From Armatimonadota bacterium (GTDB lineage: Bacteria; Vulcanimicrobiota; JACPDS01; JBDRKI01), in contig JBDRKI010000123.1 in NCBI GenBank assembly GCA_043814095.1, positions 1 to 30,858 on the forward strand: DNA of 30,858 nt. Reading direction: 5' to 3'. The notes under the pieces are model-generated. The model made no database searches, was not told the DNA's origin, and worked only from the letters and a program-made list of their open reading frames with translations. Within the stretch, counting starts at the first letter, position 1. Each line of letters opens with the position of its first letter. Positions 1-30,858 of this stretch are shown here, piece by piece. The position numbers and the translations under genes were made by a program.

Positions 1-20
1 GACATTGACAAAATAAATAA

Positions 21-58
21 AAAAGGGGTTGTCCTTGGAAAAAAGAACAACCCCTTTT
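21..58. terminator. Intrinsic terminator, probably bidirectional, downstream of the MFS gene
   Basis: AAAAGGGGTTGT (21-32) and ACAACCCCTTTT (47-58) form an inverted repeat with A/T tails, just past the stop at 71. Confidence 0.75.
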
Positions 59-70
59 ATCTTCTCTCAT

Positions 71-1600
71 TTATGTTCTCCCGGGGATTTTTTCGAGATT
101 ATTTATATTCTGTTTTTTTATCTCTTCCAACTGACTGGTTATATCCGCAGGTTTCTTTTTTCTCATGGCGTCGGGAATCGCATGCCATATTTTTATTGCA
201 AGGAAAAAACCTATCAGCGTAAACGGCAGCAGGAACCAGGGCCAGTAATTCCAGTTCATTGTTGTAAGCTTGCCCAGCGCTATAGACTGGAATCCCGTGC
301 CGAGGTATACAAACCCGTCAATTACGCCTACCGCGGTGGCTGCGCCCTTCCTTCCTCCGAAATCCATTGTTGCCGTTCCTGAAAGAAGCCCGTGCACGCC
401 TATTACGCAGAGGGATATAAATACCATTAGGCCGCCGAGTATGTACTGGTTTTTATAAAGCGCGAAAGCCATATACAGTACCGCGGCAAACATTGAAAAA
501 TACATAAACGCGGCAGAGGGACCTCTGCGCGAATGGAATAGTTTATCAGACACTATTCCCGCTATAAATCCTCCCGATATGCCGGCAAGGCATAAGAGCA
601 TTCCCCAGTGGTCTTTAAACCATAATGCGGCCGTTCCAATCACGGCTTTGTTTTCTGCGGCAAATATGAAATACCAGTGCATAATACCGTTTCTGATAAC
701 ACCGGAGCAGAATTCTATGGCGCATATTGTTAAAATTATGGGATTTGTTAAAATCTTTTTAAAAATCTGCAAGGTGGAGAATTTCTGATCCATCTCGCCC
801 GAAGAGGCGTCGAGAGTGTCAAAATCTTTTAATCCGGCTTCGGACGGAGTATCTTTAATGAGCAGGAGGTTTATGATTATAAAGGCTGCGAGCAGTAATG
901 CCGGTATGTAAAATACATACCAGATCTGGTTTACGGGCCCCGCAGCCGCTCCGGTTAAGCCGCGCAGGAAGTTCTGTATAGGATCAAGATATGTGCCCGG
1001 TTTAAGGTTAACGCTTACCGCTTTTACGATCGCTCCGCCCCAGTCAAAGGCAAAATATATGCCGAGGGATATCAGAGTGCCGAATATACCGCTGAATATC
1101 CCTCTTTCGCGAACGTGGAACCACGGCGCGTTAACTTTTACGATTGATACCGCCCCGTAGCTCTGGAAATACATATTTACGCCGTATAATATGCAGAAAA
1201 GTTGTGTTAAATTAAGGCGCAGTCCCGAGTAAAGTATCTTATATATAACAAATCCCATCGCAATATTCGCAACAGTTGCCCCTGTCATGCCTATTATCAT
1301 TCCTTTTTTTCCGCCTATCCTGTCAACAAGCGGCCCGTTAATTAAAAATGAAAATCCGTATACAAGCGCGCCTACTCCGAAAATTAAGCCGAAATCTTCT
1401 TTTGTCATTAAATTGCCCAGGGCTGTCTTTGATACGGTGAGGTTATAGCGCGCCATATAAAGGAAGGCGTAGGAAAGCCCCAAGGGAAACCAGTTTAAAA
1501 ATCGCCTCCATATAAACTTTTTATCGTGCCCTGCGGGGTTATTTTTAAAGTAAATAAGAATAGCGATAGAAAGCAGGATTAGCATAATAATGTTGTCCAT
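71..1600 (-). CDS. MFS transporter, organophosphate:Pi antiporter (GlpT/UhpC-like) family
   Basis: About 12-13 hydrophobic segments. Motifs YAFLYMARYN, GPLVDRIGGK, WFHVRERG, GIVSDKLFHSRR and ATAVGVIDGFVYLG are typical of this family. Confidence 0.85.
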   Translation of the reverse strand: MDNIIMLILLSIAILIYFKNNPAGHDKKFIWRRFLNWFPLGLSYAFLYMARYNLTVSKTALGNLMTKEDFGLIFGVGALVYGFSFLINGPLVDRIGGKKGMIIGMTGATVANIAMGFVIYKILYSGLRLNLTQLFCILYGVNMYFQSYGAVSIVKVNAPWFHVRERGIFSGIFGTLISLGIYFAFDWGGAIVKAVSVNLKPGTYLDPIQNFLRGLTGAAAGPVNQIWYVFYIPALLLAAFIIINLLLIKDTPSEAGLKDFDTLDASSGEMDQKFSTLQIFKKILTNPIILTICAIEFCSGVIRNGIMHWYFIFAAENKAVIGTAALWFKDHWGMLLCLAGISGGFIAGIVSDKLFHSRRGPSAAFMYFSMFAAVLYMAFALYKNQYILGGLMVFISLCVIGVHGLLSGTATMDFGGRKGAATAVGVIDGFVYLGTGFQSIALGKLTTMNWNYWPWFLLPFTLIGFFLAIKIWHAIPDAMRKKKPADITSQLEEIKKQNINNLEKIPGRT

Positions 1601-1791
1601 ACGGCCAGCCTCCCTTGATAAATTAGACGGCTTATTATTTCAAAATCACCTAAGGTTTCAATACAGGTTTCGTAGCGGCAATACTATATCCTTTTTTGTG
1701 AAAAAATCACAATAAGGATAAATTCACGGAGTATTTACCATGCAGACAAAAACATAATAAATGCTTATTTATAAGGATATTTAAGGGGCAC

Positions 1792-1819
1792 TTGTAAAAT
1801 AAAATAAAAGAGCTATAAT
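1792..1819 (+). promoter_or_regulatory. Putative sigma70 promoter of the USP-APC operon
   Basis: TTGTAA (1792-1797), 16-nt spacer, TATAAT (1814-1819). Confidence 0.5.
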
Positions 1820-1876
1820 ATAGTATTATTTGAGTTTAAAGGGCACGGTATATATTTATAGAAAGGTTTACCTATT

Positions 1877-2311
1877 ATGAAAAAGATTTTAGTTGCGGTT
1901 GACGGAACTGGCTTTTCCGACGATGTTGTTAAGACAGCATCAAAGCTTGCAAAACTAGAAAAAGCCAAGCTTTTTATAGTGTATGTTTTTGAAGTTCCCC
2001 AGGCGCTTCCCCTGGATGCCGAAGTTCCGGAAGAATCGGAAAAAGCCGATAAAGTTTTAAATCATGCCGCGGAGATAGCCGAGGAATTCGGGCTGGATGT
2101 GGAAATAGATATGATTCACGCAAGAACCATAGGACCCGGAATAGTAGATGAAGCAAAAGACCTGGATATTGATATGATTATGATAGGCATGAGCCATAAA
2201 CCCAGGTTCGGGGAAATCTTTTTCGGCAGTACCGTAAACTATGTTTTAAAAAATTCAACCATACCCGTTTTACTTTTAAAAGAAACCCCGGGTGATACAA
2301 AGCATGTTTGA
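1877..2311 (+). CDS. Universal stress protein (UspA family)
   Basis: N-terminal KKILVAVDG, central DMIMIG, C-terminal FGSTVNYVLKNSTIPVLL; 144 aa. Confidence 0.93.
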   Translation: MKKILVAVDGTGFSDDVVKTASKLAKLEKAKLFIVYVFEVPQALPLDAEVPEESEKADKVLNHAAEIAEEFGLDVEIDMIHARTIGPGIVDEAKDLDIDMIMIGMSHKPRFGEIFFGSTVNYVLKNSTIPVLLLKETPGDTKHV

Positions 2312-3821
2312 TTCAAAAGATGAAACAAAACCGGTACAGATAAAATCAAGACTTCCCGGCGATAAAATATTAAGAATAAAAAAACCAAGAATAATTTCAT
2401 TAAAACGCGCCATGGGTGTTTTGGGCATATTCAGCACCGCTTACGGGAACCTGGGTTCTTCCATTTATTACGCTCTGGGCGTTACCGCTATGTATGCTCT
2501 GGGCGCAACCCCTATTGTTTTCGCCCTTGCGGGTTTGTTGTTTATATGCACGGCAATGACTTATGCCGAGGGCACGGCCGCTATACCTGAAGCGGGCGGG
2601 TCATCCAGTTTTGCAAGAAAGGCCTTCAATGAACTTGTAAGTTTTTTCGCGGCATGGTGCCTGATTCTTGGATATATAGTTACGATATCCATCTCTGCTT
2701 TTACGGCAGTGGGATATCTTGCCTCCGCTTTTTCAAAATTTAATTATGTGGGTCCGCTTTTTACGCTTCTTAAAACATTCCCCGGAAATATTTACGCGAC
2801 AGCGGTTATTCTTGTTTTTCTTATGGTTTTAAATGTGCGGGGCATTAAAGAATCTGCTTTTTTTAATGTATTCTGGGCAGTTATAGATGTAGTCACACAG
2901 GTATTTCTGCTTGTGCTCGGAGTATTGTTTTTATTTAATCTCCCGACCCTTATAAATCAGATTCACTGGGGAGTAGCCCCTACATGGAAAAACCTTCTTA
3001 TCAGTTTTTCCGTGGTTATGGTTTCTTTTACCGGGATTGAGACAATTTCAAACATGGCAGAAGAAGCAAAAGACCCGGAGAAGACTATCCCGAAATCCAT
3101 CTGGTGGACTGTGACGGTGGCTATATTTATGTTTTTAGGGCTTGCTTCAATAGGACTCTCCTGCATGCCCGTAAAACTTGTAAACGGAGAGTATACGACA
3201 ATATTGGTAACACAGTATATTAACGATCCTGTAGCGGGCATAGCAGCCCATCTCCCGATATTGAGGGATTTTATGCACGCGTGGGTCGGCATACTTGCGG
3301 CAACCATATTGATTATAGCGACCAATGCTGGCATACTGGGTATCTCAAGGCTCTGTTTTTCAATGGGTTCGCACAACCAGATACCGCCTATACTGGGCAA
3401 GCTTCATAAAAGATATAAGACTCCTTATGTGGCGATAATTCTTTTCACGATAATAGCCATATTTATCATAATACCGGCCGATTTAACCAAGCTTGCGGAC
3501 GCGTATGTTTTCGGGACTATGCTTTCTTATACCATTGCCCACGCTTCTATTATCGCGTTAAGGATTAAATTCCCGGACATGAAGCGTCCTTACAAGATGC
3601 CTTTTAATATAAAGATAAAGGGTAAGGACATACCAATACTTCCGATAATAGGCGGTATATGGACTCTGGCTGTCTGGTTTGTGGTCACGGTAACTAATTA
3701 TTACGGACGCCTGGTGGGCATACCGTTTCTTATAGCGGGCTTTATTCTGTATATAGCGTACAGAAAATCCCAGAACTTAAGTCTTACGCAGACTGTAACA
3801 AAAAAACAGGGTAGGGCATGA
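2304..3821 (+). CDS. APC-superfamily amino acid/cation permease
   Basis: TM1 GNLGSSIYY, PEAGGS, FTGIETISNMAEEAKDP, LHKRYKTPYVAI, RPYKMP. ATG 2304 (SD-like GGGTGA, overlaps the USP stop) is preferred over GTG 2292. Confidence 0.9.
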   Translation: MFDSKDETKPVQIKSRLPGDKILRIKKPRIISLKRAMGVLGIFSTAYGNLGSSIYYALGVTAMYALGATPIVFALAGLLFICTAMTYAEGTAAIPEAGGSSSFARKAFNELVSFFAAWCLILGYIVTISISAFTAVGYLASAFSKFNYVGPLFTLLKTFPGNIYATAVILVFLMVLNVRGIKESAFFNVFWAVIDVVTQVFLLVLGVLFLFNLPTLINQIHWGVAPTWKNLLISFSVVMVSFTGIETISNMAEEAKDPEKTIPKSIWWTVTVAIFMFLGLASIGLSCMPVKLVNGEYTTILVTQYINDPVAGIAAHLPILRDFMHAWVGILAATILIIATNAGILGISRLCFSMGSHNQIPPILGKLHKRYKTPYVAIILFTIIAIFIIIPADLTKLADAYVFGTMLSYTIAHASIIALRIKFPDMKRPYKMPFNIKIKGKDIPILPIIGGIWTLAVWFVVTVTNYYGRLVGIPFLIAGFILYIAYRKSQNLSLTQTVTKKQGRA

Positions 3822-4450
3822 AAAATAAGATTTTAATATTTCTTTTCTGTTTAAGCATAGTTTTACTGTCTTCTTTATATGCTCAAAACAACTCAATAAA
3901 GCAGGATTATTATCCCCTTAATACCGGCAGCTGGTGGAGTTATAAAGTTGTAGAGACAGGGGAAGAGTTCCTGATAAAAGTTACGGATGTAAAAAAGTTT
4001 AACGGGATAGACTGTTACAGGGTAGTAACCGAGATTGGCGGAAAACCCGTACTGGCTGATTATATTCTTAAAACACCCGAAGGTGTTTTTCAGATAGGAT
4101 CCTCATATTTTAAAAATAATAAAGAGATAACGTCAATTATCTATAATCCATATAAAAAGATTCTACATGTTCCTTTAAGAATAGAGGATACATGGTTTTA
4201 CACGGGCAAAGAAACCGATGCGGCTCATTCTGTCCAGACGCGCAAAGCCATTAAAGTTGAAGAGGTTAAGGCTCCTGCCGGCACCTTTGAAACCGTAAGG
4301 GTTAATATAAGCACTGTTAATGACGGTGATGCCGAAAAAATATCAAATAAGGTATCGTGGTATGCCGAAGGCGTAGGCACCGTAAAAGCTTTGGCAAGGA
4401 CGCTGCAGGGCCCTAGAAATATAGTTCTTACAAAATATTTCATAAAGTAA
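3818..4450 (+). CDS. Secreted beta-rich protein (DUF3108/TapB-like pattern)
   Basis: Signal peptide, then YYPLNTGSWWSY, VKAPAGTF and WYAEGVGTVK. Start overlaps the APC stop (ATGA). Confidence 0.65.
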   Translation: MKNKILIFLFCLSIVLLSSLYAQNNSIKQDYYPLNTGSWWSYKVVETGEEFLIKVTDVKKFNGIDCYRVVTEIGGKPVLADYILKTPEGVFQIGSSYFKNNKEITSIIYNPYKKILHVPLRIEDTWFYTGKETDAAHSVQTRKAIKVEEVKAPAGTFETVRVNISTVNDGDAEKISNKVSWYAEGVGTVKALARTLQGPRNIVLTKYFIK

Positions 4451-4485
4451 AAGACATCCGCAAGAATGTGGATGTCTTTTACTTT
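4444..4485. terminator. Bidirectional intrinsic terminator between convergent genes
   Basis: AAAGTAAAAGACATCCGCA-AGAA-TGTGGATGTCTTTTACTTT, a long near-perfect stem. Confidence 0.85.
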
Positions 4486-4507
4486 TAATCCGAATCTTTA
4501 ATTATTG

Positions 4508-6385
4508 TTATATCTTTGTTTTTACAACCTTATTATTTTCTACCGAGAATTTATTTTTTTCTATGATCTTGCCCGTTTTTCTGTCTACCTTTGTTGCTAT
4601 TAACTTTTCATTGTCCGCGGTTATCTCAAGAGCAACGGTATCTGACAGGAGCAGTGTTCCCATTTTGGCGTTATACGCTTCGTAAAGAGCCTTGTATTCA
4701 TAGTAGTCTTTTTGATGTTCGGCGGGGTTATTAACAGAATTCTGGTAGTACTCGCTCCATTTTTTGTTAGATGCTTCAATTGTCGCGTCTTCTTTTAATG
4801 TGCGCGCCCAGTTCTTTTTATAATAGCTGTCATATCTTATGACCATCGCGGTTTCTTTCTCAGATTTTGCATCTTTCTCTGTAAGCGTGTATTTATACTT
4901 ATCGCCTTCTGAGAGATATTCTGTTTTTTCAAGAACCTCATTGCGATTATTAATCTTGGTGGCAACAAGCACGTTTTCTTCCATCTCCAGCCTTATTTCC
5001 GCTTTTTCTTTGGGCATGTCTATTGTATATACACCAAAATCAAAAGCATCTTTTAAGGTAATATATTTAGCGAATATTTTCTGTTCGGCTGTTTTCTCGT
5101 TCCCGGCTTTAGCAAGGGATCTTCTGTAATACGCGCTCATCCTCTCTGCTTTTTCAGCTTCTTTTCTCTCTTCTTCAAGTTCTCCTATGCCTTCATCATT
5201 GGGAACATCATACCATTCGCCTTTTATTTTCTGTACTATTATAGTGTGTTCTTCGCCCGTGGGCAGGCCTGTATCGGGGTCTATTTCTTTGTCTACGGCA
5301 TATGTAATGCCTGTTACCTCATCGGGATCATCAGAATCAAGTATTGTGTATCTGTCGCCCGCATTTTCTCCTACTTCAAAATACCCTTCGTTAGAAGCAG
5401 GCTTCTCTTCTGCTTTGGTTTCAGGCGTAAATAACTTTTCTTTTGCTCCTGCAACGGTTGGAGTTTCTTCTTTTTCTTTTGTGCCTGTTTGTTCGTTGTA
5501 CAGTTTTTCAAGCTCTTTATTGCTTACAGGCGCTGTTTCGTAGGTTATGATCTCATTTTTAGCTTTATTAAATCTGACTTTAGTTAAACTGTATTTATTG
5601 CCTACTTTCCCCAAATCATATCTTATATAATAATTGTCGAAACTGGTATCCCAGCTGCATGAAGAATTATTTGATATCTTTCCCGCACGGGATAAGAATT
5701 CGTTGACCACCGCTTTTATTTCTTTAGAGTTTGACAATTTTTTTGAAACGGCTTTAAGTTCTGTTTTTACCTCTTCTATTCCGTCATCAATATCTTTGTC
5801 ATAAGCATCAGGCACATTGGCAGGAGATACCGGATCAGAATAAAGAGAAATACACTGCTCTTTCATTTCCCTGTAGAAGTTTATGTTCTGTCTTGTCTCT
5901 TCCAGTGCCCCTGTTTTTTCATTTACATCTTTCTGCATGAATATTCTAATCATTTCTTTGACTTTAGCTTTGCTTATAAATTTGCCGTTGATATAGAAAT
6001 TATCCTTAATCGTAAGGCCTGTCGGAATATAATTTTTATAAACTTTATCATTGAGAAGCTTATTGAAATGAGTTTGTCCTTCCGCTACATTTATGGCTTT
6101 ACCTATCTGTTTTGCGGTATAGATTCCCTTATTAAGATGTATTATTTCCAGGTTTAATTTGCTTTCTTTGTCCATTGCCTGTTTGAGCAGTTTGTCATAT
6201 CTGGCATGCTGCTCTATTGCTAGCTGTCTTTTTTCTTCCAATGTAGAACCTCTATTTACCAGGCCGGCTAGTTCGTCTTTTCTCTGTTTTATATAGTCTT
6301 TAGGAAAATTATAGGCCAGACCGTCCCCTGTTTTTCCCAGAGAAGTATTTCTTGATATTCTTCCGATATTATCAGGATTTATCAT
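4508..6385 (-). CDS. Hypothetical 625-aa protein with N-terminal coiled coil, acidic linker and duplicated C-terminal module
   Basis: Long open frame with GAGGGG SD; no recognised family. Internal similarity between NVLVATKINNRNEVLEK and EKLIATKVDRKTGKIIEK. Confidence 0.8.
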   Translation of the reverse strand: MINPDNIGRISRNTSLGKTGDGLAYNFPKDYIKQRKDELAGLVNRGSTLEEKRQLAIEQHARYDKLLKQAMDKESKLNLEIIHLNKGIYTAKQIGKAINVAEGQTHFNKLLNDKVYKNYIPTGLTIKDNFYINGKFISKAKVKEMIRIFMQKDVNEKTGALEETRQNINFYREMKEQCISLYSDPVSPANVPDAYDKDIDDGIEEVKTELKAVSKKLSNSKEIKAVVNEFLSRAGKISNNSSCSWDTSFDNYYIRYDLGKVGNKYSLTKVRFNKAKNEIITYETAPVSNKELEKLYNEQTGTKEKEETPTVAGAKEKLFTPETKAEEKPASNEGYFEVGENAGDRYTILDSDDPDEVTGITYAVDKEIDPDTGLPTGEEHTIIVQKIKGEWYDVPNDEGIGELEEERKEAEKAERMSAYYRRSLAKAGNEKTAEQKIFAKYITLKDAFDFGVYTIDMPKEKAEIRLEMEENVLVATKINNRNEVLEKTEYLSEGDKYKYTLTEKDAKSEKETAMVIRYDSYYKKNWARTLKEDATIEASNKKWSEYYQNSVNNPAEHQKDYYEYKALYEAYNAKMGTLLLSDTVALEITADNEKLIATKVDRKTGKIIEKNKFSVENNKVVKTKI

Positions 6386-6460
6386 TTTGCATCCCCTCGC
6401 TTTTTTAAATAAAAGGATTATAAAGCCCTAAGGCTTTCTTTACTTATATTATAATTTATT

Positions 6461-6502
6461 AATGTTACAAAATTGTTGCTAAATTGTTACAAAATTGTTA
6501 AC
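6461..6502. repeat. Four 11-bp-period direct repeats (TGTTAC/TGTTGC/TGTTAC/TGTTAA), probable regulator binding site
   Basis: Hexamers start at 6463, 6474, 6485 and 6496, upstream of a minus-strand TATAAT at 6448-6453. Confidence 0.7.
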
Positions 6503-6520
6503 TTTTTAAAGGTTCAAGTC

Positions 6521-6898
6521 CTAAAAATCTAGATTTTCCTCGATTTCACAGCAATAAATCAAAGCTTTTTCATAAATATATATTTTTCTTTCACATTCTA
6601 CAAGCTCTGTTTCTTTGGGGGCTGTTTTGTTTTTATCCATATCCGGTCTGGTATAAAGACATCTTATCCGGTCCTGGAGCATTTTCTGTTTTTTCTCTTC
6701 CAAGATTTTTTTGTAGAAAATCTTGTTATATAAATTTTTTATTTCATAAGTTTTTTCTTCTCTTCCGGGCTTTATCTTTATACGGGCGTATATCATCTCT
6801 TTATAGCTCTGTTCGGTAGTATGGGCGTAAACATTTAAATCAAAACTTATCTTTTGAATGCTGTTTCCTTTTATGTAGTTAACAGGATCAGGTATCAT
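6521..6898 (-). CDS. Hypothetical protein, helical paralog family A
   Basis: 125 aa, GAGG SD, C-terminal KIYIYEKALIYCCEIEENL. Confidence 0.7.
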   Translation of the reverse strand: MIPDPVNYIKGNSIQKISFDLNVYAHTTEQSYKEMIYARIKIKPGREEKTYEIKNLYNKIFYKKILEEKKQKMLQDRIRCLYTRPDMDKNKTAPKETELVECERKIYIYEKALIYCCEIEENLDF

Positions 6899-6940
6899 AT
6901 CTTGCCTCTTTTAAAGCAATGTAGCTGTATTTCTAATTAT

Positions 6941-6989
6941 ATTGTACGATATTCTATAGATAGCGAATATCAGTCAAAAGGAGTATTTT
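6941..6989 (-). promoter_or_regulatory. Shared promoter module, copy 1
   Basis: 24-bp motif at 6966-6989, 19 nt upstream of TACAAT (6941-6946, minus strand). Confidence 0.7.
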
Positions 6990-7043
6990 ATTAAGTTTTT
7001 TCTAAAACATGGAAAAAAACTTAAAGAATGTATATATATAAAG

Positions 7044-7089
7044 AAAAATACGGAATAGAATGTTTTTTAATACTGTATTCCGTATTTTT
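7044..7089. terminator. Intrinsic terminator after the 124-aa gene
   Basis: AAAAATACGGAATA (7044-7057) and TATTCCGTATTTTT (7076-7089), a 14-bp inverted repeat. Confidence 0.7.
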
Positions 7090-7111
7090 ATGTATAAATC
7101 AGTTTTTTTCT

Positions 7112-7486
7112 TTATTTATAAAGATTCATATGTATATGCATACACATATTCTCGGCGTCAATGTATACATTTATCTTGTTCAGCCAGTCTAAACGGTCCA
7201 GTTCGTCAGAGCACTTGCCTGCTTCCGATTTAGACATCTTCATCAGCTTCCTTAAAACCTTCATGGTTTTATTAAGCATCTCTTCCAGGGTAAGATTATG
7301 TTCTTCGGCAAGTTTATCCATAAGAAGAGCCATTCTGTCGTTATACGCTTCAAATTTGGGTAGCTTGTTTTTCAGCTGAAGCTTTTTCTCCAGGATCTGC
7401 ATAACTTTTTTCTCGTGAGGCATGCTCTTTTCTCTGGATACATCTATTGTAGATGGACTGCGCAGGAACATTATGTAGTTCTTCAT
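7112..7486 (-). CDS. Hypothetical protein, helical paralog family A
   Basis: 124 aa, AAGGAGG SD, C-terminal KINVYIDAENMCMHIHMNL. Confidence 0.75.
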   Translation of the reverse strand: MKNYIMFLRSPSTIDVSREKSMPHEKKVMQILEKKLQLKNKLPKFEAYNDRMALLMDKLAEEHNLTLEEMLNKTMKVLRKLMKMSKSEAGKCSDELDRLDWLNKINVYIDAENMCMHIHMNLYK

Positions 7487-7552
7487 GTATTACCGCCTCC
7501 TTTGCCGGGTAGCTGTCGTGACTATAAATGCGCTTAGTTTCTTTCTACTTTA

Positions 7553-7624
7553 ATTATAATGGGATAAGGAATAAAAAAATATCGGTCAAAAGGAGTATTT
7601 TGTATGGTCCGGAAGGAGTAAATT
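7553..7624 (-). promoter_or_regulatory. Shared promoter module, copy 2
   Basis: 24-bp motif at 7578-7601, 19 nt upstream of TATAAT (7553-7558). A degenerate second unit GGTCCGGAAGGAGTA starts at 7606. Confidence 0.7.
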
Positions 7625-7663
7625 TGAGAAATACAGAGATGTATTAATACAAGTTAAGCTAAG

Positions 7664-8188
7664 TTAAACCTCGGATACGAATGTTTTAATTATTCTGCTT
7701 ACTTCTATTCCCGTTTTATATAGGGTAATATTTTTTTCTGAGGATTCAACCTGTTTTTTAAGGTTTTTTATTGTTTTATAAGTTTTCTCTCTGTTGTCTT
7801 TTGTTTTTGATGTTCCTCTGTTTGCGGGGCCGAGGTTTGATTTTTGTTTAAATATGTCCAGAAGATCTTTTATCTCCCTTATAATTTCATGCTTTTCAAG
7901 TTTTTTCTGTATCTCCGTAAGTTTTTTATTCATCAAAACTTTTTTGCCGGCTTCATCTTCAATTCGGTTTTTTAATGTTTCTATCAAAGTGTTTAACATA
8001 TATACCTGGTCGCGAGCTTTAGAATAAGTCTTTTTAACAAAAAACTTATCGTGGATCCAGTTTATAAGGTGTTCTACGAAAGCTTTTTTGGTGGTATTAT
8101 GCCCGATATCGGCTATAGGGCTTTTTTTGCCGCCGGTGAATATCTCAGCCACATTATATTTTTGCAGGTTTATGTTTGATATACTCAT
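7664..8188 (-). CDS. Hypothetical coiled-coil protein, paralog family A
   Basis: 174 aa, AAGGAG SD, C-terminal NITLYKTGIEVSRII. Confidence 0.75.
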   Translation of the reverse strand: MSISNINLQKYNVAEIFTGGKKSPIADIGHNTTKKAFVEHLINWIHDKFFVKKTYSKARDQVYMLNTLIETLKNRIEDEAGKKVLMNKKLTEIQKKLEKHEIIREIKDLLDIFKQKSNLGPANRGTSKTKDNREKTYKTIKNLKKQVESSEKNITLYKTGIEVSRIIKTFVSEV

Positions 8189-8209
8189 AATTTACGCTCC
8201 TTGTATAAA

Positions 8210-8824
8210 TTAATCATTCTTACTTATCTGGCTCTCCATTGTACCCCATGTCGCAAGGTTGCCCCTTATATCTGTACATTCTTTTAATCCGGCATTCCAT
8301 ATGTTTATTTTTGCCTGGGATCCGCGCTGTTCTTCTTTTATCGCTATAAGATCTTTTTTGAGATTTTCTATTCTGGATTGTGCTATATCAATTTCTTTAT
8401 TTATATCTATATCTTTAAGTCCGGAAGAGCTTATTGAAGATGTTGAAGAAAGATCCCGGGGGCCCCCGAGAGTTTTTATCTTGTCTTCAAGATCTATTAT
8501 TTTGTTATTAATATCCTGCTCTTTTTTTCTTGATTTTACGAAATTAACTTGTTCGGCTTTTGATTTTACTTTTATAAGGCTCATCATATGCTCTATATAG
8601 GATATTTTTTTATCTTTTGTATCAAAGGTTTTTGATATATCATTTTTGGGATTAAATTTAAATTTAAAATGTTTTTTAACTTGATTTGCGAATGTTGACG
8701 GGGTTGTATCTTCGTTAAGTTGAAATGATAAGGAGCCGCTGTCTGAATCTGTTTTCCGGGGTTCTCTTGTTCTTGATTCCATGCGGTACATTCTAGCTTC
8801 ATGCGGATTTATTTCGTTACCCAT
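8210..8824 (-). CDS. Hypothetical coiled-coil protein, paralog family A
   Basis: Start moved to ATG 8824 (MGNEINP) behind a GGAGG SD. C-terminal KINIWNAGLKECTDIRGNL. Confidence 0.75.
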   Translation of the reverse strand: MGNEINPHEARMYRMESRTREPRKTDSDSGSLSFQLNEDTTPSTFANQVKKHFKFKFNPKNDISKTFDTKDKKISYIEHMMSLIKVKSKAEQVNFVKSRKKEQDINNKIIDLEDKIKTLGGPRDLSSTSSISSSGLKDIDINKEIDIAQSRIENLKKDLIAIKEEQRGSQAKINIWNAGLKECTDIRGNLATWGTMESQISKND

Positions 8825-8863
8825 AATTACCTCCAAAAGCTTTCTTTGAATCCCTCTAATATA

Positions 8864-8934
8864 ATTATAAGGCGGCAAAGGCGTAAAAAATATCGGTCAA
8901 AAGGAGTATTTTTATGGGTCAAAAGAACTATTTT
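8864..8934 (-). promoter_or_regulatory. Shared promoter module, copy 3
   Basis: 24-bp motif at 8889-8912, 19 nt upstream of TATAAT (8864-8869). A second unit GGTCAAAAGAACTATTTT at 8917 gives a 22-bp period. Confidence 0.7.
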
Positions 8935-8962
8935 CTCTTAAAAAGGGTAAAAACTAGAAGTA

Positions 8963-9742
8963 TTATTCCAGTATTGTCCTGAAGCTTATGGAGGCAAATG
9001 TAACAAAAGCCACTGTTATTATAAGAAGGATGGAAACATCAAAAGGAAGGGATGTTAAATCCCCGGTGATTAATAAAGATCTTAATGCGCTTACCATATA
9101 TGTTACCGGATTTATGATGGATACGAATTTTATCCAGTCGGGCATCGCGGATAAGGGGTATAATGCGTTGCTCGCGAAAAAGAGCGGCATTGTTAAAACC
9201 TGGCCTATGCCCATAAATCTTTCACGTGTTTTCATTGATGATGCTATGAATATTGACAGTGACGCGAAACAGGTCGCGGAAAGAATTACTACCCCGAAAA
9301 CACCCATAAGGTAAAGAGGGTTTGGGATAATTTTTACTTTTAATATAATGGCCAGGATAAGCACAACAACGGCCTGGGCAAGGCATTTTATGCTTGAAGA
9401 CAGCGCCTTTCCGAGCACTATCGCGCTTCTGGGCGCCGGGCTTACAATAAGCTTTGATAAAAGACCGAGATCTCTCTCCCATACTATGAGGATGCCGTAA
9501 AATATGGCTATGAAAAGCACCGACTGGGAGAGTATCCCCGGTGTTATATAGTCAAGGTAAGACATGTTGCCTGTGGGTATTATTTTATAGCGGGAGAATA
9601 CCTCGCCGAATATAACGAGCCATAAAGCCGGCTGGATGGCTCTTGTGAATATTTCGGTATAATCATGGGAAAGCCGCCTTGCTTCCATCTCTACTATTAC
9701 AAAAACTTTTGATATATAATTTATTATATAGCGTATCATCAA
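8963..9742 (-). CDS. ABC-2 type exporter permease (DrrB-like)
   Basis: YLDYITPGIL, WERDLGLL, FFASNALYP, MPDWIKFVSIINPVTY. Confidence 0.92.
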   Translation of the reverse strand: MMIRYIINYISKVFVIVEMEARRLSHDYTEIFTRAIQPALWLVIFGEVFSRYKIIPTGNMSYLDYITPGILSQSVLFIAIFYGILIVWERDLGLLSKLIVSPAPRSAIVLGKALSSSIKCLAQAVVVLILAIILKVKIIPNPLYLMGVFGVVILSATCFASLSIFIASSMKTRERFMGIGQVLTMPLFFASNALYPLSAMPDWIKFVSIINPVTYMVSALRSLLITGDLTSLPFDVSILLIITVAFVTFASISFRTILE

Positions 9743-9749
9743 TGTTCCT

Positions 9750-10568
9750 TTATTTTTTCATTCTCTGTCTTAACCTAGCGGTCTGGCTGAATTCTGATTT
9801 TGCCGAAGCTTCTTCAAAATTTTGACCTGTATATTTTACGAAAACATCATCCATGCTCGCGTTAAATCCGGCTGATTTTTTCAGCTTGTCCGGAGTATCC
9901 ATTATCATTATTTTGCCCAGATTAATAATTGCTATCCTGTCGCAGTATTCTTCCGCCTCATTCATGTAATGTGTGTTTATGAAAATTGTGATTTTATGTT
10001 CTTTATGAAGGTGGAGTATTTTTTCCCAGACTTTTTTTCTTGCCAGAGGGTCAAGTCCGATAGTAGGTTCATCTAAAAATAATATTTTAGGGTAATTTAT
10101 TAAACTTTCAGCCATCTCCAGCCTGCGCATCATGCCGCCGGAATAAAATTTTACAAGATCATTTGCCCTGTCGGAGAGTTCCATAAGCTCCAGTGCCGAA
10201 TCTATTCTTATCTTTCTTTCCGAACGGGGCACGCCGTATAATTTAGCGTAAAAAAGAAGGTTCTCGTAAGCGGTCAGGTCTCTCTGTATGGATACTTCCT
10301 GGGGCACATATCCTATTATATTCCTTATTTTGTTGTCATCCCTTGATATCTTTAATCCGTTTATGTAGGCCGTGCCCTTAGTAGGCCTTATTAAAGTTGT
10401 GAGTATTTTCATGAGGGTGGTCTTCCCGGCCCCGTTAGGGCCGAGGAGTCCGAAAATCTCGTTTTTTTCAACGGTAAAATTTACATTTTTTAATGCGGTA
10501 ATCCCGCCTTTATATGTTTTGCTTACATCTCTTATATCTATCATAATATAAAGTAGTTCTATGGACAT
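9750..10568 (-). CDS. ABC-2 exporter ATP-binding protein (DrrA-like)
   Basis: Walker A GPNGAGKT, signature YSGGM, Walker B ILFLDEPT, H-loop THYM. Confidence 0.95.
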   Translation of the reverse strand: MSIELLYIMIDIRDVSKTYKGGITALKNVNFTVEKNEIFGLLGPNGAGKTTLMKILTTLIRPTKGTAYINGLKISRDDNKIRNIIGYVPQEVSIQRDLTAYENLLFYAKLYGVPRSERKIRIDSALELMELSDRANDLVKFYSGGMMRRLEMAESLINYPKILFLDEPTIGLDPLARKKVWEKILHLHKEHKITIFINTHYMNEAEEYCDRIAIINLGKIMIMDTPDKLKKSAGFNASMDDVFVKYTGQNFEEASAKSEFSQTARLRQRMKK

Positions 10569-10590
10569 AATAAAACTCCTACATTATAAA

Positions 10591-10619
10591 TTGACAATAC
10601 GGAATTTTAATCGTATAAT
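10591..10619 (+). promoter_or_regulatory. Consensus sigma70 promoter, originally of the M-box leader and now reading into the IS
   Basis: TTGACA (10591-10596), 17-nt spacer, TATAAT (10614-10619). Expected start near 10625-10626, right at the riboswitch 5' end. Confidence 0.9.
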
Positions 10620-10624
10620 TTTGT

Positions 10625-10637
10625 AGAATCTCGTTAG
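10625..10637 (+). ncRNA. 5' fragment of the M-box (ykoK) riboswitch
   Basis: AATCTC (10627-10632) is complementary to GAGATT (12095-12100). CGTTAG is the first half of the M-box CGUUAGGUGAGGCU motif. Confidence 0.85.
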
Positions 10638-11952
10638 GAAGGTCGGCGGGAATCCTCGGTAATTTAATGCCGAGATGAAAGCCGACAGGAAATTTATGAA
10701 AGCAGGTAGAAACTTGATATATAAGACATAGCAAGGAACTGATATGACATTAAAAGGCCATAAATACCGTATATATCCAAATGCGGCTGCCATACGGATT
10801 TTGGAGCAACATTTTGGCAGTGTCCGCTATGTTTACAATTATTTTCTTGGCCTGCGGATTAAAGCATACAAAGAAGAAGGAAAAACTATAGATGGATTTT
10901 CCTGCAAACGCATGCTTGTCGAATTAAAAAAAGAAAAATCATGGTTAAAAGATATTAATTCTCAGAGTCTTCAGCAATTCGTGCTTGATCTTGAAAAAAG
11001 TTACAGAAGATTTTTTAAAGGACTTGGCGGTTATCCTGTTTTCAAGAAGAAGGCAAACAGACAGTCATTCGCCGTGCCGCAGAATTTTAAAACAATAGAC
11101 GGCAAGCTATATATTCCGAAGTTAAAAAACGGGATAAACATAAAACTGCACAGGGAGCTTGAAGGATGCGCAAAAACCGTAATTATTTCTAAGTCGCCAA
11201 CGGGTAAATATTACGCTTCTTTTTCATGTGAAGTAGAAATTGATAAACTGCCGAAAAACAACAAAGAAATAGGAGTTGACCTAGGATTGAATCACTTTGC
11301 GATACTGTCAAACGGCGAAAAGATAGAACACCCGAAAACATTAAGAAGATCGCAGAAGAAATTAAGCAGACTGCAGAGGAAATTATCAGGGAAACAGAAG
11401 GGTTCAAGCAATAGAAACAAGGCAAGATTAAAAGTAGCCGCACTGCATGAGAAGATAGGCAACCAACGCAAAGATTTTCTTCATAAATTATCTTTCAGAT
11501 TGATACGCGAAAACCAAGCAATCCATCTGGAAGAATTAATAGTGAAGAATATGGTCAAAAACCGTTGTTTATCAAAAGCCATAAGCGACAGCGGGTGGGG
11601 AGAATTTACCCGTCAGCTTGATTACAAGTCCGAATGGTATGGCAGGCAGTTCAATCAAATACCGAGATTTTATCCGTCAAGCAAGACATGTAATGTGTGC
11701 GGTTTTGTATTTAAAGAATTGCAGTTATCGCAGAGGTCGTGGAATTGTACTGACTGCGGATCAATCCACGACAGGGACATAAACGCGGCTAATGTAATAC
11801 TAAGTGTAGGGCAGGACATGCCCGAATTAACGCCTGTGGAGAGATTGGCCCCTACCTCATCGGTATTATCGATGAAACAAGTCAGCTCGGTGAAGCAGGA
11901 AGCTCTCGCATCTAATAAGATGCACGGGATTTTAATCCCGTGAGTATGTCAC
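10638..11952 (+). mobile_element. IS200/IS605-family non-autonomous element (IS1341-like, tnpB only)
   Basis: Left-end hairpins GTCGGC/GCCGAC and CTCGGT/GCCGAG (10642-10686). Right-end hairpin CACGGGATT/AATCCCGTG (11923-11942) followed by ATGTCAC. No TIR or TSD. Removing it restores the riboswitch; the boundary is ambiguous by one G. Confidence 0.9.
10744..11943 (+). CDS. tnpB: RNA-guided endonuclease TnpB
   Basis: N-terminal KYRIYP...FGSVRYVYN, RuvC-I GVDLG, RuvC-II LEEL, zinc finger CNVC/CTDC, RuvC-III DRDINAA. Confidence 0.96.
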   Translation: MTLKGHKYRIYPNAAAIRILEQHFGSVRYVYNYFLGLRIKAYKEEGKTIDGFSCKRMLVELKKEKSWLKDINSQSLQQFVLDLEKSYRRFFKGLGGYPVFKKKANRQSFAVPQNFKTIDGKLYIPKLKNGINIKLHRELEGCAKTVIISKSPTGKYYASFSCEVEIDKLPKNNKEIGVDLGLNHFAILSNGEKIEHPKTLRRSQKKLSRLQRKLSGKQKGSSNRNKARLKVAALHEKIGNQRKDFLHKLSFRLIRENQAIHLEELIVKNMVKNRCLSKAISDSGWGEFTRQLDYKSEWYGRQFNQIPRFYPSSKTCNVCGFVFKELQLSQRSWNCTDCGSIHDRDINAANVILSVGQDMPELTPVERLAPTSSVLSMKQVSSVKQEALASNKMHGILIP

Positions 11953-11970
11953 GTGAGGCTACTCTTAAAA
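11800..11970 (+). ncRNA. Predicted TnpB omegaRNA/reRNA (scaffold to 11952, guide from 11953); outer limits approximate
   Basis: Characterised TnpB reRNAs overlap the tnpB 3' end and right end. Hairpins at 11908-11923 and 11923-11942. GTGA (11890-11893) can pair with terminal TCAC. Confidence 0.7.
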
Positions 11971-12100
11971 ACACAGGCCATTGCCCGGAAATGTCGAGAG
12001 ACGCCAATGGGTAGAAAAGACCAGATCGAATTAAGGTTTGGTATAACATGGCTAGCTGAGAAGCTTACGTTTGAGAAAGCCAAAGCTCAACAAGGAGATT
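11953..12100 (+). ncRNA. M-box (ykoK) Mg2+ riboswitch aptamer, main 3' part
   Basis: GTGAGGCT...TGCCCGGAAATGTCGAGAGACGCCAATGGGT...ATCGAATTAAGG...GCCAAAGCTC matches the conserved M-box blocks in order, upstream of Mg-transport-type genes. Confidence 0.92.
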
Positions 12101-12132
12101 TTGGATAGTTTTGACTATACATAAATCTTATT

Positions 12133-12161
12133 GAGCTTCTTTGCGAGAGGAAGCTTTTTTT
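12133..12161 (+). terminator. M-box expression-platform terminator
   Basis: GAGCTTCTTT-GCGA-GAGGAAGCTT plus T run. TTGAGCTT (12131-12138) can instead pair with aptamer AAGCTCAA (12083-12090) as an antiterminator. Confidence 0.88.
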
Positions 12162-12181
12162 ATTAATATCGGGATTTGGTT

Positions 12182-13450
12182 ATGAATTTTTTAGCAAAAC
12201 TGTTTTACACACACAGAAGAATATTTAAAGCGATTAAACTCTTCCTGATTATATCGGGTCCGGGTATTATTGTTATGGTTGCGGATAATGACGCCGCCGG
12301 CATTACTACATACGCGGTTACCGGAGCTAAATACGGTTATAAGCTTATATGGTTTTTACTTGTTCTTATTCCCATAGCGTATTATATTCAGGAGATGACA
12401 ATGAGGCTTGGTGTTGTCACAAAGAGAGGGCACGCTGAGTCTATTTTTACGGGGTTCGGCCCCTTATGGGGATGGTTCTCCCTTGCCAATCTTGCTTTTG
12501 TAAACTGGTTAACCCTTATAACGGAATTTATCGGCATGGCCGCGGCTTTCAGCATATTCGGGGTGCCTCCTTACGCGACGGTTATAGGGGTATGCCTTCT
12601 TATGGGATTTATGGTTTTAAAAGGAAGATACTGGACATGGGAAAAGATAGCGCTTCTATTCTGTTTTTTAAACCTTATATATATACCTATTGCTTTTATG
12701 ATAAAACCTTCCGTTTCCCAGATTATGCAGGGTTTTGTCCCTAATTTCCCCGGCGGGATTACTCAACCTCTCTTATTCTTTCTTATGGCAAATATTGGCA
12801 CAACAATTACTCCCTGGATGCTTTATTTCCAGCAGTCCGCTGTTGTTGATAAAGGCATGAAGGAAAAAGATATCCCCTGGGGCAAGTTTGATACTCTGGT
12901 GGGCGCAGTGTTTACGGTATCCATCGCGGTATTTATTGTTATAGTTACAGGCACAATCTTAAAGGGAGTGGAGATAGAAAGCGCAGCGCAGGCCGCGAGA
13001 ATGCTTATGGAGCTTCACCCATACCTGGGCACATGCCTTGCCATAGGACTTTTTAACGCGGGACTTTTAGGCGCGATCTGCATAACCCTCGCGAGCTCAT
13101 GGGCGTTCGGGGAAGTCTTCGGCTGGGCGCATTCTTTAAACAATAAAATTAAAGAAGCTCCGTGGTTTTACGCAAATTACTTCATAACCCTTATAACGGC
13201 GGGGCTGGTAATCTTAATACCCAGAGCGCCGCTTATTACTATAGCTCTTTTTGTCCAGGTAGCCTCGGTTATTCTTCTTCCGGCATCATTAGTATTTTTA
13301 ATACTTCTCTTAAACGACGAAAAAACAATGGGCGAATTTAAGAACTCAAGATTCCAGAATTTTATAAGCTTGATTATTATTATAGGCATTATTATTATAT
13401 CGGCATTGTACGCGGTAAGCATAATACTGCCGGATATTTTTAAGGGGTGA
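12182..13450 (+). CDS. NRAMP-related divalent cation transporter, probable Mg2+ (NrmT/NRMT) type
   Basis: TM1 GPGIIVMVADNDAAG (not DPGN), TM6 GTTITPWMLYFQQS (not MPH), QEMTMRLG, MGEFKN; M-box upstream. Start is ATG 12182 or TTG 12176. Confidence 0.88.
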   Translation: MNFLAKLFYTHRRIFKAIKLFLIISGPGIIVMVADNDAAGITTYAVTGAKYGYKLIWFLLVLIPIAYYIQEMTMRLGVVTKRGHAESIFTGFGPLWGWFSLANLAFVNWLTLITEFIGMAAAFSIFGVPPYATVIGVCLLMGFMVLKGRYWTWEKIALLFCFLNLIYIPIAFMIKPSVSQIMQGFVPNFPGGITQPLLFFLMANIGTTITPWMLYFQQSAVVDKGMKEKDIPWGKFDTLVGAVFTVSIAVFIVIVTGTILKGVEIESAAQAARMLMELHPYLGTCLAIGLFNAGLLGAICITLASSWAFGEVFGWAHSLNNKIKEAPWFYANYFITLITAGLVILIPRAPLITIALFVQVASVILLPASLVFLILLLNDEKTMGEFKNSRFQNFISLIIIIGIIIISALYAVSIILPDIFKG

Positions 13451-13456
13451 TAAAAT

Positions 13457-13669
13457 ATGAGAAGAAAGATGCGCATATTTTTCAAGCGCAGGGTAAAAAG
13501 GTTTTTCGCTCATTTATTTGACTGGTTTATAGATATAAACAAGAAATATTCCAAACCCCAGATAGAGATGAGGTTCTCTGTAAAAGCTTCCTTATTTATA
13601 CTTGTATTTTATCTTGTGTTTATGATGTCTCTTTTAATTTATAAATTTGTAATAACTGTAAGGGGTTAA
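13457..13669 (+). CDS. Small basic protein with a single C-terminal TM helix
   Basis: 70 aa filling the gap between operon genes (6 and 4 nt gaps), GGGGTGA SD, hydrophobic segment LFILVFYLVFMMSLLIY. Confidence 0.7.
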   Translation: MRRKMRIFFKRRVKRFFAHLFDWFIDINKKYSKPQIEMRFSVKASLFILVFYLVFMMSLLIYKFVITVRG

Positions 13670-13673
13670 GCAT

Positions 13674-14954
13674 ATGAATATAAATGATTTAAGAAAGCAA
13701 GCTGAATCGGAAAAAGTTTATTATCTCAGCGAGATTATAAACAGGAAAGTTGTCCTGAATAATAAAAAAACAGGCAGGCTTCTCGATATTGTCATTATTG
13801 AAACGGGAAAAGTCCCGGAAGCCACATTTTTTCTCGTTGGGCGTCCCTTCGGGCAGGCTTCGTTAATGGTGCCGTGGGAGAAGGTTAAAGAGATAAGTAA
13901 TAAAGAGATTGTCATTGATATAGAATCCCAGGAAAAGTATGAAGGCGACCCCAAGGAGGAGCAGGTATTATTAAGGGACCATATTCTTGATAAAAAGGTT
14001 CTGGATTTTGAAGATAATGAAGTGGAAGTGGTATATGACATAAAGCTGGTTCTGCGCAATAACAAACTTTACGTGACCGACGTGGATTTCAGCAGGTACG
14101 GCTTATTAAGAAGGATAGGATTAAAAGGCGTAGCCAATTTTATTTATAATTTAGCCGAGAAAATAAAAGAAGAGACAATATCATGGACATATATCCAGCC
14201 CCTTCCCGAGCAGTTAAGCAGTTTCAAGGGTAATGTACGGTTAAAGGTATTAAAAGAAAAGCTTCCCGAGATACACCCCGTGGATTTAGCTGATATGCTT
14301 GAAGAGTTAGAGCCCGAACAGCGCTTAAGCATTTTTAACGAGCTGGAGAGCGAGCAGGCATCGGATACCTTAGAAGAGATCGAGCCCCGCGTCCAGCGCG
14401 ACCTTATAGCTTCAATTAAAAAAGAAAGAGCGGCCGAGCTTATTAATCTTATGACTCCCGCCCAGGCGGCTGACGTTCTGGTGGAACTTCCCGGGACAGA
14501 AGCCGATGAGATACTTGAGCTTATTGATAAAGAAAATGCAGATAAGATACAGCCCATTATGGATAAACATGACGAGAAAATTCTGAATTTTTCCACTCCT
14601 GATTTTATAAAATTCAATAAGTATGCCACGGTAAGACAGGTATTAGACCGCTTCCGCATGGCCGCGAAAGATAAAGACGTTATAATGTATATTTATGTAC
14701 TGGATGATGAAAATAAGCTGGTGGGCGTTGTTGATATAAGGGAGCTTCTGCAGGCGCGTTTAGAAGACCGTCTCGAGAATATAATGACAGAACATGTAAT
14801 AAGTTTAGAACCGGACAGCAAGCTTTCTGAAGCATCGCATATGTTTAACAGGTACAGTTTCCGCGCAATACCTATTGTAGATGAAGCTGATAAAATATTA
14901 GGTATTGTTATGTACCGCGATATTATGAATTTAAAACACAGGTTTTTGGAATAA
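13674..14954 (+). CDS. Soluble PRC-barrel-like + MgtE N-terminal + CBS-pair protein
   Basis: IHPVDLADMLEEL and AADVL (MgtE_N). YIYVLDDENKLVGVV and AIPIVDEADKILGIV (CBS). No transmembrane domain. Confidence 0.88.
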   Translation: MNINDLRKQAESEKVYYLSEIINRKVVLNNKKTGRLLDIVIIETGKVPEATFFLVGRPFGQASLMVPWEKVKEISNKEIVIDIESQEKYEGDPKEEQVLLRDHILDKKVLDFEDNEVEVVYDIKLVLRNNKLYVTDVDFSRYGLLRRIGLKGVANFIYNLAEKIKEETISWTYIQPLPEQLSSFKGNVRLKVLKEKLPEIHPVDLADMLEELEPEQRLSIFNELESEQASDTLEEIEPRVQRDLIASIKKERAAELINLMTPAQAADVLVELPGTEADEILELIDKENADKIQPIMDKHDEKILNFSTPDFIKFNKYATVRQVLDRFRMAAKDKDVIMYIYVLDDENKLVGVVDIRELLQARLEDRLENIMTEHVISLEPDSKLSEASHMFNRYSFRAIPIVDEADKILGIVMYRDIMNLKHRFLE

Positions 14955-14965
14955 TGCACGCAATA

Positions 14966-16222
14966 CTATTTTTTTATTATCTGGCATCTCTTCGGGCCTA
15001 CAGATATATATTCGACAGGTATATCTAATGTATTCTGTATAAAATCCAGGTATCTTTTTGCTTCTTTGGGAAGCTCTTCATAAGTTAACGCCGAATCTAT
15101 GTCTTTATCCCAGCCGGGCATTTCTTCGTAAACAGGCTCGCACAGTGCGAACACATTCTGATCCTGGGGATATTCTTTAAGTATTTTTCCGTTGTATTTA
15201 TAACCGACGGCAACTTTTATTTTCTTAAGCCCGGTTAAAACATCAAGTTTTGTTACGGCTAAAGATGTAACCCCGTTTATTCTTTTGGCGTATTTTAAAA
15301 GAACAAGGTCCAGGTACCCGCATCTTCTGGGCCTGCCGGTTGTAGTGCCGTATTCGGCGCCTGCTTCACGGAGCCTGCCCCCTATATCTCCCGTATCTTC
15401 GGTGGGAAAGGGGCCCGTGCCGACTCTTGTCGTATACGCTTTTACAATTCCTATTACTTTTTCAATGAAAAAGCTAGGTATTCCCAGTCCCACGCTTGCT
15501 CCTCCGGCGAGTGTCATGGTTGAAGTTACAAAGGGGTAAGTGCCCAGATCTATATCTAAAAGAGCGCCCTGTGCTCCTTCAAATAAAGCCTTTTTCCCTT
15601 TTGAGAGCTCATTATAAAGAAGGAGAGAAGTATCGGCTATCTTATCTTTAAAATAATCATATAAATGCGTAAATGTATTAAAAACTTCATCAAGATTTAA
15701 GTTTCCGCTTATGTAATCCGCTTTCTCCGCAAAATGGTACTTTAATTTTTCTTTAAAGATTTTTTTATTATGAAGATCAACTACCCTTATACCCGTTCTT
15801 GTCGCTTTATCCGTATAAGCGGGCCCTATTCCTCTTTTTGTCGTGCCTATTTTTTTCTTACCGCGCCGTTCTTCCTGGGCTTCATCGGCAAGTATGTGAT
15901 AAGGCATGATAAGGTGTGCATTCTCGCTTATATATAAATTATCTGCTGCAATCCCCATCTGTTTTAAAGTTTCAAGCTCCCCTTTTAAAACCTCAAGGTT
16001 TATTACCATGCCGTTCCCTAAAAAGCATTTTACTTCACTTCTTACTATCCCCGAAGGAACGTGGTGCAGTTTTATCTTTTTATCCTCAATTACAATAGTA
16101 TGGCCCGCATTATTCCCGCCTGAGAATCTGGCAACCATATCAACTTTCTCGGCGAGCACATCCGTGATCTTGCCTTTTCCCTCGTCTCCCCACTGCATAC
16201 CGACAATGCATGTATTTTCCAT
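14966..16222 (-). CDS. purA: Adenylosuccinate synthetase
   Basis: QWGDEGKGK, GGNNAGHT, IGTTKRGIGPAY, EGAQG, GTYPFVTS, GTTTGRPRRCG, TKLDVL. Confidence 0.98.
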   Translation of the reverse strand: MENTCIVGMQWGDEGKGKITDVLAEKVDMVARFSGGNNAGHTIVIEDKKIKLHHVPSGIVRSEVKCFLGNGMVINLEVLKGELETLKQMGIAADNLYISENAHLIMPYHILADEAQEERRGKKKIGTTKRGIGPAYTDKATRTGIRVVDLHNKKIFKEKLKYHFAEKADYISGNLNLDEVFNTFTHLYDYFKDKIADTSLLLYNELSKGKKALFEGAQGALLDIDLGTYPFVTSTMTLAGGASVGLGIPSFFIEKVIGIVKAYTTRVGTGPFPTEDTGDIGGRLREAGAEYGTTTGRPRRCGYLDLVLLKYAKRINGVTSLAVTKLDVLTGLKKIKVAVGYKYNGKILKEYPQDQNVFALCEPVYEEMPGWDKDIDSALTYEELPKEAKRYLDFIQNTLDIPVEYISVGPKRCQIIKK

Positions 16223-16244
16223 AATTATATCCTCATTCCTTAAT

Positions 16245-16808
16245 TTATTTTTTTATACTGAACCTAAAAGGCGATCTTGTTATTATAATATATATTAAAG
16301 CAAATATGCTTCCTATCATTCCCGCGGAGCCAAGAAACCGTACAAATTTAGCGATAGCGGGTATTTTTGTTATAAGCTTCATCTCTGCACAGAGGTATGC
16401 CCAATCATGTACATTCCCCCCGAATAAAGATAAAGACTGGGTCTGGGCATCAGCCATATATATTGATATGTTTATAAGATTTTCACTTACCCAGAATAAA
16501 GAAAAAATACCTGCCGCATAATCGCGCCGGAACAGTAAAAAATATATTGAAAACCCCACAGGGAAGATAAGCTGGCCCAATGTACCCCCTAAAGCTCCTA
16601 TAAATTCACCGAATATACCGAAAACAAAGTGTCCTGCTTCATGGAAAGGGAGGTTTACATAATCCAATAACCCGAAATGTATTTTCTTGGTAAAATAAGG
16701 GATGGCAAGGATTACCATGAAGATAAGTAGCGCTATATAGCCATACCAACGCATCTGGGCCTGAGTCTGTTTTAAGGGGTCCTGTCGGACGGGATCATTA
16801 TTTATCAT
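16245..16808 (-). CDS. Membrane protein with HExxH motif (M50-like zinc metalloprotease-like)
   Basis: PFHEAGH, GGTLGQL, YMADA, GGNVHDW, several TM segments. Confidence 0.7.
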   Translation of the reverse strand: MINNDPVRQDPLKQTQAQMRWYGYIALLIFMVILAIPYFTKKIHFGLLDYVNLPFHEAGHFVFGIFGEFIGALGGTLGQLIFPVGFSIYFLLFRRDYAAGIFSLFWVSENLINISIYMADAQTQSLSLFGGNVHDWAYLCAEMKLITKIPAIAKFVRFLGSAGMIGSIFALIYIIITRSPFRFSIKK

Positions 16809-16855
16809 AATAAATAATGATTCTCTGGTTAGGAGGATTTACCTTTTAGGCTTAT

Positions 16856-16884
16856 TTGACAAATAGTATAGCTTTTTGTATAAT
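16856..16884 (+). promoter_or_regulatory. Consensus sigma70 promoter of the AAA ATPase gene
   Basis: TTGACA (16856-16861), 17-nt spacer, TATAAT (16879-16884); AAGGAG SD downstream. Confidence 0.85.
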
Positions 16885-16913
16885 GTATTTAATATATAGT
16901 AAGGAGAATTGGT

Positions 16914-18089
16914 ATGTATCCAAGAAAGCTTTGTCTCTTATTGAAAAAACATATAAGTAAAAAGCAGATTAGTGTAATTACCGGTATGAGGCGTACCGGC
17001 AAAACAACCATTCTTAAACAGCTTCTTTCAGATATTCCATCGGAAAACAAAATATATATAGATTTAGAACGTATTGATAACAGGGAGCTTTTTTCAGAAA
17101 AAAACTATGATGCTGTCATTTATACCCTGCGCCAGCGCGGGTTGGATATAAAGAAGAAGGCATATATAGCTCTTGATGAGATACAGCTTATGCATAATTT
17201 ACCGAGCGTGCTCAAATATCTATATGATAATTATGATATTAAGTTTTTAGTAACTGGTTCAAGTTCTTATTATCTTAAGAATCTTTTTACGGAATCCCTT
17301 GCGGGAAGAAAAAAGATTTTTGAACTTTATTCTCTTGATTTCGGCGAGTTTCTTACTTTTAAAGAAGTGTCTTATGTAAGTGAAAATTTTTTAGACAAAA
17401 AATTTAACCCTTACGAGTACGAACGTTTAAAAAAATATTATGAGGAGTATATCGAATACGGCGGGTTCCCTGAGGTTGTTCTTTCGGATGCTCCGGAAGA
17501 CAAAAAAGACCTGCTTCTGGATATTATAAATTCATATATTGATATAGATGTTAAAACACTTGCTGATTTCCGTAATCAAGATAACCTGTACAAGCTTATA
17601 AAAATGCTTGCAGGAAGGTCATGCACCCGACTTGATTACAGTAAATTGTCAAAACTGGTCGGTATATCCCGCCCCACAGTACATACTTATGTGGATTTTT
17701 TTGAAAAAACATATTTAATTTCAAGATTATCCGTACTAGCAAATAATCCCGACAGGGAGATAGTCAAGGCCCAGAAAATATATTTTTGCGATAACGGAAT
17801 AATGAATGTGCTATTTGATACATCAAGCGGAGTTAAATTTGAAAATGCAATATTTACCCAGCTGTATCAGCGCGGGAGTCTATCTTATTACTCGCTTAAA
17901 ACCGGAAGGGAGATAGATTTTATACTAAATAAAGACATGGCATTGGAAGCAAAAGAATCCCCCATATCTTCAGATCTGGAATCTTTAAATAAAATATCAT
18001 CCCAGGCAGGCGTGAAAAATTTCAGACTTATAGGGCGCCGCCAGGTGCCAAATTTTGATAATTACATCTGGGGTGGTGAGATAAATTAA
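16914..18089 (+). CDS. AAA_14/DUF4143-type ATP-binding protein
   Basis: GMRRTGKT, LDEIQ, TGSS, SLAGR, YGGFPE, KIYFCDNG, FEN, EIDFI...ALEAK. Confidence 0.9.
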   Translation: MYPRKLCLLLKKHISKKQISVITGMRRTGKTTILKQLLSDIPSENKIYIDLERIDNRELFSEKNYDAVIYTLRQRGLDIKKKAYIALDEIQLMHNLPSVLKYLYDNYDIKFLVTGSSSYYLKNLFTESLAGRKKIFELYSLDFGEFLTFKEVSYVSENFLDKKFNPYEYERLKKYYEEYIEYGGFPEVVLSDAPEDKKDLLLDIINSYIDIDVKTLADFRNQDNLYKLIKMLAGRSCTRLDYSKLSKLVGISRPTVHTYVDFFEKTYLISRLSVLANNPDREIVKAQKIYFCDNGIMNVLFDTSSGVKFENAIFTQLYQRGSLSYYSLKTGREIDFILNKDMALEAKESPISSDLESLNKISSQAGVKNFRLIGRRQVPNFDNYIWGGEIN

Positions 18090-18111
18090 CTAATTTTGAT
18101 ATATTCATATT

Positions 18112-18645
18112 TTAACTTTTACTTATTTCCCATCTGCCGTCTGTAGAATTATAGTAAGTTTTCTCAAGATAGGAATTTATCTCGCGGCATGTAATTATTT
18201 TTTCACGGTCTTTGCCGAAAAGATTATTAAATAAATACGGATGGCTATCGGGATGTTTTTCAAATTTCTTATACCATTTAAGATATTCTGTTTTAAACTT
18301 GGAGAATGTTTCTATTTCTTTATTTTTAATAATATGGTATCCTTTTTTAACTTTAGCGGTATTCACAGGGTTTTTTCCGTTAAATAGCCTGGTTAAAGTT
18401 TTCAATCCTTCTTCTTCAGAAGCTATATTCATGATAATTTCAGCATTTATAAGTTTTTTATGAGCGGCTTCCGCTTTGGCTGCCAGCTTTTTAATATTTG
18501 CCGGGAAGAAATCAGATTCTCTTATCTTTCCGGTAATATATTTGACCGGATTGGCTTTTAATTGCCGCGGATAGCGCCGCATGGTATGAAAACAATCCAA
18601 TCCATTCAGTTCATTTTTAGCTGTAACCATTTTTGATATATTCAT
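18112..18645 (-). CDS. Hypothetical basic protein, last gene of array B
   Basis: 177 aa, GAGGTG SD overlapping the upstream stop; no recognised motif. Confidence 0.7.
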   Translation of the reverse strand: MNISKMVTAKNELNGLDCFHTMRRYPRQLKANPVKYITGKIRESDFFPANIKKLAAKAEAAHKKLINAEIIMNIASEEEGLKTLTRLFNGKNPVNTAKVKKGYHIIKNKEIETFSKFKTEYLKWYKKFEKHPDSHPYLFNNLFGKDREKIITCREINSYLEKTYYNSTDGRWEISKS

Positions 18646-18648
18646 ATT

Positions 18649-19116
18649 TCACCTCTTATACATATGATATTTGACTGTTAATAGATCCCATGCATCGCTT
18701 AAGGTTGCTTTAATATAAGCTTTATCAGCTGTAGATTTTTTGGTTTTATCAACTGCATCATGCTCGGCTTTATAAATGTAATTCTGGCACCTTGCTCTTT
18801 CAAGACCTGTTGCTTTATGAGTAAAATAGTTACCCGAGGTATCTTTTTTTTCTACTTCTATCCGGTTTTCTCTGTAGAAAAACCTATATTTTAATTTTTC
18901 CAAAGGATCAGCTACTGTAATTTTAAGGGGCACACCATCTTTGTAAAATATTTTAACAGTAATAGGTTTATCATCATTTTTAAGTTTAATAGTGCAGGGA
19001 CCTTCCATTTTTTTATAATTAGAATTCTTCTGCTGGAGTAAATAAATTTCTCTGGTGGTGCCGGGTGTGATCTTTGGTTCTGTTTTTCGTGTGCTTGAAT
19101 AATTTGGTGTAGACAT
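18649..19116 (-). CDS. Hypothetical protein, paralog family B (divergent)
   Basis: AAGGAG SD; IFYKDGVPLKI resembles IFYNKGAVYKI of the 144-aa gene. Confidence 0.72.
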   Translation of the reverse strand: MSTPNYSSTRKTEPKITPGTTREIYLLQQKNSNYKKMEGPCTIKLKNDDKPITVKIFYKDGVPLKITVADPLEKLKYRFFYRENRIEVEKKDTSGNYFTHKATGLERARCQNYIYKAEHDAVDKTKKSTADKAYIKATLSDAWDLLTVKYHMYKR

Positions 19117-19132
19117 AATATAAACTCCTTAA

Positions 19133-19555
19133 TTATTCTTTAGTTTTTATTTTTTCTATATCTCTTATGGCTTTATTTAATTGTGATGCAAGATTTTCCG
19201 GATATTTTTTAGGATGATCATTTATTTCTTTAGCGGTTTCTTTAAGCTGATATAAGAAGACCAGTTTGCTGTCATTATTCATCGGTTTGCGGTTTACGGG
19301 ATTGTCCTGCCATCCGCCTGTTTCTGTTTCCAGCTCTTTGCCTTTGGGGAAATTGGGGTAATATTTGTATTTAAAGATTTCATAATTTGCTATCCCGTTA
19401 AAAAGGATAATTTTGAAAACCTTATTGTTTCTTAAGTAAATTGTAGTCTCGTCTAGGGTCATGGGGGTTTTCTTCAGCATGATGGTTATTTTTTTGAATT
19501 CATTTTGCCTTTTGGCTGTAACCGGATTAACGCCTGTAATTATGTTTGTATTCAT
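19133..19555 (-). CDS. Hypothetical protein, paralog family B
   Basis: AAGGAG SD; IYLRNNKVFKII, YKY, KPM, KYPENLASQL. Confidence 0.78.
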   Translation of the reverse strand: MNTNIITGVNPVTAKRQNEFKKITIMLKKTPMTLDETTIYLRNNKVFKIILFNGIANYEIFKYKYYPNFPKGKELETETGGWQDNPVNRKPMNNDSKLVFLYQLKETAKEINDHPKKYPENLASQLNKAIRDIEKIKTKE

Positions 19556-19986
19556 AATATCTCCTTTTCTCCCGTTTCTATTTTAGATAATATTTTTTCC
19601 AGGTGCTGTGCGAGATTTTTCGGATATTTTCTCCAGTCGCCTTTAACAAGTTTTATAGTGTCCTGGAGATTTTCTGTAAAAGTTACTACCTCATGTCTCT
19701 CCATGGGTCTGTATTCCGAAGTAAGTGCACCTTCCGTGCTCTTTGTTCCGTATTCTAAAGAATCATTTTTAATATTGTATCTGTATAAGTTATAACCGAA
19801 TCCAGCTAAGCTGCCTGTTTTTTCCATTTCAAACTCAGTCATAATAATTTTATAAACCGCGCCTTTATTATAAAAAATCAAGGCATTGAAAACTCCTCCC
19901 AGGTCAATAGTTAATTTTCCTGAAAAAGACTGCACCTTGGTACTGGCACTTGCCAGCATTTTCGGGTTAATAAGATTGGCTTTCAT
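19552..19986 (-). CDS. Hypothetical protein, paralog family B
   Basis: GGAGG SD; IFYNKGAVYKII, YRY, RPM, KYPKNLAQHL. Confidence 0.78.
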   Translation of the reverse strand: MKANLINPKMLASASTKVQSFSGKLTIDLGGVFNALIFYNKGAVYKIIMTEFEMEKTGSLAGFGYNLYRYNIKNDSLEYGTKSTEGALTSEYRPMERHEVVTFTENLQDTIKLVKGDWRKYPKNLAQHLEKILSKIETGEKEIL

Positions 19987-19995
19987 TCTTCCTCC

Positions 19996-20403
19996 TTATT
20001 TATCTATTTTTTCCATTGTTTCTTTTAAAGTATCCATAATTAATTCATTTTTCTTGTCTGCCAGGTAGTGTTTTTCAATGGCTATTATTGTTTTTCCAAG
20101 CTGGTTTATAAAATATTCTTTATCCTTTGGTTTTATGTATCTTGCTTTTGTCCGTGTTTTACCCCCATCAAGCTTGTATTCTATCCATTCAATTTCAATC
20201 TTATTATTCTGCGGGGAGTATCTGTATATCATTATGCCTGCGGTTACCTTATTTATATACGCTATTTTCTGCAGTTTATTAGCATTAAAACATACTTTAA
20301 CTTCTTCTTTTGAGAATTCTGTTGTTTCCAGCACAAACCGTCTTATCCATTCGCTTTTTTGCGGTTGTGTTTGTGCTATAAACTTTGTTTCTGTAATATT
20401 CAT
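19996..20403 (-). CDS. Hypothetical protein, paralog family B, first gene of array
   Basis: AAGGA SD; VCFNANKLQKI, IYRY, FINQLGKT. Confidence 0.75.
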   Translation of the reverse strand: MNITETKFIAQTQPQKSEWIRRFVLETTEFSKEEVKVCFNANKLQKIAYINKVTAGIMIYRYSPQNNKIEIEWIEYKLDGGKTRTKARYIKPKDKEYFINQLGKTIIAIEKHYLADKKNELIMDTLKETMEKIDK

Positions 20404-20437
20404 AAGATTTCCTTATATAATTAATAATTACCGTATA

Positions 20438-20494
20438 ATTATATACCCTCAAACCCATATAAATCAAGGAAATTATGTTAACAAAATGTTAACA
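20438..20494 (-). promoter_or_regulatory. Promoter with tandem TGTTAACA boxes
   Basis: TGTTAACA at 20476-20483 and 20487-20494 (11-bp period); minus-strand TATAAT at 20438-20443. Confidence 0.6.
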
Positions 20495-20527
20495 TTTTCC
20501 ACCTTTTAGGGTGATATTAATGGGATT

Positions 20528-21514
20528 TTACCTTAAAAATAGGATAATAATGAAAAGAACATAGGCAGAAAGAAGTATTGCGCCTTCTATTCTTTTAAGG
20601 ATATGGCCTGTTGACATAAATAAGGCAAGGGCCAGTATAAATACAAGCATTATCGGGAGCTCGAATATCAAAACATCGGGGTTTATGGTAATGGGCCTTA
20701 TGAGGGCTGCTATCCCGAGGACGAATAATATATTAAAGATATCACTGCCTATAATGTTTCCAACGCTTATGCTGGGCACTTTTTTCATAACCGCGGTCCA
20801 TGTTATGGCAAGTTCAGGGATTGAAGTTCCTATGGCAAAAAGGGTTAACCCTATTATCCACGGACTTATTTTAAAATATTTTGCTATCTCGACACCTGAG
20901 TTTATCATGATATTTGTCGCAAGAACTACAAAAAGAAGAGCCGCGAAGAATGCCAGAGAAACCACTCTTTTGGAATTTAGCTTTTCAATGAATTTTCTGG
21001 GTTTAAAATCTTTTAATTCTTCTTTGCTCTCCTGCTTATAATAAGGGTCGTTATATGCGAAAACGCAGAATATAATAAAGCAGAGAAGAAACAGAAGCCC
21101 TTCTATCCTGGATATTTCAAGATCCATACAGAATATAAAAAGAACTATTGCGGCGAAAACCACAAGAGGAACTTCGCGCCTGAAAATTTTAGGATCTATT
21201 TTTATGGGCTTTATTAAAGCCGCTATGCCGAGCACAAGCCCTATGTTTGCTATGCTTGAACCGACTATATCTCCAAGGGCGATATCGCCCTGGTTTTCAA
21301 TTGATGCAATAATTCCGACAGCCGCCTCAGGGGCTGAGGTTCCGAATGCTATGAATATGAGGCCTATGAATAAAGGAGAAAGCCTTAAGAGCATGGCCAT
21401 CTTTACCGAGCTGTGTATAAGCCAGTCTGATGCAAGAAACAATAAGTATAAAGCTATCGCGAATATTATAATATTTAATATTAAACTGCCCATATACATT
21501 CTATTATTCCCCAT
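20528..21514 (-). CDS. Calcium/sodium antiporter (CaCA, YrbG-like)
   Basis: Two alpha-repeats, AFGTSAPE...GDIVGSSIANI and AIGTSIPE...GNIIGSDIFNI. The start may be a few codons downstream. Confidence 0.93.
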   Translation of the reverse strand: MGNNRMYMGSLILNIIIFAIALYLLFLASDWLIHSSVKMAMLLRLSPLFIGLIFIAFGTSAPEAAVGIIASIENQGDIALGDIVGSSIANIGLVLGIAALIKPIKIDPKIFRREVPLVVFAAIVLFIFCMDLEISRIEGLLFLLCFIIFCVFAYNDPYYKQESKEELKDFKPRKFIEKLNSKRVVSLAFFAALLFVVLATNIMINSGVEIAKYFKISPWIIGLTLFAIGTSIPELAITWTAVMKKVPSISVGNIIGSDIFNILFVLGIAALIRPITINPDVLIFELPIMLVFILALALFMSTGHILKRIEGAILLSAYVLFIIILFLR

Positions 21515-21645
21515 AATGTTTTAAATATCCTATTGTAGGCAAATTAAATATTTTTAAAGTGTCTTTAAAAGGTAATTTTTTATTTTTATAAAAATATTAT
21601 ATAAAAGCACTGTCAGCATAATCTTCTATAAGAAGCGAGGTAAAG

Positions 21646-23622
21646 ATGAATATTTTTAAGATTAAAAGTATTTTTGTTACGGTTTCTCTTTTTTTGTTCT
21701 GCGTATATATGCTTGCAGGATTATCTTTCCCGGAGAAGCTTAACATTCCAGAAAGTATTGAAATCGCAACGAATAAGAACCTTAACTTCAAATACAGTGA
21801 AGTGAATTATGAGATAAGCAAGTTATATGTTGACCAGGCAAAGCTGGATTTTCATCCCAAATTGGATCTTACGACATACCATAAACAGGATGCTTACCCG
21901 GCTCCCAATAAATCAACTTACCTTTTTCATGTTGTACAGCCTTTTTATTATTCCGGCGCGCTTACCAACCGGCTTAATTCCAAGAAATTCGCGAGCCAGT
22001 CCAGTCTTCTGGGGTTGATACAGGACAGCATAAATCTTGAAAGCGCTGTTTTTGACGCCTATATGAATGTTTTAAGACAGGAAATGCTGGTTGTTGTCGG
22101 TGAGTTTTCGATAAACGGCATTCAGGATGAGATTGATAATATACAAAGTTCTGTTGAAGAAGGCAAAAGAGGCAATGAGGCGGTCTTAAGGCTTAATGTT
22201 CTTTTAAATGATTTTCGGGAAGATCTTGTCGCCGCAAGACAGAGTCTCGTTGATGCCAAAGCCAACTTTAATACAATTTTAAATCTGGATCTTTCTAAAA
22301 ATGTTGACCTTGTTATGTTCGGGGCTGAGTTATTCGAGCTTGATTATATAAGGTACAAACAGCAGAGGAAGAAATATGATACCCAGCAGATACTTGATAT
22401 TTATTATGAATACGCGTTAAAAATGAGCCCGCTTGCCAACCAGAAAGATATAAATATTGCCGCCGCGGAATATGAATTAAGGGCAGAAAGAGGGGACAAG
22501 CAGCCGAAGATAAATTTTTCTCCACAATACGGCACGGATGATACAGGACAGGAAGGCGCCTGGAATGTAGGTTTTAGTTTTACCTATATCTTTCTTGATG
22601 AGAGCGACTGGAAAGACTACCAGATAAAAGAGGAGCAGGTAAAACAGGTAAAGCTTGATAGGGATATTTATCACAGGGATTTAAAATCCGCTATAAGAAC
22701 AAATTATTCTAAAGTGATAGCCCTGGCCGAAAAGGCTTTTATAAACAGGAAACAGGCGTATGATTCGTTTAAATACCTCCAGAAGATAAAAGAAAAATAC
22801 GCCAAAGAACAGGTTACCGATCTGACTATGGTTGACGCATACAGAAGCTTTTATGAAAACCAGATTGCCGATATAAACACCCTTTATGATTATTATATAC
22901 AGCGTGAAAATCTTGAAGCGGTTATAGGGTACTCGGATTTCCGCCAGACCCCGACTTTTGACGAGTTTTTAGAATCTGAAGATAAAAATAAGTTTAAAAT
23001 AAGGGAAGACCTGGGAGCAGGCACGCATATAGACAAAGCGGCTGATGAAAATGATATTGATGAGGTAAGACGCATTCTTGCGGGTGATCCGGAGCTTGTA
23101 AATTCGGTTAATGATGTTGGATGGGCGCCTCTTCACTGGGCAGCGTACAGGGGCTATAATGATATGGTGAAGTTCCTTATAGAAAAAGGGGCGGATGTAA
23201 ACGCACAGACAACCATAGGGCTTACGCCTCTTTACCTGGCTGTTTCGGAGAATCATGAAGAAACCGTAAAGATGCTTATAGGCGCGGGCGCCGATGTTAA
23301 TCTTGCGGTGAGAACAACCGGGTGGACGCCTCTTATGAAAGCCGTTATGGAATCATATACGGATATTGTAAAATTTCTGCTTGCAAGCGGCGCGGAGATA
23401 AACGCTAAATCAATAGCGGGCTGGACGGCTCTTCATGATGCCATAGAAGCAGGTAATTTGCCTCTAGCGAAGATACTCATAGCTCACGGTGCGGATATTG
23501 ATATTGATAATTATGAAGGCAGTTCCGCTTTAGATCTTGCGATAATGGCAGGGAATGAGAAAGCCGTGGAATATCTTGAAAAATATCTTGAAAACAGAAG
23601 CGGAGGCGGAATTGATCAATAA
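21646..23622 (+). CDS. TolC-family outer-membrane efflux protein fused to C-terminal ankyrin repeats
   Basis: Signal peptide and two OEP-like repeats (LNIPESIEIA, PKLDL, QPFYYSG, PKINFS, WNVGFSFTYIF). Then ankyrin repeats GWAPLHWAA, GLTPLYLAV, GWTPLMKAV, GWTALHDAI plus caps. Confidence 0.85.
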   Translation: MNIFKIKSIFVTVSLFLFCVYMLAGLSFPEKLNIPESIEIATNKNLNFKYSEVNYEISKLYVDQAKLDFHPKLDLTTYHKQDAYPAPNKSTYLFHVVQPFYYSGALTNRLNSKKFASQSSLLGLIQDSINLESAVFDAYMNVLRQEMLVVVGEFSINGIQDEIDNIQSSVEEGKRGNEAVLRLNVLLNDFREDLVAARQSLVDAKANFNTILNLDLSKNVDLVMFGAELFELDYIRYKQQRKKYDTQQILDIYYEYALKMSPLANQKDINIAAAEYELRAERGDKQPKINFSPQYGTDDTGQEGAWNVGFSFTYIFLDESDWKDYQIKEEQVKQVKLDRDIYHRDLKSAIRTNYSKVIALAEKAFINRKQAYDSFKYLQKIKEKYAKEQVTDLTMVDAYRSFYENQIADINTLYDYYIQRENLEAVIGYSDFRQTPTFDEFLESEDKNKFKIREDLGAGTHIDKAADENDIDEVRRILAGDPELVNSVNDVGWAPLHWAAYRGYNDMVKFLIEKGADVNAQTTIGLTPLYLAVSENHEETVKMLIGAGADVNLAVRTTGWTPLMKAVMESYTDIVKFLLASGAEINAKSIAGWTALHDAIEAGNLPLAKILIAHGADIDIDNYEGSSALDLAIMAGNEKAVEYLEKYLENRSGGGIDQ

Positions 23623-24673
23623 AAAAACTTGCATTCTCTTCCTGCTCTGTGTTTTTATATCATTAACCGTTCAATCGGCTTTTTCATATGACTACCAGAC
23701 AGAAGTTAACCGCTACTTAACGGTTATAGGTCAAAATGTTAACGAGCTTCCGGACTGGGAAGCTGGTTTTGAAAGAGCCGCAAACAACATTGAAAGCTTT
23801 GAAGAGTGCCTTCACAATATTTCAATGGATATAAACGAAAAAAGGAATACAAACCCAGGTTATACGGTTAAGATCATATTTTATAACCCTGTGGATGAGC
23901 GGTATAAACAGCTGGAAGAAAATTTAAATGAACTTAAGGACTATATGCGGGATCTTAATAATAAATATAATGATCTTAATGAAGCGGATATAAATAATAA
24001 AGAAAGAGTGCTTAATAATACCGCCAAGGCAATGACTAAATGGGCGGAAAAGATAGGCAAGCCCGATATAACCGATCTGGATTTCTCGGAAGAAAAAAAA
24101 GACGCTAAGATACTTGAAGAAGATTTTAATAATATAAACAACATACCGGAAGCCATGGAAAAAATAAAAAAAGAATACGAGCGAGTCAAACCCATAGCGG
24201 AAAGAACCCTGGAGATGCTCAGGAAATTAAAACCCCTAAACAGCCGCATGAAAGAGATTCTTGATAAGTATAAGGATCTGGGCAAACCGCCTAAGCAGTC
24301 AGACCATGTTGTTTTCCTCGGTAGTTTTAAAGGTCAGCGCGCAGAAGGCATGTTCGGTTTTAAGCTTTACAAAGACGGCACGGTTGCCGGCCTATGGGAA
24401 GGGGAGCTCAAGGCAAGCTACGGCTGCGGTCCGGTAAAAGGGACGATTAAAGGCGCATATAACTCAAAGCATAAAACCATAGGCGGCACTCTTTCAGGAT
24501 ACTATTATGTTACATTAAAAGACGGCTCCCAGAAAACTTATAACATAACAGGAGACTGGAACGGGAGAGTTTACGGGAACCTAATCAAGGGCACCTTCAG
24601 GCACAGAAAAGTGCTTAATAAAGGCACCATAGGCCTTGATTCCGGAAAATTTGAAGTGAATCTGGATAAATAA
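23612..24673 (+). CDS. Secreted hypothetical protein, coiled coil + Gly-rich beta domain (paralog 1)
   Basis: TTG 23612 follows GGAGG (23602-23606) and exposes a signal peptide (INKK...VQSAFS). Overlaps the TolC stop. Confidence 0.78.
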   Translation: MINKKTCILFLLCVFISLTVQSAFSYDYQTEVNRYLTVIGQNVNELPDWEAGFERAANNIESFEECLHNISMDINEKRNTNPGYTVKIIFYNPVDERYKQLEENLNELKDYMRDLNNKYNDLNEADINNKERVLNNTAKAMTKWAEKIGKPDITDLDFSEEKKDAKILEEDFNNINNIPEAMEKIKKEYERVKPIAERTLEMLRKLKPLNSRMKEILDKYKDLGKPPKQSDHVVFLGSFKGQRAEGMFGFKLYKDGTVAGLWEGELKASYGCGPVKGTIKGAYNSKHKTIGGTLSGYYYVTLKDGSQKTYNITGDWNGRVYGNLIKGTFRHRKVLNKGTIGLDSGKFEVNLDK

Positions 24674-24702
24674 GATAACCGTATAAATATCAAAGGGGCA
24701 GA

Positions 24703-25749
24703 ATGCTTAAAAAAATAAATCCAGCTTATTTGATCGCCCTTTTATTGTTTTTAATTATCTTTAATTGTAATTATGTTTATGCTTCTGAGCATCAGGATGA
24801 AGCGGATAATTACCTTAATGCAATAAAAGAGAACGTTAATATGCTTTCTAACTGGCAGAAAGGCATATCCGAAGCCTCGGAAAATATTAAAAAACTTGAA
24901 GAATGGCTTATCAATACCGCGGCAAGCATAAAGGAAAAAGTAAAAATTAATATTTCAAATCCCGTGTCTGAAAAAATTAAGGAGCTTGATAAAATAAAAG
25001 CAGAAGCGGAAGAATACATTAAGCAACTGCAGGCAGACTGCCAGAAACTTATAGACTCAAGCGGCGGTAAAGAGAAAGAAACAGTCATCCGTATAAAGGA
25101 AAATATGAACCTGTGGCTTACGCGTATTAAATCCTCGGGTTTAAACGAAATAGATTATAAAAATGATATTGAAAAATTAAAAGAAAAACTGAAAAATACG
25201 GATACACTCCAGGATATGCTCAAAGTTAACAGGTATGAATATAACAGAATAAAGACGCTTAATAAAAAAATACAGGACATGATAGAAAATATGACTCCCT
25301 TAAGCGAGAAGATTGACGGAATTATTCAAAGGTGTAAAACTACGGGCTTGAAAAAAGAAGAGCATAAAAACCTTGAAGCAGTCTCCGGAAAATTTACAGG
25401 CAGCTTTGAAGGCGCTTTTTCATCGGGCAGTTTAAATTTTAATATTTCCGATAAAAATGTTTCTGCCGACTGGGAAGGCGGTTTTTCAACGATGGACGGC
25501 GCCTCTGCCCGCATAAGGGGGAGGTGGACCGGCATCTATGATCCCGAAAGCGGCACGCTCGGCGGCCAGATAATGGGTATGTATTATTATATTTCCGCGT
25601 CTCCCACAAGACCCGTAAATATGCCTATGAATATAGCCGGCACATGGCGGGGAAATGTTTATTATAAAGCGGCGGGTGTATACATAACCGGCGAATGGCT
25701 GAGCCAGCATGGCGACTCCGGCAGGTTTGTGGTGTTCCAGAAGAAGTAG
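24703..25749 (+). CDS. Secreted hypothetical protein, coiled coil + Gly-rich beta domain (paralog 2)
   Basis: Signal peptide ending VYA; aligns by eye with the previous gene along its length. Confidence 0.8.
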   Translation: MLKKINPAYLIALLLFLIIFNCNYVYASEHQDEADNYLNAIKENVNMLSNWQKGISEASENIKKLEEWLINTAASIKEKVKINISNPVSEKIKELDKIKAEAEEYIKQLQADCQKLIDSSGGKEKETVIRIKENMNLWLTRIKSSGLNEIDYKNDIEKLKEKLKNTDTLQDMLKVNRYEYNRIKTLNKKIQDMIENMTPLSEKIDGIIQRCKTTGLKKEEHKNLEAVSGKFTGSFEGAFSSGSLNFNISDKNVSADWEGGFSTMDGASARIRGRWTGIYDPESGTLGGQIMGMYYYISASPTRPVNMPMNIAGTWRGNVYYKAAGVYITGEWLSQHGDSGRFVVFQKK

Positions 25750-25766
25750 GGGCAGGGCATGCCCTG
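25746..25766. repeat. REP-like or terminator palindrome between convergent genes
   Basis: GTAGGGGCAGGGCATGCCCTG; CAGGGCATGCCCTG is a perfect palindrome. Confidence 0.45.
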
Positions 25767-25776
25767 TTTGCGCAGG

Positions 25777-26457
25777 TTATATTTTTTTATAAAAATATAC
25801 AAAGCTTTCTCCCCATGAGAAAGGATAAACTCTCTTATCTGTTTCTTTGAGAAAATCGCAATCCATCTTTATGCTTACAGATATAATTGAAGAGCCTGTT
25901 TTTACTTCCTTGAGTTTGTTTTTAAGTTTTTCCATATTTTCTTCATCCCATGTTGTCGGAGTGAAATAAATTATATCAAATTCTTTTATATCATATCCGG
26001 AGAAATCCCCATTAATAAAATCCGCATTTTCAAGACCCAGTTTCCGCTTTATTTTATTTGCCGTATCTACATACTCGGGTATTAATTCAAATCCGGCGGA
26101 TTTCATTTTAAAATAAAGAGCGGCAAAAAGTACAGTTGCGCCGCGGCCTGAGCCCAGATCGCAGAATGAGAGGCCGGACGTGGGATTTGTTTGGTCCAGA
26201 ATATGTTTTATTGTTATAAATGGAGTTTCGCCGTATATAAGGTTGTCGGGATGAGTTTTTGTCGTTTTTTTGCGCCTGCTTACGATTGTAAATGGCGAAT
26301 CCGAAAAGTAGTAAATCCAGAAATAAAACTTTATTTTCCAGAACCACGGATATATCCCGAACACGGAAACTTCATATAAAAATAAAGAAAGCTGGTTAAA
26401 TAAGCTTTCTAAAATTATGCCGTATATTCCCAACCTGTCTTTTAGCTTCATAAACAA
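25777..26457 (-). CDS. Class I SAM-dependent methyltransferase (DOT1-like motifs)
   Basis: LIYGET, FCDLGSGRG, GFEL, FINGDF, DIIY. Confidence 0.8.
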   Translation of the reverse strand: MFMKLKDRLGIYGIILESLFNQLSLFLYEVSVFGIYPWFWKIKFYFWIYYFSDSPFTIVSRRKKTTKTHPDNLIYGETPFITIKHILDQTNPTSGLSFCDLGSGRGATVLFAALYFKMKSAGFELIPEYVDTANKIKRKLGLENADFINGDFSGYDIKEFDIIYFTPTTWDEENMEKLKNKLKEVKTGSSIISVSIKMDCDFLKETDKRVYPFSWGESFVYFYKKI

Positions 26458-26472
26458 AAACTCTTTTAGAAG

Positions 26473-27246
26473 TTACTTTATTTTCCGGGCAAGTATTATC
26501 AGGCGGGGGGTAATTTCGGTATATTTGCCTCCCGCGAAACTGCCAAAAACTTTTTCTACTTTCAAGCCGTTTCTCCTGAGAATCTCCTTCATTTCTTTTG
26601 ATGTATAAACTCTCAAAACGATATTAAATTTTCTTGTTTTACCGTTAGGAGATATATAAATACGCTCTTCAATATTACGGCTGGTTTTTTTATCGAAGCT
26701 TCTTTTATAGAGTATAAAAGAAGAGTCAGGGAGTCTTGTCCAGTCTTTCTCCCTGTATATTTTCATAAGGTGGCCTTTATTTAGAATGTCAATAATAAAA
26801 AGGCCGCCGGGTTTTAATGCGCAGGATACCTGTTTTATGACTTTTTCATCTTCTCTGTCATTTTCTAAATATCCGAAAGAAGTAAAAAGATTCACGACCG
26901 CGTCAAATTCATTTTTAAACGGGATCTTTCTCATGTCAGATATAATGAAATCTGCATCTGTTTTTTCTTTCTGTGCTTTTTCATTAGCTCTTTTTATAAA
27001 AAAGGCATTAAGATCCTGTCCTGTTACGCTGTATCCTCTTTTTGCAAGTTCCACAGCGTGCCTGCCGTACCCGCAGCAGATATCCAGTATCTTTGATTTT
27101 TTTCTGAACCCGAGAAGCTTGTCTATAAAATCAACTTCCATTTGTGTCTTTTGCCCGGAATTTATAAATACGTATTCATCCATATATATTTTCCCGAAAA
27201 AGCCGGCTTTTTCGGAATACCAGGGTATTTTCATATTGTCCTCCAT
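26473..27246 (-). CDS. Class I SAM-dependent methyltransferase
   Basis: ILDICCGYGRH, VTGQDL, DMR, FDAVVNLFTSFGY, LKPGG. Confidence 0.93.
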   Translation of the reverse strand: MEDNMKIPWYSEKAGFFGKIYMDEYVFINSGQKTQMEVDFIDKLLGFRKKSKILDICCGYGRHAVELAKRGYSVTGQDLNAFFIKRANEKAQKEKTDADFIISDMRKIPFKNEFDAVVNLFTSFGYLENDREDEKVIKQVSCALKPGGLFIIDILNKGHLMKIYREKDWTRLPDSSFILYKRSFDKKTSRNIEERIYISPNGKTRKFNIVLRVYTSKEMKEILRRNGLKVEKVFGSFAGGKYTEITPRLIILARKIK

Positions 27247-27355
27247 AAAAGATACTTCAAAATACCCACCAGCTTTTCCTTTAAAAACAAAGGGAATAAG
27301 TATATGCTGTAGAAAAAATATAGCAATAATCTTAATTCTATCTCGGGAGAAATAT

Positions 27356-28012
27356 ATGTTTGAACATCATTCCAACCTGTTTTTTATAACTGTCTTTTTC
27401 GGCTTTTTTGCCATAATGAATCCGCTTGTCAATATGCCTATATTTATAAGTCTTGTTCAGGATTTTGACGAAAAGAAAAAAAACAGCATTGCCCTGCAAT
27501 CTGTTTTTTATGCATTTATTATTATTGCTGTTTTTTGTTTTACAGGAAAATTTATATTTGACGCTTTCGGGATAACACTCCCCGCCTTCCAGATTACCGG
27601 CGGTATAATTGTTTTTTATATAGGGCTGGAAGTCCTGCAGTCTAAATCTTCCAAAGCGCACTCCCAATCATTACCGGACGGTAGTGACCCGACGGGTATT
27701 GATACCAATCTAGCCGTTACACCGCTGGCCGTGCCTATTCTGGCAGGGCCGGGCACAATATCAACCGCCATGAATTTTTCTGCAAACACGGATTTTTTCA
27801 GGGTTTTAATGGTAATAACTATGTTCGCGGCTGTATGTGTTTTAACATATATCGCCTTCAGGTATGGTGAAAAATTAATGGGTTTTTTGGGGCCGAGGTT
27901 CATAATGGTGCTAGGCCGGCTTATGGGTCTTATTCTTGCCGTTATCGGCACGGAGATGTTCATGCAGGGAGTTAAAGGCGCCATTATAATGAGCGGTCTG
28001 TTTCCTAAATAA
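27356..28012 (+). CDS. MarC family membrane protein
   Basis: FAIMNPL, FGITLPAFQITGG, PLAVPILAGPGTI, RLMGLIL. ATG 27356 with GGAG SD. Confidence 0.93.
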   Translation: MFEHHSNLFFITVFFGFFAIMNPLVNMPIFISLVQDFDEKKKNSIALQSVFYAFIIIAVFCFTGKFIFDAFGITLPAFQITGGIIVFYIGLEVLQSKSSKAHSQSLPDGSDPTGIDTNLAVTPLAVPILAGPGTISTAMNFSANTDFFRVLMVITMFAAVCVLTYIAFRYGEKLMGFLGPRFIMVLGRLMGLILAVIGTEMFMQGVKGAIIMSGLFPK

Positions 28013-28036
28013 TAATTTATCCATAACTTTTATGTA

Positions 28037-28516
28037 TTATAAATTATAATCATCCGCAAAAAGATCAATAAGGGCTTCTTCTTCAGTTGAGTCGTTGTGT
28101 GATACAAGGAATATATTTTCTGCCTGTTGATTTTCGGTTTCCGTAAAATACGCGACAACTTCCGGTTGTTTGGGATTTATAAATTTATCTTTTACAGGAG
28201 TAAAAAAGAAAATAAAGATCCCGAAAATTATTAATATTGCCGCGAACGCGTAAGCCGGTTTTAACCCGAAGAAGGAAAACGAAGGTTTGGATTCTTTTTT
28301 GCTTCTTATTTTAGACATTAATTTTTGGTTGAAAGAAGACGGGAGAGAGTCTTTTATAATTCCCTGTTTTACTGATGAGCTTACTCTTTTTAAAACCTCA
28401 AGCTCTGTCGCGCAGTCAGGACAGGCTTCAATATGTTTTTCTATCTCAGCCCGGTTTGCAATTTCCCTGTCAATGTATTCATTTAACAAGTTTTTTATCT
28501 CATTGCAGTCTTTCAT
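28037..28516 (-). CDS. Zinc-binding anti-sigma factor (zf-HC2) with TM helix
   Basis: C...YID...HIEACPDC motif, one TM segment, coupled to the sigma gene. Confidence 0.9.
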   Translation of the reverse strand: MKDCNEIKNLLNEYIDREIANRAEIEKHIEACPDCATELEVLKRVSSSVKQGIIKDSLPSSFNQKLMSKIRSKKESKPSFSFFGLKPAYAFAAILIIFGIFIFFFTPVKDKFINPKQPEVVAYFTETENQQAENIFLVSHNDSTEEEALIDLFADDYNL

Positions 28517-29064
28517 TCGGCATCACTCCTTACCATATCCTTAAGCTGTAAAGCCAGGTCCTGCCTTGCCCGCCTTATTTTTGTTTTTACGGTATTTATG
28601 TTCTCATTTAATATTTCCGAAATCTGTTCGTACGAAAGTCCTTCCAGTTCCCTTAATATAATGGCTTCTTTGTAGCCGTTCTTAAGGCTTTTAAGGGCAT
28701 TTAAAATTTGCCTGCTTTCTTCCTTTTTTATGTAAATTTCTTCAGAATTTGTTCCTGTTTGTATGAAATTTTCCATCTCCTCCAGAGAAGCCGTAATTGC
28801 TTTTTTCTTTTTTATATAATCCTTGCAAAGGTTTTTCGCTATCTGGTATATGTAAGTTGAGATTTTGCAGTGTCCTTTAAAATTTTTAAGATCTTTATAG
28901 AAACGGTAGAACGCTTCCATTACAATTTCCTGTGCGTCTTCCCTGTTGTATATTATATTAAGAACAAAATTGTAAACCTTATTTTTATGCTCATCCACAA
29001 TCTGCTCGAAATATTCTTCGCGGCCTTCCAGTATATTATTTACCAGTTCCCGTTCGTTAGGCAT
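28513..29064 (-). CDS. ECF RNA polymerase sigma factor (SigW/RpoE-like)
   Basis: DAQEIVMEAF, STYIYQIAKNLCKD, EGLSYEQISEIL...TVKTKIRRAR. Confidence 0.95.
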   Translation of the reverse strand: MPNERELVNNILEGREEYFEQIVDEHKNKVYNFVLNIIYNREDAQEIVMEAFYRFYKDLKNFKGHCKISTYIYQIAKNLCKDYIKKKKAITASLEEMENFIQTGTNSEEIYIKKEESRQILNALKSLKNGYKEAIILRELEGLSYEQISEILNENINTVKTKIRRARQDLALQLKDMVRSDAE

Positions 29065-29089
29065 GTAAAACCTCTTGTGTTTATATGGT

Positions 29090-29117
29090 AAGGGCAGGGC
29101 AAATACACCCTGCCCTT
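29090..29117. repeat. GC-rich hairpin between the Spy-like and sigma genes
   Basis: AAGGGCAGGG (29090-29099) and CCCTGCCCTT (29108-29117). Confidence 0.65.
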
Positions 29118-29125
29118 TGTAATTA

Positions 29126-29689
29126 TTATGACTTACACTCTTTACAGTTTCCGGATTTATCCTGTTTCTGTTTTAATCCCTTCATCTGCTTCTGCATTTC
29201 GTCAAACTTTGCCTTCTGCTGGTCTGTCAGTATGGTTTTTATCTCTTCGTTGATTTTCTTCATGGTTTCAAAGCGGCTGTTTTTATCAGCTTTTGAACAC
29301 ATTTGATCCTGATACTTTTTAATTATCTGCTTAACCTGAACCTGCTGTTCTGTGGTTAAGCTGAGTTTTTTGCCGTACACCGAAGCCATTTTGTCGGCCA
29401 TTTTGTCGGCAATCGTACTTTTGAGCTTTTGCAGCTGTTCGGGAGTAAGAACCTGCTCTATTTTAGTCTTGTATTTTTCCTTGACCTGTTTTACCTCTTT
29501 TTTCTCTTCCTGCAGAAGTGTCTTTATCTGCTGTTTCTGCGCGTCGGTAAGGTCAGGGATAAGGTTGAGCATTCCCTCACACTGCTGTCCTTGTTTCTGC
29601 TTCATTGCCTGCATCTGCGGAGCGGCCATAACCGCCTGGGCTAAAAAAGCCGCTAAAACCAGTAAAATTATGAATGTTTTCTTATGCAT
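29126..29689 (-). CDS. Spy/CpxP-like periplasmic protein with LTXXQ motifs
   Basis: Signal peptide; LTDAQ, LTPEQ, LTTEQ, LTDQQ. Confidence 0.85.
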   Translation of the reverse strand: MHKKTFIILLVLAAFLAQAVMAAPQMQAMKQKQGQQCEGMLNLIPDLTDAQKQQIKTLLQEEKKEVKQVKEKYKTKIEQVLTPEQLQKLKSTIADKMADKMASVYGKKLSLTTEQQVQVKQIIKKYQDQMCSKADKNSRFETMKKINEEIKTILTDQQKAKFDEMQKQMKGLKQKQDKSGNCKECKS

Positions 29690-29721
29690 ATTTGTATCCT
29701 CCTTTCGTCTTTCTACTATGT

Positions 29722-29749
29722 TAGACGATAAATTCTTAAAAAAGTTTCA
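29722..29749 (-). promoter_or_regulatory. ECF (SigW/SigM-like) promoter
   Basis: Minus strand TGAAAC-N16-CGTCTA, upstream of the spy-sigma-anti-sigma operon. Confidence 0.8.
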
Positions 29750-29804
29750 ATTTGGATAACGGATATAATTTATATTTAATAATAATTCTTCCTTTTAAAG
29801 GAAA

Positions 29805-30239
29805 ATGGTTATTTTAATAGAATTTCTAAATATGGTAAAAAACAGTTTAAAAAGTAAAAAAGGCGTAATATTAATTACGGTTTTAATTTTGTTAGTTATA
29901 GTTTTTATTCTCGGCGGAACTTTAATATTATATGCAAACCGCGATCTTTTTACTGCCATGCGGACCGAGAATTCCATGAACGCTCTTTATCTGGCTCAAG
30001 CGGGGTTAATGTACACATCTATAGAGCTTACAAATTTCCGCCTTGACGGCTCCCGTCCCGAACATACGACAGATCCCCCGAAGGAGTTGAGTACGGGTAA
30101 GTTTATAGTTAAGGCCGCGCTTAATAATAATGGTACTGTATCGGTGGAATCCAGAGGCATAAGCGGGAAGGCCGAGAAAGTAATTCACGCGGTATTTTCG
30201 TCGAATAAAAGCGGCAGCAGTTACGACTGGTATTATTAG
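29805..30239 (+). CDS. PilX/GspK-like minor pilin with class III-like N-terminus
   Basis: KSKKG|VILITVLILL followed by ALYLAQAGL and VESRG. The start may be ATG 29832. Confidence 0.75.
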   Translation: MVILIEFLNMVKNSLKSKKGVILITVLILLVIVFILGGTLILYANRDLFTAMRTENSMNALYLAQAGLMYTSIELTNFRLDGSRPEHTTDPPKELSTGKFIVKAALNNNGTVSVESRGISGKAEKVIHAVFSSNKSGSSYDWYY

Positions 30240-30248
30240 AGGAATATT

Positions 30249-30785
30249 ATGAAAAAAAGAAACCGAGGCCATACGCTGGTAGAAGTTATCGTTTCAATGG
30301 TAATTATAACGCTTATGATTGTTCTTGTTGCCCAGCTTTCCGTTAACTCGTGGAGGTATGTAAGGTACGGTTCCGCGCAGTCCGACCAGTTCGCAGGCGC
30401 GCGTACGCTTATGAATAATTTAAGCGAAGCCATAATGGCGTCTAATGAAGTTTATGATACAAGTCCCGATCTTTTAACTGTGAGGCGCACTTATTATATA
30501 GGGGGACCGGAAGTTAAGATAATAAGCTACAAGATGGAGGAGAATAAGCATAAGTTATTTGACATATATAAAATTGAATATCCTCTTGATTATGATCCCA
30601 AAGAGCCTTCTAAGCATATAGCGGTAGGGGGCAGGAAAACGCTTGTGGCTAAGAATGTAAGTGAGTGTACTGTAAAACAGGATCCATCCAATCCGAAACT
30701 CTATAATATAACCATGGAGCTTACTAATCTTGATCCTAAAATACCCAAGTTTAATATAAAAACAAAAGTGCTGAGGAAAAAATAG
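30249..30785 (+). CDS. Prepilin-type N-terminal cleavage/methylation protein
   Basis: KKRNRG|HTLVEVIVSM with Glu at +5. Confidence 0.85.
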   Translation: MKKRNRGHTLVEVIVSMVIITLMIVLVAQLSVNSWRYVRYGSAQSDQFAGARTLMNNLSEAIMASNEVYDTSPDLLTVRRTYYIGGPEVKIISYKMEENKHKLFDIYKIEYPLDYDPKEPSKHIAVGGRKTLVAKNVSECTVKQDPSNPKLYNITMELTNLDPKIPKFNIKTKVLRKK

Positions 30786-30802
30786 CACGAAAGGAGCCTG
30801 GC

Positions 30803-30858
30803 GTGAAATTATTTTTCAATAGAAAATCCAGAGGTTTTTCGTTAATTGAAGTTGTAAT
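30803..30858 (+). CDS. Prepilin-type protein, truncated by the window edge
   Basis: AAGGAG SD, GTG start, MKLFFNRKSRG|FSLIEVV. Confidence 0.8.
   Translation, partial: MKLFFNRKSRGFSLIEVV

Follow-up and report, generated by a model that had tools for sequence, protein, structure and literature searches.

A tnpB-only IS200/IS605-family element splits the M-box leader of an nrmT operon

The nrmT operon and the insertion in its leader

The window (the whole stretch of DNA analysed, 30,858 nt) carries the only M-box (RF00380) of this genome, located upstream of a magnesium-transport gene. The gene under its control encodes an Nramp-related transporter of the NrmT type and is accompanied by a gene for a soluble MgtE-like protein, the usual partner of nrmT. 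Control of Nramp-related magnesium transporters by M-boxes has been described, as has the pairing of nrmT with a gene for a homologue of the MgtE cytoplasmic domain (PMC4072509). In the leader examined here, the M-box is interrupted by an IS200/IS605-family TnpB element; the insertion leaves the nrmT operon and the expression platform untouched. The main features are as follows:

10591..10619, + strand: sigma-70-type leader promoter (TTGACA-17-TATAAT), now reading into the transposon
10627..10637, + strand: 5′ strand of P1, the M-box closing stem, now orphaned and matching the 5′ strand of intact M-boxes
10638..11952, + strand: IS200/IS605-family element of 1,315 bp, ISDra2-like, carrying tnpB only and non-autonomous
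10744..11943, + strand: tnpB, RNA-guided nuclease of 399 aa (Pfam; match to ISDra2 TnpB structures)
11953..12105, + strand: remaining M-box aptamer, model positions 16-169 (110.5 bits alone, flagged as 5′ truncated)
12176..13450, + strand: nrmT, the regulated gene, encoding the Nramp-related transporter (Pfam Nramp, 254 bits)
13674..14954, + strand: gene for a soluble protein with MgtE_N and CBS domains (and a PRC-barrel; Pfam)

This arrangement had been proposed in a first-pass annotation, and every coordinate given there was verified on the sequence. The aptamer is split between model positions 15 and 16, and what remains of it now lies 1,315 bp downstream of the promoter and of the 11-nt P1 5′ strand. 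The promoter matches the consensus at 12 of 12 positions, including the 17 nt between TTGACA and TATAAT, and no other strong + strand promoter was found ahead of tnpB; a promoter-like box also lies directly 5′ of P1 in an orthologous leader (L055). The orphaned P1 strand has a single exact occurrence in the window, and the claimed stem is borne out by full complementarity of 10627-10632 to 12095-12100 (6/6 Watson-Crick pairs). As had further been proposed, deleting 10638-11952 restores a well-formed closing stem to the aptamer, both by profile search and by pairing probabilities; the native allele, as it stands, lacks a contiguous authentic P1 made from the aptamer's own 5′ and 3′ ends.

Both borders of the element could be fixed. 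On the right, all three right-end copies in the genome stop at the same position (11952); the two solo right ends, on contigs C23 and C75, match 11887-11952 and then diverge at once, and a related metagenome contig no longer matches from 11953. The left border was set by homology to intact M-boxes (n = 8). That is, the left flank ends in CTCGTTAG, a string that also precedes the conserved core in two of these eight M-boxes, the remaining six showing a single-base difference from it. One of the two exact matches is the L055 M-box, which lies upstream of an NrmT orthologue with 73% identity. No target duplication is seen at the insertion, the two flanks combining into one M-box in which no base is repeated. 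The genome contains only one full-length copy of the element.

As expected for the IS200/IS605 family, the element has subterminal hairpins and lacks terminal inverted repeats:

10642..10686, + strand: left-end subterminal hairpin (DNA fold -10 kcal/mol, z = -1.83)
11887..11952, + strand: right end in common with the two solo right-end copies, containing hairpin 11923-11942

The right-end hairpin is a 9-bp perfect inverted repeat (z = -3.39) separated from the border by 10 nt. The left-end hairpin is weakly supported, because 12 of 200 shuffles fold equally well. Directly 5′ of the left end lies GTTAG (10633-10637), the presumed target motif (TAM); this assignment rests on one copy, because a second left end of the element was not found in the genome. 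We are highly confident that the genome's only M-box does carry this insertion, its left end lying 3′ of GTTAG; it was seen once, in one draft assembly of 129 contigs.

Aptamer scores and folding of the native and excised alleles

Under standard annotation, this M-box would pass as intact, even though its closing strand is transposon DNA:

11938..12105, + strand: RF00380 match in the native sequence, the first 15 nt of which are the transposon right end

The match scores 115.6 bits across model positions 1-169, with four non-standard pairs, well above the gathering score of 44 bits and inside the range of the eight intact M-boxes (113.1-142.7 bits). Rfam does not flag it as truncated, given that the alignment spans the full model, and this is because the transposon right end mimics some of the missing strand; in the Infernal alignment, it supplies seven of the eight outer P1 pairs, two of them G-U. 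The contribution of these 15 nt amounts to only 5.1 bits (115.6 vs 110.5), compared to 20.6 bits for the authentic 15 nt of the intact L055 M-box (142.7 vs 122.1). Since a broken M-box can thus reach 115.6 bits over the full model, high covariance-model scores can hide broken riboswitches.

The first-pass annotation had predicted that the score would rise upon excision. Such a rise was indeed seen in two proxies, an nhmmer profile and a duplex energy, which here stand in for the RF00380 covariance model. Using a profile of the eight intact M-boxes, nhmmer gave 74.1 bits for the excised sequence, 60.8 bits for the native one and 59.7 bits for the right part alone, the alignment starting at profile position 7 after excision and at position 16 in the native allele. 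Similarly, the P1 duplex energy was -14.2 kcal/mol in the excised and -6.0 kcal/mol in the native allele. P1 pairing probabilities were 0.73 to 0.79 upon excision vs 0.0 in the native allele, and those of the next closing helices 0.71 to 0.81 vs at most 0.1. The native value of 0.0 applied in all folds, to the surrogate P1 formed with the right end as well as to the authentic long-range P1.

An antiterminator and a terminator had been proposed downstream of the aptamer, and both were located:

12083..12138, + strand: antiterminator, 12083-12090 paired with 12131-12138, present in the minimum free energy (MFE) fold of the native leader
12133..12163, + strand: intrinsic terminator, a 10-bp stem (12133-12156) with a downstream T run, forming in the MFE fold of the excised leader

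The antiterminator encloses a further hairpin (12095-12101 paired with 12123-12129), and the two structures are mutually exclusive, with 12133-12138 being common to both stems. The excised leader adopts aptamer plus terminator as its MFE fold, the native leader the antiterminator. When the full 1,540-nt native transcript was folded, antiterminator pairs had probabilities of 0.27 to 0.94 and the terminator of 0.01. In constrained ensembles, the energy of the terminator minus that of the antiterminator was -0.6 kcal/mol for the excised leader and +0.1, +1.9, +1.0 and +0.8 kcal/mol for the native leader with four different 5′ ends; when started at 11800, the native leader gave 0.53 for the terminator vs 0.43 for the antiterminator. 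Most native folding runs favour the antiterminator, with an outcome that varies with the chosen 5′ end, and all of these folds leave aside Mg-dependent tertiary contacts, co-transcriptional kinetics, binding by TnpB and the ribosomes that finish tnpB 10 nt before the junction.

Based on the sequence alone, the first-pass annotation had argued that the insertion would derepress the transporter operon. The folding models make derepression of the nrmT operon plausible: the antiterminator is favoured in the native leader and P1 drops to 0.0, whereas the small ensemble difference and the one context in which the terminator reaches 0.53 speak for caution. We lean slightly towards Mg control of nrmT being clearly weakened.

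TnpB, its predicted guide and the search for relatives

The tnpB gene is intact, in sense orientation relative to the leader and starts only 106 nt from the left border. Its product contains the HTH, OrfB_IS605 and zinc-ribbon domains, with Pfam matches to OrfB_IS605 (108.5 bits), Cas12f1-like_TNB (79.3 bits) and HTH_OrfB_IS605 (58.2 bits), and matches the ISDra2 TnpB structures 8bf8, 8exa and 8h1j with E = 4.8e-80. The RuvC D-E-D triad is present (D179, E263 and D345), and the catalytic position D361 of ISDra2 TnpB is conserved in the element's protein. The same is true for the positions of D191 and E278, both named in PMC8612924. Two stretches may relate to a guide RNA:

11833..11901, + strand: probable part of the guide-RNA (omega/reRNA) scaffold, a lead only, from a RAGATH-18 (RF03064) match
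11953..11968, + strand: predicted 16-nt TnpB guide by analogy with ISDra2, equal to M-box model positions 16-31

The RAGATH-18 match has 26.2 bits (E = 0.027), under the gathering score of 44.9. As for the guide, PMC8612924 states that the last ∼16 nt of the ISDra2 reRNA derive from flanking DNA; because that RNA ends ∼16 nt into the flank, we infer that 11953-11968 would serve as the guide here.

With regard to a transposase, Pfam gave no Y1_Tnp match (HUH transposase TnpA) on the contig of the insertion, and the element is thus not autonomous. Seven Y1_Tnp matches are present in the genome, all on other contigs. The only complete TnpA of the assembly belongs to a different element, with a TTAC left border and an unrelated left end (alignment score 18), and the other matches are either fragmentary or located at the ends of contigs. 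As far as can be judged from these matches, the assembly appears to contain no TnpA cognate to the element.

The closest TnpB among 185,579 species genomes has 49% identity or less, and no close copy of the element was found among 60 related genomes. When the right-end 15-mer was searched in 400 genomes of the phylum, true right-end copies were seen in the element's own genome only; matches in family f10 represent an unrelated conserved locus, and the remaining ones carry one mismatch each and occur at about chance rate.

The source genome is alone in its family. Searching the 60 relatives for an empty site turned up nothing beyond conserved cores that belong to other M-boxes, or weak matches to nrmT. 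In genome G003, an apparent 1.3-kb gap between the M-box and nrmT turned out to be occupied by an ordinary gene of 462 aa, not a transposon. Among 80 metagenome loci with NrmT orthologues (66-74% identity), none was close enough to represent the same site, and only one had an M-box upstream of the orthologue (flank of up to 3.5 kb, shorter at contig ends). Of 14 listed sequencing runs, none from RNA and all with small shares (0.05-0.10), four were examined. At 85-99% identity, their listed contig pieces (32 of 221) belonged to relatives of the element or matched the conserved ABC-ATPase gene (10399-10461) over a short length. Depth in all four runs was 0 across two flank bins (10524-10604 and 12063-12224), and none of these 32 of 221 pieces spanned a junction. 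Coverage came from relatives of the element and not from the flanks, and no empty-site allele was seen in it.

Interpretation of the locus and known systems

Taken as a whole, we favour, with moderate confidence, the reading that a selfish tnpB-only insertion splits the M-box and weakens Mg-dependent termination. A transcript from the riboswitch promoter would run through tnpB and the guide-RNA scaffold into the truncated aptamer. Because the authentic closing strand would be too far away and its right-end mimic too weak, P1 and the next helices would stay open; this in turn would favour the antiterminator, and Mg-dependent termination before nrmT would be weakened or lost. The predicted guide should match the restored M-box beside GTTAG, and TnpB would therefore be expected to cut a precisely excised allele, favouring re-acquisition of the element. 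Homing by TnpB at the donor joint is covered in PMC8612924 and in the preprint by Meers et al.

Two other readings concern what the insertion does to nrmT. It may be near-neutral, with the riboswitch still working and Mg control essentially kept, either through the transposon right end as a substitute closing strand or through pairing of the authentic strand across a giant 1.3-kb loop. The full-length native score within the intact range, with only four non-standard pairs, is compatible with this. The right end also keeps that portion of the closing stem which is in competition with the antiterminator (GU with AC, plus two of the three next-helix pairs); moreover, the constrained energies of the two alleles are only 0.7 to 2.5 kcal/mol apart. 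Yet neither version of P1 has any pairing probability in any fold, and the 15 nt from the right end fall far short of the bits that an authentic strand brings in. The identical right-end terminus is found at two other, unrelated sites in the genome and is therefore not adapted to the M-box locus, and ribosomes terminating on tnpB would disturb the surrogate strand, since it overlaps the stop codon (11941-11943). We consider a working riboswitch unlikely, though a weaker aptamer that still functions may persist, given the native score and the seven outer P1 pairs. Alternatively, the insertion might mainly lower nrmT expression, by polarity over the 1.3-kb insert and by TnpB binding and trimming of the guide RNA, which would cleave the read-through RNA just inside the aptamer and leave the transporter mRNA less abundant or decaying. 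By analogy with ISDra2 (PMC8612924), the reRNA would end at ∼11968, inside the aptamer, and a loss of nrmT expression could be tolerated, since the genome encodes one CorA as another Mg route. On the other hand, the + strand has no terminator-like site between the promoter and 12133, and co-directional translation of tnpB would presumably counter Rho-type polarity; we regard a mainly lowering effect as improbable.

The remaining two alternatives concern the nature of the insertion itself. The first-pass annotation had suggested a reversible DNA-level switch, the inserted allele being a constitutive transporter allele and the excised one Mg-regulated, with a TnpA in trans flipping between them. 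Elements of the IS200/IS605 family excise precisely, with no duplication left behind (PMC8612924); nhmmer and the pairing proxies show a good M-box regained upon excision, and Y1 transposase genes do occur in the genome. Against this, the sole complete TnpA comes from the TTAC-bordered element with its unrelated left end, the other Y1 matches are fragmentary or at contig ends, and a TnpB with its catalytic residues kept should cut the restored site (same source). The suggestion was not supported on these grounds: we regard such trans-acting flipping as most improbable, any reversible switch in nature as quite unlikely, and a heritable form, in which TnpA excision is rare and TnpB homing sets the rate of reversal in bet-hedging populations, as highly doubtful. 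If a switch did operate, inserted cells would make the NrmT importer regardless of Mg while the riboswitch promoter expressed TnpB and its guide, excision would restore Mg sensing, and populations under fluctuating magnesium would carry both alleles. Finally, the contig could be a chimera joining a transposon copy to two unrelated pieces, in line with a draft of 129 contigs in which other IS copies break contigs; but the flanks are complementary halves of one M-box that meet exactly at the transposon borders, and the assembly has one copy of the element, in the middle of a 30.9-kb contig, such that an artefact is extremely unlikely. Overall, the insertion is best viewed as selfish and ordinary in kind but unusual and instructive in its location, not as an evolved switch.

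As such, it shows cleanly, in a natural setting, how a transposon with an RNA-guided nuclease can come to lie within a structured regulatory RNA; a strong host promoter is placed to drive tnpB and the guide RNA, and the predicted guide is riboswitch sequence. It also offers a convenient natural substrate for tests of TnpB homing and of the cost of leader insertions, and the native and precisely excised leaders form a matched pair on how much closing stem an M-box needs. Full-text literature searches, supplementary files aside, turned up no account of a riboswitch that harbours an IS200/IS605 or TnpB element.

Three known systems are instructive by comparison. IStrons combine an IS200/IS605 element with a group I intron by which the element is spliced from the host RNA (PMC13521648 and 10.1101/2023.11.20.567912). 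They resemble the present case in that a TnpB element sits in sense orientation within a host transcript that would be repaired if the element were removed from the RNA; a search of 10560-11960 with E up to 10 gave no group I intron among the five matches listed, and we discarded an IStron reading. ISDra2 of Deinococcus radiodurans is alike in TnpB length, domain order, catalytic positions, subterminal hairpins and the lack of a target duplication, and also in having a left end that abuts a 5-nt motif and a guide expected from the right flank (PMC8612924). Unlike ISDra2, our element is without tnpA, and its presumed motif is GTTAG, not TTGAT. The host side is paralleled by the Ca_c0685 nrmT operon of Clostridium acetobutylicum, in which an M-box and terminator likewise precede genes for an Nramp-related transporter and a homologue of the MgtE cytoplasmic domain (Shin et al. 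2014, PMC4072509), whereas here a transposon parts the promoter and the 5′ strand of the aptamer from the remainder of the leader.

A TnpB element inside the M-box riboswitch

Rfam recovers the M-box magnesium riboswitch (RF00380) from the native sequence at 11938-12105 (115.6 bits, model positions 1-169), as its sole above-threshold match in the window and the one M-box of the whole 2.5-Mb draft genome. Its surroundings are as follows.

10591-10619: perfect sigma-70 promoter (12/12), upstream of tnpB
10744-11943: tnpB (399 aa; HTH_OrfB_IS605, OrfB_IS605 and Cas12f1-like zinc-ribbon domains), directly upstream of the Rfam match
12133-12156: stem of an intrinsic terminator, then a T run, downstream of the M-box
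12176-13450: Nramp-family transporter gene, nrmT (Pfam Nramp, 254 bits)
13457-13669 (+): 70-aa ORF separating nrmT from the MgtE_N/CBS gene; its N-terminus is basic and its C-terminal part holds a single hydrophobic stretch
13674-14954: soluble MgtE_N/CBS protein, after nrmT and the small ORF

The element spans 10638-11952 (1,315 bp); it lies between model positions 15 and 16, 3' of GTTAG, and its target is not duplicated. On the right, its last 64-71 nt are present twice more in the genome (contigs C23 and C75); all three copies share their terminal bases up to the equivalent of 11952 and then run into unrelated sequence, and the match to a related contig from a public metagenome run ends at 11953. 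On the left, the 11 bases leading up to 10638 supply the 5' strand that the closing stem (P1) lacks: 10627-10632 pair perfectly with 12095-12100, and 10630-10637, CTCGTTAG, is identical at the same place in two of eight compared intact M-boxes and differs by one base in the other six. One exact match, the metagenome locus L055, precedes an NrmT orthologue of 73% protein identity, and a promoter-like box lies right in front of its stem. The transposon borders are exactly where the two parts of one structured RNA meet, a strong argument against a chimeric assembly. Right-end copies and intact M-boxes together confirm what the first-pass annotation had proposed, a real insertion, neatly resolved to exact borders, that splits the aptamer behind a consensus promoter.

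The copies on C23 (L165, terminus ~1501-1571, minus) and C75 (L196, minus) are right-end remnants of this transposon family that stand alone: the 1.5 kb upstream holds neither tnpB nor a left end. Either these copies have decayed, or they are very short derivatives.

The nearest solved structures to the TnpB protein are those of ISDra2 TnpB (8bf8/8exa/8h1j, E = 4.8e-80), in which D191, E278 and a third acidic residue, which we take to be D361, align with D179, E263 and D345 of the present protein. D191 and E278 were shown to be essential in ISDra2 (PMC8612924). At the right end a perfect 9-bp hairpin (11923-11942) stands 10 nt short of the border, the left end has a weaker one (10642-10686, z = -1.83), and a sub-threshold RAGATH-18 match (11833-11901; 26.2 bits vs a gathering score of 44.9) lies in the expected place of the guide-RNA scaffold. 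Single-copy in the assembly and lacking tnpA, the element has its closest TnpB among 185,579 species genomes at 49% identity, and public runs with the label groundwater metagenome have contigs that carry DNA copies 85-99% identical. It is an ISDra2-like non-autonomous IS200/IS605 element, an ordinary member of a known family. An IStron was rejected, as the matches listed for 10560-11960 at E up to 10 include no group I intron.

Aptamer closure and magnesium control

The match is not flagged as truncated by Rfam, since the final 15 nt of the transposon mimic the missing strand; in the native match Infernal pairs seven of eight outer P1 positions, two of them as G-U. The imitation is weak. Scored from 11953 onward only, the aptamer reaches 110.5 bits, which makes the stand-in worth 5.1 bits; the authentic 15 nt are worth 20.6 bits in an intact orthologous M-box (142.7 vs 122.1). 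A sequence profile of eight intact M-boxes gives 74.1 bits to the excised sequence (in-silico deletion of 10638-11952), 60.8 to the native and 59.7 to the right part alone. Because the same right-end terminus stands at two unrelated sites, the imitation is a transposon property, not an adaptation to the locus.

Both alleles were folded with ViennaRNA, which treats secondary structure only and takes no account of tertiary contacts that depend on Mg, folding during transcription, ribosomes that stop at 11941-11943 or the binding of TnpB.

Predicted folding of the two alleles
P1 duplex: excised, -14.2 kcal/mol; native, -6.0 kcal/mol
P1 probability, aptamer transcribed to 12105: excised, 0.73-0.79; native, 0.0
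Probability of the next two closing helices: excised, 0.71-0.81; native, 0.1 or less
MFE structure of the leader: excised, aptamer plus terminator; native, antiterminator

In the native fold, 11942-11950 pair locally with 11957-11964 and leave the aptamer unclosed. This junction hairpin, 8 bp between the transposon right end and the first flank bases, would tie up the 5' strand of the inner helices of the aptamer together with the predicted guide.

A regulatory effect is plausible on these models, and we lean modestly towards a weakening of magnesium control by the insertion. In the full 1,540-nt native transcript, antiterminator pairs reach 0.27-0.94, the terminator 0.01 and long-range P1 0. 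Against simple derepression, which the first-pass annotation had foreseen, the constrained ensemble energies of the two alleles lie close together (terminator minus antiterminator is -0.6 kcal/mol for the excised allele and between +0.1 and +1.9 for the native one over four 5' ends), and the native leader starting at 11800 even gives the terminator 0.53 vs 0.43 for the antiterminator. That the riboswitch still works despite the insertion is unlikely in our estimate, and a net loss of expression is considerably more improbable still.

Prospects for a reversible switch

Precise excision by TnpA is established for the IS200/IS605 family (PMC8612924). According to that paper and the abstract of the Meers et al. 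preprint, TnpB carries a guide RNA with ~16 nt of right flank and cuts the donor joint beside the target motif, thus favouring the element's re-instatement. Here the predicted guide would be 11953-11968, itself riboswitch sequence, and the motif GTTAG, a step transferred from the family, with the motif read from a single copy; excision would recreate both the guide-matching site and GTTAG.

Seven Y1-transposase matches occur in the genome, complete only on contig C96, where TnpA is part of a different, probably multi-copy element; both comparable copies start matching at TTAC, and the left end of this type is unrelated to that of the present element (alignment score 18). None of the seven was found to be a cognate TnpA. 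This second, autonomous IS605-type element (tnpA then tnpB), TTAC-bordered, stands at several contig ends (C96, C128, C2 and C22; L009, L011, L013, L014) and is probably multi-copy and a cause of assembly breaks.

The suggestion that a TnpA acting in trans would make the locus a reversible DNA-level switch is therefore unsupported, with no cognate enzyme found and TnpB expected to cut the restored joint; we consider such a switch unlikely. The species collection holds no close relatives of this genome, the 80 metagenome NrmT orthologues are only 66-74% identical, too distant to represent the same site, and four public runs gave no cover on the flanks adjoining the element.

Relation to known M-box operons

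Of those 80 orthologues (L042-L121), only one has an M-box in the upstream flank that was retrieved (<=3.5 kb, less at contig ends), and the sole same-order genome has none in 1.4 kb upstream; M-box control is thus patchy in this NrmT lineage. In another family of the phylum, L163 (G003:C40, 1814-4549) runs from an M-box (114.6 bits) through a 462-aa gene to nrmT, a different gene arrangement of the same regulon. The present genome (completeness 98.97%) has one CorA, and the MgtE membrane domain PF01769 was not found in it; the organism apparently imports Mg through NrmT and CorA.

Shin et al. 2014 (PMC4072509) describe M-box-controlled Nramp-related magnesium transporters (NrmT) whose gene partner is an MgtE cytoplasmic-domain homologue, and here too an NrmT-type gene and an MgtE_N/CBS gene follow the M-box. 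Full-text searches, supplementary files aside, returned no paper that places an IS200/IS605 or TnpB element inside a riboswitch. The parts, an ISDra2-like element and an M-box/nrmT operon, are ordinary; their combination is the unusual thing.

Follow-up and report, generated by a model that had tools for sequence, protein, structure and literature searches.

The only M-box riboswitch in the genome of this bacterium is split by a transposable element. In the window, by which we mean the whole 30,858-nucleotide stretch analyzed here, 1,315 bp of inserted DNA (positions 10638 to 11952), a tnpB-only element of the IS200/IS605 family, separate position 15 of the Rfam M-box model from position 16. 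The reading we favor, at a probability of roughly 85%, is that an element of the IS1341 type inserted once, on the 3' side of a TTAG that happens to belong to P1 of the sole M-box, where it is the conserved UUAG of the 5' strand, and that it came there by chance and not by targeting. The insertion site alone would then set the TnpB guide, which would be whatever sequence flanks the right end on its 3' side. Were a TnpA acting in trans ever to excise the element and restore the riboswitch (TTAG followed by GTGAGGCT...), the TnpB-omegaRNA complex would be expected to cut the restored riboswitch, so that the element could be copied back from a copy still holding it. After insertion, tnpB and the omegaRNA would be transcribed from the consensus promoter of the riboswitch itself, and the aptamer, with its outer P1 strand no longer contiguous, would regulate the Nramp and MgtE_N-CBS genes more weakly or with a shift toward read-through. 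The preliminary description had given a single chance insertion at a 4-nt target as its null hypothesis, and it is this hypothesis that fits best. The features of the element and of the aptamer are as follows.

10627..10637, plus strand: displaced 5' piece of the M-box, AATCTC (10627-10632) followed by GTTAG, in which TTAG is the left cleavage site and the presumed TAM
10638..10743, plus strand: left end of the element, with a 13-nt spacer, AATC (10651-10654), a hairpin (10655-10674), and an outer stem
10744..11943, plus strand: tnpB, 399 amino acids, with RuvC residues D179/E263/D345 and zinc finger C316/C319/C335/C338 intact
11806..11952, plus strand: predicted omegaRNA scaffold and right end, sharing sequence with the 3' end of tnpB; recognized by consensus pairs and a conserved terminus
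11953..11972, plus strand: predicted guide segment, the first 16 to 20 nt of the right flank, placed by the rule of Karvelis 2021 and the fixed boundary
11953..12105, plus strand: remaining M-box aptamer, Rfam model positions 16-169

The M-box at this locus is a split riboswitch. RF00380 was matched at 11938-12105 with 115.6 bits against a gathering threshold of 44, the sole gathering-level Rfam RNA match across the whole window. When scored from 11953 alone, the aptamer gave 110.5 bits in a match that is truncated on its 5' side and covers model positions 16-169, and with an nhmmer profile made from the M-boxes of relatives, the match in the window began at profile position 15, at 11952. The locus has no contiguous aptamer with a closing P1, since model positions 1-15 are separated from the rest by the length of the element. 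The outer P1 strand AATCTC, an exact complement of GAGATT at 12095-12100, is stranded with the GTTAG that follows it just 5' of the inserted DNA. The left flank ends in ...AATCTCGTTAG, its TTAG occupying 10634-10637; the element begins with GAAGGTCGGC at 10638 and ends with ...GTGAGTATGTCAC at 11952; and the right flank, from 11953, reads GTGAGGCTACTCTTAA, its opening bases being GTGAGGCT. In the GUUAG-GUGAGGCU motif, the break comes immediately behind the conserved UAG, and rejoining the left and right flanks makes that motif continuous, with no base gained or lost and no target duplication. Both the boundary reading and the split in the M-box model bear out what the preliminary description had said of the flanks, that the left one ends in TTAG and where the right one starts. 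A boundary moved by one G is formally possible, but the remaining right-end copies rule it out. Misassembly as the cause of the split was also rejected, because joining the two flanks gives back a flawless M-box motif and a flawless P1 helix.

The ends of the element are of a recognizable kind. The left hairpin (CTCGG...CCGAG) is accompanied by an outer stem, GGTCGGC/GCCGAC (10641/10681). The same layout of TTAG, 13 nt, AATC, and a hairpin was found in all four elements with this left end, those in the window and at L078, L080, and L198, and the sequence 5' of TTAG in the latter three is unrelated. Because the layout holds in four of four related elements, TTAG is well supported as the transposase target and, via the published equivalence, as the TAM. 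At L093 and L094 the pair is altered to TTAT with AACA, and the spacing is unchanged. On the right side, a hairpin (CACGGG...CCCGTG, 11923-11942) is followed by 10 nt ending in TCAC, the right cleavage site. In the guide/cleavage-site pairing scheme of IS200/IS605 ends, the internal guides are AATC before the left hairpin, set against TTAG, and GATG before the right hairpin, set against TCAC. A GTCAC terminus with immediate divergence after it was seen in five other copies of the right end: two metagenome elements with a TnpB identity of about 52% (L078 and L083), one on a viral contig at 47.6% (L198), and two orphan right-end remnants in the organism's own genome (C23 and C75). A sixth copy, the short remnant C29 with a 21-nt match, has GTCA and then T. 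The terminal 30 nt are nearly invariant across six copies, with a terminus of the GTGAGKATGTCAC type. These comparisons of the ends draw on only four to seven related copies whose ends could be read. Upstream of the right end, 147 nt share a common fold among the four tnpB-bearing copies, with 35 consensus pairs, of which 10 show compensatory changes across these four sequences only; small as the sample is, the fold has the form expected of an omegaRNA scaffold. The Rfam family RAGATH-18 was matched weakly at 11833-11901, at 26.2 bits, under its gathering score of 44.9.

Further members of the family were sought with the pattern CCGTGAGKATGTCAC. Among 401 genomes of the phylum, it was found in the organism's own genome and gave two other matches (G034 and G057), which were treated as chance since no TnpB homolog lies upstream of either (tblastn E <= 1e-3). 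At least 111 stretches of viral contigs matched the pattern; out of 80 such loci examined, one (L198) is a true family member and the remaining 79 are apparent chance matches. A protein match at L134, with 83% identity over residues 139-247 only, was accompanied by no match to the right end or the left end.

The element carries one gene, whose product belongs to the TnpB family by its Pfam domains: OrfB_IS605 (PF01385, 108.5 bits), the Cas12f1-like TNB domain (PF07282, 79.3 bits), and HTH_OrfB (PF12323, 58.2 bits). Residues 6-350 align to ISDra2 TnpB (8bf8/8exa) with an E value of 4.8e-80. In that alignment, the segments GVDLG, HLEEL, and HDRDINAA, which hold D179, E263, and D345, stand opposite the RuvC motifs of ISDra2, and all four cysteines of the CxxC...CxxC zinc finger are there, so the intactness of the RuvC triad and zinc finger had been described correctly from the start. 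Two of the ISDra2 RuvC catalytic residues are presumably E278 and D361. The third, D191, was reported as essential in ISDra2 TnpB (PMC8612924). Between 10638 and 11952 there is no open reading frame besides tnpB, and the Y1 transposase TnpA is absent from the element. No cognate TnpA was seen in the assembly either (129 contigs, 98.97% complete). Just one Y1 transposase in the genome is full length (C96), and the ends of its element differ from those described here, as do the ends of the elements to which the other Y1 genes belong. The left end of TTAG, 13 nt, AATC, and hairpin occurs once in the assembly. Since no tnpA lies inside the element and the Y1 elements of the genome have other ends, the element is a nonautonomous IS200/IS605 member of the IS1341 type, with tnpB only, as judged from its gene content and ends.

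TnpB takes as its guide about 16 nt of the sequence that follows the right end on its 3' side, and its TAM is the TnpA target (Karvelis 2021, PMC8612924). By this published rule, the guide here should be riboswitch sequence: the 3' end of the omegaRNA is predicted to consist of about 16 to 20 nt of the right flank, from GTGAGGCT onward, and these bases are the 5' strands of P1 and P2 of the M-box aptamer. The only predicted target would be the restored riboswitch, that is, the excised donor joint. At the present locus, the guide-matching sequence is preceded by GTCAC and not TTAG, and the locus is therefore no target. Earlier statements that the guide and the TAM are riboswitch sequence and that a restored M-box would be cut would thus follow by the published rule. 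They follow trivially, however, from the landing place of the element and reflect no targeting specialization. Cutting of a restored donor joint would be the ordinary behavior of every IS605-family TnpB and no special property of this insertion. The interval 11800-11975 given in the preliminary description holds the right end and the guide only; the TTAG that it cited lies 1.3 kb upstream.

Targets beyond the donor joint had also been suggested, at other M-box loci in the genome and on incoming DNA. The 2.50-Mb genome has one full copy of the element, one M-box, and 10,950 TTAG sites. With a single M-box, there is no other genomic M-box to be bound or cut. Nowhere does TTAG precede even the initial 8 bases of the guide, and the closest near-match flanked by TTAG departs from the 16-nt guide at 4 of 16 positions. 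A search of 60 relatives yielded 21 M-boxes from 18 related genomes, and these agree with the 16-nt guide at only 8 to 10 bases, the first 7 or 8 (GTGAGGC) alone being conserved; the suggestion that the nuclease acts on incoming or other M-boxes is not supported, given such partial agreement. The same counts bear on the idea that TnpB and its omegaRNA have been exapted to bind M-box DNA and regulate magnesium homeostasis. The precedent for this is TldR, a group of nuclease-dead TnpB-like repressors that have lost the RuvC catalytic residues and the transposon ends. We consider exaptation exceedingly improbable. In its favor, the guide would match the leader of a magnesium transporter operon, and tnpB sits under the host promoter, but the RuvC D/E/D residues are intact, unlike those of the nuclease-dead repressors, and the ends are typical transposon ends, common to mobile copies elsewhere. 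Moreover, the protospacer at the present locus is preceded by GTCAC rather than TTAG, and the genome offers a single M-box and no site with both TAM and guide. The proposed RNA-guided control of a magnesium regulon is thus unsupported, given intact nuclease residues, a lone M-box, and, at the present locus, a TAM split from its protospacer.

The chance-insertion reading also has consequences for the host genes, because the element sits at the head of a riboswitch leader. The host features are these.

10591..10619, plus strand: host promoter of the riboswitch leader (TTGACA, 17 nt, TATAAT), with 12 of 12 consensus matches
12083..12163, plus strand: expression platform, with a terminator hairpin and T run and complementary octamers, their roles being presumptive
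12176..13450, plus strand: Nramp-family transporter gene (PF01566, 253.9 bits)
13674..14954, plus strand: gene for an MgtE_N plus CBS protein without a membrane domain

The promoter is the only full-consensus site within 10450-12300. Some 120 bp separate it from tnpB downstream, and on its other side a divergent ABC-transporter gene points the opposite way. The element is 12 nt downstream of the promoter, at 12 nt from the likely transcription start. No terminator was predicted on the plus strand from the promoter to 12133, and for this reason one transcript could carry tnpB, the omegaRNA, the remainder of the aptamer, and the transporter leader. A single transcript with all of these roles had been proposed before, and the terminator prediction is consistent with it. 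Downstream of the aptamer, the octamer AAGCTCAA (12083-12090) is complementary to TTGAGCTT (12131-12138), on the 5' side of a terminator hairpin at 12133-12156 that is followed by a T run. The pairing of AAGCTCAA with TTGAGCTT would form the antiterminator, and the 3' strand of P1 overlaps the first of these octamers. The gene at 12176-13450 probably encodes an Nramp-related magnesium transporter; an Nramp-type gene stands downstream of the M-box in 10 of the 21 loci from relatives. The gene at 13674-14954 is probably in the same magnesium operon.

The calculated energy of the P1 duplex is -14.9 kcal/mol with the original 5' strand and -7.3 kcal/mol with the right-end sequence that has replaced it. 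From these energies, P1 is probably weakened, and the regulation of the operon is probably weakened or shifted to read-through; a weaker P1 would favor the antiterminator, with more read-through and less magnesium control as the result. Minimum-free-energy folds point the same way, although they take no account of magnesium-dependent tertiary structure. A CorA gene elsewhere in the genome may make altered control of the Nramp/MgtE_N-CBS operon tolerable. A retained and possibly beneficial insertion is a related reading, in which the operon was deregulated or rewired to advantage, with constitutive read-through, or the right end partly replaces the lost P1 strand and keeps the switch functional. 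For partial replacement there is the full-length M-box score of 115.6 bits with the right end included versus 110.5 bits for the truncated match, but this gain of 5 bits is small, and the substitute duplex is half as stable as the original. For deregulation there are minimum-free-energy folds, in which the present transcript is without the terminator hairpin and the reconstructed leader retains it, and a CorA gene that may render the operon dispensable; such folds, however, leave out magnesium-dependent tertiary structure and cotranscriptional kinetics. No empty-site ortholog was found in a related genome, as the only genome of the same order (G001, 75% complete) had no M-box match. Taken with these points on both sides, an insertion kept for its benefit seems unlikely.

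The remaining question is whether M-boxes are favored as landing sites. In this alternative, the element family or the TnpA acting in trans would prefer M-box DNA beyond TTAG itself, for example because the structured single-stranded DNA of the aptamer presents TTAG well, and M-boxes would be recurrent landing sites. The target does lie within the conserved core of the M-box: TTAG precedes GTGAGGC in 13 of the 21 M-boxes of relatives, the remainder having CTAG, TTCG, GTAG, or CTTG. Recurrence, however, was not seen. One of the seven right-end copies with a readable flank adjoins an M-box, and that one is the window itself; the other six have flanks that differ from one another, with no M-box among them. 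No TnpB homolog was found within about 1.5 kb of any of the 21 M-box loci in relatives. Loci of TnpB homologs were also collected, 98 in all, 41 from genomes and 57 from metagenomes, with 30 to 52% identity over long matches. None of the 98 has an M-box at an nhmmer E value of <= 10 in up to 2.5 kb of flank, using a profile that does find the one in the window; this is weak evidence that says little about TTAG-specific elements, since the homologs are distant and may use other target sites. With one event only, site-preference statistics are impossible. Taken together, the other copies and close homologs lie at unrelated TTAG sites with no enrichment for M-boxes, and the homing into the M-box family that the preliminary description had raised is not supported: the association was absent from all 98 homolog loci, from all 6 other right-end copies, and from all 21 M-box loci of relatives.

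Groundwater metagenomes provided a further look at the family. Four runs from three studies (X1, X2, X5, and X6) contain many short contigs that are 80 to 99% like the element. None of these spans the whole stretch, and the unique flanks of the host, 10522-10595 and most of 12076-12500, are uncovered. Among the contigs listed, none bridges 11952/11953 or joins 10637 to 11953, and two joints resemble miniature derivatives made of a left end and a right end. The element family is thus present in groundwater communities, probably in multiple copies. Summed depth in X1 and X2 runs past 11952 to about 12075, and a preference for M-boxes could draw on this depth into 11953-12075. Against that, the sequence beyond a loose end in X1 at 12011 is M-box-like but different, which is what riboswitches of other organisms would give. 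The depth past 11952 suggests M-boxes of other organisms aligning via the conserved core and leaves room for further junctions between right ends and M-boxes. Because the contigs listed do not settle whether right ends and M-boxes are bridged, we keep a small share of the probability for site preference and regard homing as very unlikely. Also very unlikely, in our view, is a family bias for the structured M-box core or a coupled unit in which magnesium-dependent folding gates the guide RNA. If the coupled unit were real, the riboswitch promoter would drive tnpB and the omegaRNA, folding of the read-through transcript would set the yield of mature guide RNA because the guide is the 5' strand of P1/P2 in a magnesium-binding aptamer, and maintenance of the transposon would be tied to cellular magnesium.

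The chance insertion of an ordinary element therefore stands as the preferred reading, and it can be set beside known systems. ISDra2 TnpB from Deinococcus radiodurans (8bf8/8exa/8h1j) is the best natural structural relative of the TnpB in the window. The two share their domain set and, by prediction for the window element, a guide drawn from the sequence just past the right end and a TAM equal to the transposase target, as reported for ISDra2 (PMC8612924). ISDra2, however, carries tnpA and uses TTGAT, whereas the window element is without tnpA and presumably uses TTAG. The locus offers a guide and a TAM (TTAG) that are naturally matched, in a close relative of ISDra2. In IS608 from Helicobacter pylori (PMC3201880), 19 nt separate the left cleavage site from the left hairpin that follows it, a guide tetranucleotide stands at the foot of that hairpin, and 10 nt separate the right hairpin from the right cleavage site downstream. 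The window element resembles IS608, as described there, in inserting 3' of a tetranucleotide without duplication, in its subterminal hairpins, in a 4-nt guide at the hairpin foot that reads the external cleavage site, and in a right site 10 nt past the hairpin. It differs in having 17 nt rather than 19 nt from the cleavage site to the hairpin foot and in the pairs themselves, TTAG/AATC and TCAC/GATG versus TTAC/AAAG and TCAA. The IS1341-type tnpB-only elements (PMC4615843) likewise have tnpB alone between IS605-type ends with a structured 3' RNA, and, as far as that source describes them, nothing essential separates them from the window element, which is a new copy in an unusual place.

Three other comparisons concern that place. 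IStrons (bioRxiv 10.1101/2023.11.20.567912) likewise give one stretch of RNA two functions, that of a transposon guide RNA and that of another structured RNA. According to that report, however, the second RNA of an IStron is a group I intron of the element's own that removes the element from host RNA, whereas here it is a riboswitch of the host, split by the element, and no sign of splicing is seen. The M-box with an Nramp-related magnesium transporter that was described by Shin (2014, PMC4072509) has the same aptamer, terminator, and downstream Nramp-type gene, but in the window the 5' strand of the aptamer is interrupted by 1,315 bp. A TnpB element within a riboswitch is not described in the available text of the TnpB/riboswitch and IS605/riboswitch literature, including PMC9208149. 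Riboswitch-directed homing and RNA-guided control of magnesium genes are not supported. Unlike TldR, the TnpB in the window keeps its triad, and the element keeps typical left and right ends. On present evidence, the element is a new copy of a known kind in a notable but accidental place, and it reveals no new mechanism. Sitting directly under a strong host promoter, it is a useful illustration, and a clean natural example, of how the insertion site sets the TnpB guide, here giving a nuclease that would police against restoration of the riboswitch.

Orphan right-end remnants of the family to which the tnpB-only IS200/IS605 insertion belongs lie on three contigs of the Armatimonadota genome:

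C23:55311-55400, minus strand, orphan right-end remnant of the element's family
C75:57300-57390, minus strand, orphan right-end remnant of the same family
C29, about 880-963, plus strand, orphan right-end remnant of the same family

These remnants are 83 to 100% identical to the right end of the element over the last 21 to 36 nt, have no adjoining tnpB of the element's type, and are embedded in flanks that differ from one another. They point to earlier activity of the element family in this genome. Contig C23 also carries, at locus L002, an intergenic run of 12 G on the minus strand (near locus position 2831), beyond which a second IS605-type family has left a truncated tnpA-tnpB remnant. The left end of that remnant matches the left end of the full TnpA element on contig C96.

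In groundwater metagenome runs X5 and X2, contigs were found that fuse the left-end hairpin region (window 10686/10687) to the right end (11807/11899), skipping tnpB. The contigs look like miniature noncoding derivatives of the element, although with one contig each and one side of 30 nt these joints are weak evidence.

The M-box is followed by two genes with a predicted link to magnesium:

12176-13450, plus strand, Nramp-type gene, 5' of the MgtE_N-CBS gene
13674-14954, plus strand, 426-aa protein that combines MgtE_N with a pair of CBS domains and lacks the MgtE membrane domain, 3' of the Nramp-type gene

Among the 21 M-box loci of related genomes, an Nramp-type gene is present at 10 and a soluble MgtE_N-CBS gene at 8, and one locus (L071) has both. 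The genome itself lacks the MgtE membrane domain (PF01769) and has a single CorA. The Nramp-type and soluble MgtE_N-CBS genes may constitute a two-part Mg uptake and sensing unit. Between them lies a 70-aa open reading frame (ORF) with a hydrophobic C-terminal half (13457-13669, plus strand).

Elsewhere in the window, a 658-aa ORF (21646-23622, plus strand) joins outer-membrane efflux protein (OEP) repeats to an ankyrin-repeat block, which is an uncommon fusion. Five small ORFs of 135 to 177 aa follow one another at 18112-20403 on the minus strand, none with a Pfam match at an E value of ≤1e-5.

Within the predicted omegaRNA scaffold of the element, positions 11833-11901 (plus strand) match the Rfam family RAGATH-18 below threshold, at 26.2 bits against a gathering score of 44.9.

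Follow-up and report, generated by a model that had tools for sequence, protein, structure and literature searches.

The window, the whole 30,858-nt stretch that we analysed (contig JBDRKI010000123.1 of an Armatimonadota bacterium), contains a gene for a TolC-family outer-membrane factor (OMF) extended at its C-terminus by an ankyrin domain (TolC-Ank). OMFs of this family are trimers that serve as the outlet duct for efflux pumps and for type I secretion. Judged by comparison of homologous sequences, the fusion has been conserved across a set of uncultured bacteria, where it forms a distinct clade, and the protein is an orphan OMF with a built-in periplasmic module. The earlier note, made from the letters alone, did not recognise this architecture among characterised systems; our literature search likewise found no description of an OEP+Ank fusion, and the combination of channel and ankyrin repeats seems to be undescribed. 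The gene and its parts are laid out as follows.

21646..23622, + strand: TolC-Ank gene (P0001), a single 658-aa ORF with stop codon TAA at 23620-23622
21646..21729, + strand: signal-peptide-like N-terminus, aa 1-28, with a hydrophobic stretch at 8-28 judged by eye
21751..22284, + strand: OEP repeat 1, aa 36-213, from Pfam, genome scan and model
22402..22929, + strand: OEP repeat 2, aa 253-428, from genome scan and model
22927..22974, + strand: family-conserved C-terminal equatorial tail, aa 428-443, 37% mean identity
22975..23010, + strand: variable linker, aa 444-455, 15% mean identity over 444-460
23011..23607, + strand: ankyrin domain, aa 456-654, consisting of N-cap, R1-R4 and R5/C-cap

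The ORF is uninterrupted, as had been claimed, and an SD-like GAGG lies upstream of its ATG at 21646. The hydrophobic N-terminal stretch has similar counterparts, by eye, in all 21 rows of the family alignment, and the structural model falls below pLDDT 50 at residues 23-28. Pfam detects OEP in two stretches (E 2.9e-28, best match 36-213; 99.4 bits against a cut-off of 22), in agreement with the two OEP-like repeats read from the letters. The short linker previously described corresponds to the variable stretch 444-455/460, which is modelled less confidently (pLDDT 66 for block 451-460), but part of what had been called linker is the family-conserved tail 428-443, with G428, S430, Q434, T435, P436 and F441 as its conserved residues. 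The C-terminal part is made of tandem 33-residue TPLH-type repeats modelled as helix pairs, and Pfam ankyrin families cover residues 465-644 (Ank_2 E 1.7e-50, 170 bits). The proposed four canonical repeats and two caps fit the register: N-cap 456-488, R1 489-521, R2 522-554, R3 556-588, R4 589-621 and R5/C-cap 622-654, with TPLH-like motifs at 494, 527, 561 and 594 and Trp at repeat position 5 in R1, R3 and R4. The protein scores 67.2 bits against TIGR01844 (type_I_sec_TolC), below the cut-off of 225.15. Assignment to the Dot/Icm ankyrin effectors, tested with NCBIfam models such as AnkY and AnkH, was rejected since the scores lay far under the equivalog cut-offs (83 vs 600 bits, 75 vs 600 bits, and similar) and reflect generic repeat matches.

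An AF2 model built on a 15-row family alignment reached pLDDT 89.1 and pTM 0.83. In this model each OEP repeat contributes two strands (72-80 and 89-101; 288-296 and 305-313), a long helix (105-171; 319-386) and a further helix (177-212; 392-427). In the model the N-terminal part has the fold of a TolC/CusC/OprM-type protomer, which would supply a third of the trimer's beta-barrel and alpha-tunnel, with Foldseek TM scores by target of 0.74-0.78 to CusC, TolC, ST50 and TOprJ1 and 0.65-0.71 to OprM/OprN, which bears out the OEP barrel protomer expected in the earlier note. The ankyrin domain matched designed ankyrin proteins at TM by target 0.89-0.91. By sequence, the best 60 of 436 PDB matches were all ankyrin proteins, and a protein atlas search returned plain TolC clusters only, with scores of 0.77-0.78. 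TolC-Ank resembles TolC, OprM and CusC in its two OEP repeats, four beta strands with long antiparallel helices and tip motif 2, and by eye also in a signal-peptide-like N-terminus; it differs in carrying ~215 extra C-terminal residues (linker and six ankyrin repeats), in its clade's distinct position on a long stem, in falling under the TIGR01844 cut-off and in an altered tip motif 1. The repeat 2 tip motif Y385..D397-A398 is kept (Y385 in 16/19 rows, G388 in 15/19, D397 in 17/19, A398 in 16/19), whereas in repeat 1 the residue D179, present in 19/21 plain TolC rows, is A in 10/19 family rows. We argue that the retained tip motif of repeat 2 indicates a protein that probably still works as a duct.

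Family searches used the OEP part alone (residues 1-445) as query and found 194 proteins at E <= 1e-3. Among 25 matches scanned with Pfam, 15 were OEP+Ank, comprising the 14 best full-length matches (645-703 aa) and one N-terminally short sequence; with this OEP-only query, a C-terminal ankyrin domain was present in all 14 nearest full-length cluster representatives. Seven of the 401 sampled genomes of the phylum carry nine full-length fusion genes. On a tree of 410 OEP-only columns, a branch of SH-aLRT 100 sets the 21 fused rows apart, at the end of a long stem of ~1.08 changes per column. Pairwise identities of the OEP and ankyrin parts rise and fall together (Mantel r 0.91, with none of 5000 permutations as high; Spearman 0.73), and comparison of the two parts shows them to be co-inherited. 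In the family alignment the ankyrin part is better conserved (37%) than the OEP part (27%). A word-index search with the whole protein gave 36 matches, swamped by ankyrin proteins and including one OEP+Ank protein (P0037), and the same search with residues 1-445 returned one weak plain TolC only. A locus scan with a 6-row alignment used a pattern inside the ankyrin repeat; of its 80 kept loci, 78 were ankyrin-only and two were full-length. OEP-only matches of one genus (g19) were considered as clade members lacking the ankyrin domain and rejected, as they are ordinary TolCs closest to the plain rows.

An artefactual origin of the fusion, whether by chimeric assembly or by reading two genes through as one, is scarcely credible. 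The window does come from a metagenome-assembled genome of 129 contigs, and contigs from public runs X1 and X2 span the gene only piecewise. However, the same architecture occurs in 21 sequences of separate assemblies, which trace to one origin on the OEP tree and whose two parts have diverged in step; together these findings argue that it is no chimera and settle a doubt raised in the earlier note. In addition, a 209-base contig from X1 is identical to 22829-23037, a span that includes the linker region 22930-23020; the contig bridges the boundary 22929/22930, where OEP repeat 2 ends, with 101 and 108 letters on the two sides and reaches 27 letters into the ankyrin N-cap. Runs X3 and X4 yielded nothing for the TolC-Ank gene. 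The X1 run is an RNA library, and its match serves as sequence support and not as evidence of transcription.

Two further genes follow on the same strand.

23612..24673, + strand: downstream gene (P0002 frame), a secreted, lineage-specific protein with helical and beta domains
24703..25749, + strand: P0003, paralogue of P0002, with a signal peptide, helical at 30-213 and with eight beta strands at 223-347
25763..25776, + strand: terminator-like hairpin 3' of the third gene, weak (7 sites vs 4.5 +/- 2.0 in shuffles)

P0002 likely starts at TTG 23612 behind GGAGG at 23602-23606, a start that shares 11 nt with the end of TolC-Ank including its stop; the earliest ATG of its frame is at 23555. Among the TolC-Ank, P0002 and P0003 genes there is no other + strand terminator-like site, and promoter and terminator scans of the locus were not clearly above shuffles. 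The P0003 fold gave weak matches only, to small eight-stranded barrels (lipocalin-like, designed barrels, OmpA transmembrane domain). A search with P0003 as query found its family in none of five other fusion-bearing genomes searched.

As the earlier note had observed, no membrane-fusion, RND or ABC gene is adjacent: a scan of the 17 neighbouring ORFs (16914-30785) gave no match at E <= 1e-3 to families of adaptors, RND pumps or ABC transporters. The closest ABC-2 pair is 11 kb away (8963-10568, - strand) and has no adaptor gene. When 11 window proteins were compared by BLASTP with nine loci, no neighbour recurred at the eight homologous loci, and Pfam revealed no conserved neighbour family among 51 ORFs flanking the eight other loci, where neighbours were varied and mostly housekeeping genes. 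An adaptor or pump gene was found nearby at one of these eight loci and at none of the other seven; at locus L042 a TetR-OEP-HlyD-ABC-2 cluster, equipped with an OEP gene of its own, is found immediately upstream of the fusion gene. Four of the five adaptor genes in the genome of the window adjoin their own OEP gene, and the fifth is at a contig end. Since adaptors are mostly paired with their own OEP, no partner pump can be named for TolC-Ank. Its orphan status follows from the unconserved gene neighbourhoods and the lineage-specific nature of the downstream paralogues.

The C-terminal tail of OMFs ends outside the tunnel, in the periplasmic equatorial belt, according to the available part of PMC8277102, which accords with the earlier statement that TolC C-termini are periplasmic. 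A TolC-Ank trimer would therefore carry three periplasmic ankyrin domains, as had been supposed. Docking was performed on a single protomer, with residues 29-445 and 455-658 as separate chains and the geometry taken from contact lists. The score was 0.72 (runs 0.73, 0.64 and 0.72), against 0.25 for the best of three controls, and the docking mark is one reached by 116 of 157 solved complexes vs 2 of 215 mismatched pairs. Between runs, 96% or more of the contacts coincide, with partner pLDDT of at least 87. On the ankyrin side the docked surface is the one by which such domains usually bind, made up of repeat positions 1-3, 5 and 13-16 in R1-R5; on the OEP side the contacts are outer-belt elements 31-35, 223-236 and 434-444, plus three helices. 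Some contact residues are family-specific, namely E228 (16/19 rows; D in 9/21 plain TolCs), G226 (12/17), Q434 (15/19) and P436 (18/19). Structure predictors are prone to pack linked domains against each other. Contact pairs had a normalised mutual information of 0.288 vs 0.237 for random OEP-Ank pairs (one-sided p 0.047, uncorrected for relatedness), a signal that is marginal and confounded by phylogeny. The interface is no more conserved than the rest (mean entropy 2.31 vs 2.17 for OEP, 2.25 vs 1.80 for ankyrin), a comparison blurred by the buried core residues counted in the rest, and apart from Trp at position 5 the binding-face positions are not specially conserved in the family alignment.

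Based upon the docked geometry, we tentatively favour a reading that we hold a little short of probable, in which the ankyrin domain is a built-in, YbjP-like brace on its own duct wall rather than a free cargo receptor; the docking of the binding face on the outer wall tips the choice this way. Sec export and trimerisation would place three ankyrin domains in the periplasm around the tunnel, each with its usual ligand-binding face laid, in the model, on the outer wall of its own protomer. Contact would run from the equatorial helix 223-236 down to H3, H7 and H8, ending ~20-30 A above the periplasmic tip as estimated from helix length. The domain would thus be a covalently attached accessory subunit that braces or positions the duct and could restrain helices that move on opening, and the duct would still serve adaptors and pumps whose genes lie at other places in the genome. 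An unlikely variant makes the domain a latch on the moving helices H7/H8, released by an adaptor or a periplasmic ligand, so that the appended domain would gate the channel from the tunnel exterior; in this lineage the domain could also pass Sec-exported proteins, such as the two putatively co-transcribed downstream products, to the duct for a second step of export.

The most serious competitor, somewhat doubtful in our judgement, is that three ankyrin domains swing freely on their linkers and bring a periplasmic partner to the duct. The partner might be an adaptor or a protein associated with the wall, or else cargo exported through Sec, for instance the products of the two downstream genes. 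Ankyrin domains usually bind other proteins, the linker is variable (15% identity over 444-460) and less confidently modelled, and about 10 of 14 stand-alone ankyrin homologues in the phylum have a signal-peptide-like start by eye, which suggests that periplasmic ankyrin proteins are common in this lineage. The probable start of P0002 within the end of the TolC-Ank ORF and the absence of + strand terminator-like sites between the three genes would suit a cargo encoded next door, and a precedent exists in AatA, which exports Aap only with residues at the base of its C-terminal elongation, as the accessible text of PMC8277102 has it. However, the window neighbours recur at none of the eight homologous loci and the P0003 query drew a blank in five other fusion-bearing genomes searched. 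The binding face is unconserved beyond Trp at position 5, arguing against a single conserved external ligand, and in the docking prediction the duct itself already covers it. The earlier proposal, in which the modules draw in cargo or stand in for an adaptor, loses ground on the same three counts of neighbours, face conservation and docking.

It is rather improbable that the OEP part is no pump duct at all and acts as a structural spacer or tether between outer membrane and wall, with the ankyrin domain as periplasmic contact. The long stem of the clade, the low TIGR01844 score (67 bits against 225) and the diverged tip motif 1 would fit, as would the lack of adaptor or pump genes near the window gene and at 7/8 other loci. 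Other OMFs bear C-terminal wall-related domains, such as the OmpA domain of P0127, and the equatorial domain has been proposed to touch peptidoglycan (PMC13082787, part of the text). Against this, the model shows the complete OMF protomer fold at high confidence and tip motif 2 is kept. OMF genes commonly stand alone, as E. coli tolC does, and ankyrin domains are not known as peptidoglycan binders. Less probable still is an outer-membrane-anchored inhibitor or immunity module whose ankyrin domain neutralises the cell's own or incoming wall hydrolases or toxins. In the available parts of the sources, the periplasmic ankyrin protein Bd3460 inhibits its own cell's endopeptidases (PMC4686830) and YbjP is proposed to derive from a Tai3-like immunity protein (PMC13082787); in our data, one stand-alone ankyrin gene (L024) adjoins PdaC/DUF3298 and Peptidase_M15 genes. 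Yet a hydrolase or effector gene recurs beside none of the nine loci, the ankyrin groove is unconserved, and the fusion to an OMF would be left unexplained. At 22 loci of stand-alone ankyrin genes, no OEP or HlyD gene lay within ~1.5 kb.

The nearest functional parallel to the favoured brace is YbjP, which binds E. coli TolC 3:3 at the equatorial domain (PMC13082787, PMC13095208, both available in part). As these texts describe it, YbjP-TolC shares with the TolC-Ank model a small non-channel module, present in three copies per trimer, that sits against the duct exterior at the equatorial belt and comes from a family whose members bind in the periplasm. YbjP itself is an independent lipoprotein of the DUF3828 family, located between belt and membrane, whereas the TolC-Ank module is ankyrin, covalently fused and predicted to extend from the belt towards the periplasmic tip. 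Membership of TolC-Ank in DUF3828 was rejected for want of a Pfam match, so the likeness to YbjP lies in possible working only. Ankyrin repeats exported to a diderm periplasm are also known from Bd3460 of Bdellovibrio (PMC4686830) and from RARP-1 of Rickettsia (10.1101/2022.02.23.481736); these differ, so far as the available sections say, in being free proteins with external (Bd3460) or unassigned targets and in lacking fusion to an outer-membrane channel. AatA, the Aap exporter of enteroaggregative E. coli, is likewise an OMF whose equatorial C-terminal elongation matters for export, although in the accessible portion of PMC8277102 that elongation is short, has no folded repeat domain and belongs to a dedicated Aat operon, whereas the TolC-Ank gene has no conserved operon.

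OMFs are usually treated as bare ducts, and the finding of YbjP on E. coli TolC, reported in 2026, showed that the equatorial belt can bear accessory proteins. A clade with a module fused to the duct C-terminus is a natural experiment, indicating that the tunnel exterior may be a functional surface in distant bacteria too. As a single polypeptide, it lets structure determination and deletion probe the effect of an external module on duct stability, position and gating. TolC-Ank also lengthens the short list of bacterial periplasmic ankyrin proteins. Three further proteins likewise carry a C-terminal periplasmic domain on an OEP part: P0037 (OEP+Ank, 841 aa), P0127 (OEP+OmpA) and P0111 (OEP+glucoamylase-like). 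A search for relatives of P0037 found only P0037 itself. P0127 and P0111 differ from TolC-Ank in their appended domains, and P0037 forms a long branch outside the fused clade in the OEP tree.

The TolC-Ank gene is a single open frame of 658 codons preceded by a Shine-Dalgarno-like GAGG element. Its product contains two stretches of the OEP family (PF02321; 99.4 bits against a Pfam cut-off of 22) and Pfam ankyrin (Ank) families at residues 465–644, with Ank_2 scoring 170 bits. The features tested as defining the OEP family and ankyrin domains were present, and the score for the TolC subfamily TIGR01844 stayed under its threshold (67 bits against 225); NCBIfam matches to ankyrin effectors were generic and sub-threshold. 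The earlier note had described a TolC-family channel fused in one ORF to four canonical Ank repeats and two caps, and both the Pfam domains and the repeat register across residues 456–654 bear this out:

Window 21646–23622 (+), TolC-Ank gene
Residues 456–488, Ank N-cap
Residues 489–621, four canonical Ank repeats
Residues 622–654, fifth Ank repeat, cap-like

An exhaustive HMMER search of the protein library with the OEP part alone (residues 1–445) returned 194 proteins at E ≤ 1e-3; a Pfam scan covered 25 of the 150 matches listed. The best 14 full-length matches (645–703 aa, E 1e-74 to 5e-24) all carry two OEP repeats and C-terminal Ank repeats. P0053, an N-terminally short match, likewise combines OEP and Ank, and two more top matches (217 and 379 aa) are fragments terminating within the OEP part. 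Among the matches listed, no TolC of normal length without Ank repeats scores better than E 1e-21. In a sample of 401 genomes from this phylum, source genome included, matches to both parts occurred in seven genomes from five families. These encode nine full-length fusions, two genomes having two each; one further fusion piece lies at a contig end, and 39 other genomes had Ank-only or plain-TolC matches.

A tree was built from 410 OEP-only columns and 43 rows, comprising 21 fused proteins, 16 Ank-less TolCs (chosen among the best-scoring library TolCs of ordinary length), the library protein P0037, and the five other OEP proteins of the source genome; fragments and long multi-domain matches were left out. 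A single branch with a long stem and SH-aLRT 100 separates all 21 fused rows from the others. Across the fused rows, OEP and Ank pairwise identities were correlated (Mantel r 0.91, a value reached in none of 5000 permutations and raised by near-identical pairs; Spearman 0.73). Mean identity was 27% for the OEP part, 37% for the tail (428–443), 15% for the linker (444–460), and 37% for the Ank domain, and every row has a hydrophobic signal-like stretch at its N-terminus. Conservation, placement on one well-supported side of the tree, and correlated divergence of the two parts counter the alternative of an assembly chimera. Read support at the linker, proposed earlier as a check, came in part: a 209-base contig from another study's run matches window 22829–23037 with zero differences and spans the end of the OEP part but extends no further than 27 bases past the start of the Ank N-cap, a modest degree of independent support. 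The fusion defines a conserved family rather than a chimera.

TolC-Ank is thus a real, conserved variant of the TolC family, and apparently an undescribed one. A full-text literature search, judged on titles and abstract openings, found no description of a fusion between an outer-membrane factor (OMF) and ankyrin repeats, and the suggested novelty of the architecture holds as far as it is testable. At least one member is already present at NCBI, where its annotation reads simply 'ankyrin repeat domain-containing protein', and the JGI name for another is 'outer membrane protein TolC'.

Other OMF architectures occur in the library. P0037 (841 aa) represents a second OEP and Ank combination, whose N-terminus resembles that of a lipoprotein and whose sequence contains long inserts rich in Ser/Thr; on the OEP tree it lies outside the TolC-Ank clade on a long branch, and a search found no relatives. 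In P0058 (1246 aa) a single chain contains six OEP stretches (499 bits), three TolC protomers' worth, and the protein may be a single-chain 'trimer'. P0127 (630 aa) and P0111 (844 aa) join OEP to a C-terminal OmpA and a C-terminal glucoamylase-like domain, respectively, and P0062, P0074, and many alike (~780 aa) have ~330 additional residues ahead of the OEP part.

An AlphaFold2 model of the TolC-Ank protein, built from a 15-row family alignment (pTM 0.83, mean pLDDT 89.1), contains the following elements in its N-terminal part:

Residues 72–80, 89–101, 288–296, and 305–313, predicted strands
Residues 105–171, 177–212, 319–386, and 392–427, predicted long helices

Foldseek matched the model to CusC, TolC, ST50, and TOprJ1 (TM by target 0.74–0.78) and to OprM/OprN (0.65–0.71), and its C-terminal part to designed ankyrin proteins (0.89–0.91). 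Because model and matches show an OMF protomer, the earlier reservation that the N-terminal part might not adopt the OEP fold falls away; as modelled, this part is such a protomer.

A Chem Rev review (PMC8277102) describes the OMF equatorial domain as a belt round the tunnel middle, to which the variable C-terminal tail, implicated in adaptor interactions, belongs. Since the tail is part of this belt, we can soundly infer by analogy that a trimer would hold three Ank domains in the periplasm, outside the tunnel. When residues 29–445 and 455–658 of a single protomer were modelled as separate chains, the docking score was 0.72 (runs 0.73, 0.64, 0.72) against 0.25 for the best of three controls; 116 of 157 solved complexes attained that mark, as did 2 of 215 mismatched pairs. 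Runs shared at least 96% of contacts, with partner pLDDT of at least 87. No like complex appeared among the Foldseek matches or the best 60 of 436 PDB sequence matches. Predicted contacts on the Ank side fall on positions 1–3, 5, and 13–16 of repeats R1–R5, the canonical binding face. On the OEP side they involve the N-terminal segment 31–35, equatorial helix 223–236, and tail 434–444, together with H3 (147–157), H7 (368–375), and H8 (406, 409), these helix sites probably lying 20–30 Å above the periplasmic tip by our own reckoning from helix lengths.

Tests of this interface had a mixed outcome. Its residues are no more conserved than the rest of either domain, the rest including the buried core. 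E228, G226, Q434, and P436 are family-specific, and mutual information of contact pairs marginally exceeds that of random pairs (p 0.047, phylogeny uncorrected). Poor conservation on the two sides is easier to reconcile with a pair of intramolecular surfaces diverging together than with a single conserved external ligand, and is equally compatible with a lack of any binding. The Ank domains had been proposed to recruit cargo or replace an adaptor; with docking predicted on the duct wall, either putative function appears less likely than a putative self-docking accessory role. According to PMC13082787 and PMC13095208, YbjP attaches to the equatorial domain of TolC with 3:3 stoichiometry, and efflux does not require it under laboratory conditions; its proposed ancestor is an immunity-type periplasmic binding protein (PMC13082787). 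TolC-Ank is no relative of YbjP, but may, by analogy, work in a similar way.

In the phylum it is common to find secreted Ank proteins that stand alone and share the N-cap motif of TolC-Ank (~10 of 14 examined by eye). The fused domain could plausibly derive from them; none of 22 stand-alone loci has an OEP or adaptor gene alongside. One such protein, with a lipoprotein-like N-terminus (L024:220–870, −), is encoded next to PdaC/DUF3298 and Peptidase_M15 (D-Ala-D-Ala dipeptidase-type) genes, an arrangement hinting that certain Ank proteins in the periplasm of this phylum's members are connected with the cell wall.

As the earlier note had observed, no adaptor or pump gene adjoins TolC-Ank: no adaptor, RND, or ABC family was matched by any of the 17 neighbouring ORFs scanned. 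The source genome holds six OEP and five adaptor genes. Four of these adaptor genes adjoin their own OEP gene, one HlyD-ABC-ABC-2 operon lies at a contig end, and a second orphan exists among the other OEP genes. TolC-Ank is thus an orphan duct gene for which no partner pump can be named. For the gene after it, TTG 23612 behind GGAGG is the probable start, giving an 11-base overlap that includes the TolC-Ank stop; this gene is paralogous to the following one (26% identity, E 4e-36):

Window 23612–25749 (+), two genes of the downstream family
G000:C27:144–1235 (−), third copy in the source genome

Both downstream products are secreted, each combining a helical half with a beta domain of eight strands. 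The family matches no Pfam entry, and its fold resembles small beta barrels only weakly. It is lineage-specific and was not found in five other fusion-bearing genomes searched.

Nothing is conserved in the fusion's gene surroundings. No window neighbour recurred at eight other fusion loci, whose neighbours are diverse (RecA, trigger factor/ClpP, enolase, HisRS, NIF3, amylase, and others); at L042 the fusion lies just downstream of a TetR-OEP-HlyD-ABC-2 cluster with its own OEP. In two relatives the fusion gene shares 4 bases with a neighbour: in the region L042:6136–14627 with a downstream Metallophos/DUF7800 gene, and in the region L045:4845–11565 with an upstream alpha-amylase-family gene behind a PMT_2 glycosyltransferase.

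The window is an entire contig of 30,858 bases from a 2.50 Mb genome (129 contigs, 99% complete, 39% G+C), and its remainder is ordinary chromosome. A TnpB-like gene (10744–11943, +; OrfB_IS605 and Cas12f1-like TNB domain) ends at the start of the match to an M-box (magnesium) riboswitch (11938–12105, +; 116 bits), directly 5' of an Nramp-family transporter gene (12176–13450, +), which is followed by a gene for an MgtE_N and CBS protein without an MgtE membrane-domain match (13674–14954, +). Five small successive ORFs (18112–20403, −; 135–177 aa) lack a Pfam family, two of them (19133–19555 and 19552–19986) being weak paralogues. Further along are ECF sigma factor and zf-HC2 anti-sigma genes (28037–29064, −) and a gene with a prepilin-type N-terminal methylation motif (30249–30785, +).
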